From the NCBI GenBank assembly GCA_005223125.1, contig NJBH01000001.1:180495-244494 (forward strand): DNA of 64,000 nt. Reading direction: 5' to 3'. Under the pieces are notes generated by a model. It made no database searches, was not told where the DNA came from, and worked only from the letters and a program-made list of their open reading frames with translations. The translations under genes were made by a program, and so were the position numbers. This document shows, one piece after another, positions 1-64,000 of this stretch. This stretch comes from Promethearchaeota archaeon Loki_b32. Its GTDB lineage: Archaea; Asgardarchaeota; Lokiarchaeia; Sigyniarchaeales; SOKP01. The first letter of the stretch is position 1, and each line of letters begins with the position of its first letter.

Positions 1-477
1 TAGCATTAAAATAAAAAGAAGAGTCTCTATTGCTATAGATATCTTATTATTATAATATTTTTCGTCAAAAAAGTATTCAGGGACTTTGTATTCAGCTAAA
101 TATTTAGGAAGATTTTCAAATTCATCTTTTGAAATTAGAAATTTAAAACCTATTTGTTTTTTTTGGAAGTAAAAAAAGTTCGTTCCCCAATCAATAGTAT
201 CAATAATTATATGTATAGAATAACTAAAACCGCAAATAATTAATACTGGCCACATTAAAATATAACCAATAATAATTACGATAATACTTGGGATTATTGA
301 ATGAGTAATTAATAATCTATGATTATGATCTTTAGCAAATTTAATGAATAAAACATCGAAATCACAAAAAAATGAGAACAAAACAATCAATGAAAATTCC
401 AGAAGAGTAAACTTAAAAAAATAGTTCAAAATGGAAGCAATAATAACACCTACAGCAAAATGACTGTTGATATGCAT
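1..477 (-). CDS. Membrane-bound metal-dependent hydrolase (YdjM/DUF457-like), 3' end runs off the window
   Basis: Not in the ORF track. Manual translation from ATG at 477: MHINSHFAVG...FCDFDVLF...HNHRLLITHS...HIIIDTIDWG, giving the H, DxD, HR-THS and H-x3-D pattern with hydrophobic segments. Confidence 0.7.
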   Translation of the reverse strand, partial: MHINSHFAVGVIIASILNYFFKFTLLEFSLIVLFSFFCDFDVLFIKFAKDHNHRLLITHSIIPSIIVIIIGYILMWPVLIICGFSYSIHIIIDTIDWGTNFFYFQKKQIGFKFLISKDEFENLPKYLAEYKVPEYFFDEKYYNNKISIAIETLLFILML

Positions 478-487
478 AGAAACTAAT

Positions 488-1489
488 TTACTCTAATTTT
501 TGACTATTTGATATATATTTTTTTTTTTTCAATCTTTTTAAAATTGCTTTTTTAGTTTCACAGCCAGCAGGTCCTTTTTTTTCAACTAAAAAAGAAGCAG
601 CTGCAGATGCTAAATAAGCCGATTTTTCAATTGATTTCCAAGATTTATCCAAATGAATAAATTCATATAGGAATATTGAAAAATACACATCTCCGGCACC
701 GGTCTCATCCACAACTCTTTTGGCTTTAAAAGCCGGAATTTTTAAGATGTTTTCACCTCTTTTAGTGAGCATAGAACCTTTTTCTCCCAATGTCATAATG
801 TATATTCCGTTATTATTGTATTCATAACAGTGAGTTATTACTTCGTCAAAATCATCACATTCCCCTGCAATAAGTTTCATTTCTTCCTCTGAACCTTTCA
901 ATATCAATCTATCACCTATTAAATCTATTATTTTTCGCATATTAGCTATGATTTCAGTATCATAAACATATTTAACTTTACCATCTTCATCAATTTTTCT
1001 AATAAAACCTTGTAAATCTATACCTATGTATGCATCAGGAAATTTCTTTAAAATTTGAGATACATATTCATAAGAAATTTCATTACATAATGGTACAAGT
1101 ACGAAAACATCAGGAGGATTTTTAAGAAAATCTAAGGGAATATCATTAAAATCAAGATTAGGACTCCTAGATTTAAGAGTTAAAGTTCTCGTATGATCAA
1201 AGTAATCTAAAACAAAATTTGTATTTTTTACCTTAGAATATTTAATTCCTCTCAAATTAATATTTTTGTTTTTTATTTTATCCAATAAAGAATTATTAAA
1301 ATTTAATTTACCAATATGAGAAATTATGCTTATTTTAGCGTCTCGAGTGTAAGTTCTTAAAGCTAAAGAGCAGTAGGAAACACTCCCGCCCAAACTTGGC
1401 TTGTTTATACGCTTAAATCGTATTATATTGTCAACAGCAAAGTGGCCAGCAAAAAAAATAGAAGTATGATTTTTGTTTTGACTACTCAT
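488..1489 (-). CDS. PfkB/ribokinase-family carbohydrate kinase
   Basis: N-terminal D...GGS, TLGEKG and DETGAGD anion-hole motifs. Confidence 0.85.
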   Translation of the reverse strand: MSSQNKNHTSIFFAGHFAVDNIIRFKRINKPSLGGSVSYCSLALRTYTRDAKISIISHIGKLNFNNSLLDKIKNKNINLRGIKYSKVKNTNFVLDYFDHTRTLTLKSRSPNLDFNDIPLDFLKNPPDVFVLVPLCNEISYEYVSQILKKFPDAYIGIDLQGFIRKIDEDGKVKYVYDTEIIANMRKIIDLIGDRLILKGSEEEMKLIAGECDDFDEVITHCYEYNNNGIYIMTLGEKGSMLTKRGENILKIPAFKAKRVVDETGAGDVYFSIFLYEFIHLDKSWKSIEKSAYLASAAASFLVEKKGPAGCETKKAILKRLKKKKYISNSQKLE

Positions 1490-2617
1490 TTATGAGGATT
1501 TTAATTCTTCAATGATTTTATTTTTTTCATTTATTGTTAACTTCAGCTTATTTATTTTATTTTGTAAGTCTTCAATTAACCCTGACATTGGTCCTTTATG
1601 AACAATAGGCTGAGATTGCTGTTTCGCTTTTAGTTCTACAATTAAATGATCCTTTCCTTCTAATTGTTCTTGAAGATTTTTTATTTTTTTATCTGCCTCG
1701 TTAATTTGAGTTGTCCACGTGGCTTCTTGTGATTTATTTTGTAAGGATTTCTGTATCTGTGAAAGTTCATTTTTGAGTTCTTCATTATCTCTCTTAAGGA
1801 TTTTTAATTCCTCTGGTTCCAATTGGAATCCTCCGCTTTCAATGGTTTGTGCAAGCTCAGATTTCTCTTTATTTAATTTTTCCACTATTTTCTTATACTT
1901 ATTTAAATCTGATTGAAGATCTTGGCATAATATTTCTAATGTTTCTGATGAGGGTTTTGTCGATAGGGGTTTTATCACTGATGATTTTGGTTCTTCCACA
2001 GGAATTACATAATCGATTGGTAATTTTTTCATCTTCTCTAATAATTCTTTGTTTAAAGATTCGTTTTCCTCAGTTAATTCACTAATTCTATTTTCTAATT
2101 CGTTAACTTTTGTTTTCTTTTTAGATAATTCAGATTTCAAATTATCAATCAAAGCTGTCGTTATTTCAGAACCCTTCCCTGCAGTAGAACTCTCTATTTC
2201 TTTTGATGTCGTTGAAGCTGCTTCTAATTTCATCTTTAAATCATTAATTTCGTTAATTTTAGATATTAGTTCTACTTCTTTTTCAGTTAGATTTTTTTCT
2301 AAGCTTATTACTTTATTGTTAAGCATTTTATTTTCTTGTTGAATATCACTTACCTTTACGTTATCAACCATTCCTGCATTTTTTAATTGTTGTTTTAGAC
2401 TTTTATTTTCTTCAATAGTTTTTGTAATTATTACTTCAGTTTTGGTGATTAATTCAATGTTCTCTTTAATTTTATTTCTCAGTCGTTCATTCTCCTCTTC
2501 TACTTGTTTAATTCGCTCTATGGTTTCTCCAATAGCACTTGGTGTTTCTATTTCATTTTCCATCTTTTTTTTCCAAAGACTGATAAAATCCTCAACTTTT
2601 TCATTTTCTTCTGGCAT
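1490..2617 (-). CDS. Long coiled-coil hypothetical protein
   Basis: 375-aa ORF, E/K/L heptad-rich; abuts the pfkB-like gene. Confidence 0.7.
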   Translation of the reverse strand: MPEENEKVEDFISLWKKKMENEIETPSAIGETIERIKQVEEENERLRNKIKENIELITKTEVIITKTIEENKSLKQQLKNAGMVDNVKVSDIQQENKMLNNKVISLEKNLTEKEVELISKINEINDLKMKLEAASTTSKEIESSTAGKGSEITTALIDNLKSELSKKKTKVNELENRISELTEENESLNKELLEKMKKLPIDYVIPVEEPKSSVIKPLSTKPSSETLEILCQDLQSDLNKYKKIVEKLNKEKSELAQTIESGGFQLEPEELKILKRDNEELKNELSQIQKSLQNKSQEATWTTQINEADKKIKNLQEQLEGKDHLIVELKAKQQSQPIVHKGPMSGLIEDLQNKINKLKLTINEKNKIIEELKSS

Positions 2618-2674
2618 TTTACTTCAAACCATTTTTTATCGAAAACATTTAATATAGGAATTGTTTTATTTAAT

Positions 2675-3559
2675 TTATTTCATTAACACTCCTGAAAAAT
2701 ATCCCACACAATATCCACTAATATTTCCAGTTTTTTCAGAACTTGTGTAATATTTTAATAATTTTCCTTTACTTGCATTTAAATTTTTACATATCATCAA
2801 TAAAGAAGTTATAGTTTGAGATCCACATACAGTTGTTTTTGAAGCTGTTTCTAGCGTTTTTTCAGGGTTCATATTAACAAAAGCTTCAATTACTTGTTGA
2901 TCTCTCTCCTTGAATTTTACTAATTGCTTTGTATCATATATCTCTTTATGGGTCATATCAGAAGATGCAACTATAACCACATCCTTATCGTATGATTCAA
3001 TTGATTTCGCAATGTCGTTTGATATTATACTTAAAACATTAAAATCTTTAACAGCAACTTTTATTGGTATAAATTTAACACTTTTTTCTTGAGCACAGTA
3101 TTTAATAAAGGGTAACTGTACTTCGATATTATGTTCTCTTCCAAAAGGATGTCCAATGAATGCCGACTCATCGTTTATAATTTTATTACTATTATCTAAT
3201 ATTCTTTCAGATAATTCTTTATCAATAGATATATTCCCTAGAGGCGTTTCCCACTCTCCCTCACTCATTAAAGCAATTTTACCATAACCAATATGATCAG
3301 TGCCTAAAATAATAATCGTGTCAGGTATTTTTTCTTTAAATAAATTCAGAAAGGTATATGCTGCGGCACAACCAGAGTAAATATATCCAGCATGAGGGGA
3401 CACACCACCAATAATAGTTCTCTCGTCTTTATTTAAAGTTTTAAATTCCTCACCTGGACCAAATTCTTTATCTAAAAACGAATCTTTTATTATTTTTAGC
3501 AAATCTGGTTTGTAGCGTGGATAAAAGTGACCAGCCACAATAGCCTGTCGAGTGACCAT
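2675..3559 (-). CDS. MEMO1-family protein (AmmeMemoRadiSam protein B)
   Basis: VAGHFYP, PHAGYIYSG, WETPLG, EHNIEVQLPF, ASSDMTH and CG motifs. Confidence 0.92.
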   Translation of the reverse strand: MVTRQAIVAGHFYPRYKPDLLKIIKDSFLDKEFGPGEEFKTLNKDERTIIGGVSPHAGYIYSGCAAAYTFLNLFKEKIPDTIIILGTDHIGYGKIALMSEGEWETPLGNISIDKELSERILDNSNKIINDESAFIGHPFGREHNIEVQLPFIKYCAQEKSVKFIPIKVAVKDFNVLSIISNDIAKSIESYDKDVVIVASSDMTHKEIYDTKQLVKFKERDQQVIEAFVNMNPEKTLETASKTTVCGSQTITSLLMICKNLNASKGKLLKYYTSSEKTGNISGYCVGYFSGVLMK

Positions 3560-3679
3560 TTTTTTAACCCATCTCTTTTTTAATAATGCTATTAAAATTA
3601 TTAATGTTAAAAATTATATAATATCATCTAATCTAAGTAAAATTGAAAGATTTATTAAATTATTTTTAATACCTCTTTA

Positions 3680-4288
3680 TTGATGAACCAGATAAACGAC
3701 AAACAAATATCTCTTGATGATATCGAAGTACCAGAAAAAATTCCTACAAAATTCATAAATAACCGAGTGATTGTTTTTAACTCACTTTTTGCGTCTTATT
3801 TATATGTTAAAGGTATCAATGGACAACGTTTTTTTGGTTCCCCATTAGGGATTAGTAAGCCGCGATTGGAGTATTTCTCAAAACCATCAGAACTATCGTT
3901 AATTGAAGCATATTATTTATTACAAAGAGAAGCTATAACAATTTTTCACGTAAAAGAAAACAAATATTTAATATCTGAAGAATTCTATGAGATTGCAAAA
4001 AAAAATCATCATAAGTTTAAAGAAAAATACATTATCTACAAAGATTTAAGAGATAGAGGATATATTCCTAGGCCTGGACTAAAGTTCGGAGCCGATTTTG
4101 TGATTTATCGTCTTGGTCCAGGGCTTGAGCATTCTCTTTTTATGGTTCATGTTTTACCACATGATGCTGAAATTACTGCGATTGATATGGTCAGAGCTGG
4201 TCGTTTAGCAACCTCAGTGAGAAAAAAATTTGTAATTGCCAATCCTCTTACGTGCAGTTATTACTTTTTTGAGTGGTTCAAACCTTGA
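3680..4288 (+). CDS. endA: tRNA-intron (splicing) endonuclease, catalytic subunit
   Basis: LSLIEAYYL, YKDLRDRGY, GLKFGADFVIY, EHS and RLATSVRKK (Tyr/His/Lys triad). Confidence 0.92.
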   Translation: MMNQINDKQISLDDIEVPEKIPTKFINNRVIVFNSLFASYLYVKGINGQRFFGSPLGISKPRLEYFSKPSELSLIEAYYLLQREAITIFHVKENKYLISEEFYEIAKKNHHKFKEKYIIYKDLRDRGYIPRPGLKFGADFVIYRLGPGLEHSLFMVHVLPHDAEITAIDMVRAGRLATSVRKKFVIANPLTCSYYFFEWFKP

Positions 4289-4312
4289 GAAATAAGATTG
4301 GTTAATTTATAA

Positions 4313-6133
4313 TTAGATTGTTAGACTTCTTAATCTTTTCAGTAATTTATTCTTTAATTCTTCAATTAGGTAGAAATCATCATTTTTAACAGAATGTCTA
4401 ATTCTTAAAATTTCATTAATAATCTCAGAATCTAAGAAATTTTCAATTAAAATACCTTGTTCTATAAGTAATTTCCCTTCATTATAAATTAAGAGAATGA
4501 TTTTAATTAGACCCAATAATTTTTTAATTTTAGTATAATTGTCGATATCATCAAAAGCACTCTGAATTAAAAAACCATTTTTAATTAATCTTGCGAGGAA
4601 AAGAACTAGTTGTTGATCATCAGGTAAATTTTTTTCTCCTATGAGTTGAATAATATAAGTTAATTCTTTCTCTTCTGATAATATCTCATTTACTTGTTTT
4701 CGACACTCAATCCAATCAATATCGATCTCGGGCCAATCAATATCCCTTTCATACCACCATTCAGCGATTAATGGAGCATAATTTGAATATGAATTCATCC
4801 AATTTATTGCAGGATAGTGCTTTAAATAAGCCAATTTTTGGTCTAATGCCCAAAATGATTGTACTAATCGCTTAGTGGTTGCGGTAACAGGTTCACTAAA
4901 ATCAGCTGCAGGAGGTGAAATTGTACCAATAATAGTTAATGATCCCTTTCTCCCAATTCCTTGATGATCTGTTCCAAGTGTTTTAACAACCCCAGCCCTT
5001 TCATAGAAATTTGAAAGCTTTGATGGCAAATAAGCAGGATACCCTTCTTCTGCGGGCATTTCTTCTAACAATCCAGAGATCTCTCTAAGAGATTCTGCCC
5101 ATCTTGAGGTGCTGTCTGCGAGAACAGCAACATCATATCCCATATCTCGAAAATATTCTGCTATTGTTACTCCAGAGAATAAACTAGCCTCTCTTGCTGA
5201 AACGGGCATATTTGAAGTATTAGCTATTAGAACAATACGTTCTAATAAAGGACGTCCAGTTTGAGGATTTATTATTTCAGAAAATTGCTTTAGAATATTT
5301 GCAATCTCGTTCCCTGGTTCTCCACACCCTATAAATACAACAACATCAGCATTACTCCATTTAGCTAAAGATTGTTGTATTACTGTTTTTCCTGTCCCAA
5401 AACCGCCAGGTATTGCTGTAGTACCTCCTTTTGCTATTGGAAATAACAAATCTATAACTCGCATTCCTGTAATTAATGGTTCACTAGGGTTTTCTTTCCT
5501 GGCATAAGGGCGATTTACTGTAATTGGCCATTTTTGCATCATTGAAAATGATTTCTCTTGAGAATTTATTTTCAATTTATATATTTCATCTATAATTGTA
5601 TAATCACCCTCATCAGAGATAAATGAAAGAGTGCCTGAATGATATGGAGGAACCATAATATTATGCTCAAAGTTTTGTGTTTCTTGAACAGTACCTATGA
5701 TATCACCGCTATTAATTTTGTCTTTTATCTTTCTTAATGGAATAAAATGCCACTTTCTGGTCCTAGATAAAGGAGGAAATTTAATACCCCTTTCCAATCC
5801 TCCAGAGCCAAAATTTTTAAAAACTTCTTTTAGGGGTCTTTGAATCCCATCAAAAACATTAGATATTAATCCAGGAGCTAATTCCATTGATAGAGGCTCG
5901 TTTAAATTGATAACCTCTTCATTTAATTTTACCCTTATTGTGTTTTCATAACATTGTGCTATGATATGGTCAGAATATATTTGTATTACTTCCCCCAATA
6001 TTTGATAGTTTGATATTTTCACAAGATCATGAAGCCGAACATGATTCTCTAATCCTTTAATTTTAATGAGAGATCCAATAATTGCTGATATATAGCCTGT
6101 ATTGAATCCTTTGTTAGATTCTTCCATATACAA
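4313..6133 (-). CDS. atpA: A/V-type ATPase subunit A, second paralog with altered catalytic motif (GEPGNE)
   Basis: Full-length A homolog: P-loop [41 protein letters not shown]; catalytic-region Arg replaced by Pro. Confidence 0.9.
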
Positions 6134-6154
6134 TTAATACCCCCTAAATTTCAA

Positions 6155-6595
6155 TTAATAAATAATTTGATGCTTACAAAATGGGCATGTGTCTACAAAA
6201 TTTGGTACTATATTACCACAATTTTCACATTTTTTAATTATTGATTTACGATATTTAAAATCAAGATTAACCGGTTTGAAGATTTTTGTTTGAGATTGCT
6301 GTAAGCCTTTTTTTCTTTTACTAGATATTTGTGCCTTTTGATTATTGATTTTTATTTTTCTTCGTCTGTCTGGAAACATTCTAGAATAAAGAGACCTTTT
6401 ATTTCTCCTCAAGAAAGGTCCAATAGTAGTTAAGAAAACAAATACTACTAATAATGTTATTATTAAAGGATTGAAACCAAATTCAAGAAGGAGAAAATAG
6501 AAATAAAGTAATATACTTAAATATACAACCAGTATTATTGACCGAATAATTAGTTTTTTTCTATTTAACCTATTTTGAATTTCTTCATTAGACAT
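6155..6595 (-). CDS. Two-TM membrane protein with C-terminal zinc ribbon
   Basis: Two hydrophobic helices, basic linker, CENCG...CPFC. Confidence 0.75.
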   Translation of the reverse strand: MSNEEIQNRLNRKKLIIRSIILVVYLSILLYFYFLLLEFGFNPLIITLLVVFVFLTTIGPFLRRNKRSLYSRMFPDRRRKIKINNQKAQISSKRKKGLQQSQTKIFKPVNLDFKYRKSIIKKCENCGNIVPNFVDTCPFCKHQIIY

Positions 6596-6624
6596 AATTC
6601 GTGGTTATCACATTCACTTCAGTA

Positions 6625-9111
6625 TTATTGAAATTTTTTCAATATATACTTCTTAGCTTTATTAATTTCTTCTTTTACTGATTTGGTATCAATTTCTTTT
6701 TCGATCTCTTCAATAATAATATCCTTATCGATTTCTCCCCTAAAATTGATAATCGAATAATCATTATCTAAATAAAATGGAAAATATTCAATTCCTGCCC
6801 CCCGATAGAACTTAAAGAAGAATTCGTAGAAGTGCAAACGAAGAGCATTGATAAAAACTAATAATCCTTCTAATAAGATTACAACTAAATTACCAAATAT
6901 CGCCCCAATAAAATTTACAATCTCTACTCCAATACTCTCTCCCTCAATCAACGCTGACATGGCATTTATAGAATATAATAATGCTATATGAGCTAATGCC
7001 AATGCTAATAATCTGATATAAGATGCAACATTACTCATAATAGATAAAGCAGTGTCGAATGCTTCAATTGAACCTTCACCTAATAAACCTCCAAAAGATT
7101 CATTTTGTAAATATGAAATTTTAAATAATTTGCCAAAAGGTTTCGATATTAGCAAAAGAATTCCAGGAATTAAAACTAGTAATATAGGATATGGATCCGC
7201 GAACCAAGTATATATAGCAAAACCATATCCAAAAATTAAAACTGTTCCTCCTGTTAATAATAGAATTTTAATAAAGGAATCGCTAAATGCTAAATATTTT
7301 CTATGTTGTTTCCAGTAATTTAAAAATTGGATAAACCAACCCAAATTGATGTGAAAAACACCAATATATACAGCAAAGGTGAATACATTCATTATATTAT
7401 TCAATGGATTAAATAGAGTGATATTAAAAATTCTTAAATCAAATATTCCTTGGAGGTTTAATAAGTACATAATTAAACTAAATAATGCCATACACACACC
7501 AAGACCAATAAATCTTTTCCCCAATCTACGCTTTATCGCAATAATTAGAACTCCAATAATAACTAATATTCCTCCAATGATTACTATATATCCCAAGAAC
7601 TGTATAACTAACAATGCAATCGAAGCAATGGATATCGGTTTAAGATGCCAAATTACATTTCCAAATATTTCTATTTCATGCATTCCAAAAAATTCTCCAT
7701 ATAAAAATCCAACAAAAATGGCAGCCCAACCGCAAAAGAAAATTATCCAACATAGATTTACGACGTCTTTACTTCGTTTTCTTAATAATATCGCACCTAA
7801 TATTCCAGAAATTATAAGAATTACTCCATGTCCAATATCACCAAACATCAAACCGAAAAGTATTGGAAAAGTTATAGCTATAATTGGAGTAGGATCTATT
7901 TCAGAATAATTAGGTGTTCCATACATTTTGGTAATAGTTTCAAAAGGTTTTACCAGAAAGAAATTTTTCATAATAGTTGGCGCTTTTTCCCTCAAATCTT
8001 CTTTTTCTTCATGTTCTTCTATCTCTTCATCTACACTAATGTATTTTTCTTTAAGTTCTCCCTTTTTTTTCTTCTTATCAATTTTTTTTGTTTTTGAAAT
8101 GGACGTTTCATATATTGGCTGTTTTTTAGATATATCAAACGTCTCAAAAATTATATTATCTTTAAAAGTTTTAAATAAAATCTGTAGTATTTCTTCTTTT
8201 TTTGAAATTGGAACAAAAAATTTGAGTATTAAACGATTTGAAGATGATCGTTCGAATTGCTGTTCAACCCAATTATACTCTTCAATGTTTTGTACAATTT
8301 CATTAATACCCACGATTTTTGCTAAATTATCTGATGTAATTCGATTTTGTTCTTTCCTATATCTTGATACTAAGTTTTCAATAAATTTAATCTCCTTATT
8401 TATTCTCGAAAAATTAATTCCCTCATTTGTTAAATATTTTTTTAATATTGGAACTTCTTCAGAATGAATTAATCGAATCCTTCCTCTAAATTCTTCTTCT
8501 TTATCTTTTGGATAAAGAATATAAAAACCAATTCGATCATCAGGAATTTCAAATACCTCATAAAAGTTAGGAAATTCTGAGAAATCAAGAAGATTTTGGA
8601 GATTAGTAAAATTTTTAGAAAATGTAGTAAAAACTCTAAACTTAAATTGTTTTAAGTCATCAATTTTATCTTTACTAAAATTTAATTTTTCTAAATATGT
8701 ATAGCTCGCTTTTAGTGTACGAAGATTTTCTAATTCTATTATTCCTTGTGAAATATAATTATTTAGTTCGGTAAATCTATTTGCAAAAAAATCTATTTCT
8801 TCAAGGAGATGAGTAATTAATTCATGTAAATCTTTTGCTACAAATTCAGCTCTTTTATCCTTATCAACTTTCGTTTCTAAGAGCTCATATTCATTTAAAT
8901 TAAGCCTTTTAAGTAAACTATTTAAATTTTTCCTTAAAGTCTTAATAGATTCTCTAATTGAATCTTTTTCCTCCAATTTTTCCTTAATTTCAGGTTTTTC
9001 TCTTTGTTTTATATGAACGGAGTTTATATTAGACAATACAACAAGAAATTGATCTTTAAAATTCTCGTTAAGTTCGGCTTTAATTAAACTAAATTCATCT
9101 TTCCTTACCAT
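6625..9111 (-). CDS. atpI: A/V-type ATPase subunit I (a)
   Basis: EIDPTP, FGLMFGDIGHG, SYIRLLALALAH (essential Arg), LRLHFYEFF. Confidence 0.95.
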   Translation of the reverse strand: MVRKDEFSLIKAELNENFKDQFLVVLSNINSVHIKQREKPEIKEKLEEKDSIRESIKTLRKNLNSLLKRLNLNEYELLETKVDKDKRAEFVAKDLHELITHLLEEIDFFANRFTELNNYISQGIIELENLRTLKASYTYLEKLNFSKDKIDDLKQFKFRVFTTFSKNFTNLQNLLDFSEFPNFYEVFEIPDDRIGFYILYPKDKEEEFRGRIRLIHSEEVPILKKYLTNEGINFSRINKEIKFIENLVSRYRKEQNRITSDNLAKIVGINEIVQNIEEYNWVEQQFERSSSNRLILKFFVPISKKEEILQILFKTFKDNIIFETFDISKKQPIYETSISKTKKIDKKKKKGELKEKYISVDEEIEEHEEKEDLREKAPTIMKNFFLVKPFETITKMYGTPNYSEIDPTPIIAITFPILFGLMFGDIGHGVILIISGILGAILLRKRSKDVVNLCWIIFFCGWAAIFVGFLYGEFFGMHEIEIFGNVIWHLKPISIASIALLVIQFLGYIVIIGGILVIIGVLIIAIKRRLGKRFIGLGVCMALFSLIMYLLNLQGIFDLRIFNITLFNPLNNIMNVFTFAVYIGVFHINLGWFIQFLNYWKQHRKYLAFSDSFIKILLLTGGTVLIFGYGFAIYTWFADPYPILLVLIPGILLLISKPFGKLFKISYLQNESFGGLLGEGSIEAFDTALSIMSNVASYIRLLALALAHIALLYSINAMSALIEGESIGVEIVNFIGAIFGNLVVILLEGLLVFINALRLHFYEFFFKFYRGAGIEYFPFYLDNDYSIINFRGEIDKDIIIEEIEKEIDTKSVKEEINKAKKYILKKFQ

Positions 9112-9122
9112 TTATAGCATAC

Positions 9123-9770
9123 TCAAATTGTTTTTTGTTTTTGGATAATTATATCTTTTGTTTTTTTTAATCTAATATAGTTTTCTCTTTCGATTTCTTC
9201 TAATATCTCTCGAATTTTTTTAATATTAAATTTTAATCTTGGTATTATTAAATTTTTTAGACCATTTATCCTACGATTGATTTTTTTAAAATTTATAGCG
9301 TGTTTTAAAATCAGATCCTCAATTTCAGAAAATTGGATTAATTGTTCAAAAAATATTTTTAATACATTAATTAAATCATCCAAATAATGACTTGTGTTTT
9401 CGAATGTATAAGCAGGAAGTTTCTCTTCTTGAATTAATTCATATTTAATCTTTGGAATCATTATTCCTGCTTTTTTTTTATGTTGAATCTCAATTTTAGG
9501 TTTATATTGGATCCTACTTAATTTACTAATTAAAAATAAATTATTCTTACCCATCTCTTCATAAGTGAGATTTAGCAATTTTAGTGATTTCTTAAATAGA
9601 GAGAGAAATTCTTTCCTATTTGTCTTATATTGTTTCCACAATTTTCTCAGTTCGAAAATTAATTGTTTTCTCCTGAATTCTAAAAAATTTTCTCCTTTGT
9701 CTGCAAATGCTAACCTTTTTTGCAGTGCCATTAAATTCGATTTCGTTGGCTTAATCTCTCTAAAACTTAT
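9123..9770 (-). CDS. atpD: A/V-type ATPase subunit D; probable start ATA 9770 or ATT 9773, ORF track starts at 9731
   Basis: In-frame upstream extension SFREIKPTKSNL supplies the conserved N-terminal PT(K/R)xxL motif; NRRINGL...IIP and ERENYIRLKKTK. Confidence 0.88.
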   Translation of the reverse strand: MSFREIKPTKSNLMALQKRLAFADKGENFLEFRRKQLIFELRKLWKQYKTNRKEFLSLFKKSLKLLNLTYEEMGKNNLFLISKLSRIQYKPKIEIQHKKKAGIMIPKIKYELIQEEKLPAYTFENTSHYLDDLINVLKIFFEQLIQFSEIEDLILKHAINFKKINRRINGLKNLIIPRLKFNIKKIREILEEIERENYIRLKKTKDIIIQKQKTI

Positions 9771-9773
9771 AAT

Positions 9774-11165
9774 CTACACCCTTGCTTGAAAGTATTTATC
9801 AATATATTTTTGATGAATTCTCATTAATTGATTAGGATTTAAATTAGAAATCACATCCCACGCTATATTAAGAGTATTCTCAAAAGTTCGATTCTCATCT
9901 TCTTTTTGATTTAAAAACCGTTGTTCAAAATCGATCCCAAATTTTAATAAATTTTTTTGTTCATAATTTAAGCCATCTTCTCCTACAATTGAAATTAAAT
10001 CCTTTACTTCAAGATAGTTAGAATATGAAGATAATAATTGTGAGCTAATATCAGCATGATCTTCTCGTGTTTTCTCTGCTCCAATTGCATCTTTCATTAA
10101 TCGTGAAATCGATGCTAAAACTTCGAAAGGAGGGTATACACCTTTCTTATGTAAATCTCGGCTAAGTACTAATTGTCCTTCAGTTATATAACCCGTAGTA
10201 TCCGGTATTGGATGAGAGATATCATCATTGGGCATTGTTAATATTGGTATTTGAGTTATCGATCCTTTCTTTCCTTTGATTTTACCAGTCCTTTCATAAA
10301 GAGATGCAAAATCAGAATATATATATCCCGGATATCCTTTTCTACTAGGAATTTCTTCTTTTGCAGTGCTTAATTCTCTCAATGCTTCAGCATAATTTGT
10401 CATATCAATTAAAATTACTAGAACATGCATATCTTTTTCAAAAGCAAAATATTCTGCTGTTGTTAATGCTATTCTTGGAATTATCAATCGTTCAATTATA
10501 GGATCGTCAGCAAAATTGATAAAAGAAATGATATTTTGTAAACTACCAGTTTCTTGAAAACGTTTTAAAAAATAAATTGCGTCATCATGAATTATTCCAA
10601 TCCCACAAAATATAATTACAAATGATTCCTCCGAAATAACTTTTGCCTGTGATGCTATTTGAGCCGCTAATTTATTGTGAGGTAATCCTTGAACACTAAA
10701 AATAGGAAGTTTTTGACCTCGTATTAAAGTAAACAAACCATCGATTACAGATATACCTGTTTGTATGATATCTACAGGATATTCTCTGGCAAATGGATTA
10801 ATAGGAACCCCATTTATATCTCTTTGAACCTCAGTTAAAATATCAGAATCTAAAGCGATTTTAGTTTTAATATCAATTGGTTTTCCTAATGAATTAAAGG
10901 TTTGCCCAAACATATCTTTAGAAATTTTTACTTGAAATGTATCTTCAGTAAATATGATTTCAGCGTTTTCTGAAGAGATTCCTGTAGTTTCTTCGAAAAC
11001 TTCAACAACAATTACTTGTTCATCCATCTTGACGACTTGTCCTGTGCGAGTTTTACCATCATTTGTTTTAATTTTTACTATCTCACCATACTGTGCATTG
11101 TGTTCATTCTTGAGAAATATTAATGGTCCAATAATTTGTTGGATTTTTTTATATATTACACTCAT
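9774..11165 (-). CDS. atpB: A/V-type ATPase subunit B
   Basis: RGQKLPIFS, GLPH, DMTNYAEALRE, PDTTGYITEGQ, SRLM (Arg finger). Confidence 0.96.
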   Translation of the reverse strand: MSVIYKKIQQIIGPLIFLKNEHNAQYGEIVKIKTNDGKTRTGQVVKMDEQVIVVEVFEETTGISSENAEIIFTEDTFQVKISKDMFGQTFNSLGKPIDIKTKIALDSDILTEVQRDINGVPINPFAREYPVDIIQTGISVIDGLFTLIRGQKLPIFSVQGLPHNKLAAQIASQAKVISEESFVIIFCGIGIIHDDAIYFLKRFQETGSLQNIISFINFADDPIIERLIIPRIALTTAEYFAFEKDMHVLVILIDMTNYAEALRELSTAKEEIPSRKGYPGYIYSDFASLYERTGKIKGKKGSITQIPILTMPNDDISHPIPDTTGYITEGQLVLSRDLHKKGVYPPFEVLASISRLMKDAIGAEKTREDHADISSQLLSSYSNYLEVKDLISIVGEDGLNYEQKNLLKFGIDFEQRFLNQKEDENRTFENTLNIAWDVISNLNPNQLMRIHQKYIDKYFQARV

Positions 11166-13006
11166 AATTTTCTGAATACTCCATATGATATTTTCATAGA
11201 TTCAATCTCATTAATTAAATTATTTTTTATTTCTTCTATTTTATTGAAATCTTCATTACGAATTGAATGGTTAATTCTTAATATCTCAATTATAGTTTTA
11301 AGTTCTTTAATATCTTCCAGTAAAAATCCTTGCTTAAGTAGTTCCTTACCTTCTTTATACAACAATAGAATAATCTTTATCATTCCTAAAAGTTTCCTAA
11401 CACCTGTATAATTATCTATGTCATCAAACGCATTTTGGATTAGAAATCCGTTTTTAATCAATTTTGCAATAAATAAAGTTAATTGCTGGCTTTCAGGTAA
11501 ATTTTCTTCACCTATTAATTGAATAATATACTTCAATTCATTATCTTGAGATAAAATGTCGTTCACTTGTTTTCGGCAATCAAACCAATCAATATCGATT
11601 TCTGTCCAGGTAATATCTCTTTCATACCACCATTCTGAAATATAATCGGGGTAATTAGAATAAGAGGTCAACCAATTTATAGCGGGATAATGTTTTGAAT
11701 AAGCTAATCCCGCATCTAAAGCCCAGAACCCTTGAACAAAACTTTTCGTGGTTGTCGTCACTGGTTCGCTAAAATCACCCGCGGGAGGAGAAATTGATCC
11801 AATAATGGTCAAAGAACCCGTTCTTTCCGTCCCAGATTCTGAATTACCAAACAACTTGACTATTCCAGCTCGTTCATAAAAACTTGAGAGTTTAGATGGT
11901 AAATATGCAGGATACCCCTCTTCAGCAGGCATTTCTTCTAACAACCCGGAGATTTCTCTAAGAGATTCTGCCCATCTTGAGGTGCTATCTGCGAAAACAG
12001 CAACATCATATCCCATATCTCGATAGTATTCAGCAATAGTCACACCAGAAAAAATACTGGCCTCTCTTGCTGAAACTGGCATGTTTGAAGTGTTTGCAAT
12101 TAAAATGATGCGATCTAATAAAGGATTACCAGATTTTGGATCGATTAATTCAGAGAATTGTTTTAAAACATCTGCAATCTCGTTTCCTCTTTCTCCACAA
12201 CCAACATATACGCAAACATCAGCATCACACCATTTAGCTAAGGATTGTTGTATAACTGTTTTACCAGTTCCAAAACCTCCGGGAACTCCAACTGTACCCC
12301 CCTTTGTAATGGGAAATAATAAATCAATAACACGTATCCCTGTAATTAAAGGTATATTGGAGATTGTTCTCTCCTTAAAAGGACGGGTTATAGTTATTGG
12401 CCATTTTTGTAACATAGAAAAAGATTTTTCTTTATTATTCTTTTTTAGCTTATATATCTCATCAATAATAGTATATTCGCCTTCGTCTGAGAGGAAAGAC
12501 AATTTTCCTGAATTATTTGGAGGAACTAATATTTTATGTTCTATCATTGGAGTTTCTTGGACTACACCAATTAAATCTCCTTCATTTACATTATTTTCAT
12601 TTTTATTTTTAGGAGTAAAGTGCCACTTCTTTGAACGTGATAAGGGAGGCAATTCTAATCCTCTTTGTAGTCCTCCATCTTTAAAAAGACCGAAAGCTTT
12701 TTGTAAAGGTCTTTGGATACCGTCAAAAACATTTCCCAATAATCCTGGTGCTAATTCCATCGAAAGGGGTTCATTTAAATTAACAACCTTTTCATTAATC
12801 CGTAAATTAGAAGTGCTTTCAAAACACTGAGCAACAATATAATCAGAATAAATTTGAATTACTTCTCCTAAAATATTATGTTTCGTAATTTTAATAAGGT
12901 CATGAAGACGAATCTGAGCTTCCAAACCTTTAATCTTAATTAATGATCCTGTGATTGCTGAAATATAACCTAATATAGAATTGGTTTCAGAATTGGATTT
13001 GTTCAT
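11162..13006 (-). CDS. atpA: A/V-type ATPase catalytic subunit A
   Basis: [24 protein letters not shown] and [10 protein letters not shown] intact. Confidence 0.96.
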   Translation of the reverse strand: MNKSNSETNSILGYISAITGSLIKIKGLEAQIRLHDLIKITKHNILGEVIQIYSDYIVAQCFESTSNLRINEKVVNLNEPLSMELAPGLLGNVFDGIQRPLQKAFGLFKDGGLQRGLELPPLSRSKKWHFTPKNKNENNVNEGDLIGVVQETPMIEHKILVPPNNSGKLSFLSDEGEYTIIDEIYKLKKNNKEKSFSMLQKWPITITRPFKERTISNIPLITGIRVIDLLFPITKGGTVGVPGGFGTGKTVIQQSLAKWCDADVCVYVGCGERGNEIADVLKQFSELIDPKSGNPLLDRIILIANTSNMPVSAREASIFSGVTIAEYYRDMGYDVAVFADSTSRWAESLREISGLLEEMPAEEGYPAYLPSKLSSFYERAGIVKLFGNSESGTERTGSLTIIGSISPPAGDFSEPVTTTTKSFVQGFWALDAGLAYSKHYPAINWLTSYSNYPDYISEWWYERDITWTEIDIDWFDCRKQVNDILSQDNELKYIIQLIGEENLPESQQLTLFIAKLIKNGFLIQNAFDDIDNYTGVRKLLGMIKIILLLYKEGKELLKQGFLLEDIKELKTIIEILRINHSIRNEDFNKIEEIKNNLINEIESMKISYGVFRKL

Positions 13007-13715
13007 AATACCTTAAATACTCTGAGATTTTTTCTTTTTGTTTTTGTATAAAATTCTCGAATTCATTTTCAATTCCTTTAATTTCTGCATCATTTATAAT
13101 TTTTGAAATTTCCATTTGAATAAATGATGATTTCTTATCTATTAAATTATCAATTGTATAATCATAAGAGATAAACCCTCCTGTAAGTGATATTTTGAAA
13201 CCACCTATAAAATCATGTTGATCTTTATTAATTTCTACTGGATTCTTAAATAAATCAACAATTATATCAAAATTTTTAATGAAGTAATTGTAATCCTTAC
13301 TGTTAAATTTTAATTCTATTTCTTGAGGCTTATCTATGGCAAATTTGGCATTTTGTATAGATTTCAATAAATATGCAATATAATCAGAGTAATTGTTTTC
13401 AATTCTTTCTTTAATAAGAATATATAAATTTAACTTTAATTCTTTAATCAGTCTATTCTTTAAACTTAATAGAGTTTCTTTGCCCTTTAATAGGGTTGAT
13501 GATAAGGATTGGTTTAAGAATTGTTCATAACTTTCTATAAGATGGCTTTTTAGTTTTATTGATCTCTCGCGCGATCTTTCTAAATATCTCTTTTTTATTT
13601 CCGCTTTATGAAATAATGTTTTTTGATTCAATTCTTTAATTTCTTTCTGTGCTTTCTCTATTAAATAAAGGCCTAAGTTTCCAAATTGTTTCCTTAATTC
13701 TTTTTCTTCTGAAAT
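12987..13715 (-). CDS. atpE: A/V-type ATPase subunit E; probable start ATT 13715, ORF track starts at 13631
   Basis: C-terminal IGGFKI...YDYTI motif; lies between F and A; open in-frame helical extension SEEKELRKQFGNLG... Confidence 0.8.
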   Translation of the reverse strand: MSEEKELRKQFGNLGLYLIEKAQKEIKELNQKTLFHKAEIKKRYLERSRERSIKLKSHLIESYEQFLNQSLSSTLLKGKETLLSLKNRLIKELKLNLYILIKERIENNYSDYIAYLLKSIQNAKFAIDKPQEIELKFNSKDYNYFIKNFDIIVDLFKNPVEINKDQHDFIGGFKISLTGGFISYDYTIDNLIDKKSSFIQMEISKIINDAEIKGIENEFENFIQKQKEKISEYLRYYEQIQF

Positions 13716-13726
13716 TTTAAATCATC

Positions 13727-14053
13727 TCATTTTATTAAAACAACATCACCTATAGCGTCAACAATTCTATCTAAAATAATACCTTCTTTCTCAATATTAA
13801 AATGGAAAATATCTGGTAAAATAAATATAAATGGATTTCTATTAGTTTGCTTGAAATCCAATAAATACTCAATAATTTCATTTGATAAAGGTAAAGCTAT
13901 AATCAACATGCCGATTGAATCTCTATTTGTTAATTCTGTGAATTTTTTTAAAAAGTCTTCTTCATTTTCAACAACACTACCATCTAAACCTAAAAGTCCT
14001 AACATTGATACAATTTCTTCTTCACCTAAGATATAAATATTTTGCTCAACCAT
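13727..14053 (-). CDS. atpF: A/V-type ATPase subunit F
   Basis: IYILGEEE...LLGLDG, IGMLII, PFIFILPD, AIG; size and operon position. Confidence 0.82.
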   Translation of the reverse strand: MVEQNIYILGEEEIVSMLGLLGLDGSVVENEEDFLKKFTELTNRDSIGMLIIALPLSNEIIEYLLDFKQTNRNPFIFILPDIFHFNIEKEGIILDRIVDAIGDVVLIK

Positions 14054-14364
14054 TAGAAATCAAGTCCAACTTCTTCAATAATTAATTTTTGTAAATTTTC
14101 CAAATTTTTTTTAAATTCAGTTTCAATATTTTGAATTGCCTTATCTAATTTTTTCTCAAAAGTATTGGTTTTAATATCACTTTCTACTGTAATATTTCCT
14201 ATAGCTGTATTTACAAGAACATTTATTTTTATAATGAAATCCTCAAATTTTTCATTTTGTTCTTTTCTATATTCTTCAATTTCGTTTAAATTAAGTTTTT
14301 TGGCATTACCGATTAAATCTTCATAAACTTTTTCAATATCCTTTACCCATTCGAACAGATCCAT
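14053..14364 (-). CDS. atpH: A/V-type ATPase subunit H/G (peripheral stalk)
   Basis: 103-aa charged helical protein within the operon. Confidence 0.6.
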   Translation of the reverse strand: MDLFEWVKDIEKVYEDLIGNAKKLNLNEIEEYRKEQNEKFEDFIIKINVLVNTAIGNITVESDIKTNTFEKKLDKAIQNIETEFKKNLENLQKLIIEEVGLDF

Positions 14365-14408
14365 CCTTCAATCAACGAACTTATTCTTTTTCATTATCTA
14401 TAATTCTT

Positions 14409-15470
14409 TTATTTTAATAATTTATATTTCTCGTGAATAATATTAACTACTTTTGGTAACACAAATAAACGAATTTCATTATCTTTTTTAATTAAAACTT
14501 CAATAATCTTAAAAATTGCTTGATAGTCAATATCATCAATCTTAATCTTAAATGTTTTAAAAAAAATATCCAAGTATAAGGTCTCAAGAGACCAAATTAA
14601 ATGGGTCTCATCAAGTTTAAAGGTTTTTAGTTTTTTTTTAATTTCTTTTTTTTCATTTAAATATTGATTTAGCTTTAACATATAAGATTCTACATCTGGT
14701 TGATTCAATAAAGTTAACAATTTATTTTTATCTAGAAATAAATAAGTGTCAACTAGAAATTGTGATAATAATTTTCTCTCAATATTGTTTTTAATTCCCC
14801 TGTATATTACATTTAAATTGTATATTTCTGAGATATTCTTCAGATACAATGATATCATAAATCTCTCTTTATGACCTAAAACTCTCATCTCATTTTTCAA
14901 ATTTTCATAATATATCTGATCCAAAAATGCTTCGAGAACAAAAATTTCGTTAGTATTTTTAAAGTATAGAATTCCCTCTCTTATTGCTATGTTATATTTT
15001 GTTTGTTTCATTAATAATTGAATCTTATCTAGGGATGATAATTCAATCAATTCATTCATAAATTCAGTGTTACCTAGATATTTTTCTACTAATTTATTAA
15101 CCATTAACGATTTTTCAGCAATGCTCATTCCTAAAATAGTGCCGAGAACAACGCGCTTTATATTCATTATTTCGTATTTTATTAGATAGTTTTTTAAAAA
15201 GATTCTCATAGTCCTCGGTGAAATTAAAATAATCTTTCCGATTAACTTAATATAAGTATGAAATAATTCTCTTTCAATTTCTTCAATTGTATAAGAACTA
15301 AGATTAAGACCAGGATAATAAATGCTAATAAACTCAATTAATTGCTTAATTTCATTTATTTCTTCTAATTTATTTAGCGTGATCTCATCCATCACTAATT
15401 GCTTCAAAAAGCCAATTCTTATGAAAGTGTACGCGTAACTTGGCACAGTGACACTCGTGGTATTCACCAA
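14409..15470 (-). CDS. atpC: A/V-type ATPase subunit C (d)
   Basis: YAYTFIRI, YEIMNIK, LEAFLDQIYY, NLNVIYRG; size and position. Confidence 0.85.
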   Translation of the reverse strand: MVNTTSVTVPSYAYTFIRIGFLKQLVMDEITLNKLEEINEIKQLIEFISIYYPGLNLSSYTIEEIERELFHTYIKLIGKIILISPRTMRIFLKNYLIKYEIMNIKRVVLGTILGMSIAEKSLMVNKLVEKYLGNTEFMNELIELSSLDKIQLLMKQTKYNIAIREGILYFKNTNEIFVLEAFLDQIYYENLKNEMRVLGHKERFMISLYLKNISEIYNLNVIYRGIKNNIERKLLSQFLVDTYLFLDKNKLLTLLNQPDVESYMLKLNQYLNEKKEIKKKLKTFKLDETHLIWSLETLYLDIFFKTFKIKIDDIDYQAIFKIIEVLIKKDNEIRLFVLPKVVNIIHEKYKLLK

Positions 15471-15514
15471 TAAATTAAATTTATTTTAGTATGATTTATC
15501 GAAATGATTATTAC

Positions 15515-15886
15515 TTAATTAGTAAGAGGTGTCGGTATTTTTGTCCAAAGTAAGATTGCTACTATCAATCCGTAAACTGCTAATGCTTCACAAAGAGCAA
15601 CAACGAGAAAAGCTTTAAAGAACGCTTCTTCTCGTTCTGAAAGTGCTGAGATCGCAGCTGTTCCAACAGTTTTCATAGCCCAAGCACTCCCTAATACTGC
15701 AGCACTTACTGAAATTGCAACTGATAATCCTAATACCATAGTAGTCGCAGAATCATAATAATCAAAAGCATCAGGAACTTGAGCCGCTACGAAAGATATA
15801 ATTCCATTTGAAGTAAAAATTACTAAGAAAATCAAAATAAATTGGAAGATACTAAGTAATAAATAAAATTTATGTTTACCGTTCAT
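15515..15886 (-). CDS. atpK: A/V-type ATPase proteolipid subunit K (c), single hairpin with N-terminal signal-like segment
   Basis: GSAWAM...GTAAISALSE...ALCEALAVYGLIVAILL with the carrier Glu. Confidence 0.93.
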   Translation of the reverse strand: MNGKHKFYLLLSIFQFILIFLVIFTSNGIISFVAAQVPDAFDYYDSATTMVLGLSVAISVSAAVLGSAWAMKTVGTAAISALSEREEAFFKAFLVVALCEALAVYGLIVAILLWTKIPTPLTN

Positions 15887-16084
15887 AACTTTTACATCTC
15901 AGTTTTTATTTATAAAAATAATTATTTTAATTGAAAGGAATATAGTTTTGCGTATAAATTTTCTTATTATAAACAAAAAGGTAATATTCTTTATTATTTT
16001 ACGAACGCATAATTTAAGAAAAAGACACTGAATTATATTTCATTAAATAATGAATATTATATTGTATTTTTAATAAAAACAGTC

Positions 16085-16720
16085 TTATTGATAAAGTAAA
16101 ACCCGTATTATGTCTGCAATATCATGAATTCGATCAGCTAATTGTTCTAATAATACAATACTATCTCGTAAACGCAAGAGTACTCTAATATTCAAATTCT
16201 CATTGGAATATATATACTCAAGAAATTGCCGATATATTGTATCAATTTCATTTTCAATCTCATGAATCGCTGTGGTATTTTTAAACACTACATCTGGTTT
16301 ATCTCTTAGACTTTTAATCGTTGACTTCAAAACAGTAGCCATATTAATTGTTTTATTAATTAGTTTTTCATATCTCTTACCGATCTCCTTATTACTTTTA
16401 CCATCCAATTTAATCTTAGGCAACATATCCACGAATTCTAAAGGATAGTTTATAACATTATCCATTTTTAAAATTAACGCTATAAAATCGCCTAAATCAG
16501 CTCCAGCTTCAGAATATTTCTGAATTAACTCAATTTTAATAACATCTGCATCCTCTTCAGATAATTGCATTTTGCTTTTCTTCTTGTCTAGAGAAGCTTT
16601 ATTCTTCTCATAATCTTCAGCCCATCCGCTGTAAAAAACACCCATATCACTAAGAACAGAATAAATAATTCTAGAGTGTTCAATAAGCATTGAAATGATT
16701 TCGTCTCGAATTTTATTCAT
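16085..16720 (-). CDS. DUF47 / PhoU-like helical protein
   Basis: EEDAD, IENEID and EQLADRIHDIAD acidic repeats. Confidence 0.8.
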   Translation of the reverse strand: MNKIRDEIISMLIEHSRIIYSVLSDMGVFYSGWAEDYEKNKASLDKKKSKMQLSEEDADVIKIELIQKYSEAGADLGDFIALILKMDNVINYPLEFVDMLPKIKLDGKSNKEIGKRYEKLINKTINMATVLKSTIKSLRDKPDVVFKNTTAIHEIENEIDTIYRQFLEYIYSNENLNIRVLLRLRDSIVLLEQLADRIHDIADIIRVLLYQ

Positions 16721-16931
16721 GAAAATTCCATTTAAATATTTAATTAACTCCTATAAATATAAAAAATTAGATCAATAAAAAAATATTGGATTTAGAGAAA
16801 TTTTAATATATTCTTAATTTAATTTATAAGTAAATTCTAAATGAATTGAAAAGATCTTTTCAAAATAATAATATTATTGAGAATTGAATAATTTAGGTTT
16901 ACAAATAATAGAAAGGTGAAGAGAAGACTTA

Positions 16932-17576
16932 ATGAAATTAAATAAAACTATTCAGCAATGGAAGCAATATTCAAAAATGTCTGATTTGGGAGAAATTGCT
17001 CGACGTAAATTTTTTAATAATTGTTTTGATGGCGCTTTGACATGTTCAGGTATTGTTAGTGGAATATTTATTATTTTTCTCTCGGGTTCTTCTATTTTTA
17101 TCCCAAGAAATGTTATTATAACAGGTTTTGCCACAGCTCTTGCAATTGGGATTTCTGGTTTATGGGGCGCATTTCTTTCTGAAGAAGCTGAAAGAAAGAA
17201 AAAAATGTTGGATATGAAAAAAGAGATGGCAATTATAGAAGAAGAAGGGGATGAAAAAACGGGTAAACCTAAAAAGAATAATATACAAGATAAACCATTA
17301 CTGGAGAGGGCTGAAAATTTTGCTACCATTATTGCTTCATTGGTAGATGGAGGTGCTCCAGTACTAGGAAGCTCACTTCCATTGATTCCATTTTTCTTTG
17401 GATCTTCTTTAACAATAGTTCATTTTATCTCCTCATACGTTATTCTTATCGGTTTACTTATATATTTAGGGATCTTTTTAGGAAAAATTTCAGGAGGCGG
17501 CCGTATTAGATATGCACTTCATTTAGTGACCGCTGGTGGTGTTACCTTATTAGTCTCTTTAGCACTTGGAATTTAA
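16932..17576 (+). CDS. VIT1/CCC1-family (TIGR00267-like) transporter
   Basis: ARR...FDGALT, SG..GAFLSEEAE, PLIPF. Confidence 0.8.
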   Translation: MKLNKTIQQWKQYSKMSDLGEIARRKFFNNCFDGALTCSGIVSGIFIIFLSGSSIFIPRNVIITGFATALAIGISGLWGAFLSEEAERKKKMLDMKKEMAIIEEEGDEKTGKPKKNNIQDKPLLERAENFATIIASLVDGGAPVLGSSLPLIPFFFGSSLTIVHFISSYVILIGLLIYLGIFLGKISGGGRIRYALHLVTAGGVTLLVSLALGI

Positions 17577-17700
17577 AATTTTGAGGAAAAACGATTTTTA
17601 ACAAAAAGGCAAGGACGTGAAAGAATAGACAAAAATAAATTAGATTGAGAAGAATACAAGTATTCGTTCTTCTTAATAAAAGATTAATCTGCTAATTAAA

Positions 17701-18411
17701 ATGTTTGAAAGAGCTAAAACATACGCAAAAATTACAAATTTATGGGGAATTGCTCGGCGTTATTTTGTAAATAACTTCTATGATGGTATGCTAACAGTTC
17801 TAGGAATCCTGCTAGGATTCTTGGTTTTAATTCTTAAGGAAGATCAAACTTCAATTGATAGTCATCTTGTGATTTTAACAGGGGTAGGGAGTTCGATATC
17901 AATGTTTATATCAGGATTAACTGGATCATATCTTTCAGAAAAGGCTGAACAAAAAAAAATGAAAGAGGAATTGGATCGAGCAATGGTAATAATTAAAAGT
18001 GAGGTGGAAGAAACACTAGAGAATTCTGCTGATATTAAGGAGATAGAAAAAGCTATGTTGATCAAAATAAATCATAATGTAAATTTAAAAGCTAAAAGAA
18101 GAATAGGGAAAAAAAAAAAAAAAATTAAAACTCTTCAAGAAAAAGCTGAGATTTTTGCAAGTATTATTGTCTCACTTATTAATGGCGGTTCTCCATTTTT
18201 AGGGGGTTTAGTACCTCTAATTCCCTTTTTTCTTGTATCGACCGCTAATTTATCAATTTTTCTGATATCTTTTTTAATAATTCTTATTTGTATAATATTA
18301 CTTGGAATCTTTTTAGGGGTAATTTCAAAGGAATCTATTCTTAAAAATGTGATTCAGATGACATTTGCATTTTTTATAACCATACTTATCTCAGTATTTT
18401 TGTTAAGATAA
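17701..18411 (+). CDS. VIT1/CCC1-family (TIGR00267-like) transporter, second paralog
   Basis: ARRYF...YDGMLT, SMFISG..GSYLSEKAE, PLIPF. Confidence 0.8.
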   Translation: MFERAKTYAKITNLWGIARRYFVNNFYDGMLTVLGILLGFLVLILKEDQTSIDSHLVILTGVGSSISMFISGLTGSYLSEKAEQKKMKEELDRAMVIIKSEVEETLENSADIKEIEKAMLIKINHNVNLKAKRRIGKKKKKIKTLQEKAEIFASIIVSLINGGSPFLGGLVPLIPFFLVSTANLSIFLISFLIILICIILLGIFLGVISKESILKNVIQMTFAFFITILISVFLLR

Positions 18412-18487
18412 AGTATATCATAAATTTTAATTTCAGAGTTTCATTTTTCAAATTATTAAGTTTATATACTATAGGATGGATTGAAAA

Positions 18488-19279
18488 TTGAAGATATGTG
18501 GAGTGGACATTGGTAGTCTTGAGACAAAAGTAGTGTTACTCGACGATAATAATATTATTGATTATCGTGTAGGCCGATCAACTTATGATTTCAAACGTGT
18601 TGGAAATAATTTATTTAATGATCTATTAGAACACCATAATTTGAAGAAAAGTGATGTTTATATTATGAGTACAGGTTATGGGCGCAATACAATCGATATA
18701 GCAGATGATAGAATAACAGAGATTACTGCACATGCGAGAGGAGCGCAATTTTTCTTTCCTGATGTGAATTCTGTTATAGACATTGGAGGTCAAGATAGTA
18801 AAGCGATTGTAATTTCTAAAAAAACTGGTAATGTAATCGACTTCCAGATGAACGATAAGTGCGCTGCTGGAACAGGTCGTTTTATTGAGGTGATGTCAGG
18901 TGCTCTAGAGGTTCCCATCCAAGATATTGGAGATTTAGCACTTAAATCTAATAATCCTGCATCAATTAGTTCAACATGTACTGTATTTGCTGAATCTGAA
19001 GTAATCTCTCTTTTTGCAAAGGGAACAAAAAAAGAAGATATTGCTGCGGGAATTCATAAATCAATAGCAAGAAGGGTTGCGGGAATGGCTAAACGTATAG
19101 GAGTAGCACCTCTTTTAGTTTTTTGTGGTGGTGTTGCAAAAAATATTGCAGTAAAAGAATTTTTAGAACAAGAATTAGGATTTGAGATTGTTATTCCCGT
19201 AGATAACGGAAAGAGTATTGCCCAACTTACTGGAGCGATAGGAGCGGCTCTAATTGCACAAGACCAAAATAACGGTTAA
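18488..19279 (+). CDS. 2-hydroxyacyl-CoA dehydratase activator (HgdC/BadF-type ASKHA ATPase with [4Fe-4S])
   Basis: GVDIGS, TGYGR, IDIGGQDSK, MNDKCAAGTG, STCTVFAESE, GGVAKN. Confidence 0.93.
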   Translation: MKICGVDIGSLETKVVLLDDNNIIDYRVGRSTYDFKRVGNNLFNDLLEHHNLKKSDVYIMSTGYGRNTIDIADDRITEITAHARGAQFFFPDVNSVIDIGGQDSKAIVISKKTGNVIDFQMNDKCAAGTGRFIEVMSGALEVPIQDIGDLALKSNNPASISSTCTVFAESEVISLFAKGTKKEDIAAGIHKSIARRVAGMAKRIGVAPLLVFCGGVAKNIAVKEFLEQELGFEIVIPVDNGKSIAQLTGAIGAALIAQDQNNG

Positions 19280-19388
19280 CTCTTTTTTAAAAATATTTTT
19301 AAGTTTTAAATTTTGTTTGATTATGATAAATTTTATGAAGAATTAACTATTTTTTGACTAATAATTCAAATTTTTTAATATCATTAAA

Positions 19389-20525
19389 ATGGATAATTTA
19401 GAGCTTTTATCTGAATACTCATTGTTTTTAAGAGAAAAAAAAGAAGAAGGAAAAAAAGTAGTAGCTTTTATTTCTCATGATAACATCCCAGAAGAATTAC
19501 TAGATGCTGCTGGATTCGTACCTTTAAGATTAATGTTTGCAGGAAACGATGAATTAATGGATGCTAGCCATGATTATTTATCTCCTTCTACTTGTGCTTT
19601 TGCACAGTCTTGTATTGGGTTATTTTCAATAAAACCTAGCCATTATCGATTTTTAGATATAATAGACTATTTTATTATTTCAAATCATTGTGTAAGTGAT
19701 ATATGCGCATCGGAAATTATTTCTAAATATTTTAATATTCCTCGGTTGAATTTTTATATATCATATACTAAAAATGACAATAGTGGGAAATATTTTAAAT
19801 TAGAATTACTGGATTTTAAAGATCAATTGGAAAAAATTAGTGGAATTAAGATAAAAAATGAGGATTTAAAAGAAAGTATCCGAAACTATAATAATTTTAA
19901 GAAAAAAATATTTGAATTTAGTAATTTGAATATAATAGGGTCAGAAAAATTAAGAGTTCTTCAAAGAGCAATGCTGTATGGGCCCCCATTTTTACCCGAA
20001 TTAGAATCTCATATTCAAATGTTCAAGGAAAATCAAGTTCAAAAAACTGATAATTTAAAAGGAATATTAATTACAGGGGGTTCTATTTTTTTAAATGATT
20101 TTCTAATTGATTTAATAGAAGAAGCAGGAGGGAATGTTATCTTTTTTGATACTTGGGTTGGATATAGCTATTATTCCCAAATTTTTGAAGATAACATTAT
20201 TGATTCAATAGAAAATCCTCTTGATTTATTAGTGAATCGCTTTAAGAACAATATCTATGATGATCACTCTGTTCCTAATTTTTTAGAGAACAAAATATCT
20301 CAAATTGAGTTAGTTTACCAAGAATATTTCAAGAAAACTGGAAGAAAATTAGGGATTATAAATCATATTATAAAATTCTGTGATCATATTTCCCTAATGT
20401 CATCACATTTAAAAAATCGACTGCAGCAAAAAGGGATTTCAGTTTTAAATCTCGAGAGAGATTACTCAAAAGCAAATCGCGGTCAATTATCAACTAGAAT
20501 AGAAGCATTTTTGGAGATGATGTAA
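19389..20525 (+). CDS. 2-hydroxyacyl-CoA dehydratase family subunit (HgdB/FldC-like)
   Basis: PEELLDAAG, TCAF, HC, KFCD, GQLSTRIEAFLEM. Confidence 0.88.
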   Translation: MDNLELLSEYSLFLREKKEEGKKVVAFISHDNIPEELLDAAGFVPLRLMFAGNDELMDASHDYLSPSTCAFAQSCIGLFSIKPSHYRFLDIIDYFIISNHCVSDICASEIISKYFNIPRLNFYISYTKNDNSGKYFKLELLDFKDQLEKISGIKIKNEDLKESIRNYNNFKKKIFEFSNLNIIGSEKLRVLQRAMLYGPPFLPELESHIQMFKENQVQKTDNLKGILITGGSIFLNDFLIDLIEEAGGNVIFFDTWVGYSYYSQIFEDNIIDSIENPLDLLVNRFKNNIYDDHSVPNFLENKISQIELVYQEYFKKTGRKLGIINHIIKFCDHISLMSSHLKNRLQQKGISVLNLERDYSKANRGQLSTRIEAFLEMM

Positions 20526-20527
20526 AA

Positions 20528-21895
20528 ATGAGCCTTATTGCAGATGACATTGTTAGATTTAGTTCTGTCTTAAAGATAGCTTACAACCTCTTAACAGGTA
20601 GAGAATATTTAAAAAGAAAAAAATTTAGAGAAAAAAAGAAGCTAATTTCAGTAGCATTACCATTCTCCGATTTAGTTTATGGGTTTCCTGATTTAGTTCC
20701 TGTTTTTCCTATTAGAACGCACACATTTAAAATGCATAAATATCTAACGTATTTAGGTTCTGCTTCAAATATTTTTGGCTGGAAAAATGTAGCCAATTTT
20801 TTAGGTTATATAAAAAACATGGGTATTGGCGATGTAAGCAAAATTATTGATGAGATTATAGATAATGTGATAGATACTGTAAATGATAAATACAATGAAA
20901 TGTACGACATTGGAGTAGAAAATGGTATACCTACTGACTTTTGTTATGGAATAAAAATTCTCTATGGAATGCATGTTACAAAAGGGAAGAATTATGATGC
21001 TAATTTAAATTATACTATACGATGTAGTGCGTGGAATAAATATCTTGAATCTTTAAAAACAATTAATAACTCGCCAAAACAAATCTGGATTGATATACCA
21101 CCTAGAAACGTTGGTAATGCACTAGAATTACTAATAGAAAATATTTATGATGGAATAAGAGAATTAGAAAAAGTTAGTGGGAACAGCTATGATAGAAACA
21201 TTCTTAGAAATCATTTCCAGGTTGGTAATGAAATAAGGAAGGTATATAAAACAATCCTATATGAAATAAGCACGTCTGATTTTTATCCCTGTAATCCTGC
21301 CACATTTAGTGAAATATTAGTAATATTAAATAATAGTTTTCAAGATTATAATTCCAATGCAATTCGATATCGAGATAATATGAACTCTTTACTATATGAA
21401 ATGAAAGAGAGAGTGAGAAAAAAAATTGGCATGGATGTTAGCAATATGCCAAAAATTTTATTTACTCCTATGTTTGGGGGGTGGGAACCAAAAACCCATG
21501 AAATAATATATGAGCTCGGTGGACGAGTATTGTATGCTGACTGGGATCTGTTATTAACATTAGAGGAAATACCTATTAAAACAAAAACTGATCCTGTTGA
21601 AGCTTATGCAAGTTATCTAATGAATATCACAACAAATGGTATAGGTTGTGATAATGATAAACTAACAGATTCTTATTTACGAATAGCAAAAAAATTAAAT
21701 GTAGATGGTCTTATATTTAACCAAGTTTTTGGTTGCCATTCAGTATCTAATTGTTTCACGATGCTAAAGGAAAAAATTCGTCGAGAACTTGAAATCCCTA
21801 GTATTGCTCTCACTTTTAATAGGATAGGGGAAAATATTGAGCAAGTTAAGACGCGTCTTGGAGCTTTTATGGAAATGTTTAGGAGTTTTAAATAG
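20528..21895 (+). CDS. 2-hydroxyacyl-CoA dehydratase family subunit (HgdA/FldB-like)
   Basis: DFCY, IRC, GCH, EQVKTRLGAFME; 3 nt after the previous gene. Confidence 0.8.
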   Translation: MSLIADDIVRFSSVLKIAYNLLTGREYLKRKKFREKKKLISVALPFSDLVYGFPDLVPVFPIRTHTFKMHKYLTYLGSASNIFGWKNVANFLGYIKNMGIGDVSKIIDEIIDNVIDTVNDKYNEMYDIGVENGIPTDFCYGIKILYGMHVTKGKNYDANLNYTIRCSAWNKYLESLKTINNSPKQIWIDIPPRNVGNALELLIENIYDGIRELEKVSGNSYDRNILRNHFQVGNEIRKVYKTILYEISTSDFYPCNPATFSEILVILNNSFQDYNSNAIRYRDNMNSLLYEMKERVRKKIGMDVSNMPKILFTPMFGGWEPKTHEIIYELGGRVLYADWDLLLTLEEIPIKTKTDPVEAYASYLMNITTNGIGCDNDKLTDSYLRIAKKLNVDGLIFNQVFGCHSVSNCFTMLKEKIRRELEIPSIALTFNRIGENIEQVKTRLGAFMEMFRSFK

Positions 21896-21902
21896 GACAT
21901 AA

Positions 21903-22385
21903 TTAAGCTTTTTTTTTTGGGAAGAACATCTTTCTACTTGAATGGACTGCTTCGAAGTAGTCTTTATATTTTTCGATGTCATCATGAATTTCTTCTAATT
22001 CTTCATTTTCTAACATATTAATAAAAATTCTTTTTAAGGATATATATAATTTAGGAATAAATGTATCTATTTGAGATAATTGGTAAGCTAGTTCTTTGAT
22101 TGAAGAAAAATCCAATTTTAAGTTAATTTCTCTTAGTTTAATTTTTTCAATTATTTTATTCTCAATTTTTCTTCTAGAAACGTTACTCCATGTTATTTCA
22201 TATGAAAAATAGAATAGACTTTGCACGAATTCAGTTAAAAGTGCGGTTCCTGTTGCTATAGCAAGGCTTCCTGTAATGATGTATGCTGTTAAAGTCCCTA
22301 GTATTAATGTTATTGATCTATAAATTAAACTTTTAAAAAGACTTTGTTTCCACTCTATTTTCTGCAATTTTTTTTTTGATTTCAT
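21903..22385 (-). CDS. DUF2061-like small membrane domain plus soluble tail
   Basis: SLFKSLIYR...AYIITGS...YFSYEITW. Confidence 0.65.
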   Translation of the reverse strand: MKSKKKLQKIEWKQSLFKSLIYRSITLILGTLTAYIITGSLAIATGTALLTEFVQSLFYFSYEITWSNVSRRKIENKIIEKIKLREINLKLDFSSIKELAYQLSQIDTFIPKLYISLKRIFINMLENEELEEIHDDIEKYKDYFEAVHSSRKMFFPKKKA

Positions 22386-22744
22386 CTTAAGGTTTTTACC
22401 ATTCTAATTTTATAAGAATTTCAGTTATTATCTTTAATAATTTTTTGCATAAAAAAAAGAAATGGCATTAGAAGTTCTTCTCAAGGTTTTCTTAATTTCT
22501 CTTTTGTGTAACAATTAATATTTATCTCCCTTTTCTTTCTCAACTATTCAATTTTTAATTCTCTTTCTTTCACCTTAATAGAAATTAAGTGAAGTCTTTT
22601 TAAAATAACGAACTAGACTAATTGAAAAACATTTTGTTAAATTTATTAATTCTCATAAATTTTATTAGAATTTTATGATTAAATTTAAATTGTAAATTTT
22701 TAAGTATTAAAAATAATATTTTAATTTATTAAAGCCCTAGTAAA

Positions 22745-24100
22745 ATGAGTATATACGCAGATGATGTCGTAAACTTTACATCTGTTTTAAAAATTGCCTA
22801 TAATTTTTTAACGGGTAGAGATTATTTACAGAAAAAGAAATCAAAAGAGAGAAAAACTTTAATTTCCGTGGCATCCGGTTTTCCTGATTTGGTATTTGCG
22901 GCAGATTCAATCCCTGTTTTCCCTATTCGTATGGAAAAATTTAAACTTAATCTTTATTTGCTTGCTCTAAATTCTGCGACAAATCTTTTTGGTTGGAATC
23001 TTACAACTAAATTATTAGGAATAGCACGACAAGTAGACTTTTTGAAAATAGTAGATAATGTTTTAAATGATGTGATTAGCACAATTAACAAAAGATATAA
23101 TTTATTATATGATTTAGCAGTTCAAAAGAATGTATCGCCAAATTTTTGTTTTGGTGTTAAATCTCTTTATGGAATGCATATTTCAGAATCAAATAATTGT
23201 GATTGTACCTTAAATTTTACAATAAGATGTAATAAATATAATAATTATTTAAAATCCTTAAGAGCAATAGTTACAAACCAAGTGTGGGTAGATATCCCTT
23301 CAAAGGATAAAGGAAATGAGAATGAAACCTTAGAAATTATGGTTAATAATATTAAAACTGCAATAACAGAGCTAGAAAATATAACCGGAAATATTGTTAC
23401 TGATAATAGTTTAAATAAACAATTTCGTATTGGAAATCAGGTAAAAAGATATTATAAAACAATTCTTTATGAAATAAGCACGTCAGATTTTTATCCTTGT
23501 AACCCTGCTACATTTTCAGAAATATTAGCATTATTGACGATATCTTTTCAAGATTATAACTCTAATGCTCAGAGATATTTAGAAAATATTAGTCAATTAG
23601 TAAAAGAAATGAGGGAACGTATAAATCAAGGCGTAGGAATGGAAGTTTCTAATAGACCAAGAATTTTATTAACTCCAATATTCAATGGCTGGGAACCTGA
23701 AGCTCAAGAAATTATATATAATTTAGGCGGGAGAGTGGTTTACTCAGATTGGGATTTACTTGGATTATTAGAAGAAATCCCCGTTTCAAAAGATTCTGAT
23801 CCAATTGAAGAATATGCACGATTCCTTTTAAATAGCTCAAATAAAGGTTTGCTATGCTTAGATAATTGCGAAGCACTAATCAATTCTTACCAAAAATACG
23901 TTAAAAAGACAAGAGTAAATGGTCTTATAATTAATCAACTTGATGATTGTCATATAAGTTCCACTTGCTATGATTTAATGAAAAATAAAATCAGAACAGA
24001 AATAAGAATACCATCAATAGGAATTAACTTTAAGAAGATCGGCGAAAATATCGAACAAACAAAAGGTAAATTAATTCCTTTTATGGATCTTTTTAGTTAA
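22745..24100 (+). CDS. Second paralog of the HgdA-like dehydratase subunit
   Basis: Collinear with 20528..21895 (SVLKIAYN, YKTILYEISTSDFYPCNPATFSEIL, IGENIEQ). Confidence 0.8.
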   Translation: MSIYADDVVNFTSVLKIAYNFLTGRDYLQKKKSKERKTLISVASGFPDLVFAADSIPVFPIRMEKFKLNLYLLALNSATNLFGWNLTTKLLGIARQVDFLKIVDNVLNDVISTINKRYNLLYDLAVQKNVSPNFCFGVKSLYGMHISESNNCDCTLNFTIRCNKYNNYLKSLRAIVTNQVWVDIPSKDKGNENETLEIMVNNIKTAITELENITGNIVTDNSLNKQFRIGNQVKRYYKTILYEISTSDFYPCNPATFSEILALLTISFQDYNSNAQRYLENISQLVKEMRERINQGVGMEVSNRPRILLTPIFNGWEPEAQEIIYNLGGRVVYSDWDLLGLLEEIPVSKDSDPIEEYARFLLNSSNKGLLCLDNCEALINSYQKYVKKTRVNGLIINQLDDCHISSTCYDLMKNKIRTEIRIPSIGINFKKIGENIEQTKGKLIPFMDLFS

Positions 24101-24110
24101 ATTAAAAGGT

Positions 24111-24677
24111 TTACATGCCAAAAAAATCAGAAGGCTTTAATAAATGCGAGTCTTCATCTTCTTTCTTCTTTTTTTCTTTTTCATGTGGATCTACCCATTC
24201 TGGTTCTCCAGCAGCCTTTGCACCGCCAGGACCTTTTAATCCCTGTGGCTTTAAATTGATGTCGGCGGATATGGACTCTGGTTGTTGTCCTACGGCAATT
24301 GGTGCTGCCGGTACATATGTAATCCCTCCTGCTTTTAAAACTTTTAATTCACTTAATACTTTCTCTAAATTCATTGTTTGTACGCTTTTATTCATAGTGT
24401 CCATTATTTCTTTTAATGATTTTGATGTTTCTCTTAATCCTCTTGGATTAATTCCTGTAAGTAGAGAATCTAAATTAACACTTATACTTTCATTTAAATC
24501 AGTTAGGGATTCTAATACAGTACTCCAATGTTTGTTCATTTGAGATTCAATTGCACTAATCATTTTAATTGTTTCGTTCATAAAATTGACGTGAGCCTCA
24601 TAACGTTCTTCATCTTTTGCCCGAAGATCCGAGATGAGCATAATTAATTTCCTTAAAGCGTCTTTTTCTTCACTCAT
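24111..24677 (-). CDS. Hypothetical protein: helical N-terminus, low-complexity tail ending KPSDFFGM
   Basis: 188-aa ORF with an ATG start, divergent from the GH13 gene. Confidence 0.65.
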   Translation of the reverse strand: MSEEKDALRKLIMLISDLRAKDEERYEAHVNFMNETIKMISAIESQMNKHWSTVLESLTDLNESISVNLDSLLTGINPRGLRETSKSLKEIMDTMNKSVQTMNLEKVLSELKVLKAGGITYVPAAPIAVGQQPESISADINLKPQGLKGPGGAKAAGEPEWVDPHEKEKKKKEDEDSHLLKPSDFFGM

Positions 24678-24812
24678 TTTTTACCAAAATATATATTATT
24701 TTTTCTATTATAAATATGATTATAAATAAATTTATATGTATTCATTTAGTAAATAAACAAATCCATAATAATTCCATTAATTTATTTGAATAAATCTTTG
24801 TGAAATATTAAA

Positions 24813-26306
24813 ATGACAATTAAAAATTCCGAATGGATCAGAAATCCAAAAATATATGAAATTAATACATGGCCCTGGCTTCATTCATTATCTGAAATTT
24901 ATAAGAAAACAATTTCTTTAAATAACATACCAGATGAAGTTTTTAACCAAGAGATAAAACATTTTGATGCTGTTTGGCTCATGGGTGTTTGGGAAAGAAG
25001 TCCTGCTAGCAAAAAAATAGCTCTCGACCATCCAGATCTACAGCAAGAGTATCACAAAGCTTTACATGATTTTAAGGACGAAGATGTAATCGGTTCGCCT
25101 TATGCTGTGTATTATTATCATGTAGATAACAATATTGGTGGAATTGATGGGTTAAAAAGTTTCAGAAAGAGATTGGCTGAACGAAATATTAAGTTAATAT
25201 TAGATTACGTCCCCAATCATGTTTCTGTTGATTCTTTATGGACTTTTGACTCAAACTTATTTATTGAAGGATTTTTGGATGATCTAATGACTCATCCTTA
25301 TGATTTTTTCAGTGTTGGGGAAAAGGTATACGCAAATGGACGAGATCCAAATTTTCCTCCTTGGACTGACACAATACAAATTAATGCTTTCTCAGAAGAA
25401 GCTCGCCAAAAAACGATAAGTACTCTCCTTAACATTGCTGAACTCTCTGATGGAGTTCGATGTGATATGGCAATGTTAATGACAAATAATGTTTTTCGCA
25501 GAACCTGGGGTCAAAAAGCAGGTTCTACCCCAGATAAGGAGTTCTGGGAAGAAGTCATTCCAACTGTGAAAGAAAAATATCCAAATTTTTTATTTATAGC
25601 AGAAGTATATTGGGATATGGAATGGGAACTTCAACAACAAGGATTTGATTTTTGTTATGATAAAAGGTTATATGAAAGATTAGCTCATGAAAATGCTAGT
25701 ACGATTAGAGATCACCTCAAGGCGGAATGGGCATATCAGAGCAAGTTATTAAGATTTATTGAAAATCATGATGAAGTAAGGGTTTTAGAAAAATTCGGAG
25801 AAGAAAAATCAAAAGCAGCAGCTATGATAGCATTAACTTTACCCGGAGCAAGGTTAATTTATGAGGGGCAAACTTGTGGTTCTAAGATAAAATTACCAGT
25901 TCAATTAGGAAGATTTCCTTTCGAAGAACCTAATAAAAAAATTTTTGATTTTTATCAAGAATTATTAAAATCTATTCCTGGAAGAGAATACGGTAAAGGT
26001 AGTTGGTCTCTTTGTGAAGCGAAATTAGTAAATTTGAATAATTCTTCATTTTCGAATATAATTTCTTATTTATGGTGGGTTAATGATAATTATCGACTTA
26101 TTGTTGTTAATTATAGCCCAAATCCTTCAAAAGCTCATATAAAAATAAGTCCTTTCCATTTCGATACAAATAGATGGATTTTCACTGATTTGGTGCTTAA
26201 AAAATCATATATTTATAATGGTGAAGATTTGTATAAATATGGTTTATATGTTGATTTAAATGCTTGGAAAGGGCATATTTTTAATATAAAAAAAGAAAGT
26301 AACTAG
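24813..26306 (+). CDS. GH13 alpha-amylase family glycoside hydrolase
   Basis: DYVPNH, GVRCDMA (nucleophile), IAEVY (acid/base), ENHD. Confidence 0.92.
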   Translation: MTIKNSEWIRNPKIYEINTWPWLHSLSEIYKKTISLNNIPDEVFNQEIKHFDAVWLMGVWERSPASKKIALDHPDLQQEYHKALHDFKDEDVIGSPYAVYYYHVDNNIGGIDGLKSFRKRLAERNIKLILDYVPNHVSVDSLWTFDSNLFIEGFLDDLMTHPYDFFSVGEKVYANGRDPNFPPWTDTIQINAFSEEARQKTISTLLNIAELSDGVRCDMAMLMTNNVFRRTWGQKAGSTPDKEFWEEVIPTVKEKYPNFLFIAEVYWDMEWELQQQGFDFCYDKRLYERLAHENASTIRDHLKAEWAYQSKLLRFIENHDEVRVLEKFGEEKSKAAAMIALTLPGARLIYEGQTCGSKIKLPVQLGRFPFEEPNKKIFDFYQELLKSIPGREYGKGSWSLCEAKLVNLNNSSFSNIISYLWWVNDNYRLIVVNYSPNPSKAHIKISPFHFDTNRWIFTDLVLKKSYIYNGEDLYKYGLYVDLNAWKGHIFNIKKESN

Positions 26307-26332
26307 CAAGGAAAAAAAAGGTAAAATAAATT

Positions 26333-27013
26333 ATGGATCCTCTTAATACAATTAAAATAACTACTGCATTAATTTCAGTTCTTATTGCATTTACTGCAGG
26401 ATTTATAGAGTTACGTTTAAATCCCGATTATTGGCTAAATAGATGGTTTGCAATTTTTTTTATTTCAACATCTTTAGGGTTTCTTACATACACAATTTAT
26501 CATCTAATATTAAATTTTTCTCAAATAATTATTCCCATTATGATAATAGCACAAATTATTTTCAATCTTGTTCCTGTTTCCGCGGTAATGACAGTATTCG
26601 TATTAGAAAAATTTAAAAAAGTAGCGATGAATCTTAAACATCTTGGTCTTATGATGGGATTGTTTGTAATAATGAGTATTGGATTTTTTATCTGGATTCC
26701 AGAATTAGATATGGTTCGTTATGGAGAAGGTATTGTTAATACTGACACACCCAAGGAATGGTTTCTTTTTGTGAATACTATGAGGTTGATTTTATGCATT
26801 TTTGTTGTTTACAAATATGCTATGATTATTCGAAAACTTGAAGGTGAAGCGAAAAAAAGAGTAATAAACTTCCTTATAGGAATAATCGTTGCTATTACAG
26901 GGGTGTTTATCAATGTACTTGGAGGGTTTCTCGATTTCATATTCCTCGAAATTTTTGCTTTAATTTTAATAGATATAGGTTTTGTAGTAGTCGTTAAGGG
27001 TTTTTTTATTTAG
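26333..27013 (+). CDS. Stand-alone roughly 7-TM membrane protein (resembles HisKA_7TM sensor modules)
   Basis: About 7 hydrophobic segments, NPxxxLNRWF after TM1, no output domain. Confidence 0.65.
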   Translation: MDPLNTIKITTALISVLIAFTAGFIELRLNPDYWLNRWFAIFFISTSLGFLTYTIYHLILNFSQIIIPIMIIAQIIFNLVPVSAVMTVFVLEKFKKVAMNLKHLGLMMGLFVIMSIGFFIWIPELDMVRYGEGIVNTDTPKEWFLFVNTMRLILCIFVVYKYAMIIRKLEGEAKKRVINFLIGIIVAITGVFINVLGGFLDFIFLEIFALILIDIGFVVVVKGFFI

Positions 27014-27021
27014 TCGAAGTT

Positions 27022-27063
27022 TTAATGCATAACAACTGTTTTTGCTAAGTTCTTAGGTAGATC
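27022..27063 (-). pseudogene. Remnant 3' end of a glmS allele
   Basis: Reads DLPKNLAKTVVMH-stop versus intact GlmS DKPLNLSKTVTVH-stop. Confidence 0.7.
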
Positions 27064-27149
27064 TAGACTTCCTAAATAAGTTTTATTAAGAGTTAGAAAT
27101 TTATTTTATTAAAAAAAAGAAATATGACCGAGAAAAGAGAAGAATTCAT

Positions 27150-28388
27150 ATGGCAAATAATAAAAACTCATTAATTAGTGCTTTAATTGAAAAGGGAGTC
27201 AAAATACCGAATCCTTTATCTGTTGAGATAGGCGAGGATGTAAATATTAATCTGATATCATCTGACGATGTTACGATACACTCGGGTTGTAAAATTTTTG
27301 GCAAAAAGACGCTTATCATGCAGGGGGTTAAGCTGGGCAGTAGGTCTCCGGTTACTATTAAGAATTGTCAATTAGGTAGAAATGTTGAATTAAAAGGGGG
27401 TTATTTTGAGGAATCAACGTTTCTTGATTCTGCGAATATGGGTGATGGGGCTGAAGTCCGAGAAGGATGTCTCCTGGAAGAGGAGTCAAATGGTGCCCAC
27501 ACAGTAGGTCTTAAACAAACAATTCTTTTTCCTTTTGTTACATTAGGAAGCATTATTAATTTTTGTGATATTTTAATGGCCGGAGGGACGAGTAGAACAA
27601 ATCATAGTGAGGTGGGTAGTTCGTATATTCATTTTAATTACACTCCTAATCAGGATAAAGCAACCGCATCTTTGATTGGGGATGTTGCTCAGGGTGTAAT
27701 GCTCAATCAACCTCCTATCTTTTTAGGAGGTCAAGGTGGACTAGTAGGACCAAGTCGGATAGGATATAATACAGTAATTGCAGCAGGAGTTATTTATCGT
27801 GAAGATTGTCCTCAAGGACATAAGCTTTTATTGGGTAAAGAACCTCAAAAAGAGGATATGGATTTCTATCCTGGATTATACTGGAGTGTTAAAAGAAGAG
27901 TTATAAATTCTATTGAATATATTGCAAATATAATAGCTCTTAGACAATGGTACCTAATTGTACGCTCTAAATTCTATCAAGGAAGTGATATGGAAAAATT
28001 ACTATACGAGAGTGCAATCGAAAAACTTGAGATCATTTTCAATGAGAGAATTAAAAGATTCAAACAACTAGCTAATAAGATGGAAAAATCAATAGAATTA
28101 TATAAATCAATTAAGAGCAATAATGTGTCAGAAGAGTTGATAAATCAAAAAAGAGAGCTTTTTGAGAATATCCAAAAACTAGAGGATGGTTTCAATGAGT
28201 GTCTGTCATATTTGGGGGATAAGAGAAAGAGAGATGAATTTTTAAAGAATATAGATACAAGTAAAATCTATATCAATGCAATAAAAAATTTAAATAAGCA
28301 AAATTTGGTCGTTGGAACTACTTGGCTTTTAGGTATAGTTGAATATACTCGAAATACTATAATGAAATTTCTTCCCTCTTTTATTTAA
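27150..28388 (+). CDS. GlmU-like left-handed beta-helix acyltransferase, no N-terminal nucleotidyltransferase domain
   Basis: LIEKGVKIPNP, hexapeptide repeats, VG...IHFNY; located among amino-sugar genes. Confidence 0.7.
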   Translation: MANNKNSLISALIEKGVKIPNPLSVEIGEDVNINLISSDDVTIHSGCKIFGKKTLIMQGVKLGSRSPVTIKNCQLGRNVELKGGYFEESTFLDSANMGDGAEVREGCLLEEESNGAHTVGLKQTILFPFVTLGSIINFCDILMAGGTSRTNHSEVGSSYIHFNYTPNQDKATASLIGDVAQGVMLNQPPIFLGGQGGLVGPSRIGYNTVIAAGVIYREDCPQGHKLLLGKEPQKEDMDFYPGLYWSVKRRVINSIEYIANIIALRQWYLIVRSKFYQGSDMEKLLYESAIEKLEIIFNERIKRFKQLANKMEKSIELYKSIKSNNVSEELINQKRELFENIQKLEDGFNECLSYLGDKRKRDEFLKNIDTSKIYINAIKNLNKQNLVVGTTWLLGIVEYTRNTIMKFLPSFI

Positions 28389-28436
28389 AAAAATTTTTTC
28401 ATTGATTACTACTGTTTTCGATTTTCAAAAAAAAAT

Positions 28437-30287
28437 TTAATGTACAGTAACAGTTTTTGAAAGATTAAGTGGTTTATCCGGGTCTAATCCATGAAGTAGA
28501 GAGGCATAATATGCTAATAATTGCAAAGCAGGGGTAAATGTTATTGGACTGAAGATATTAAAATATTTATCACCCGGTTGGGGTATTTTAATTGTTAAAT
28601 CACTTAATTTCGAAATAGTCGTATCACTTTCAACAACAAGAGAAATAATTTTACCCCCTCTTGCCTTAAATTCCATAACATTTCCAATTAACCTTTGATA
28701 TGTCTCATCTGGAGGGGCTATAAATACAATAGGAAATCCCTCTCTAACTAAAGCAATTGGTCCATGTTTAGCATGTGCTGCCGAATAGCCTTCAATAAAA
28801 CGGCAAGCGACTTCCTTTAGTTTTAAACCTCCTTCCTTTGCAGTGGCGATTGATATTCCCCTTGCTAAAAAGAAAAATTGTGCACTTTTTTCTAACGTGC
28901 TTACGATATTTTTAATCCCATTGATATTTTCATTCAAAAAATTCTCAATAATTTGAGGGGTTGATTCTAAAGCCATTTCATACTTTTCAATATCAGATTC
29001 TAATTCAACTTTTCTTAGTTTTGCAATTTCTAATGCTATTAAAGCTAAAGTAAGTACCTGAGTACAATAAGTCTTAGTCGCTGCCACCCCAATCTCTGGT
29101 CCTGCCTGAGTTACTATCACATCATCCGAATATCTGGTAAGGGTGGATCCCACCACATTTGTAATTGTTAGTATTTTTATATTTTTTTTAGTTTTTGCCC
29201 ATCTAATTGCTTCAATTGTATCAATTGTTTCGCCTGATTGTGAGAGTGCAATTATAACGGAATTATTTTTTAATGAATTAGACAATTGTGTTTGGAATTC
29301 AGAACATTCAATTGCTTGAATGTATTTACCTAAAAATCTCGAAATAATAAATTTTCCAGCTAAAGAAGCATAAAAAGATGTTCCTGCCGCGGTAATATAG
29401 ATATTCTCTGCTGACCATAAAATATATGCAAAGATTCGTAAAGTATCTTTAGAAATTTTCAGAGTCCTTCTCATTGCAGTTGGCTCTTCATAAATTTCTT
29501 TTAGCATAAAATGTTTATAGCCTCCTTTTTCTGCGGCATCAATATTCCATTCAATTATTTGCAATTCCTTATCAATTTTTTTATCATTTTTAATATCATA
29601 GAATTCAGCTTCCCCTGCTTTTAGAACAGCAAGTTCATCATCTTCCATAATATAACACTTTCTTGTTAATGGTAAAAAAGCAGGAATATCCGAGGCTAAA
29701 TACGTAGTCTTCCCTTCTTCTATTCCAATTACTAAAGGAGATTCTTTTCTAACAACAATAATTAAGTCCGGGTTATCAACATGACAAACCGCCAACCCAT
29801 ATGCTCCTTTACATAATTTCAATGCTTCAACTACTGAATCTTTGAAATTTAAGCCTTCTTTCAATTTATTTTCAATTAAATGAGGAATTACTTCTGTATC
29901 TGTCTCTGATTTAAAGACATGACCTTCTTGCATAAGTTCTTTTCTTATTTCTATAAAATTTTCTATTATTCCGTTATGAACAACTGCAATTTTTTTAGAG
30001 CAATCTAAATGTGGATGACTATTGATTTTAGTGGGTGCTCCATGAGTCGCCCACCTTGTATGTGCAAGGGCAAGTTTAGAGTCATTTGGGATTTCTGCTA
30101 AATTTATTTTTTTTTGAATTTCATCAATTTTTCCTGAATCTTTTTTAATAAATAATTTAGAATTAGATAAAGAAACTATTCCACATGAATCATATCCTCG
30201 ATATTCTAAACGCTTAATTCCTTCAAGAACAACTTTTCCTAATAATATGTTTTTCTGATTAGTTATTATCCCAAATATACCACACAT
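28437..30287 (-). CDS. glmS: Glutamine--fructose-6-phosphate transaminase (isomerizing)
   Basis: MCGIFG, LEYRGYDS, HTRWATHG, HNGIIEN, SQSGET, LKLKE, KHGP, NLSKTVT. Confidence 0.97.
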   Translation of the reverse strand: MCGIFGIITNQKNILLGKVVLEGIKRLEYRGYDSCGIVSLSNSKLFIKKDSGKIDEIQKKINLAEIPNDSKLALAHTRWATHGAPTKINSHPHLDCSKKIAVVHNGIIENFIEIRKELMQEGHVFKSETDTEVIPHLIENKLKEGLNFKDSVVEALKLCKGAYGLAVCHVDNPDLIIVVRKESPLVIGIEEGKTTYLASDIPAFLPLTRKCYIMEDDELAVLKAGEAEFYDIKNDKKIDKELQIIEWNIDAAEKGGYKHFMLKEIYEEPTAMRRTLKISKDTLRIFAYILWSAENIYITAAGTSFYASLAGKFIISRFLGKYIQAIECSEFQTQLSNSLKNNSVIIALSQSGETIDTIEAIRWAKTKKNIKILTITNVVGSTLTRYSDDVIVTQAGPEIGVAATKTYCTQVLTLALIALEIAKLRKVELESDIEKYEMALESTPQIIENFLNENINGIKNIVSTLEKSAQFFFLARGISIATAKEGGLKLKEVACRFIEGYSAAHAKHGPIALVREGFPIVFIAPPDETYQRLIGNVMEFKARGGKIISLVVESDTTISKLSDLTIKIPQPGDKYFNIFSPITFTPALQLLAYYASLLHGLDPDKPLNLSKTVTVH

Positions 30288-30492
30288 TTTGAAATAAAAG
30301 GATTGAAAGATATTTTAATTTTTCATTTATTATTTATTGGGTTTGAGTATATTTGAGGGAAAGTTACATGACAAATTTTTAATGTAAAATTTCTTCAAAT
30401 GAGGTGAAATCCGTTTAGAATAATTTTAATATTGAAGTAACTTTTTTTTAGTTTAAATTTTGGTGAATAATACTTTAATTAGGTAATAAAAT

Positions 30493-31452
30493 ATGCCAAT
30501 CAATGTTATTATAACAAAAGATTTTAATCATATGAGTGAAGTAGCAGCTGGAATAGTTGAAAAAAAGATTATCGCTGGATTAAAAGACCAGAAACAATTT
30601 GTTTTGGGATTAGCTACAGGAAATTCACCAACAGGGCTTTACAAACATCTAGCAAAATTAGTTAATTCAGGTAAACTTGATAGCACTCGGATTCGTAGTT
30701 TTAATCTTGATGAATATGTAGGGCTTCCTGGTGAAAACGCTCAACAACGAACTTTGCACCCTGAGAGTTATTGCTATTTTATGATTCAAGAGTTTTTTAG
30801 CCTTCTTGATAAAAAATTCATTGAGACATCTGTACCTTATGGATCTTTGATTGATCAACAACAATTAATAAATGAACTTGAAGCAAATCCTGAAGACTGG
30901 AAAGAGTTGGGTACAGAAGCAGGCAAATCAATTGTTATTAAAGAAAATCCAACTTCAGATTATTTAGAATGGATACGAAAGACTATATTAGAAGGGTATG
31001 CTCAAAAAATTTATAATGCTGACGGTATTGATTTACAAATAATAGGTGTCGGAGGTCGTGGTCATGTTGCTTTCCATGAATCGGGGATTCCTTTTGAAGA
31101 TAGTAGTGTTTTGTTAGTAAAACTTGATGAGAATACTGTTGAAAATGCTGTGAAAGACGGACATTTCTTTTCAAAAGAAGAATCTCCCTGGTATGCGATC
31201 AGTATGGGCGCTGAATTAGTATATAAAGCAAAAACAGTAATATTGTTAGCTATAGGGGAACGAAAGGTTAAATCAATTACTAAATCGTTATTAAATGATC
31301 CGACACCCCAGATCCCAATTTCTTATGGTCAGATATACTCAGAAAAAGGTGGTAACTTAATTTATATAATTGATAAAATTGCTGGTCGAGAACTTCTTTC
31401 TAACAAAAATTTATTAGAACAAAAAGGAATAGAAATTAATATCTTAGAATAA
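30493..31452 (+). CDS. nagB: Glucosamine-6-phosphate deaminase
   Basis: LGLATGNSP, FNLDEYVGL, GIDLQIIGVG..GHVAFHE, AISMG. Confidence 0.85.
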   Translation: MPINVIITKDFNHMSEVAAGIVEKKIIAGLKDQKQFVLGLATGNSPTGLYKHLAKLVNSGKLDSTRIRSFNLDEYVGLPGENAQQRTLHPESYCYFMIQEFFSLLDKKFIETSVPYGSLIDQQQLINELEANPEDWKELGTEAGKSIVIKENPTSDYLEWIRKTILEGYAQKIYNADGIDLQIIGVGGRGHVAFHESGIPFEDSSVLLVKLDENTVENAVKDGHFFSKEESPWYAISMGAELVYKAKTVILLAIGERKVKSITKSLLNDPTPQIPISYGQIYSEKGGNLIYIIDKIAGRELLSNKNLLEQKGIEINILE

Positions 31453-31552
31453 AGAGCTACATAGGCTAGTTTTTTGTTTATTTTATAAAGTTAATTATAA
31501 AACATATTTAATCCATTAAAAAAAGTTAAAAAAATTAAAACATAGAAAATCT

Positions 31553-32977
31553 TTATATTAAATTTAATTTCCTCATTCTTTCTTGGGCGAGCTCGTTCAG
31601 TGCTTTCGAAGCTTCCAAACTAACGCTTGATTCTCCAGAAAGTCTCAAATACGGGCTTGTTCCTGAACGTCTGATCAAAATCCATCCATCATTATAATCA
31701 AACCTTACACCATCCATCTTGTTGATGTTTTTTATTTGTTTTCCTTCGGAATCTAACACTTCTTGCATTTCATCAATGATTTTTTGATTTATATCCCTCG
31801 TAAATGGAATATCTTTTTTTAATTGAAAGTTTGTGGTACAATATGGATAAATTGGAATCTCTTTTAATAAATCTCGTAAAGTTTTTCCAGATTCAACGAT
31901 CATTCTTAACACTTTAGCAATTGTGACTATTGAATCCGGTCCTAGATGAGTTCTAGGCCATATATATGTGCCAGAGGTTTCTCCTCCTAAAAAACCCCCT
32001 TGTTCTTTTAATGCTTGTGCAACTTTGATATCTCCTACTTCTGTATAAATAACCTCACATCCAAGAGGGTTTAATACATCTTCCAACAAGCTCGATGAGT
32101 TAATAGCAGTAGACACTTTCATGTTTTCCTTAGGAATTATACTTTTATATCGATTTAGATAATCAACCGCCATTAAGGACAAGAGACGAATTGGATCGAC
32201 AATTTCTCCATCTTCATCTAAAAATATCACTCTGTCAGCGTCGCCATCAAGAGCTATTCCAATATCATTTTGTTCAGAAGATTTCAAAAATTTAGAAAGT
32301 TGAATTAGATTTTCCTTGCTAGGTTCCGAATTTCGCCCTGGGAATTTACCATCCATTTGTGCATTAATGGTCATAATTTTTACATTATAAGTACTTAGCA
32401 ATTTTGGAGCTATATCACATCCAGCTCCATTCCCTGGATCAAGTATTACATTTAATGAACTTCCATCAAACATGATACGGTCATTAATGTCAGCAATGTG
32501 GATGTCGTTAATATCCTCAACATTAGTAACTTTTCCTACCTCGTCCCAATTAATATCTACAAATTTTTTATCGTTGTAAATCCTTTCAATTTCTTCTTCT
32601 TGCTCAGGTACATATCCCATTCCGGAGGGATTCCAAATTTTAAGACCTATATATTCTGGCGTATTATGTGATGCTGTAATCATAACACCACAATCTGCAT
32701 TTAAAAATTTTTGTGACATTGCTAATGTAGGAGTTGTAACTATGCCTAAAGTTTTCACGTTACATCCTGTACTTACTAGTCCAGAAATTAAGGCATATTC
32801 TATTGGTAAAGCAGAAATTCTTATATCTTTTCCGATAACCACGGTACCTTTTCCATTTAGATATGTCCCTAAAGAAAGACCAACATCTAAAGCCATTTGT
32901 GGAGTAAACATGACATCTGATTCGCTATAATTTTGAAATACGCGTCGTATACCTGAGGTACCAAAAAATTTTGTCAT
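31553..32977 (-). CDS. glmM: Phosphoglucosamine mutase / phosphohexomutase
   Basis: FGTSGIR, TASHN (phospho-Ser), DGDADR, GETSG, RRSGT; ATG 32977 preferred over TTG 33016. Confidence 0.85.
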   Translation of the reverse strand: MTKFFGTSGIRRVFQNYSESDVMFTPQMALDVGLSLGTYLNGKGTVVIGKDIRISALPIEYALISGLVSTGCNVKTLGIVTTPTLAMSQKFLNADCGVMITASHNTPEYIGLKIWNPSGMGYVPEQEEEIERIYNDKKFVDINWDEVGKVTNVEDINDIHIADINDRIMFDGSSLNVILDPGNGAGCDIAPKLLSTYNVKIMTINAQMDGKFPGRNSEPSKENLIQLSKFLKSSEQNDIGIALDGDADRVIFLDEDGEIVDPIRLLSLMAVDYLNRYKSIIPKENMKVSTAINSSSLLEDVLNPLGCEVIYTEVGDIKVAQALKEQGGFLGGETSGTYIWPRTHLGPDSIVTIAKVLRMIVESGKTLRDLLKEIPIYPYCTTNFQLKKDIPFTRDINQKIIDEMQEVLDSEGKQIKNINKMDGVRFDYNDGWILIRRSGTSPYLRLSGESSVSLEASKALNELAQERMRKLNLI

Positions 32978-33253
32978 TAAATCATTCACTCTAATTGTTA
33001 TTCTTTTGTTAATCAATATTCTAAATTTAAGATAGATTGAAGTAATGAAGATTTTTAAATATATTTTCCGAATCTTCAGAAAATCTATTATAGAAAGATT
33101 AAAACATTAAAATTGACTTCAAAAACATATTTATTTAGTTTGTCCATGCTTTTAAATATCAAACTTTGGATTTATTAAGAAAATTATTTAATTTTTTAAA
33201 ATATACTTTTATTAGCACTAATCAATGATAAATTTCTTCAGTGTGGTTAGTAT

Positions 33254-33394
33254 ATGATTTTTCAAGGATTATTTAACATGTTAGATTTATTTTTTAAAGA
33301 GACAGATTTGTTTTATAATAATATAGATCAATATTTCAGGGATAAAATCATTAGTCACTTCGAAGATAGGCTTATAAATGAGAGTAATTCTTAA
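33254..33394 (+). pseudogene. Truncated 46-codon 5' copy of the downstream 492-aa gene
   Basis: MIFQGLFNMLDLFFKETDLFYNNIDQYFRDKIISHFEDRLINESNS-stop versus MIFQGLYNIFDLYFKEMDLFYNNIDHFFREKVNIHFEDSLVNESNI. Confidence 0.85.
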
Positions 33395-33672
33395 CCGAAA
33401 AGTTATGCGATATGCTGGACCTCGAATGATATATACACACCCAATCATGGGTTTTCTATATTTATTAACAAAGTGTTGAGTCTTTTATCTTATCAAGTTT
33501 ATTTTTAATTAACAATAAAGGGCAGATTTTAATTTCGAGAAACGTTAATATGATTTAACAATACTTTTTGACCTTTATTTCCAATTTAAAAGGATAAAGT
33601 ATTAATTTTGTTAGTATCATACTTTAGTTAATAATAAAAAAAAAGAGTTTTTAACCTCATCTCTCTTATACA

Positions 33673-35151
33673 ATGATCTTTCAAGGCTTGTATAACATTT
33701 TTGATTTATACTTTAAGGAAATGGATCTTTTTTACAATAATATTGATCATTTTTTTCGTGAAAAAGTCAATATTCATTTTGAAGATAGTCTTGTTAATGA
33801 GAGTAATATAAGTCAAAAACTTAAAGAGCTTACAACTTACTTTATTGAAATATTCGATGATATTGGATTTGAAAAATCTGAAATAGAAAATGAATTTATG
33901 GATCCTTTTTTAGAATTACAAGATAAGGATAATGGAAAAATAAAATCAATGATTGAATTATACGAGAGTAAACTCGCACCTTTAATTTATGAAATTTTTT
34001 TAGAAAAAATTGTTGATTATCTGGTAGATGTAAAGGTTGCTCCTCTAATGTTAAAATTGAAAGCTGAAGGTTTTCTCACCATTGAATTCATTATGGAACT
34101 TAGGAATTTTAAGAATACGATTGATGGGTCTTCTGAAAAAAGAGAAAATCTAAGGAAGTATATTCAAATTCAAGAGAAAATTATTGATAAATTTCAAAGA
34201 AATAAGCTAAAAATTGAAAGCTTGGAAGATTTACAAGAACCTGAATTTAAACTCCAATTATTATATTTACTTTATAGAATCATTCATTTCTTTCACCTTC
34301 AGAAGACATTTGATTTTTCTCACATCAAATTGTATTTAGAAGAAAATATTGATGAGTGGTTAATAGATGTTCCTTTAGTAACTTTAAAAAACCCTGATAT
34401 CTATTTTTGTGGAATTTATTTAGCTAAAAATCTAAATATTAACCTTGATGAGAAAAAAATTGTCGATTTTTTGTTAAATTTATATGAAGAAGCTACAGAT
34501 AGATATGAATCACTTATTATCGAAGCTACCGATGGAGCATATTATTTTATTAAATCCACGGAATTGATGAATTTTTCGCTTGATTTTGAACATATAAACA
34601 AGTTGATCAAATCTGAACCTAAATTTTTCGAATCTAACTATTTGAAAACTTTAGAAACTTCTCAATTAGTTGTTATTTTAAAAATTTATCGCCAATTAGG
34701 GATTAGCAAATTAGAGCGTGAAATTAAAGCAATTTTAGAAGAGATTGAGTTAAGAATTGCTCCAGAAGGTATAAAACAATTCCGGGACGGTTTTGTTTCT
34801 TCAGAAGCTACATATTATGTCTTATTTAGTTATTTTATGAACAATTCACTTGAAAAGTTAAAAGATTATGACCTTTTGAGTAATATTGTATCTCGAATTT
34901 ATAGAAATCTAGAATTTCTCGATTTTTCAACTGATACGAATTATGATTTAGTTAGCGAATTGTTTTATTCAATTGAAAGTTTGAAATTATTTAATTGTAT
35001 AGAAACAAAAGAAATGATAATTCATTTAGCAAAATATTTGTTTCCACAAGAAATCGTTGATGCTATCTCAATCAGTAAAGAAACTATCAGAGAAAAGGCA
35101 AAATTTAGACATTTAAAGGTAAATCGAATAACAGGAGAGACTATTTATTAA
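33673..35151 (+). CDS. Hypothetical helical protein; C-terminal half may be an alpha/alpha-toroid (prenyltransferase-like repeats)
   Basis: 492-aa ORF with repeated helices such as DGAYYFI, EATYYVL and ELFYSIESL. Confidence 0.65.
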   Translation: MIFQGLYNIFDLYFKEMDLFYNNIDHFFREKVNIHFEDSLVNESNISQKLKELTTYFIEIFDDIGFEKSEIENEFMDPFLELQDKDNGKIKSMIELYESKLAPLIYEIFLEKIVDYLVDVKVAPLMLKLKAEGFLTIEFIMELRNFKNTIDGSSEKRENLRKYIQIQEKIIDKFQRNKLKIESLEDLQEPEFKLQLLYLLYRIIHFFHLQKTFDFSHIKLYLEENIDEWLIDVPLVTLKNPDIYFCGIYLAKNLNINLDEKKIVDFLLNLYEEATDRYESLIIEATDGAYYFIKSTELMNFSLDFEHINKLIKSEPKFFESNYLKTLETSQLVVILKIYRQLGISKLEREIKAILEEIELRIAPEGIKQFRDGFVSSEATYYVLFSYFMNNSLEKLKDYDLLSNIVSRIYRNLEFLDFSTDTNYDLVSELFYSIESLKLFNCIETKEMIIHLAKYLFPQEIVDAISISKETIREKAKFRHLKVNRITGETIY

Positions 35152-35266
35152 TTAAGCTTAACCATTACATTTTTTGCTAAAATTTCTTATTGATATTAAT
35201 AAGACTAAAAATTATAAATTAATCCTAATCATTTTACTAAGATAATAAAAAAAACTACTGATATTA

Positions 35267-36745
35267 ATGGATTTTAAAGAGTTTGAATTAATATATAAAG
35301 ACAACCGATGTGAAATTAAAGATAAACAGAAGATAGAGTCAAAATTAAAGGAAATTGTAGGAGAGAATAATATTTCTACAAATGATGTTGATATTTTAGC
35401 GTATTCAAAAGATTCTACTTTAATTGGAATGAATTGGACAATCCAAGGAAAGATTGCGGGATTGCCAGATTTTATAACCTGGCCAGAAACTGTTGAACAA
35501 ATATCAGAAATTTTGAAACTTGCTAACAAGGAAAAAATACCAATTATTCCATTTGGAGAAGGCTCTGGTGTTGTAGGAGGAGCTATAGCGATTTATGGCG
35601 GCATTATTATTGATATGAAGAAATTTAATAAAATTCTAAAGATAAATGATAAAAATTTAACAGTTACTGCCCAAACTGGCATAAATGGAATGAATTTAGA
35701 AAGAATATTAAATTCTAAAGGCTATACAACTGGTCATATTCCACAATCTCTGTATATATCCTCTCTAGGTGGATGGATTGCTCATAGAGCGGCAGGACAA
35801 TTTAGCACTAAATATGGTAAAATTGAAGATATTGTGTTAGGGATGGAAGTAGTATTACCTCAAGGTGAAATCATTAATTTTAAAACTATCGCAAGAGCTT
35901 CAACAGGACCTCAACTTGACAAATTATTTATAGGAGGAGAAGGGACTCTTGGAATTGTCACTAAAGCCACACTAAAAATTTGGCCTTATCCCGCTAAAAG
36001 AACTTTAATCTCATATGTTTTTCCTTCAATTGAAGACTCTTTTGAGGCTATAAGACAAATATTAAGAGAACAAATTTACCCCGCAGTAGTGCGAATTTAT
36101 GACCAATTTGAGACTATGAGACATTTTCCAGATATAGATAAAGCAAAGGATAAGGTTATGGTTGTATTTATTTGCGAAGGGAATTCAAAGCTCGTTGATT
36201 TAGAAGAATCAATCACTAGAGAAAAATCTGAGAAAAATTCAGGCGTAGACTGTGGAGAGCATCCCGTAGAACATTGGCTTGAGTCTAGATTTAGAATAAC
36301 AGAAACTTCATCAATGCCTCCGTATAAAATAGTATTTGATACTATTGAAGTTGCTTCTCTATGGGAAAATGCATCAGATATCTATCATTCTGTTTTAAAA
36401 TCAATGAAACAATTACAAGGAGTCATAATGATTACCGCACATGTTTCACATTTTTATCCAAATGGCGTAGGGATTTATTTTTCTTTTGGTGGAGTCCCAA
36501 CAAAAGAACAATCAGATTTAGAGTTTTACCAAAAATGCTGGAATACTGTAGTTAAAGCTGTATTAGATGCTGGTGGCTCAATTGCCCACCATCATGGTAT
36601 AGGAATTAATAGAGCTCATTGGATGGAAAGTGAATGGGGTACTTCTATGAATACATTAAAAGAAATAAAAAAATTACTTGATCCAAACGATATTCTAAAT
36701 CCTGGAAAAGTATATGTAGATACCTGGAAAGGAGGTGAAAAATAA
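35267..36745 (+). CDS. FAD-linked oxidoreductase, alkyl-DHAP-synthase (AGPS)-like
   Basis: GHIPQS, SLGGWIAHRAAGQFSTKYGKIED, GEGTLGIVT, HHHGIG, DPNDILNPGK. Confidence 0.88.
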   Translation: MDFKEFELIYKDNRCEIKDKQKIESKLKEIVGENNISTNDVDILAYSKDSTLIGMNWTIQGKIAGLPDFITWPETVEQISEILKLANKEKIPIIPFGEGSGVVGGAIAIYGGIIIDMKKFNKILKINDKNLTVTAQTGINGMNLERILNSKGYTTGHIPQSLYISSLGGWIAHRAAGQFSTKYGKIEDIVLGMEVVLPQGEIINFKTIARASTGPQLDKLFIGGEGTLGIVTKATLKIWPYPAKRTLISYVFPSIEDSFEAIRQILREQIYPAVVRIYDQFETMRHFPDIDKAKDKVMVVFICEGNSKLVDLEESITREKSEKNSGVDCGEHPVEHWLESRFRITETSSMPPYKIVFDTIEVASLWENASDIYHSVLKSMKQLQGVIMITAHVSHFYPNGVGIYFSFGGVPTKEQSDLEFYQKCWNTVVKAVLDAGGSIAHHHGIGINRAHWMESEWGTSMNTLKEIKKLLDPNDILNPGKVYVDTWKGGEK

Positions 36746-38020
36746 ATGGGTGTCGAAGAAACATTAAAAAAGTACAGTTGGATTTTACCACTTATTCAAA
36801 AAGCTGATAGAGCAACCAGAGCAGTGATAATGAAAAACTTTAGGCAAAAAAAGACGAATTTTTTTCCAGAAGGAGAATTTAATGCTGATGTAGAGAATCT
36901 AATTAATTGCATGCTTTGCCCGAATATGTGTCGCTTCGATTGCGGAACTTTGGTTGCTTCACAAAACGAAAGTATGAGTCCAGCATATAAAGCCAGAATT
37001 GGATATTATTTGACAATGGGGATAATTGATCCAGCTGATTCTGCTAATAAAGAGTTTATTAACTTGATGTATAAATGTACTAATGAGGAAAACTGCAAAA
37101 TTTGGTGCCCATTTGACTTTTCAGTAGTTTCCTTACTAGAAACTGTCAGAGATGATTTAAATGATGAAGGTCTAATGCCAGATTACTGTAAACAGCAGAT
37201 TTCTAAGTTAAATAAGACTAATACTATAGAAGATTACAATATATTCGAAACTTATAAAGAAAAAGGAATAGAAAATATAGAATCGGATGGTAATGACGAT
37301 GTTTTCTATTATATTGGATGTCAATCAATGAAATTTCCTGAAGTTGTAAAAGCAAATATAGAAATTTTAAAAAAAGCTGGAATAAAATTTTCAACCAATC
37401 TTGACAAAAAGGTATGTTGTGGGGGTCCAGCGTTTAATATAAGAGAAATGGAAACCGCAAAAAAGTTTGCTAGGAAAAATAAAGAACTCATTGAATCCAC
37501 AGGCGCTAAAATCATCATTTCAGATTGTCCTGGGTGTATTTTGACATTAACAGAGAGATATGAAAAAGCAGGAATTAAAATCGAAAAGGAAATTGTTCAT
37601 ATTGTTCAGTACTTTAGAAAATTAATTGATGAAGGCAAATTGAGATTTGAAAAAAGTATTCCAGAAGAATTTAGAAAGATAACAATACATGATCCTTGTC
37701 TTATAGCGAGAAACTTAAAAGACACTGAATCAATTAGGATGATTCTTAATAAAATTCCGGATTTAGAAATTATTGAACCTATGTATAATAAAGAATATGT
37801 TCATTGTTGCGGTTGGAGTGGTACTGCACACTGGGCAGATAAAGATTTAGCTATTAGAGAAGCACAGAATAGAATAAATGAATTAAAAGAAACTGGAGCA
37901 AATATTTTCATATCAGCATGTCCTCTCTGTGAATTAGGGCTAGCTTATGGAATAGATGAAACAGAAAAAGAAAAATATAATATACTGGATATATCTGAAT
38001 TATTAATAAAAGCATTATAA
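36746..38020 (+). CDS. (Fe-S)-binding protein with CCG domains (GlpC/HdrD-like)
   Basis: CMLCPNMC, C...C...CP, CCGG, DCPGC, HDPC, CCG, ACPLC. Confidence 0.88.
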   Translation: MGVEETLKKYSWILPLIQKADRATRAVIMKNFRQKKTNFFPEGEFNADVENLINCMLCPNMCRFDCGTLVASQNESMSPAYKARIGYYLTMGIIDPADSANKEFINLMYKCTNEENCKIWCPFDFSVVSLLETVRDDLNDEGLMPDYCKQQISKLNKTNTIEDYNIFETYKEKGIENIESDGNDDVFYYIGCQSMKFPEVVKANIEILKKAGIKFSTNLDKKVCCGGPAFNIREMETAKKFARKNKELIESTGAKIIISDCPGCILTLTERYEKAGIKIEKEIVHIVQYFRKLIDEGKLRFEKSIPEEFRKITIHDPCLIARNLKDTESIRMILNKIPDLEIIEPMYNKEYVHCCGWSGTAHWADKDLAIREAQNRINELKETGANIFISACPLCELGLAYGIDETEKEKYNILDISELLIKAL

Positions 38021-38057
38021 AAAATAATAAATATATAAATTTCTATAGAGTGATTAT

Positions 38058-39515
38058 ATGAGTGATTTGATATGTGTGTTTGATGTTGGGACAACCGGAG
38101 CAAGAACAATTATTTTTGATATTAATGGTAAAGAAATTGCCCGTGCTTATGAGGAATATCCTGTTGTGAAGGGTCCCGTTGGTATTTCAGAACAAGATCC
38201 AATAATCTGGTGGAATGCTGTTAAAAATACTTGTAATAAGGTATCAAGAACTTTTAAAACTGAAGATATTATTGGGATATCAGCTTCATTTCTTCGTGGT
38301 ACAATAACGATTATTGATAAAAAAGGGGAGGTACTACATCCAGCTTTAACTTGGATGGATGAAAGACAAGAGACTACAGCATTAGAGTGGAAGAGAGAGG
38401 TAGATCTTAGAAGATCAATTCCTAAAATACTATGGCTTAAGAATAATAAACCAGATTTATTTAGTAAGGCAGATAAAATTATCCATCCGGATACTTATAT
38501 ATATATGAAATTATGTGAAGAATGTGTTACGGACCCCACGAATGGAATTATGGGAATTTTAAATAAAAAAACACTTAATTGGGACAATGAGTTAGCAGAA
38601 ACATTTGATTTGCCAATAGAATTATGGCCTGAATTACATACTCCAGGTGAAATTATTGGAGAATTATCTAGTTCGGCTGCAGATGCTTTAGGTTTAAAAA
38701 AAAATATTCCAGTAATACTAGGCGGGGGAGATCAACAATGTTCGGCATTAGGCTTAGGTGTGATCAATAAAGGTCAAGCTAAAATCACTGTTGGAACTGG
38801 AACTTTCTTAGATTATGTAGTAGATGAACCTGTTGAACCTGCTGGAGATTTTCCTATTTTTTCATATCCTTCTGTGGTCAAGGGAAAATGGAATATTGAA
38901 GGTATCACTCCGGGAACAGGCACGGCATTAAAATGGTTTACCGAAAATTTTTCACAATTACAAATTAAAGAGAGCCAAGAGAAAAATATCAATGTTTATG
39001 ACATGTTAACAAAAGAAGCAGCAACAATACCTCCCGGAAGTGAAGGATTGTTATTTCTACCATTATATATCTTCCGAAAAGGGACCATTCATGGTTTAGG
39101 TTGGAATCATACGAGGGGACATATGATACGAGCAATAATGGAATCTGCTGCGCTATCTGCCCAAATGTATCTTGGTTTTTTGGAAGGAATGGGCGGGGCT
39201 AAAACTACTGAACTGAGGGTTGATGGCGGAGCGATGAATAGTGAGTTATGGGCTCAAATTTTTGCAGATGTTACATCAAAACGAATATTAATTCCAGAGA
39301 TTAAAGATGGTGCTGCTATGGGTGCTGCAATTTTAGGATTCATAGGGTGTAAAAGATATAATACATTTGAAGAAGCTATTGCAAAAATGGTTAGATTCCC
39401 TACAATTAAAAGCCCAATTAAAGAAAATTCTAGGATCTACAAAAAACTAAATAGAATTTTCATGCCAGCATTATTAGATACATATAGCAAGAAGAGAGTA
39501 ACAAAAGATCTCTAA
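38058..39515 (+). CDS. FGGY-family carbohydrate kinase
   Basis: DVGTTG, EQDP, WMDER, GGDQQ, VGTG, DGGA..SELWAQIFAD. Confidence 0.9.
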   Translation: MSDLICVFDVGTTGARTIIFDINGKEIARAYEEYPVVKGPVGISEQDPIIWWNAVKNTCNKVSRTFKTEDIIGISASFLRGTITIIDKKGEVLHPALTWMDERQETTALEWKREVDLRRSIPKILWLKNNKPDLFSKADKIIHPDTYIYMKLCEECVTDPTNGIMGILNKKTLNWDNELAETFDLPIELWPELHTPGEIIGELSSSAADALGLKKNIPVILGGGDQQCSALGLGVINKGQAKITVGTGTFLDYVVDEPVEPAGDFPIFSYPSVVKGKWNIEGITPGTGTALKWFTENFSQLQIKESQEKNINVYDMLTKEAATIPPGSEGLLFLPLYIFRKGTIHGLGWNHTRGHMIRAIMESAALSAQMYLGFLEGMGGAKTTELRVDGGAMNSELWAQIFADVTSKRILIPEIKDGAAMGAAILGFIGCKRYNTFEEAIAKMVRFPTIKSPIKENSRIYKKLNRIFMPALLDTYSKKRVTKDL

Positions 39516-39696
39516 CTTTTCTTAGTTTTTTTTTTTAAATCTTAATCATGAAAATTATCTAATAGTACTAATAATTTTTAAATTGTGTAAAATTTTCATT
39601 GTAGACTCCATATCTCCAATTATTTTTAAATTTAGAAAAGTATTTTTGGAATACTTAATTTCAAAATTTATAGAATATCATAAGGAACTATCTCAC

Positions 39697-40524
39697 ATGC
39701 CTTATTTTAAGAACCAAGAGGGTTACAATCTATATTATGAGAATATTAACCAAGATTCAAAAGCCTGTACTATTATTTTACTTCATGGATTTGCGTCCTC
39801 TGCTTCTTTTTTTAAGGCTCAAATAAAAATATTAAAAAATAATTATCGAATTATTGCTTTTGATGCATTAGGGCATGGGAGAAGTGATCACCCTAAAGAA
39901 ATAAACCTTTCAAAAAATCTTAGATATGATATTATTAGAGATTTAGAGAATCTTCTAGAACATTTGGAAGTAACCGAAAAGTATGGGATTATAGGGCATT
40001 CTCTAGTTGGCGGAATGATTGGACAATTATTTGCTGTAAAGCATCCTCAGAATATCAAATTTCTTATTCTGTTAAATTCAGGATACATCATGATTGATAA
40101 TGTTATAAGGAATATCTTTTATAATCTGCTCCCATATTTTATCCGAATGAATTTCCTGGATGTAGTAGCGAATTCTGTTGAGAAAATATTAGATAAGACA
40201 ATTCCATATATAATTACCGCGTTATCAGATACATTAGCAGGTTTAAACTTAACTAAAGATCAATTGCATATGCAAATTGAGGATCAAATTTTCCGTATGA
40301 TACATGAAATAAAAGAATATGACCCATCAGGTATTAATTGCCCAACTTTAATAATAGGTGGAAGACTTGATAATTTTGCTCCAGAACAGATGTCAGAAAA
40401 ATTACATGATATGATTCCAAATTCCACATTAGAAATTATTGATATGGCAGGTCATTTTGCTCCAGCTCAGAGAAAAGAGGTAGTAAATGAATTAATTTGT
40501 AACTTTATTAGAAAACTTTGGTGA
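39697..40524 (+). CDS. Alpha/beta hydrolase
   Basis: LLHGF, DALGHGRS, GHSLVGG, PTLIIGG.LD, AGH; ATG 39697 preferred. Confidence 0.88.
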   Translation: MPYFKNQEGYNLYYENINQDSKACTIILLHGFASSASFFKAQIKILKNNYRIIAFDALGHGRSDHPKEINLSKNLRYDIIRDLENLLEHLEVTEKYGIIGHSLVGGMIGQLFAVKHPQNIKFLILLNSGYIMIDNVIRNIFYNLLPYFIRMNFLDVVANSVEKILDKTIPYIITALSDTLAGLNLTKDQLHMQIEDQIFRMIHEIKEYDPSGINCPTLIIGGRLDNFAPEQMSEKLHDMIPNSTLEIIDMAGHFAPAQRKEVVNELICNFIRKLW

Positions 40525-40566
40525 AATTTACATATATTTCTCTTAATCATGTTATATTGATTTAAT

Positions 40567-40941
40567 ATGACCGAAAATAATAAGAATAATGATCTTGAAA
40601 CCGTTATTTCTTTTTTTAAAAAGGAAGTAAAAAAGTTTGTAGAAGCCCGTAATTGGACTGGTTATCATACCCCTAAGAATTTAATTCATGCAATAAATTG
40701 TGAAGCGGGAGAATTATCTCAACTATTTCTTTTTAAAGATTATAAGGTAGAGGAGATTTTGAATAACAAGAAGCTTCTTACTAACATTTCAGATGAAATT
40801 GCTGATGTTTTTATTTACCTCATAAGTTTGATTAATGCTTTAGATTTGGATTTAAGCCAAATATTTATAAAAAAAATGGAAAAAAATAAAAAAAAATATT
40901 CAAGTAAAGAATTTAATAACGGAATATATTATAAAAAATAA
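40567..40941 (+). CDS. MazG-like nucleotide pyrophosphohydrolase (DCTPP1-like)
   Basis: RNW..YHTPKNL, EAGEL, DEIADV, KMEKNKKKY. Confidence 0.9.
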   Translation: MTENNKNNDLETVISFFKKEVKKFVEARNWTGYHTPKNLIHAINCEAGELSQLFLFKDYKVEEILNNKKLLTNISDEIADVFIYLISLINALDLDLSQIFIKKMEKNKKKYSSKEFNNGIYYKK

Positions 40942-40958
40942 AAATTTAAAAAACTATA

Positions 40959-41428
40959 ATGTCAGATATAAATAAAGCTATTTTAGCTCCATGTGGGTTA
41001 TATTGTGGTGTATGTGCAATACATATCGCTGATAGAGACAATAATCTAAAGTTTAAAGAAAAACTTGTAGATGTCTATAAACCGTTTTCTAAAACTGTTG
41101 ATGACATCAAATGTAAAGGATGTCTCTCAGAAAATCAAGAGGATATTTTTGGATATTGTAAGATATGTCCAATAAGGGACTGTGTTAAAAGTAAAGGATT
41201 TGAGAGTTGTCATCAATGTGATGATTTTCCGTGTAAATTAATAGATCGTTTTCCTATCCCTGGGGGTAAAAAAGTTATTCTTAGAGCAATACCTCGATGG
41301 AAAGAATTGGGACCGAAAAGTGGGTTGAAGAAGAGGAAAAAAGATACCATTGTCCTGAATGTGGTAACCCCTTGTTCCGAGGGGCAAAGAGATGCAATAA
41401 ATGTGGAATCTCGGTTAATGTAGACTAA
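40959..41428 (+). CDS. DUF3795-like Cys-rich protein with a 1-nt frameshift near 41311
   Basis: APCGLYCGVC, CKGC, C.IRDC, CHQCDDFPC; the -1 frame continues TEKWVEEEEKRYHCPECGNPLFRGAKRCNKCG to a stop at 41428. Confidence 0.8.
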
Positions 41429-41490
41429 AGTAATTATTATTTCTTTATTAATAAGAAGAGTTTTTATGGATTTTTCTGGTATTATTTAAC

Positions 41491-42468
41491 ATGGTTGCTA
41501 AGAATATTGATGACATAATTAAGGAACAATTAAACTACACCTTAAAAGAAACAGACTTTTCTAAATTGGGAGAATTATATCGAGGAAAAGTTAGAGATAA
41601 CTATATAAAAAAAGATAAAAGAATAATTATTGCAACAGACCGTCTGAGTGCTTTTGATAGGGTAATAACTACGATTCCATTTAAAGGACAAATGTTAAAT
41701 CATGTTTCCTCCTTCTGGTTTGAAAAAACTAAAGATATTGTTAAAAATCATATTATAGATATTCCTGATCCGAATGTATCTGTAGTTCATCAATGTAAGA
41801 CCGTCCCAGTTGAAGTGATTATAAGAGGTTATCTAACTGGAAATATGTGGCGCGATTATAATAAAGGAAAACCTACTTCAGGTATAATACCTCCAAAGGG
41901 AATGAAAAAGAATCAGAAATTTGATGAAATAATCATAACACCCTCTACAAAAGCAGAATCAGGACATGATATATACCTCTCTAAAGAAGAGATTCTTAAA
42001 AAAGGAATGGTTGAGAAGGATGTTTATGAAAAGATGGAAGAAGCTGCACTTAAATTATTTAAATTCGGACAAGAGTTTTGTAAAAAGAACGGTCTTATCT
42101 TAGTTGATACCAAATATGAATTTGGATTAAAAGAAGGTGAATTGATGGTTATTGACGAGATTCACACTCAAGATTCATCTCGATTCTGGATTCTCGATTC
42201 CTATCAAGAAAAATTTGAACAAGGAGTCAATCCTGAAATCTTAGATAAAGAAATCTTTAGAGGATGGCTTATGGAAACTTACCCAGAAATTTTTCCTGAT
42301 ATTAAGCCAGACGAAGATATTCCTCCAATCTCTGAAAATATAAAAGTAGAATTAGCAAAGAGATACATGCAGAGTTATGAAAAGATTACTGGGTTAGAAT
42401 TTAATGGGGAAATTTCGGATGTAAAAAAGAGGATTTATGAAAATTTAAGGAAAGCCAACTATTTATAA
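41491..42468 (+). CDS. purC: SAICAR synthetase
   Basis: GKVRD, TDRLSAFD, KGQ, TPSTKA, LVDTKYEFG, DEIHT.DSSRFW. Confidence 0.96.
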   Translation: MVAKNIDDIIKEQLNYTLKETDFSKLGELYRGKVRDNYIKKDKRIIIATDRLSAFDRVITTIPFKGQMLNHVSSFWFEKTKDIVKNHIIDIPDPNVSVVHQCKTVPVEVIIRGYLTGNMWRDYNKGKPTSGIIPPKGMKKNQKFDEIIITPSTKAESGHDIYLSKEEILKKGMVEKDVYEKMEEAALKLFKFGQEFCKKNGLILVDTKYEFGLKEGELMVIDEIHTQDSSRFWILDSYQEKFEQGVNPEILDKEIFRGWLMETYPEIFPDIKPDEDIPPISENIKVELAKRYMQSYEKITGLEFNGEISDVKKRIYENLRKANYL

Positions 42469-42513
42469 CATTTAAGAAAAATTTAAATAATTACCACAGT
42501 ATTTTTTCGTAAT

Positions 42514-42717
42514 ATGTTTGATTTAATTCTTTTATTTATTGATGCTGGATTATTTGTCCTTTCTTTCATATTTGTTATAATTGATTTTAAAAGCTATGTT
42601 GGAGAAAAAAATGAAACGTTAAAGGGGACTTTTATACCCAAACAAAGTCGTTATGCTTTATTATTTGGGCTTCTAGCAATTATAATTGCGGTACTTAATA
42701 GTTTATTCTACGTATAG
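42514..42717 (+). CDS. Small two-TM membrane protein
   Basis: 67 aa, ATG start, two hydrophobic helices. Confidence 0.55.
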   Translation: MFDLILLFIDAGLFVLSFIFVIIDFKSYVGEKNETLKGTFIPKQSRYALLFGLLAIIIAVLNSLFYV

Positions 42718-42944
42718 TTCATTAGCCCATCAGAAAGAATTAGTAATCTTAAGTATTTACTACTTTTTTAAGATATAAATTGATCATTTAATTTCTCATT
42801 TTTCTCGTAGAATTCTAGGATTTAGCTTGGTGTAATTACATAAATTAAATTGAGGAAAAACTAGCTCTTGTCGTTTTTGTCGATGCACATTATTTTTAAG
42901 TTAATAAGAATTAATAAAAATATACACAACTTCTTTTTTCGTAA

Positions 42945-43217
42945 ATGGCTCTTCAAGAATTTATTGTTGAAGTTATTATAACTAATAAAGAAAAGGCGCG
43001 CGACCCAGTAGGTGAAACCATAAAACGAGACCTACTTGCAAAAAAAGGTTATGATATGGTCTCAAATGTTAGAAGTGGCCAATATTTAAGGTTTAATCTT
43101 AATACTGAAAGTGAAGAGCGCGCTAAAAACATTGTTGAAGACTTGTTAAACAAGTTGAGAATTTATAACCCGGTAACTCAAAATTTCAGGATTTTAAAAC
43201 TACAAAAAGAGTCTTAA
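42945..43217 (+). CDS. purS: FGAM synthase subunit PurS
   Basis: DPVGETI...VRSG...NPV; directly upstream of purQ. Confidence 0.92.
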   Translation: MALQEFIVEVIITNKEKARDPVGETIKRDLLAKKGYDMVSNVRSGQYLRFNLNTESEERAKNIVEDLLNKLRIYNPVTQNFRILKLQKES

Positions 43218-43223
43218 GAAATT

Positions 43224-43934
43224 ATGAGTATAAAAATAGCTGTAATCCAATTTCCGGGAGCTAATTGTGATTTGGACACTATTCATGTATTAAAAGATGT
43301 TATGCATATTGATGTTGATTTAATCTGGCATAACTATTTTAAGGAGTCTAAGTATGACGGTGTTATTTTACCCGGTGGTTTTTCATTTGGTGATTATTTA
43401 AGAAGTGGAATTATTGCGGCTCATAGTCCTGCAATTGATGAGGCAAAAATAATGGTAAAAGACGGGAGACCTGTAATAGGTATTTGTAATGGATGTCAAA
43501 TTTTAGCCGAAGCTCAATTCCTCCCAGGAGCATTTTTACATAATGAATCTCTCAAATTTATATGTAAATGGATAAATCTAAAAGTAGAAAATAATAATAC
43601 TGCATTTTCAAATAAAATGAATACAGGTGATGTTCTTGCTTTACCTATAGCTCATGCAGAAGGACGGTATTTTAATGATAATGTGGAAGAATTAGAAGAA
43701 AATAACCAAATTGTCTTTAGATATTCTACTGAAAAAGGTGAACTTACAAAAGATTCAAATCCCAATGGTTCATTAGCAAATATTGCAGGAATTTGTAATT
43801 TAGAACAAAATTGCATTGGATTAATGCCTCACCCTGAACGTGCCTCAGAAGCAATCATAACTCCAAAAAGAACAACTCATGGATTATTATTTTTTGAATC
43901 AATAATTGAATTTATTAAACGGAGGATATCCTAA
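43224..43934 (+). CDS. purQ: FGAM synthase glutaminase subunit PurQ
   Basis: FPGANC, PGGFSFGDYLR, GICNG, AHAEG, MPHPER. Confidence 0.97.
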   Translation: MSIKIAVIQFPGANCDLDTIHVLKDVMHIDVDLIWHNYFKESKYDGVILPGGFSFGDYLRSGIIAAHSPAIDEAKIMVKDGRPVIGICNGCQILAEAQFLPGAFLHNESLKFICKWINLKVENNNTAFSNKMNTGDVLALPIAHAEGRYFNDNVEELEENNQIVFRYSTEKGELTKDSNPNGSLANIAGICNLEQNCIGLMPHPERASEAIITPKRTTHGLLFFESIIEFIKRRIS

Positions 43935-46180
43935 TGACTAAGATAAAGTTAAATGGAGAAGAAGCACATGTAGAGATGACAAAGGGAGAATTTGAAAGAG
44001 TAAAGGAATTATTAGGTAGGGACCCAAGTATTACTGAACTAGGTGCATTTGATGTCATGTGGTCTGAGCATTGTTCTTATAAATCATCACGTCCAAAATT
44101 AAAATTATTCGAGGATGCTGAAGCAAATTATGACTATGTATTGGCTGGCCCTGGACAAGATGCCGGAGTTATCGATATCGGAGATGGATATGCTTTAGCA
44201 TTCCGAATAGAATCTCATAATCATCCATCAGCAATAGAACCTTATCACGGAGCTGCGACAGGGATTGGAGGTATAATAAGAGATATTCTTTGTATGGGTG
44301 TGCGACCAATCGCATTATTAGATCCTTTGAGATTTGGTAAACTAAAAAACAATCCACATTCGCAATGGTTATTTAAATATGTGGTGAAAGGTATTGCTGA
44401 TTACGGTAATTGCACAGGAATCCCTACAATAGGTGGTGAAGTTGAATTTGATGAGAGTTTTGATAGTAATTGCTTAATAAACGTTGCTTGTATAGGTTTG
44501 GGAACAATTGAGGATTTTAAGCATGCTCCTAGTAGGGCTTATAACGCAGGTGATTATGTAATTCTAATGGGAGGATCTACAGGCAGAGATGGAATCCACG
44601 GAGTAACCTTCGCGTCTCGTACTTTAACAGAGATTTCTGAAGCTGATAGACCTGCAGTACAAATTGGTGACCCTTTTACTAAAAAATTGATTATTGAAGC
44701 CACTTTAGAAGCCGTAAAGACGGGCTTTGTAAGAGGATTAAAAGATCTTGGTGGAGGAGGATTAACCTGTGCAACCAGTGAATTAACTGGTGACGGAAAT
44801 ACTGGAGCTAAGGTTGATCTGAGAAAAGTTTTTACTAGAGAACCTGGAATGACCTCCTATGAAATTATGCTCTCTGAATCCCAAGAGCGAATGACATTCA
44901 TTGTTAAACCTGAGGGATTAGATACTGTTCTTGACATATTTAGAAAATTTGAAATGAGTTTCGCTGTAATTGGCAGAACCAATGATTCAAAAGTCTTAAA
45001 AGTTTTCGATGGAGATAATCTTGTTGTAAATCTCCCTTCAAAAGCACTTTCTGAATCACCTACCTTTAAGAGACAAGAAAGACGACCACTCTACTTAGAT
45101 AAACTAATATCTCAAAAAACTCCTGATTTAACGTTAGATTTGGAAGAAATTATATATAAATTGATAGCATCAGAAAATATTTGTAATAAAGAGTGGATTT
45201 ACCGACAATATGATCATGAAGTTGGTGTTAGATCTGTAGTAAAATGTGGGGAAGGAGATTCAGGAGTTCTTAGAATTATTGGTACAGATAAATTTATCTC
45301 TGCTAGTGTCGGTGTCAATTCAAAACATTGCTTTTTAGATCCAAATGAAGGAACTAGGGGAGGATTAGTTGAAGAATGTGGAAATGTTATTGCAAATGGA
45401 GCAAAACCAATGGCGATGGTGAACTGTTGTAATTTTGGAAATCCTGAAATACCCGAATCTTTTTGGTATTTTTCGAAAGCTGTTGAAGGTATGAATGATT
45501 TCTGTAGAACTATGAGAATTCCCATAGTGGGAGGAAATGTGTCCTTCTATAATGAAGATGAAGTTAAAAAAACTGCGATTAAAGCTACACCCATGATAAT
45601 GATCGTTGGCCTTATTGAAGGTGAAAAGAATATAATAACTCTTCCATTTAAAAAGGCAGGAGATGACCTCTTTTTAATAGGGGAAACTAAAGCAGAATTA
45701 GGTGGTTCAGAATATCATTCAGTTATTTACGATCTTGAGGGTGGTATCCCTCCAAAAGTCGATGAGGCAAAAATTAAAGCTACTTGGGATATTATGTTCG
45801 AACTTTATAGAAATGGCATGGTTAAAGCCAACCATGATGTGAACAAGGGTGGATTCATAATTACAATAGCAGAAATGTGTTTTAAGAATTATTTGGGAGC
45901 TGAATTAGATTTAAATAATTGTTTTGATGAAAATATACGAGATGATGAGTTTCTTTTTAGTGAATCCTACGGAAGATTTATTATTGAGACAGATACAAAT
46001 GATCATGATACTATCCTAAAATTGGCTAAAAAATACGATGTTAATGTTAAAAAAATAGGAGTTTTAATTTCTAATCCTGAAATAATAGTTAAAGGATTAA
46101 GAAATAATGATATTAAACTGGATGTTCAAAAGTTAAAGGAAAATTTTGATTCTACAATTCCAAATTTAATGGAAATTTAA
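43934..46180 (+). CDS. purL: FGAM synthase subunit PurL
   Basis: WSEHCSYKSS, ESHNHPS, DLGGGG, SESQER, GGNVSFYN. Confidence 0.97.
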   Translation: MTKIKLNGEEAHVEMTKGEFERVKELLGRDPSITELGAFDVMWSEHCSYKSSRPKLKLFEDAEANYDYVLAGPGQDAGVIDIGDGYALAFRIESHNHPSAIEPYHGAATGIGGIIRDILCMGVRPIALLDPLRFGKLKNNPHSQWLFKYVVKGIADYGNCTGIPTIGGEVEFDESFDSNCLINVACIGLGTIEDFKHAPSRAYNAGDYVILMGGSTGRDGIHGVTFASRTLTEISEADRPAVQIGDPFTKKLIIEATLEAVKTGFVRGLKDLGGGGLTCATSELTGDGNTGAKVDLRKVFTREPGMTSYEIMLSESQERMTFIVKPEGLDTVLDIFRKFEMSFAVIGRTNDSKVLKVFDGDNLVVNLPSKALSESPTFKRQERRPLYLDKLISQKTPDLTLDLEEIIYKLIASENICNKEWIYRQYDHEVGVRSVVKCGEGDSGVLRIIGTDKFISASVGVNSKHCFLDPNEGTRGGLVEECGNVIANGAKPMAMVNCCNFGNPEIPESFWYFSKAVEGMNDFCRTMRIPIVGGNVSFYNEDEVKKTAIKATPMIMIVGLIEGEKNIITLPFKKAGDDLFLIGETKAELGGSEYHSVIYDLEGGIPPKVDEAKIKATWDIMFELYRNGMVKANHDVNKGGFIITIAEMCFKNYLGAELDLNNCFDENIRDDEFLFSESYGRFIIETDTNDHDTILKLAKKYDVNVKKIGVLISNPEIIVKGLRNNDIKLDVQKLKENFDSTIPNLMEI

Positions 46181-46182
46181 AA

Positions 46183-47613
46183 ATGTCGTTTAACCATAAC
46201 AAAATTGAAGAACATTGCGGCATAATCGGAATTTCTTGTAATGATTTTTCATATTCTGTAGCTAATTCTATATATACTGGACTCATGGCGATTCAACATC
46301 GCGGTCAATTATTTTCAGGCATTTCTACAACTAACTCTGATGGAAAGATAACAACCTATAAAGATTTTGGATTGGTATCAAATGTTTTTAAGGTTAAAAA
46401 GATAAAATTTTTTTCTGGGAATGTTGGAATTGGCCATGTTGCTTATGGTTCACTTGAAAATAGTAATATTGACAATGCACAACCATATTATCATAAATCT
46501 GACCTAGTAGAGTTCTCTCTAGCATTAAATGGAACAATCACTAACTTTAATGAGATCAAAGAACGTCTTATAAATATGGGAAAGGTATTTATTAGCAATA
46601 GCGATGTAGAACTAATTGTTACAATGATTGAAACTTTTTTCAGATCTTCTGAATCAATGTTAGAGGCATTGAAATTATTAATGAATATTGTTAAAGGTGC
46701 TTTTTGTTTAGTTCTTTTAACCAATGAAGGAGAACTATATGTAATGAGAGATCCTATTGGATATAAACCATTATGTTATGGAATACGTGAGGAAGAAAAT
46801 CGAAAATTTTTTATCGTATCCTCAGAATCGTGCGCAATAGATGCTATGGAGGGTATATTAAAGGGAGATATAAAACCTGGAGAAATCGTTAATTTTCATC
46901 CCTTAAAGGGTTTAAAAAAATACCAAATATTATCAAGAAAAAGACATGGAATCTGTCAGTACGAATTTGTGTATTTTGCTAGACCTGATTCAATCATAAA
47001 TGGTATATCAGTTGCAGATGTAAGATACAGGCTGGGAATAAATTTAGCTCAATCTGATTTAAAATTTAATCCTGACAACACTATTGTAGTTCCTGTACCA
47101 GATTCAGGAAGGAGTGCTGCGATGGGTTATGCTTGGGGATCTAAAATCCCTTATCAAGAAGGTTTAATGAAAAATCGATATTTATGGCAGATTAAAAGCG
47201 ACCCAAATGAAAAATTAAACCCTGTAAAACCTATTGTTGAAGGTAAAGAGGTGATTTTAGTTGATGATTCTATGATTTCTGGAGTGACTATGAAAAAAAT
47301 CATTTTAATGCTAAGAAAAGCAGGAGCTGTTGCAATACATGTTAGAATAGCTTGCCCTCCAATAGTAAATAGCTGTCAAATTAATAGTAGTTTTTCAAAT
47401 AAGGAATTACTAATTGCTTATCAGAAGAGAAAGTTGAATCGAAAAGATTTAGTTGATGAGATATGTAATGATATTCAAGCTAATTCTTTAAAATTTCAAA
47501 CTAATGAAAATCTCATAAAATCTATAGGATTAAAAAAAAATTTTGTCTGTTATGCCTGTGTGGAGGATAAGATTTTAAAAAAAGAAAAAAAAGTAATCGA
47601 ATTGATACAATAA
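46183..47613 (+). CDS. purF: Amidophosphoribosyltransferase homolog with degenerate motifs
   Basis: EEHCG, QHRGQ, YFARPDS, VPDSG and VDDS present; GHVAY, shortened flexible loop and no YGID. Confidence 0.8.
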   Translation: MSFNHNKIEEHCGIIGISCNDFSYSVANSIYTGLMAIQHRGQLFSGISTTNSDGKITTYKDFGLVSNVFKVKKIKFFSGNVGIGHVAYGSLENSNIDNAQPYYHKSDLVEFSLALNGTITNFNEIKERLINMGKVFISNSDVELIVTMIETFFRSSESMLEALKLLMNIVKGAFCLVLLTNEGELYVMRDPIGYKPLCYGIREEENRKFFIVSSESCAIDAMEGILKGDIKPGEIVNFHPLKGLKKYQILSRKRHGICQYEFVYFARPDSIINGISVADVRYRLGINLAQSDLKFNPDNTIVVPVPDSGRSAAMGYAWGSKIPYQEGLMKNRYLWQIKSDPNEKLNPVKPIVEGKEVILVDDSMISGVTMKKIILMLRKAGAVAIHVRIACPPIVNSCQINSSFSNKELLIAYQKRKLNRKDLVDEICNDIQANSLKFQTNENLIKSIGLKKNFVCYACVEDKILKKEKKVIELIQ

Positions 47614-47773
47614 ATTTTCCTTAGTGCCAATTCAAAATTTTTATTCGTAATTATGTAACATTTTTAATTTAAAAACAAAAATTTGAAATATTTATCTGCT
47701 TTTTATTGTTATTGGAGAATTACGTAAATATATATTATTTAAAATATATCGAAAGAAAAACTTGACTATAATT

Positions 47774-47980
47774 ATGAGTGTTCGTTGTCGTGCATGTATT
47801 AAATGCCGCGAGTATATTGTGATTCATCCAAGTAATCCTATTAATCAGGTTGAAATAAAAAGATTTGAAAAAGTTCATTCAGGTCATACAATAATGACTA
47901 CTGATATTAATGAAGTTAAAGGTGCTTATTCTTCATTTAAAAATCATACAAATGAAAAAGATACTCAAGAAACAGAATAA
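47774..47980 (+). CDS. Small putative zinc-binding protein
   Basis: CRACIKC...HSGH; ATG 47774 preferred. Confidence 0.65.
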   Translation: MSVRCRACIKCREYIVIHPSNPINQVEIKRFEKVHSGHTIMTTDINEVKGAYSSFKNHTNEKDTQETE

Positions 47981-48059
47981 TTTCGATTCTTATTTAAAAA
48001 AATACTAAATATTTCAAATTCTAAAATAAAGAAAAAAAAGATTTTAGTAATAAATTAGA

Positions 48060-49538
48060 TTATTGCTCTATCTTAGTGCCACACCATTTGCAGAATTTTT
48101 CAGTACTAGTAAGTTTACTTCCACATAGAGAACATGATTTTGCTGTAGCGGGAGTAGTGATGGAGGGTGTACCAATTTGTCTTCCTTCCATTTTTCCCCC
48201 ACAATTAGTGCAAAATTTGGAATCTGGTTTTATTGGTGCTTTACAACGTTTGCATTTTTGGACTTTTTCAGGAGCTGTTGTAGGCGTTGCTTTGTATGGT
48301 GAAGGTTTAGTTGAAGGCTTTTCTGGCGCTTTTAGCTTCAGTTTTTTCTGACCTCTTCTTGCTACTACTGCTGCCAATAATACAATGATTACAACGACGA
48401 GAACAATGATTAATATCCACTGGATATCAAACCACCTCTCTTGTGAAGTTACTCCGGTATCATAAGTCACATCAAAAGTAATAGTAGTAGATTCCTCTGG
48501 AGATAGCATTGGATCAAAATATATAAAGAAATACCAATTTCCTGAAGAAGGTACAGAATAAGAACCTGAGAGAGTAATTCCCTCTTGTACTTCCTGGGTA
48601 TAAATACCAGTAAAATTTATCACACCTGTAGCTGTATAATTTATTGTAAAATCAACATTAACAGGTGAAACTCCTTCATTATACCATACAATATAATAAT
48701 CTTGGGAAATACCTACCACAAATGTACCACTGCTTTCATTGACATTTGATTCACTCCACGAAAATGTAGGTGAACCGTATTGTTCCCAATCGAAGAAATC
48801 ATAACCGTCCGCAATAAAGAAATCAATTTCACCACTCGCATTAAATTCATATTTAATTTCTGAACCTGATCGTAGGTACCACCATTCAGTCCAGTACTCA
48901 TTGTTTGATAGGGTTCTTGAATCTACAACATCACTATATATTGTAGTTGTAGGAAGATTTTCAAAAGGACTATTCCAAATCGCAAATGTTAAATCACTTG
49001 ATAAAGATTGAATAGAGTAGTCTATACTTCCTTCTTCAACATTCTCGTATTCATACCAAAATTCATTGAAATATAAAGTCTCAGTAGAACGGTAGTTCAC
49101 ATATCCATCAGCATCAGCATTACTAAATGGAAACGCAAATGCCACTCCTGCAAAAGGAAGTATTACCAATGCTAGTATTATCATAAATAATATTCCACCA
49201 CCCACATAGATGGGACTATAATACCAAGGACGATAATAATGTCCCGCCCACCAAGGTGAATACCACCATCTATAATACCAAGGACGATGATACCACCAAT
49301 AAGGTCTGTAATATCTACGATGTGGTCTGTAATATCTATGTGAATAAGGGCCACTTGGAGATCTTGATGTTATTCTTGTAGCCCCGGTTCTCCCAAAAGG
49401 TGCACCACTCCGAGATCCACCGCCTCTATATCCTCCACCAAATCCGCCACCACGAACGCCCCCACCAAATCCACCACCTCGAAATCCACCACCTCGAAAT
49501 CCACCACCTCGAAATCCACCACCTCCACCACGAGGCAT
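48060..49538 (-). CDS. Membrane protein: RGG/aromatic low-complexity N-terminus, TM, beta-rich ectodomain, TM, double zinc ribbon
   Basis: FRGGG repeats, W/Y/R/P-rich tract, two TM helices, CKRC..CTNC and CSLC..CKWC. Confidence 0.85.
   Translation of the reverse strand: MPRGGGGGFRGGGFRGGGFRGGGFGGGVRGGGFGGGYRGGGSRSGAPFGRTGATRITSRSPSGPYSHRYYRPHRRYYRPYWWYHRPWYYRWWYSPWWAGHYYRPWYYSPIYVGGGILFMIILALVILPFAGVAFAFPFSNADADGYVNYRSTETLYFNEFWYEYENVEEGSIDYSIQSLSSDLTFAIWNSPFENLPTTTIYSDVVDSRTLSNNEYWTEWWYLRSGSEIKYEFNASGEIDFFIADGYDFFDWEQYGSPTFSWSESNVNESSGTFVVGISQDYYIVWYNEGVSPVNVDFTINYTATGVINFTGIYTQEVQEGITLSGSYSVPSSGNWYFFIYFDPMLSPEESTTITFDVTYDTGVTSQERWFDIQWILIIVLVVVIIVLLAAVVARRGQKKLKLKAPEKPSTKPSPYKATPTTAPEKVQKCKRCKAPIKPDSKFCTNCGGKMEGRQIGTPSITTPATAKSCSLCGSKLTSTEKFCKWCGTKIEQ
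49466..49525 (-). repeat. Four 15-bp tandem repeats encoding RGGGF
   Basis: (g/c)aaatccaccacctc x4 on the + strand. Confidence 0.9.
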
Positions 49539-49540
49539 TT

Positions 49541-50539
49541 TTAAGCGGACACCTCACTAGTTTTAGCTTCAGGACTTTCGATTCCTCGGAATAAGTAGTC
49601 TCGATTGATAGCTAAGAGAAATAATACCATCGAAATAATTGACATTGTTAATCCAACAGCATCAATAGCAATAATGGGTTGTGTCGTAATTGCAAAAGCT
49701 ATACCGAATAATATCCATTCAAAAGCCATAAAGAACACAGTTAATCCTGGTATGACAGTCCTTATTATCCACCCAGTTTGTAAATTTCTAGTATCAGAAA
49801 AACTTGTATAAATAATTGAAAACAAACCTATAATGCTAAAAATCAACATTAAAATGCTAAAAATGTCTATTGCAATCCATATTGGGTCGTTTAAGTTAAG
49901 AAAAGGCACCATAATCCCTGAACCCCTTATATCAAATAAAGTAAAAAACAATGTCGGATCTTCTACGATTGGTCCCATGCCAAGTAAACTCATTAGATCA
50001 CTATATTTCCCTATAAAAAATCCAGAAATTCCTGCTAATGGTAGAATTATACCTAGTGTGAATCCAATAATAGCACATATACTGGCAAACCAAAATTCAG
50101 CAACTTTCGTATTTTTCACTGGAATTAGTCCAATCTCATCAAAAGTCTGATCTGGAATGTAACTCCAGCAATCGTGAATTGTACATACACCTACAAGTTT
50201 TTCATTTTCAACAACTGGTACTACATTCACATTTAAATTACGCATTCGATTAAATGCTTCGGTGACGGGGGTATCTAATGTAACGGGAGAAATTTTGTAC
50301 ATTGTTGAAATTACTTTTTCAGTTTTTGCATCATTTCCTTCTGCAACAACATTTTGTATAATATCAAAATCAGCAATAACCCCGATAACTTTCTGTTTTT
50401 CTTCTTTAATAACAACTAAATCGGGTACCCCTAACTCTTTCATTTTTTTAGCAGCATCTTGAATTGTCGCATTTGAGTCAATTATCCCGTATTCATCGTT
50501 AATAACTAAATCTCGTACATAATATTCTTTTAAAGCCAT
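49541..50539 (-). CDS. CBS-pair protein with C-terminal four-TM domain
   Basis: Two CBS motifs (ATIQDAAKKM...VIGVIADFDI; TPVTEAF..M...VPVVEN.KLVGV) followed by four hydrophobic helices. Confidence 0.85.
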   Translation of the reverse strand: MALKEYYVRDLVINDEYGIIDSNATIQDAAKKMKELGVPDLVVIKEEKQKVIGVIADFDIIQNVVAEGNDAKTEKVISTMYKISPVTLDTPVTEAFNRMRNLNVNVVPVVENEKLVGVCTIHDCWSYIPDQTFDEIGLIPVKNTKVAEFWFASICAIIGFTLGIILPLAGISGFFIGKYSDLMSLLGMGPIVEDPTLFFTLFDIRGSGIMVPFLNLNDPIWIAIDIFSILMLIFSIIGLFSIIYTSFSDTRNLQTGWIIRTVIPGLTVFFMAFEWILFGIAFAITTQPIIAIDAVGLTMSIISMVLFLLAINRDYLFRGIESPEAKTSEVSA

Positions 50540-50864
50540 AGATTATACATCCTATTTTTGAGTTAAATTATTTTTTATGAAATAACAAAAGAATGGAATA
50601 TATAAATCTTTCTATTCACATATTATACCCAACATTAAAATAGAATAGTAAAAATTGGTCTCTCGATGTTTAATATTATATAATTAGTAAGTCTATTAAT
50701 AAAAAAAAAATTGAAAGAATAATTAAGTAGGGATACAAATAGATTTTTAGATTGCTTTATTTTTTTCAAAATCAAAATTTCATAGCATCTTTAATATCAG
50801 TGATTATATTATTATCCAATATTCCTTATTAATTTCAAATATTAGATTCTTGGCTAAAAAAAAT

Positions 50865-51659
50865 TTAATTAGAGGAATTAGAAATTATTTTCGTTTCTAT
50901 TGGTGGACGGGGTGGACCTCTAAAGTATTTCACGGCGGGGTATCCTATTATGATAATTCCGTAAATATTATTATCATTACCAAGTATCTTTTTTTGTATT
51001 TCTTTATGCTCACTAAGAAAGATTTGAATACCTCCAATCCAACATGATCCTAAACCTAAGGTTTCAGCACATAGCATTGCATATGTTATCGAGATAGGAG
51101 CATTTTTGGAATCCCATTCATTATCCGAATGAAGAATTAAAATGTGAGGCGCATTATAAAAAAAGGGATCTATGCCATTGTCTCTCTTTTTTTTATACTC
51201 CTCCTTCCCTTCATCTAAATCTAATCCTTTAATAACTAAATCTATAATCTCTTGAATTTTTTTATCATCTGAGATTAAAAGACATTTTAAAGTACGCTTA
51301 TTCATACTTGTTGGCGCATACCTCATACAATCAATAACTTTTTCAATTAGCTCTATCGTAACTTTTTTATTTTTAAATTGCCTGATTGACCTTTTAGAAC
51401 GCATTACTCTATACAATGCGTCATATGATATAGAATTATAGTGTTCTTCAAATTCGAAAGTAGAGTCTTTCATATTTTCATAAATTATCGCACCTTTTGG
51501 ACATACAGCAATACAATGCCCACACAATAAGCATCCTTTGGCATTATCAAATAAAATTTGCGTTTTTGTGCTATTTATACTAAAATTACTCTTTGGGCAT
51601 TCTTTAATACACTCCTTACAGAGATTACATTCAGCTATATCTATTCCCTGAATGGGCAT
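50865..51659 (-). CDS. Nitroreductase with N-terminal 2x[4Fe-4S] ferredoxin domain
   Basis: CNLCKECIKECP, CLLCGHCIAVCP, RSIRQF, APTSMN, LGLGSCWIG. Confidence 0.92.
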   Translation of the reverse strand: MPIQGIDIAECNLCKECIKECPKSNFSINSTKTQILFDNAKGCLLCGHCIAVCPKGAIIYENMKDSTFEFEEHYNSISYDALYRVMRSKRSIRQFKNKKVTIELIEKVIDCMRYAPTSMNKRTLKCLLISDDKKIQEIIDLVIKGLDLDEGKEEYKKKRDNGIDPFFYNAPHILILHSDNEWDSKNAPISITYAMLCAETLGLGSCWIGGIQIFLSEHKEIQKKILGNDNNIYGIIIIGYPAVKYFRGPPRPPIETKIISNSSN

Positions 51660-51898
51660 AATAAAGATGAAAATTAACTAAAACTATATTAAAATTATTA
51701 GTAATTTTGTTATTATTCTAAATATTTCTGAAAAAATGATAGATTGATTTGATACCCAAAACATTTATATAACTGTTTTTATTTATTCTATTTGATATTC
51801 GATTTTAGATATATTGTAGATTGATATTAGAGCATCGCTTCTCTTATATTGTCTTTAATATATCCAAAAATAAATATATATTGGGTTTGTTAAAAAAT

Positions 51899-52549
51899 AT
51901 GTTCTTTGGTAAACGGTTTAGTGGTTATCGAGGTGAAGCCTTTTCTGGATTAGATATCTTGGTACTTTCAATTATTCAGAATCGCGAAGGGATTTCAGGA
52001 TATGAAATAAGTCAAGTTATCAACAGAAAATTCAAACCAATGTGGAGAGCGTCTCCTGGAACAATATATCCCTTATTGAGCAGATTGGATGATAAAGGAT
52101 TTGTTGAAACAGAAGAATTTATTGATAAAAATAATCGTAAAAAAAAAATCTATAGAATTTCTGATCTAGGAATGGATAGACTAAAAGAAGTTTTGAAAGA
52201 TAACTTTGAATCTAGTATGAATACTCTTGGAGATTATATTCGAACAATTGTAAATGCGTGGTTACCTCATGAAAACCGAATTAGGGGAGTAATGTCATGT
52301 TTTCCTTATCATTGTGCCCCGATTGAAAGAGAATTCAATCATGAAGATTATTCTCTAACAAATATTCACAGAATTGAAAGAGTAATCAAAGATTTGAAAT
52401 TCAGTAGAGAAAGAATTTCAATCAGATTAGAAGATATAAACGATGAAATACAAAAATTTGAAGAAATCTTGAAGAATTTACTAGAAAAAAGAGAGGTAAA
52501 TACTAAAACGATTCCGATTGTAGATGACGATGAATATGTGAATTTTTAA
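51899..52549 (+). CDS. PadR-family transcriptional regulator
   Basis: SGYEI, SPGTIYPLL.RL, KKIYRIS..G; ATG 51899 preferred. Confidence 0.9.
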   Translation: MFFGKRFSGYRGEAFSGLDILVLSIIQNREGISGYEISQVINRKFKPMWRASPGTIYPLLSRLDDKGFVETEEFIDKNNRKKKIYRISDLGMDRLKEVLKDNFESSMNTLGDYIRTIVNAWLPHENRIRGVMSCFPYHCAPIEREFNHEDYSLTNIHRIERVIKDLKFSRERISIRLEDINDEIQKFEEILKNLLEKREVNTKTIPIVDDDEYVNF

Positions 52550-52587
52550 CATATACCAATAGAATTTATCAAAAAAATTAAAAAAAA

Positions 52588-53082
52588 ATGGAGGAAAAAT
52601 TTATGCATCATGAAAAACATCATGGACCTAAAGGATTTGCTGGGTGCTGCTCATTTGGACCTCAAGATATTGCTAAAATGAAACACATGGCTAAACATTT
52701 TATAAGGAGTTTCATGGGAAGCCTTATTCCGTATAATCTTGAGGATCTTGGAGATTCTTATTTGATTACCGTTCCATTAGTGGGTCGCACTAAAGAGGAT
52801 GTTAAAGTGTCTTTGCTTAATAAACATCTTAATATTAAAGCAGAGAAACCTAAAATCCCTGAAAGAGAGACAATCAAAGAAACAACAGAAGAAGAAAAAT
52901 CAGCGCAAGAATGGTGTATACCATCTTTCTGGAAAGGTTTTACATTTATTGATGTAAATATGGATATACCCTTACCAGTTGATGCAAATGCTGACACTCT
53001 TACTTCAAAAATGGCGAATGGGCTCTTAAAGATAACAATGGAAAAGAAACCAGCAGAAAATATAAACATAAGCGAAAGCTAA
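52588..53082 (+). CDS. Small heat-shock protein (Hsp20/alpha-crystallin)
   Basis: ITVPLVG..KEDVKV, IPLP, SKMANGLLKITMEK. Confidence 0.85.
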   Translation: MEEKFMHHEKHHGPKGFAGCCSFGPQDIAKMKHMAKHFIRSFMGSLIPYNLEDLGDSYLITVPLVGRTKEDVKVSLLNKHLNIKAEKPKIPERETIKETTEEEKSAQEWCIPSFWKGFTFIDVNMDIPLPVDANADTLTSKMANGLLKITMEKKPAENINISES

Positions 53083-53110
53083 GAAGAATTCATGAAATTC
53101 AAGGAGGAGC

Positions 53111-53197
53111 GCTTTAGAATTAAGATAATAAAATTCGAATCAGAGTATTATTATAAAATCTAACTCTAAAGCACCCCACATAATATTATTTTTTTTT
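53111..53197 (+). terminator. Long imperfect hairpin followed by a T-run downstream of hsp20
   Basis: gctttagaattaagat pairs with atctaactctaaagc; inner stem aataaaattc/gagtattatt; T-run near 53189-53197. Confidence 0.5.
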
Positions 53198-53322
53198 ACT
53201 TTTTAATATATATATCAATTTTCTAATTCTTGTTAGAAATTATTTCATCCTAAAGTTTATTATACTTTGGTCTATTGTTAATTTAATTAAATAAATCATA
53301 TATAAAACAAGATATTTTTACA

Positions 53323-55935
53323 ATGACGTCAAGGAAAAATGAAGAGGGAGATTCGCGCCCAATTAATTTAGTACTTTTAGCGGTTTCATTTATAATATTT
53401 GGTGTTTTAGGAATCGTATTTATCACGCAAATGGATCTACATCCCGGCTGGGCATGGGAAGATATTAGGGATGTTTATCCAACGCAGATATATGCTTTTA
53501 GCACAGAAGATATAGATGGTAATGGAGTTAATGAAATAATTGCTTACGCTGATATAGGCGGAACAGATCGTCCTGATCGATATCCTGACTTTCAGTATGG
53601 AGGAATTTATTGTTTAGAAGGATCAAGTGGAACTCCATTATGGATTCGAGAATATAATGGTCCAGTTAAAAAGGTCTTTCCTATAATGGACGTCGATGGA
53701 GATGGAGTTAAGGATTACTTTATGAGCAAGGGTTCAGTAGGAACTAATTGGACACGTCAGAATAGTCATTATGAACCAGAAATTATTCCTAATATGTATA
53801 CTAATCAATTAATTAGTGGTAGTAATGGAACTGATCTCTCAATATTGATTGGAGATGGAATTAGTTTCACAAATTTCTATATACATGATTTGATAAGTCT
53901 TTATGATTTACCAGATTTACAAGAAGATCTTATAGTTCTAGAAGGAGAAGAATACGAATCCCCATATGAGGAAGAAACTTTTTGGATGTATAATTTCAGT
54001 ATAAGTACCTATTTTATTAATGGTACTAAGAGTATCAGTATAAATAACACATATAAGGGACATCTTAATCCAGATAGTAAAACTCCAGCATTAGAATTAT
54101 TTGAATACACTGATCAATCTCATCTACTATACTTTAGCTATTTTACAGTATTTCTTTATAATTTAAGTTCAAACGGACTTCTGGATCAGATCTATAATAT
54201 TACATCCGCACAACAAATTCAGGAATATGAATTAATTGATGATTTAACTGATGACGATATTTCAGAAATATTAGTCATAACTTGGGATGGAAATCTTACA
54301 TTATATGATGGTTATGATGGTGGAATTTTATTGGAGTTTAATATTCCTCCTGGAGTGAGTGATATAAATTTAGAGGAAATTTTAAGTCCTGAAAAAGATG
54401 GTATTTGCTATTTTTTACTAACAGCTAGATATTGGCATAGTGATGATTTTGACGAAATAATTATGCAAGTTTATAAGATTGAAGATTTATCGGAAGAAGT
54501 GATCTGGGAGGTCATAAAAACTGGAGATGATATAGAGGATAGGGTTTATGTGTTAAATGAAGATATAGATGGCGATTCTATTGGTGAACTAATTTATAAT
54601 AAAGTATTTGTCCCATTTGTATCAATTAATGAAGTGCGTCGCTATACAATTTTAAATTTTATTAATGGAAATGAATTAGCAATTCTGAATACAGATGTAG
54701 GTTCAGAGGGAATAATTACAATTTCTGATTTTGACGGTGATGGTAAAAAAGATTTCGCTATTTTTGGAGATGACAGAGTTGTTGCACTATCTGCAAGTAA
54801 ACCACGGGGTTTATGGTTATCGTCTGCTTTTCCTTTAGGTTTACCTTTATTCATTGTACTAGCAACACTTTTAGTAGCTGGTGTAATAATTATTGTCTTG
54901 CGAGGAAAAAGATTAAAATACCGTCGACAAGCAGTCAAAGAACACAAACTCACAGTTGCAGTAAATATTCTTGCAATTGCACTAATGACCTTAACATTTT
55001 TACTCTTTTTGATATTAATGAATATTTTCAATAATACTCTGATTACGGGCTCTAATAATACAAATATTGTTATCGCATTTTTAATTGTGACTATTATTTG
55101 GTATGGGACACTACCCTTGACAGCGGCACTTTATAATCGGTTTGCTCCACAATTTGCATATATTTTTGTTAAATTGAGAAATCTCTTCTTTAAATTTTCT
55201 AAAGGCTATAAGAATGATATCCTTGTCTTGGACATGAGAGGTAAAGATGAAATCGGTCTTGTTAATCAACTTAAAAGGTTAGTCTTACCATTACTTCTTT
55301 CAATTTCTGTTGGATTTTATGCTTATGATGTTTTAACTTCTTTCTTTGGATATCCGGTAACTTTTGATGTATTCGGTTCAACTGAGTTCTTTGGATTTAT
55401 GATGGGATATATGTTATGTTGTGTTTTACCAATGATTTTATCATTTATATTGTTTTCATTTTTCATTTCTGGTAATTATTTACTTGATGATGCTGGGATC
55501 GTGTATTACCGTGAAAACAAGAAATATCGTCAACCTGGAGATATTGAGCCTATAAGTATTTGGGCTCAATCTATAGTTAAAGGTATTGCAGGGCTCTCTG
55601 CCTTACTCACATTTGGGACATTTCTCGGTACCGTTGATTTTGCTGGATTTTTTGGAGAAGGAGACGCTTTAATGTTTATGTTTGGAATATTGATTGTAGT
55701 AGTTATGTTTGGTGGTATTCCATTTTTAACGGCATTTTCCTATATCCTCTTTGCTGGAGAAGTTATGGAATTAAATGCTGAAGAAAATATCCAAAAGCTT
55801 TATAATATCATGGAAAAGAATGGATACGATACAAAACCTCGTGATATAACTAATATTTATCCATCAGGTTATAAAGTTTCAGAAAGAGAAACTCCAAAAG
55901 ATACGGAGAATCCTGACACATCTCTATTAGAATAA
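53323..55935 (+). CDS. Membrane protein with FG-GAP/VCBS-type beta-propeller ectodomain and about 7 C-terminal TM helices
   Basis: DIDGNG, DVDGDG, DLTDDD, DIDGDS and DFDGDG Ca-binding motifs; N-terminal TM; polytopic C-terminus. Confidence 0.8.
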   Translation: MTSRKNEEGDSRPINLVLLAVSFIIFGVLGIVFITQMDLHPGWAWEDIRDVYPTQIYAFSTEDIDGNGVNEIIAYADIGGTDRPDRYPDFQYGGIYCLEGSSGTPLWIREYNGPVKKVFPIMDVDGDGVKDYFMSKGSVGTNWTRQNSHYEPEIIPNMYTNQLISGSNGTDLSILIGDGISFTNFYIHDLISLYDLPDLQEDLIVLEGEEYESPYEEETFWMYNFSISTYFINGTKSISINNTYKGHLNPDSKTPALELFEYTDQSHLLYFSYFTVFLYNLSSNGLLDQIYNITSAQQIQEYELIDDLTDDDISEILVITWDGNLTLYDGYDGGILLEFNIPPGVSDINLEEILSPEKDGICYFLLTARYWHSDDFDEIIMQVYKIEDLSEEVIWEVIKTGDDIEDRVYVLNEDIDGDSIGELIYNKVFVPFVSINEVRRYTILNFINGNELAILNTDVGSEGIITISDFDGDGKKDFAIFGDDRVVALSASKPRGLWLSSAFPLGLPLFIVLATLLVAGVIIIVLRGKRLKYRRQAVKEHKLTVAVNILAIALMTLTFLLFLILMNIFNNTLITGSNNTNIVIAFLIVTIIWYGTLPLTAALYNRFAPQFAYIFVKLRNLFFKFSKGYKNDILVLDMRGKDEIGLVNQLKRLVLPLLLSISVGFYAYDVLTSFFGYPVTFDVFGSTEFFGFMMGYMLCCVLPMILSFILFSFFISGNYLLDDAGIVYYRENKKYRQPGDIEPISIWAQSIVKGIAGLSALLTFGTFLGTVDFAGFFGEGDALMFMFGILIVVVMFGGIPFLTAFSYILFAGEVMELNAEENIQKLYNIMEKNGYDTKPRDITNIYPSGYKVSERETPKDTENPDTSLLE

Positions 55936-56044
55936 TTTTTTAAAAAATCATTTTTTTTTTTTATATATTTTAAAGCTTGTATTTTAGGTTGCTTCTTCTT
56001 TTATAGTTGAAAAAAGAATAGAAATAACTAAGGTGTAGAATATC

Positions 56045-56101
56045 ATGGAAAAGTTAAAAGTAGGAATTATTGGATGCGTAGTAATTTTTGAAAATTTCTG
56101 A
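56045..56101 (+). pseudogene. 5' stub of a Gfo/Idh/MocA-type oxidoreductase
   Basis: MEKLKVGIIGC followed by unrelated residues and a stop; SD-like aaggtg upstream. Confidence 0.55.
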
Positions 56102-56189
56102 TTTTTAAATTTTTCTATATAGCTAACTTAGGCATGTCTTTATTATTTCATTAGAGACATTCGAATATTCTAGAACACAAAACTTTTTA

Positions 56190-56219
56190 TAACGATAATC
56201 GATATATCAATTATCGTTA
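56190..56219. promoter_or_regulatory. 30-bp near-perfect palindrome, probable PadR operator overlapping a TATA box
   Basis: taacgataat-c-gatatatc-a-attatcgtta, overlapping tttttataa at 56184-56192 and ending about 25 nt before the PadR ATG. Confidence 0.75.
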
Positions 56220-56243
56220 CAATTTTGAAAACTGTGAATAACA

Positions 56244-56798
56244 ATGGTTGAAGAAATTGCGGAGAAATTTGAAAAAGCAATGAAAAAAGGATTCATAAGC
56301 ACACTTACTTTAATGGTTTTAGATAGAGAACCAATGCATGGGCGCCAAATTAAAAAAGCAATTGAAGAACGCACATTTGGTGGTTGGACACCAACAGATT
56401 CAACAATATACACGATTCTTAAAGATTTGCGAGAAAAAAGGCTAATTCAGCAACAGAACGAGGATGAAAAAGTTATAATCTATGAATTAACTAATGATGG
56501 AAAAAATACTCTTGAAATAATGATGAAAAAAGAGCAAGAAATAAGAGAATCGATTAGATCAATTATAACTACCACGTTTGGTATTAAAGATGAGTTAATG
56601 GATACAGATGTTGAAAACTTCTTAAATCATGATACATGTTTTGGCAAAATGCTTACTAACCCTGAAAACCAGACGCTTCAGATTTTGAATTTCCAGAGAG
56701 TATTTTTAAGAAAAAGAATAGAAGTCTTGAATAAAATGGCTCAAAACATTGAAGGTAAGATTTCAAAATTGGAAAAAGAAATACCAAATAAAAATTAA
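56244..56798 (+). CDS. PadR-family transcriptional regulator
   Basis: KGF...L.L..L..EPMHG, STIYTILKDL, YELTNDG. Confidence 0.9.
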   Translation: MVEEIAEKFEKAMKKGFISTLTLMVLDREPMHGRQIKKAIEERTFGGWTPTDSTIYTILKDLREKRLIQQQNEDEKVIIYELTNDGKNTLEIMMKKEQEIRESIRSIITTTFGIKDELMDTDVENFLNHDTCFGKMLTNPENQTLQILNFQRVFLRKRIEVLNKMAQNIEGKISKLEKEIPNKN

Positions 56799-56831
56799 TT
56801 TTTAAAATTTACCTAAAAAATTGATGAAAAC

Positions 56832-57860
56832 ATGTCAGAAGTAGTAATGAAATTTGAGAATTTAACTAAAAAGTATGGAAACTTTACAGCAGTAAATGAA
56901 ATTAATCTAGAAGTACACAGAGGTGAAACAATTGGACTAGTTGGTCCTAACGGCGCTGGAAAGACAACAACCATAAAAATGATAGCGAAAATTTTAAGAC
57001 CAAATTCAGGAAGAATCCTAATTCGAACAAATCATAGTGATTTAGAAGATTTGCGAAGTGTTTCAAGTACAATTACCGAAATAGGATTTTTAATTGATAT
57101 ACCCGCTTTTTACAATATGACAGCTTATCAACTTCTTAGATATTTCGCTAATCTTCAAAATTATCCCAAAGATCAAATAGATAAAAGAATTAATGAATTA
57201 TTGACGCTATTTAAGCTTACTGAATGGAAACATGAAAAAGTTAAAACTTTTTCTAAAGGCATGACCCAGAAGTTAGGATTTATTCAAGCACTAATCCATG
57301 ATCCAGAGATTATCATATTAGACGAGCCACAGACAGGTTTAGATCCATTAGCTCGTGTTGAAATACGGAAATACATTCGAGAGCTCCAGTCTCAAGGAAA
57401 AACAATATTTGTAGCTTCTCATATGTTATATGAAATTTCTGAAGTATGTGATAAAATTGCTTTAATCAACTATGGTTCAATAATTGGGTTTGATACAGTA
57501 GAGAATCTAGCACTTATCTTAAAAACTAGTGAAATAAATTGTGTATTACTTGAACCTCTTAACCCTAGTGAATTAGAACCATTATTAAATCGATTAACTG
57601 AAAAACTTGACTCCTATCTAGATCAGAACTTAGATCCAGAAATCTCAAAGATTCCAATAAAGTATTACCCTAAACAACAAGGGTTTAAGATTTTTTACAA
57701 TGGGAGAAATAAATCAAAAGGGGAAATCTTGAAGATCCTAATAAAAGATTTCGAATCAGATTTTACATTGATCTCATTTACTCAACCAAGAACATCTCAA
57801 TTGGAAAGAGTTTATGCAGAAATGGTAAAAAATAGTGAATCAAATAATGGAGATGTATAG
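56832..57860 (+). CDS. ABC-2 type transporter ATP-binding protein
   Basis: GPNGAGKTT, FSKGMTQK, LDEP..GLDP, SH. Confidence 0.95.
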   Translation: MSEVVMKFENLTKKYGNFTAVNEINLEVHRGETIGLVGPNGAGKTTTIKMIAKILRPNSGRILIRTNHSDLEDLRSVSSTITEIGFLIDIPAFYNMTAYQLLRYFANLQNYPKDQIDKRINELLTLFKLTEWKHEKVKTFSKGMTQKLGFIQALIHDPEIIILDEPQTGLDPLARVEIRKYIRELQSQGKTIFVASHMLYEISEVCDKIALINYGSIIGFDTVENLALILKTSEINCVLLEPLNPSELEPLLNRLTEKLDSYLDQNLDPEISKIPIKYYPKQQGFKIFYNGRNKSKGEILKILIKDFESDFTLISFTQPRTSQLERVYAEMVKNSESNNGDV

Positions 57861-57864
57861 AAAA

Positions 57865-58722
57865 ATGGAAAAAAGAACAAACAATCTTCTTGGAATAAAA
57901 CCTGTACTTTACACGATTGTTTTTGAAATGAAAAAGCAAAAAAAGAAGTTTTATTTCTTTTTAGTAATTACTGTTTTAATTGGTATTTTATTGGGCTATA
58001 TTCTCCCTTTAATCCCTTCTTATCTTCTATCAGATACACAAGCAGAGTTTTTTAGTACTGGTTTACAATTTATTTCATTCTTAACCTTATTTGCTGCCTG
58101 TTTATTTTTCTCAGGAATTATTTGCTCTGAATTTAATAAAAAAACGGGTTTCATTGTGTTTCCTAAAGTTAACAAATATAAATTGATAGTAGGAAAATAT
58201 CTTGGAAATCTAGTTTTAGTTATTCTCATTGCTACGGTTTATTATTTTATATTAGGCCTTCTAGGATTTCTCTATTATGGAGGACCAATTAACACCCGAC
58301 TTTTCTATTCATACGCTATTGCAATATTATACGTAATTGCATTAAGCAGCTTTGTTACATTTTTTAGCTCATTCATGAAAAGCGTTAATCTAACAATTAT
58401 ATCTACTTTAATACTTCTTCTCATTGGTTTCAATATTGCAGATCAGATCGTTACATTAATATTCGCAGATAAATTTGAACCATTATACTCTCTCGCATAT
58501 TTAGGGAGCCTTATAACTGGAATACTCCAATATCCGTTTCCAGATCCGAGATACGTTGAAATATCATTTAGTGGTGAAGGTGGAGGATTTGGTCCTGCGG
58601 GACATTTTACATTTGGTCAATGGTTAACACCTACAGTTGAGATGGGAATTACACTGCTACTCATAAACATAATTGTTTTTTTCATATTAGCCGCAATACT
58701 ATTTAAACGGAGGCAATTGTAG
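57865..58722 (+). CDS. ABC-2 type transporter permease
   Basis: Six TM helices, SEFNKKTG...P...K...GK; ATG 57865 preferred. Confidence 0.88.
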   Translation: MEKRTNNLLGIKPVLYTIVFEMKKQKKKFYFFLVITVLIGILLGYILPLIPSYLLSDTQAEFFSTGLQFISFLTLFAACLFFSGIICSEFNKKTGFIVFPKVNKYKLIVGKYLGNLVLVILIATVYYFILGLLGFLYYGGPINTRLFYSYAIAILYVIALSSFVTFFSSFMKSVNLTIISTLILLLIGFNIADQIVTLIFADKFEPLYSLAYLGSLITGILQYPFPDPRYVEISFSGEGGGFGPAGHFTFGQWLTPTVEMGITLLLINIIVFFILAAILFKRRQL

Positions 58723-58724
58723 TA

Positions 58725-59693
58725 ATGAAACGATTCAAGTGCAAAACCAAGATTAGTTTATTGAGTTTATCTATATTTGCAATAATTATATTTGGAATGT
58801 TATCTACAACAGTATCTGCTAGTTTGAATTATCAAACAACTCTAATGAAAGGAACAGAAATTTTTACAGTAGATCGATACGATAACGTGAGATGGAAAAC
58901 CACAGTTAATCTATCTACCACACCTAGTGACTGGTTTGAGGGAGATACTAACTTTAAAGGTGCTCAGAGCAAAGTTACAATAAAAGGTTGGAATGACATC
59001 ACATGGCAATTCTATGATGTCTTTACAACAATATTTATGGCGGAATACTTTAGTTCCGAGGATATTTTTATACTTCTTAAAATAATGGATACAGCTGGAT
59101 ATAGCGAAACCACGATTAACGCAAATTATACCGATAATTATGATCTATGGTATGGTTTACGAGCAGTATGGAATTTCACAATCAAAGATTTTGAAGAATT
59201 ACCAAGTTATAATGATGGTGTAATGGTATTTGAAAACCCTTTAGATTTTAAAACCATTTTAGATGATTATAATAACTTAGCAGCGGATCTTAATGGAAAA
59301 ATTAGCATTCAAATAGCGGGTTATAATTTTCCAATTCTTAGCGCAGATGAATTTATTTGGCAACTTGCCCTAAATGGGTTAGCAATCGCAAAACCACAAC
59401 CGGAATATTTAACGAATCTAGTCGACGAACTTGGATGTGTAAATGTGTCATCAAGCGGAAAATCTCTTATAGTTGAGCGTTACGGGGAGACCGATTACAC
59501 AGTTGAAATATCATATGGAGAAGAAGGAACATTGTCTTCTTTATTGGTAAAAGATGTTGATGGAAATATAATATTCCAAATTGTTAGTACTAACTCAGAG
59601 TGGATATTTTACTTGATTTTAATAATTATAGCAGTTTGTGGTGTTGGATTAGTCGTTTATATAATTATTAAAAAAAGAAAACCTAAAAGATAA
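58725..59693 (+). CDS. Secreted/surface hypothetical protein with C-terminal membrane anchor
   Basis: Signal peptide, C-terminal TM followed by KKRKPKR. Confidence 0.75.
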   Translation: MKRFKCKTKISLLSLSIFAIIIFGMLSTTVSASLNYQTTLMKGTEIFTVDRYDNVRWKTTVNLSTTPSDWFEGDTNFKGAQSKVTIKGWNDITWQFYDVFTTIFMAEYFSSEDIFILLKIMDTAGYSETTINANYTDNYDLWYGLRAVWNFTIKDFEELPSYNDGVMVFENPLDFKTILDDYNNLAADLNGKISIQIAGYNFPILSADEFIWQLALNGLAIAKPQPEYLTNLVDELGCVNVSSSGKSLIVERYGETDYTVEISYGEEGTLSSLLVKDVDGNIIFQIVSTNSEWIFYLILIIIAVCGVGLVVYIIIKKRKPKR

Positions 59694-59888
59694 GTTTTTA
59701 AAATTTTTTTATTTTTTTTTGACTTTCCCGTTTTCTGTAAATCAATTTCTAAAAGTTTTAAAAGTGTTAAATTGAATTTACCATACTAATTCCAAATTTT
59801 TCAGATGAATTTAGCGAAATTCCATGAATTAGAGCATGAGATTTTTGGAAATATAAAAATCTTATCTATAATTAAATTAAGCTTTAAA

Positions 59889-60353
59889 CTAAGAATCTTT
59901 TGATTGTTTTTCACGATCTCTAATAAATTTTTTTACAGGTCGAAATATTAAATAATGCCCTTGTTGGTATGTTTTATATCCATGAACAACTTTTCCAAGC
60001 TTCGAACCGAAATAATACCAAAATAAATATGAAATGAGTAGAACGCTCGCGATTAATTCCATACCAGGTTGATGAGTAATTTGTAAATCAATTCCAAATA
60101 CTAGAAAAGAGTTCCATAAAAAGTATTTACCCTGGTTTACAGAGGAAATCTCTACCCAAGGTAGAAAATTCAACCATTTCATATCAATAATATTGAAATA
60201 TATTAATCCATCAATAGTCCATAATAATGAGAGAAAGGTGACTGCTAGAAAAACTATCCAGTCTTTATTTCGTTTACGTAAATATTTTCGATATAAATAT
60301 GAATTTATCCAGCCACCAACAAAACTTAGAATCAATCCTTCTACAAATCCCAT
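59889..60353 (-). CDS. Hypothetical membrane protein
   Basis: Three hydrophobic segments; directly follows the epimerase gene. Confidence 0.65.
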   Translation of the reverse strand: MGFVEGLILSFVGGWINSYLYRKYLRKRNKDWIVFLAVTFLSLLWTIDGLIYFNIIDMKWLNFLPWVEISSVNQGKYFLWNSFLVFGIDLQITHQPGMELIASVLLISYLFWYYFGSKLGKVVHGYKTYQQGHYLIFRPVKKFIRDREKQSKDS

Positions 60354-61484
60354 TTAATATTCACTCTCCAACCATTTATTCTTTAGATACCATTCAACGG
60401 TATCCTTAGTAGCGCTTTTATAATCTGGAAATTTAAATTTAAATCCTAAATCTTTAATTTTTTTATTTGAAAATAGATATTGATGATTCATATATCCTGC
60501 CATAGATAAATCTACAGGAGGTCTTGAATTTAATTTTCTAGCCTTTTTTTCCTTACGGCTGTTAAGCCAGAACAGAAATTTAGAAAAGAGCTTATATAAT
60601 GGCCACCATATAGGTAAATTAAAATAACCAACATTTAATAAATCAGCAACGTATTCAAGAAAATCTTCTTGAAAACATACGTCGATTACAAGATTGTAAG
60701 CTTGCCCTATAGCATTATGATTTTCGGCTAAAAATAGAGCTGCTCTGACTAAATCTTCCACATGAATTAAAGGTATGGCCAACCGCTTTTTTTTTGGATA
60801 GACATGGATTCCTGGGCCAAATCCAGATTTATTTACAATTTGAAATAAGTGAAAAATACCATAAACTTGATATGGTCCCATTATTGGGGCTGGTCGGATA
60901 ATAACTTCTTTTAATTTATAGTCATTAACATATTCTTTTAAAACCATTTCTTGTTCCATTTTACTAACACTATAATTATTGGGTGGATTGTAAGGTACTG
61001 TTTCATCAGTTGGGATTGGGTATTTTTTATTATCCTTTTTGTATTTAGGTTCTCCGTAAACCCCGCAAGTGCTCCAATGAATAAATCTTAGTTTCTCAAG
61101 ATTTTGAGTTTTACATACGATTTCTAATAAATTTCTTATACCTTCTACATTCACTTTTCTGAGAAGATTTAATGGTGCAAAATAATCGTATAGGCTAGCA
61201 GTATGGAAAATTAAATCATATTTTCTTTCCTTAAATAAGGCATAAAGGCTTTCATCATCAGTTAAATCAGAAGGAATGAACGTAATTTTCTCATTATCCA
61301 ATATTTCCGTCATATATTTGAATCGGCTGCTAAAGATAGTTTCCTTAGTCATTAAATTATTCCTTTTTTCTGGGGGTAAATCTGTAGCAATAATTTTCCA
61401 GTCTGGTTTTGATTTTAACACCTCTCTTATAAGAAATGTTCCAGTATGTCCTTTAGCTCCATCTATTAAAATTAATTTACTCAT
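60354..61484 (-). CDS. NAD-dependent epimerase/dehydratase (extended SDR)
   Basis: GAKGHTG, FHTAS, NVEG, STCGVYG, YSVSK, IHVEDL. Confidence 0.9.
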   Translation of the reverse strand: MSKLILIDGAKGHTGTFLIREVLKSKPDWKIIATDLPPEKRNNLMTKETIFSSRFKYMTEILDNEKITFIPSDLTDDESLYALFKERKYDLIFHTASLYDYFAPLNLLRKVNVEGIRNLLEIVCKTQNLEKLRFIHWSTCGVYGEPKYKKDNKKYPIPTDETVPYNPPNNYSVSKMEQEMVLKEYVNDYKLKEVIIRPAPIMGPYQVYGIFHLFQIVNKSGFGPGIHVYPKKKRLAIPLIHVEDLVRAALFLAENHNAIGQAYNLVIDVCFQEDFLEYVADLLNVGYFNLPIWWPLYKLFSKFLFWLNSRKEKKARKLNSRPPVDLSMAGYMNHQYLFSNKKIKDLGFKFKFPDYKSATKDTVEWYLKNKWLESEY

Positions 61485-61683
61485 CTAAAATCATAAAAAA
61501 TAATATTATTCTAAATAATCTAAAATGATTTGATAATTTAAATTCTAATGATTATATTCCTTCTAAAGATTGAATTTTGAAATGTATTATGGTCGTATTA
61601 TACTGAAATATTATATTGTCAAATTGTGTAAAATATAACAAAAACAATATGTTTTGAATATTAAAAGGGGTTTTATAAAAAAA

Positions 61684-61839
61684 ATGAAATTAATAACTTG
61701 TCACATTCCCGAAGCTTATCTTTCAGGAATAGAAGAGCTCGTTAACATGAACTTATATCCCAATCGTTCAGAAGTAATTCGTGTAGCAATACGTGATTTA
61801 TTAAAAACTGAACTAAGTACGCTTTTGAGGAAAGAATAA
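61684..61839 (+). CDS. Ribbon-helix-helix (CopG/CdrS-like) regulator
   Basis: MKLITCHIP...IEELV...YPNRSEVIRVAIRDLL. Confidence 0.88.
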   Translation: MKLITCHIPEAYLSGIEELVNMNLYPNRSEVIRVAIRDLLKTELSTLLRKE

Positions 61840-61918
61840 TAATCAAATTTTTTTCTCCTTTCTTTTTCATTTTCCTTGGGATTAAAATTTTATTAAGATC
61901 AATTAATTTTGTTTATTA

Positions 61919-62779
61919 ATGACTTTTTTACATAGCGATTTTGATTATATAGATTGTCATACTCACTTCTTTCCACCTCAACTATTCAAGGCAATTTGGG
62001 ATTTCTTTGAAAAACCAGATGAAAATCTTTCTACTCGAGGTTGGCCTATTAATTATAAGCTTTCCACAAACGAATTGGTGAGTTTTTTAGAAAATCATTA
62101 TGTAAAAGCTTTTACTACATATAATTATGCTCATAAGGATGGTGTTGCATATTATATTAATGAATGGGTGAATGAATTTTGTAAAAAATATAGGAATTCG
62201 ATTCCCTTCGGATGCGTTTGGCCTGAAGATAAGGATCGCAATGAATATATTAAAAAAATCTTAGACGATTATAACTTTTATGGAATAAAAATACATCCAT
62301 TAGTTCAGAATTTCTATTTAGACGATGAGAGAATGTATGAAATATATGACTTACTTGTAGATCGAGGTAAATGGCTCTGTGTTCATATTGGGACTGCACC
62401 TTATAGAAATGAATATGTTGGCTACAAGATTTTTATAAAGTTCTTAGAAAAGTTTCCCAATATGAATATAATTGTTCCTCATATGGGGGCGTTTGAATAT
62501 AGTAAATTTTTAAATCTTTTGGATAAGTATGAAAATCTTTATTTAGACACCACAATGATTTTTATACCAGACAATATATTTCCTGAAAGAAGAACCAAAA
62601 GATCAAAACCAGACATCTTAGTATCTTATCAAGATCGTATATTATTTGGCAGTGATTTTCCAAATATTCCTTATGATTATGAATATTCTACAAAGGGATT
62701 ATTAGAATTTGATTTACCAAGAGGGTTTTATGAAAAGATCTTCTATAAGAACGCTAAGCGATTATTCAATATATTATAA
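61919..62779 (+). CDS. Amidohydrolase_2 family metallohydrolase
   Basis: IDCHTH, GIKIHP, HIG, PHMG, FGSDFP, NAKRL. Confidence 0.9.
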   Translation: MTFLHSDFDYIDCHTHFFPPQLFKAIWDFFEKPDENLSTRGWPINYKLSTNELVSFLENHYVKAFTTYNYAHKDGVAYYINEWVNEFCKKYRNSIPFGCVWPEDKDRNEYIKKILDDYNFYGIKIHPLVQNFYLDDERMYEIYDLLVDRGKWLCVHIGTAPYRNEYVGYKIFIKFLEKFPNMNIIVPHMGAFEYSKFLNLLDKYENLYLDTTMIFIPDNIFPERRTKRSKPDILVSYQDRILFGSDFPNIPYDYEYSTKGLLEFDLPRGFYEKIFYKNAKRLFNIL

Positions 62780-62787
62780 TAGTCATA

Positions 62788-62925
62788 ATTCCTGAAACAT
62801 ATTTTATCGGTATAGAGGAATTAGTTAATATGAACCTGTATCCCAATCGTTCAGAAGTAATTCGCGTAGCAATACGAGATTTACTTAAAACTGAACTAAG
62901 TTCAATTTTAAGAAAAAAAGAATAA
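62788..62925 (+). pseudogene. 5'-truncated second copy of the RHH gene
   Basis: IPETYFIGIEELVNMNLYPNRSEVIRVAIRDLLKTELSSILRKKE-stop; no upstream ATG/GTG/TTG and no MKLITCH. Confidence 0.8.
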
Positions 62926-63000
62926 TATTTTTAACTTTTTCCTTCTTTTTCATTTTTAAGTTCAGTTGTAATCATTTTATTAAGTTAAAAGGTTATTTCA

Positions 63001-63492
63001 ATGAAGATAAGGCCATATATTTCACGTGATAAATTAGAATTAACTAAATTGATTGGTCATTTTAGAGTTGCATTAGCAAAATTAAAAGGAAGCGAAAGAG
63101 AGCTTGATTTGAAAGCTGCTGAAGAGGAATTAGAATTCTACCTGGAAAAAAAATACCCAACTTTTATTGCAGAAGGAGATAAGGGCAATTTATTAGGTTT
63201 TCATGTATGTAAAATACAAGATAAGATAATTTGGTCGGAATTTCTTTACGTTATTCCAGAAGAAAGGAGAAAAGGAGTTGCCTCTGCATTATTCGAGAAA
63301 GCTGAAAGTATAGCAGTGGAAATAGGTTGTGATACTGTGTATAATTGGGTACATCCGAATAATTATAGAAGTATCCCTTTTTTGAAAAAGAGGGGCTATA
63401 ATGTTCTAAATTTAATCGAAGTTTGTAAAAAAAGACCAGGAGAAAAACTTACTCAAAAGATAAAGGTTGGCAATTATGAATTTGATTATTAA
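63001..63492 (+). CDS. GNAT-family N-acetyltransferase
   Basis: LYVIPEERRKGVASAL, NYRSIPFLKKRGY. Confidence 0.92.
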   Translation: MKIRPYISRDKLELTKLIGHFRVALAKLKGSERELDLKAAEEELEFYLEKKYPTFIAEGDKGNLLGFHVCKIQDKIIWSEFLYVIPEERRKGVASALFEKAESIAVEIGCDTVYNWVHPNNYRSIPFLKKRGYNVLNLIEVCKKRPGEKLTQKIKVGNYEFDY

Positions 63493-63494
63493 CT

Positions 63495-63545
63495 TTCCAA
63501 GAAATTTATATTACGAATGCTAAGAGATTATTCAATATCTTATAA
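63495..63545 (+). pseudogene. Remnant 3' end of the amidohydrolase gene
   Basis: FQEIYITNAKRLFNIL-stop versus YEKIFYKNAKRLFNIL-stop; last 30 bp match 62750-62779 at 27 of 30 positions. Confidence 0.8.
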
Positions 63546-63676
63546 TAATGCTAAGCTTATTGCTATAACAAGCATTTTCTTCTTTTTTTTTGAGTCTCTT
63601 ACTATTTCTTGATACTATATATAATATGTAGAACTTTCCTTTATTAAGAGTAATGAGCAATATTTAGGTTGTCAGA

Positions 63677-64000
63677 ATGAGAAAAATAACAGATGCCGAT
63701 AAATTATTTTATTTCGAAAAGAATTTTTTCACTATGGATGGTTTGTGGATGTTAGAAACAGAAAAAGAAGTAGGGTGGAACACTGCTCTAAAAATTGATA
63801 GAGCTGTTTGGATTAGGCTTATGAAAATTATTTTTAAAAGAATTAAGAAGTATCTAAAGGTTGAGACAAATAGTCTAAGTGATTTAATTGATATAATTAC
63901 ATTTCGATGGTCTGTTGAAGGTTGGAAATATTCCTTTAACCAAATCTCCGAATCAGAAATCAAAATCGAAATATATGAATGTCCTTATAAATCTATAATG
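63677..64000 (+). CDS. DUF6125-like (V4R/ATC-hydrolase-related) protein, 3' end runs off the window
   Basis: Not in the ORF track. Open frame MRKITDADKLFYFEKNFFTMDGLWMLETEKEVGWNTALKIDRAVW...YECPY to the window end. Confidence 0.75.
   Translation, partial: MRKITDADKLFYFEKNFFTMDGLWMLETEKEVGWNTALKIDRAVWIRLMKIIFKRIKKYLKVETNSLSDLIDIITFRWSVEGWKYSFNQISESEIKIEIYECPYKSIM

What the first reader, a model, noticed from the sequence alone, without database searches (positions are those of the whole stretch)
4313..6133. A/V-ATPase operon ends with a second, apparently non-catalytic A subunit (GERGNE to GEPGNE)
Seen: a complete 606-aa A paralog on the same strand at the end of the K-C-H-F-E-A-B-D-I cluster. 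It keeps the P-loop (GGFGTGKT) and the catalytic Glu, but the next residue is Pro (CCA at 5315-5317 versus AGA in the first copy). This is a two-base change, so not a simple read error. The gene is intact and shares a lineage-specific WWYERDIxWxEIDIDW segment with the first copy. Established: the Arg after the catalytic Glu (GER motif in F1-beta and V1-A) binds gamma-phosphate/Pi and is needed for catalysis; non-catalytic B/alpha subunits arose by duplication and loss of catalysis. Inference: a retained pseudo-catalytic A' that binds nucleotide without turnover. It could act as a swap-in brake on ATP hydrolysis, as an assembly factor, or in a mixed A/A'/B head with a higher ion-per-ATP ratio suited to energy-limited growth. 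This is the best candidate for an undescribed system in the window.
Basis: partly seen in the sequence, partly recalled or inferred. Interest (0 to 1): 0.9.

Follow-up and report, generated by a model that had tools for sequence, protein, structure and literature searches.

The report
Arginine-less second ATPase catalytic subunit
One family of Asgard archaea keeps a second, well-preserved copy of the motor subunit of its rotary ATPase in which the arginine that grips ATP's last phosphate is always proline, most likely a built-in brake on an ATP-burning proton pump, though no experiment has tested it.

Summary
The gene at 4313-6133 (-) is an intact second A subunit (A', 71% identical to A) with Pro (CCA) where the phosphate-binding Arg should be. 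It is neither an error nor a pseudogene. Pro273 is in 46/46 A' copies, written with all four Pro codons, while 76/76 other A copies keep Arg. dN/dS is 0.19 (A 0.14). The motif occurs in 79/133 family genomes across seven genera and in none of 264 other Asgard genomes. A' keeps the P-loop, catalytic Glu, Walker B, adenine pocket and both B-contact faces, and has not become a B-like subunit. It is absent from several intact operons, so it is accessory. The family mostly lacks redox-driven ion pumps, so the ATPase probably pumps protons at the cost of ATP. Best reading (about 50%): A' takes an A seat, binds Mg-nucleotide but turns over about 1000-fold slower, and throttles the whole head. Expression, incorporation and activity are untested. 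I found no description in the literature. This scan noted the same gene earlier in other genomes.

The parts
4313..6133 (-). A': second A/V-ATPase subunit A with Arg273->Pro (GEPGNE); likely start ATG 6127 or TTG 6133, with an SD-like AGGGGG upstream
   Evidence: fold of subunit A, TM about 0.8 to T. thermophilus and E. hirae A
5315..5317 (-). CCA codon, Pro273, replacing the gamma-phosphate-binding Arg of the 'arm' helix
   Evidence: Pro in 46/46 A', Arg in 76/76 other A copies
6155..6595 (-). 146-aa two-helix membrane protein with a basic linker and C-terminal zinc ribbon; conserved operon member, also present where A' is absent, so not A'-specific
6625..9111 (-). subunit I (a)
   Evidence: PF01496
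9123..9731 (-). subunit D (central rotor)
   Evidence: PF01813
9774..11165 (-). subunit B, single copy, arginine finger R355 intact
11162..13006 (-). canonical catalytic subunit A (GERGNE)
12987..13631 (-). subunit E (stator), weak family match
   Evidence: NF002424 E 2e-4; synteny
13727..14053 (-). probable subunit F
   Evidence: size, position and conservation; not scanned against a family
14053..14364 (-). probable subunit H/G (stator partner)
   Evidence: size, position and conservation only; no family hit
14409..15470 (-). subunit C (d)
   Evidence: PF01992
15515..15886 (-). subunit K (c): one hairpin, one carrier Glu in CEALAVY, no Ser/Thr after the Glu, read as H+-type
   Evidence: PF00137; alignment; ion choice inferred from known Na+ motifs
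3680..4288 (+). endA tRNA-intron lyase, convergent; marks the end of the operon and shows where A' is cleanly absent in relatives

Best explanation
A' is an accessory, nearly inactive copy of subunit A that works as a throttle. It assembles next to B in place of a normal A. It can still hold Mg-ADP (and ATP weakly) through the P-loop, Walker B and adenine pocket. Without the arm arginine it cannot clamp the gamma-phosphate or Pi, so it closes and hydrolyses about a thousand-fold slower. Rotation needs all three sites in turn, so one A' slows or parks the whole head. In these archaea the enzyme probably runs as an ATP-driven proton pump, and A' would limit ATP loss or hold spare heads idle. Shown here: sequence, conservation, selection, distribution, kept interfaces. 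Taken from other enzymes: the effect of losing the Arg and of one dead site. Inferred: expression, mixing into heads, pump direction, regulatory purpose.
For: Pro273 in 46/46 A' with CCT/CCA/CCC/CCG, Arg in 76/76 others; K249, T/S250, E272, E276, D340, R344 and the adenine pocket kept. Median dN/dS 0.19 against A 0.14, D 0.20, I 0.24 over 21 genome pairs. E. hirae Arg262 of the arm helix binds the gamma-phosphate and stabilises the tight form (PMC5095293). E. coli betaR182Q has 0.020 against 42 umol/min/mg and loses Pi and tight ATP binding but not MgADP binding (PMC3268026). One dead beta of three stops F1 ATPase (PMC4415626). A'-B model scores 0.72, best control 0.00 (mark reached by 58/80 solved and 2/110 mismatched pairs; contacts agree 87%, pLDDT 84), probably by likeness to solved A-B pairs. 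Both B-contact faces are more conserved than the rest of A' and mostly match A (49/60 and 55/64 consensus positions). Three fixed changes (273, 279, 437) lie on the catalytic face. No compensating Arg/Lys near the site, and no B or D change that tracks A'. Dispensable: at least 5-6 gains or losses on the B+I tree. Complex I/Mrp-type subunits in only 4/89 family genomes; no Rnf/Nqr, NuoD-type, OadB, MtrE, CoxI or NarI-type match in this genome; H+-PPase in 80/89.
Against: No expression or protein data. A dominant brake encoded in the same operon would poison many heads unless it is made sparingly or on demand, and I found no conserved promoter, terminator or weak ribosome site that would do this. 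The invariant catalytic Glu also fits real turnover. All functional numbers come from F1 or E. hirae V1, not from an Arg-to-Pro A subunit. The pump direction rests on failing to find genes in MAGs; unknown pumps or the H+-PPase could drive synthesis. The rotor-contact loop is more variable in A' and gains a basic residue (E501K/R), which could mean weaker coupling to D.
Confidence: 0.5

Rival explanations
1. Placeholder or storage subunit: A' binds B during assembly, or ties up surplus B in inert heads, and is exchanged for A. It is not part of working pumps.
For: B-contact faces kept. The rotor loop and C-terminal domain are the most relaxed parts (entropy 1.07 against 0.44 bits at residues 496-510). 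A' survives detached from the operon in one genus.
Against: The whole nucleotide site apart from the Arg is invariant, more than a scaffold needs. Close relatives keep the same operon without A'.
Confidence: 0.15
2. Gear change: in mixed A2A'B3 heads the A' site idles, so a full turn moves the same protons for two ATP instead of three. This gives more protons per ATP as a pump, or synthesis at lower pmf.
For: Thermodynamically allowed for a tightly coupled motor (inference). Losing the Arg weakens ATP binding rather than trapping ATP (PMC3268026), so the site might be pushed open, unlike Glu-to-Gln mutants. Energy-poor sediment habitats.
Against: One incompetent site abolished F1 ATPase (PMC4415626). 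ATP binding through the phosphate residues is the main torque step (PMC5380711). No redox pump was found to drive synthesis.
Confidence: 0.13
3. A' is a working low-rate isoform that forms its own A'3B3 heads with different kinetics or nucleotide preference.
For: Catalytic Glu, P-loop Lys and Walker B invariant. dN/dS close to A. Pro sits at the first turn of a helix, where it is tolerated.
Against: No new basic residue near the site in A' or B. No genome examined with an intact operon has A' in the A position before B. The equivalent E. coli mutation cuts activity about 2000-fold (PMC3268026).
Confidence: 0.12
4. A' works outside the rotary head, for example as a soluble nucleotide sensor, perhaps with the adjacent zinc-ribbon membrane protein.
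For: It always follows the 146-aa gene when in the operon, and can move elsewhere in the genome.
Against: The 146-aa gene is kept without A' and predates it. Both B-contact faces remain constrained.
Confidence: 0.08
5. Sequencing error, assembly artefact or decaying duplicate.
For: MAG data only; dN is about 1.4-fold higher than in A.
Against: Intact frames and the same Pro in dozens of species, four synonymous codons, dN/dS 0.12-0.36.
Confidence: 0.01

Closest known systems
Catalytic subunit A of A/V-type ATPases (P. horikoshii 1VDZ/3M4Y, T. thermophilus 3A5C/7VAR, E. hirae 3VR2-6; NF003220)
   Same: Fold (TM about 0.8), four Pfam domains including the A-specific insertion, P-loop, catalytic Glu, Walker B, adenine pocket; passes the NF003220 cut-off as well as A does.
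   Different: Arm Arg is Pro; fixed companions D279N, I318L, F423L/V/I, S437L, E501K/R; second copy beside a normal A and a single B.
Non-catalytic subunit B (A/V) and alpha (F1)
   Same: Arose by duplication of a P-loop subunit followed by loss of catalytic residues (PMC10656485).
   Different: A' keeps the P-loop, catalytic Glu and A-specific insertion, and has no arginine finger (N451), so it cannot replace B. It is recent, family-limited and dispensable.
Engineered dead or slow F1 subunits (E. coli betaR182Q/K; hybrid F1 with one betaE190Q)
   Same: Same residue lost; gives the expected phenotype: ADP binding kept, Pi and tight ATP binding lost, one dead site dominant (PMC3268026, PMC4415626).
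   Different: Laboratory mutants of F-type enzymes; A' is natural, selected, A/V-type and has Pro.
Inhibitors of rotary ATP hydrolysis (mitochondrial IF1, bacterial epsilon C-terminus, cyanobacterial AtpTheta, yeast V1 subunit H); from my own knowledge, AtpTheta also seen as a title
   Same: Proposed purpose: stop wasteful ATP hydrolysis.
   Different: Those are small add-on proteins or domains; A' is a full-length paralog that would act from inside the ring.

Membership tests
A/V-ATPase catalytic subunit A | A fold with N-barrel, non-homologous insertion, nucleotide domain, C-domain | tested here: met
   PF02874, PF16886, PF00006, PF22919; Foldseek TM about 0.8
A/V-ATPase catalytic subunit A | Walker A GxxxxGKT/S | tested here: met
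   K249 46/46, T44/S2
A/V-ATPase catalytic subunit A | Catalytic Glu and Walker B Asp | tested here: met
   E272 and D340 46/46
A/V-ATPase catalytic subunit A | Gamma-phosphate-binding Arg after the Glu (E. hirae R262, E. coli beta R182) | tested here: not met
   Pro in 46/46; no compensating basic residue
A/V-ATPase catalytic subunit A | Binds B in an A3B3 ring | tested here: inconclusive
   A'-B dimer model passes (0.72 against 0.00) but may do so by likeness to solved pairs; faces conserved; hexamer not modelled
A/V-ATPase catalytic subunit A | Hydrolyses or makes ATP at motor rates | not testable with these tools
   needs an enzyme assay
Non-catalytic subunit B | Arginine finger supplied in trans | tested here: not met
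   B R355 aligns to A' N451; no Arg or Lys there in any A'
Non-catalytic subunit B | Degenerate P-loop, no catalytic Glu, no A-specific insertion | tested here: not met
   all three are A-like
Pseudogene | Broken frame or dN/dS near 1 | tested here: not met
   no internal stops; dN/dS median 0.19
Pseudo-catalytic regulatory paralog | Lost activity and an effect on the active enzyme | not testable with these tools
   inferred from homologous mutants only

The most novel reading that the evidence does not exclude
These archaea build rotary heads with three kinds of P-loop subunit (A, A', B) that still turn, so the number of working sites per turn, and with it the H+/ATP ratio, is set by subunit mix. 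[quoted passage not shown]
Probability: 0.15. Interest if true: 0.92.

Novelty: new variant of a known kind. Interest (0 to 1): 0.72.

Why it matters
Rotary ATPase heads are treated as fixed A3B3 rings, and no hydrolysis inhibitor is established for archaeal enzymes as far as I know. A selected, crippled A paralog points to control by subunit swapping. It also gives a natural test of whether a motor can run with fewer than three working sites and change its H+/ATP ratio, and a recent replay of the ancient catalytic/non-catalytic split. Databases name A' as an ordinary subunit A, which hides it. A, A', B, D and F can be expressed and reconstituted, so the question is directly testable.

Tried and rejected
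Expression: no RNA holder listed. Three metatranscriptome contig sets gave only short diverged pieces and cannot be used either way. Codon usage of A' matches all other operon genes and says nothing on level. The sigma-70 promoter and terminator scan was at chance level and does not fit archaea. A 15-base motif search over Asgard genomes was too noisy and was replaced by a 21-base one. Non-archaeal hits of the genome-wide motif scan are unrelated frames, not ATPases; three Ile-codon hits outside the family are not in ATPase genes. No residue in A, B, D, E, F or K cleanly tracks the presence of A'. Neither H+-PPase nor complex I/Mrp subunits track it. A' as a new B was rejected: no arginine finger. 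The 146-aa protein as a dedicated A' partner was rejected: it is kept without A'. The shorter C-terminus of A' was not read as functional, because the conserved tail of A overlaps the ribosome site of B. The AlphaFold model from 41 sequences is weak around the P-loop and residues 407-456 and was used for fold only. A first dN/dS script failed. No formal one-clade test was run. Ten paper searches found no description (among them); most subscription papers are not searchable.

Full report
Observation. The minus strand carries K, C, H, F, E, A, B, D, I, a 146-aa membrane protein and a second A gene (A', 4313-6133), ending head-on at endA. A' is 71% identical to A along its whole length. Codon 273 is CCA at 5315-5317, where A has AGA. 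tblastn of all subunits finds no other A/V-ATPase locus in the 4.13 Mb, 95.5% complete genome, so there are two A genes and one B. Five other database proteins are identical over residues 225-330, so the Pro is not an assembly error.

Who has it. A genome-wide motif scan hit ATPase genes only in low-GC archaeal MAGs, mostly labelled Promethearchaeota (Lokiarchaeia); bacterial hits were unrelated frames. Across 398 Asgard genomes, the Pro motif is in 79 of 133 relatives in the window's family, in seven genera, and in none of 264 genomes outside it. This misses variants such as GEPGSE. By a contig-length match one member is the SOKP01 assembly, so the family is probably GTDB SOKP01 (name from memory). 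A' nearly always sits after the 146-aa gene; in one genus it lies elsewhere in the genome. Several intact operons run straight from the 146-aa gene into endA or other genes. On a B+I tree, presence of A' needs at least five or six gains or losses. It is therefore accessory.

History. In the large tree 44 of 46 A' form one group (SH-aLRT 96). The copies from one genus group with their own A and are 80-90% identical to it over the N-terminal half, yet keep Pro273, Leu318, non-Phe423, Leu437 and Lys501. The simplest reading is one origin plus gene conversion that spared the diagnostic sites. With those columns removed, A' still splits into a few well-supported groups with unresolved joins, so a single origin is likely but not proven. 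In two genomes A' groups with another genus while the rest of the operon does not, which suggests transfer.

Selection. Pro273 is present in 46/46 A' and is written CCT, CCA, CCC or CCG; Arg is present in 76/76 other A copies. Over 21 genome pairs, median dN/dS is 0.19 for A' (0.12-0.36), 0.14 for A, 0.08 for B, 0.20 for D and 0.24 for I (modified Nei-Gojobori, pairs not independent). A' is slightly relaxed but as constrained as core subunits.

What changed. Invariant in A': P-loop Lys, catalytic Glu272, Glu276, Asp340, Arg344, and nearly the whole adenine pocket. Fixed or nearly fixed differences from A: R273P, D279N (44/46), I318L, F423L/V/I, S437L, A432 mostly P/S, E501K/R. Residues 273 and 279 lie in the 'arm' helix. 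In E. hirae V1, Arg262 of this arm binds the gamma-phosphate with the P-loop Lys and the B arginine finger and stabilises the tight form (PMC5095293). The E. coli equivalent mutant betaR182Q drops from 42 to 0.020 umol/min/mg and loses Pi binding, tight ATP binding and transition-state formation, but not MgADP binding (PMC3268026). A' gains no basic residue near the site, and B shows no change that tracks A'. A' is not a new B: it keeps the A-specific insertion and has Asn where B has its arginine finger.

Does it still fit the ring? The model has the A fold. An A'-B model scores 0.72 against a best control of 0.00; that mark was reached by 58 of 80 solved and 2 of 110 mismatched pairs, the runs agree in 87% of contacts, and pLDDT is 84. 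Solved A-B complexes exist, so this shows likeness, not binding. Using its contacts, the catalytic face and the opposite face (mapped through B) are both more conserved than the rest of A' (P 1e-4 and 0.01, sites not independent) and mostly share A's consensus. Positions 273, 279 and 437 are on the catalytic face. The loop that should touch rotor D (placed from known structures) is more variable in A' and less acidic.

Physiological setting. Complex I/Mrp-type membrane subunits are found in only 4 of 89 near-complete family genomes, and this genome gave no match to Rnf/Nqr, NuoD-type, OadB, MtrE, CoxI or NarI-type families; membrane PPase is in 80 of 89. K has one hairpin with a proton-type motif (inference). 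The enzyme therefore probably spends ATP to pump protons. This rests on not finding genes in MAGs.

Mechanism. In F1, one dead catalytic subunit of three stops ATPase (PMC4415626), and phosphate-site mutants still turn but 10^3-10^4 times slower and with less torque (PMC5380711). An A seat filled by A' should therefore slow or park the head. The kept Glu would let it clear bound ATP slowly instead of jamming for good. I put this throttle reading at about 0.5. Its weak point is dosage: I found no sign of how A' is kept low or induced. Rivals are a placeholder (0.15), a gear change in H+/ATP (0.13), a slow stand-alone isoform (0.12), a role outside the head (0.08) and decay (0.01).

Novelty. A' is a subunit A by descent and fold but fails a defining catalytic feature, and it is not a B. 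Databases call it plain subunit A. I found no paper on it, including two surveys of rotary ATPase evolution and one of Asgard transporters. Earlier notes of this scan saw the same gene in other genomes and one follow-up reached a similar reading; these are not independent evidence. Verdict: a real, selected, family-wide new variant whose function is inferred, interest 0.72.

Noticed in passing
window 6155-6595 (-): Uncharacterised 146-aa protein, two predicted membrane helices, basic linker and CxxC...CPxC zinc ribbon. It follows subunit I in nearly all family operons and in some of the sister family; its Atlas cluster is archaeal and unnamed. Possibly an unrecognised ATPase accessory subunit.
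   Followed up: partly
L233:11121-12977 (G060): The only A found in this 97% complete relative reads GAVGTGKT and GCGIRGNE: the catalytic Glu is Ile. The operon also lacks the 146-aa gene and A', while K and the B arginine finger look normal. Either a dead ATPase, a missing second copy or an assembly error.
   Followed up: partly
L256:1154-3031 and L257:6072-7925 (G057, G058): A' has left the operon and sits near an alpha/beta-hydrolase-like gene; Walker A ends GKS and the motif is CCGEPGNE.
   Followed up: partly
L190/L191 (G044, G045): A and A' are 80-90% identical in the N-terminal half, suggesting gene conversion that spared Pro273 and its companion changes.
   Followed up: partly
L243/L248 (G068); G034:C65: The canonical A of these relatives has an open frame of about 1140-1160 aa with an insertion at the Walker A motif, as expected for an intein.
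   Followed up: no
L044 (G022) and L063 (G031): A second, distant A/V-ATPase operon (A about 49% identical, normal GERGNE) in two relatives.
   Followed up: no
window 15515-15886 (-): Subunit K has an extra N-terminal hydrophobic segment ending in VAAQ, like a signal peptide. Among relatives the hairpin comes in two sequence types (about 55% or 75-90% identical to this one).
   Followed up: no
window 11162-13006 and 4313-6133: Both A copies, and all family A subunits, have Leu at 355 (SGLLEE) where other A subunits have Arg (SGRLEE), and Tyr for the adenine-stacking Phe.
   Followed up: no
window 16085-18411: A TIGR00153-like gene and two similar membrane-protein genes, the first TIGR00267-like, lie just upstream of K.
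   Followed up: no
window 18488-24100: A CoA-activase-like gene and three genes that look like 2-hydroxyacyl-CoA dehydratase subunits (by eye), in keeping with a fermentative metabolism.
   Followed up: no
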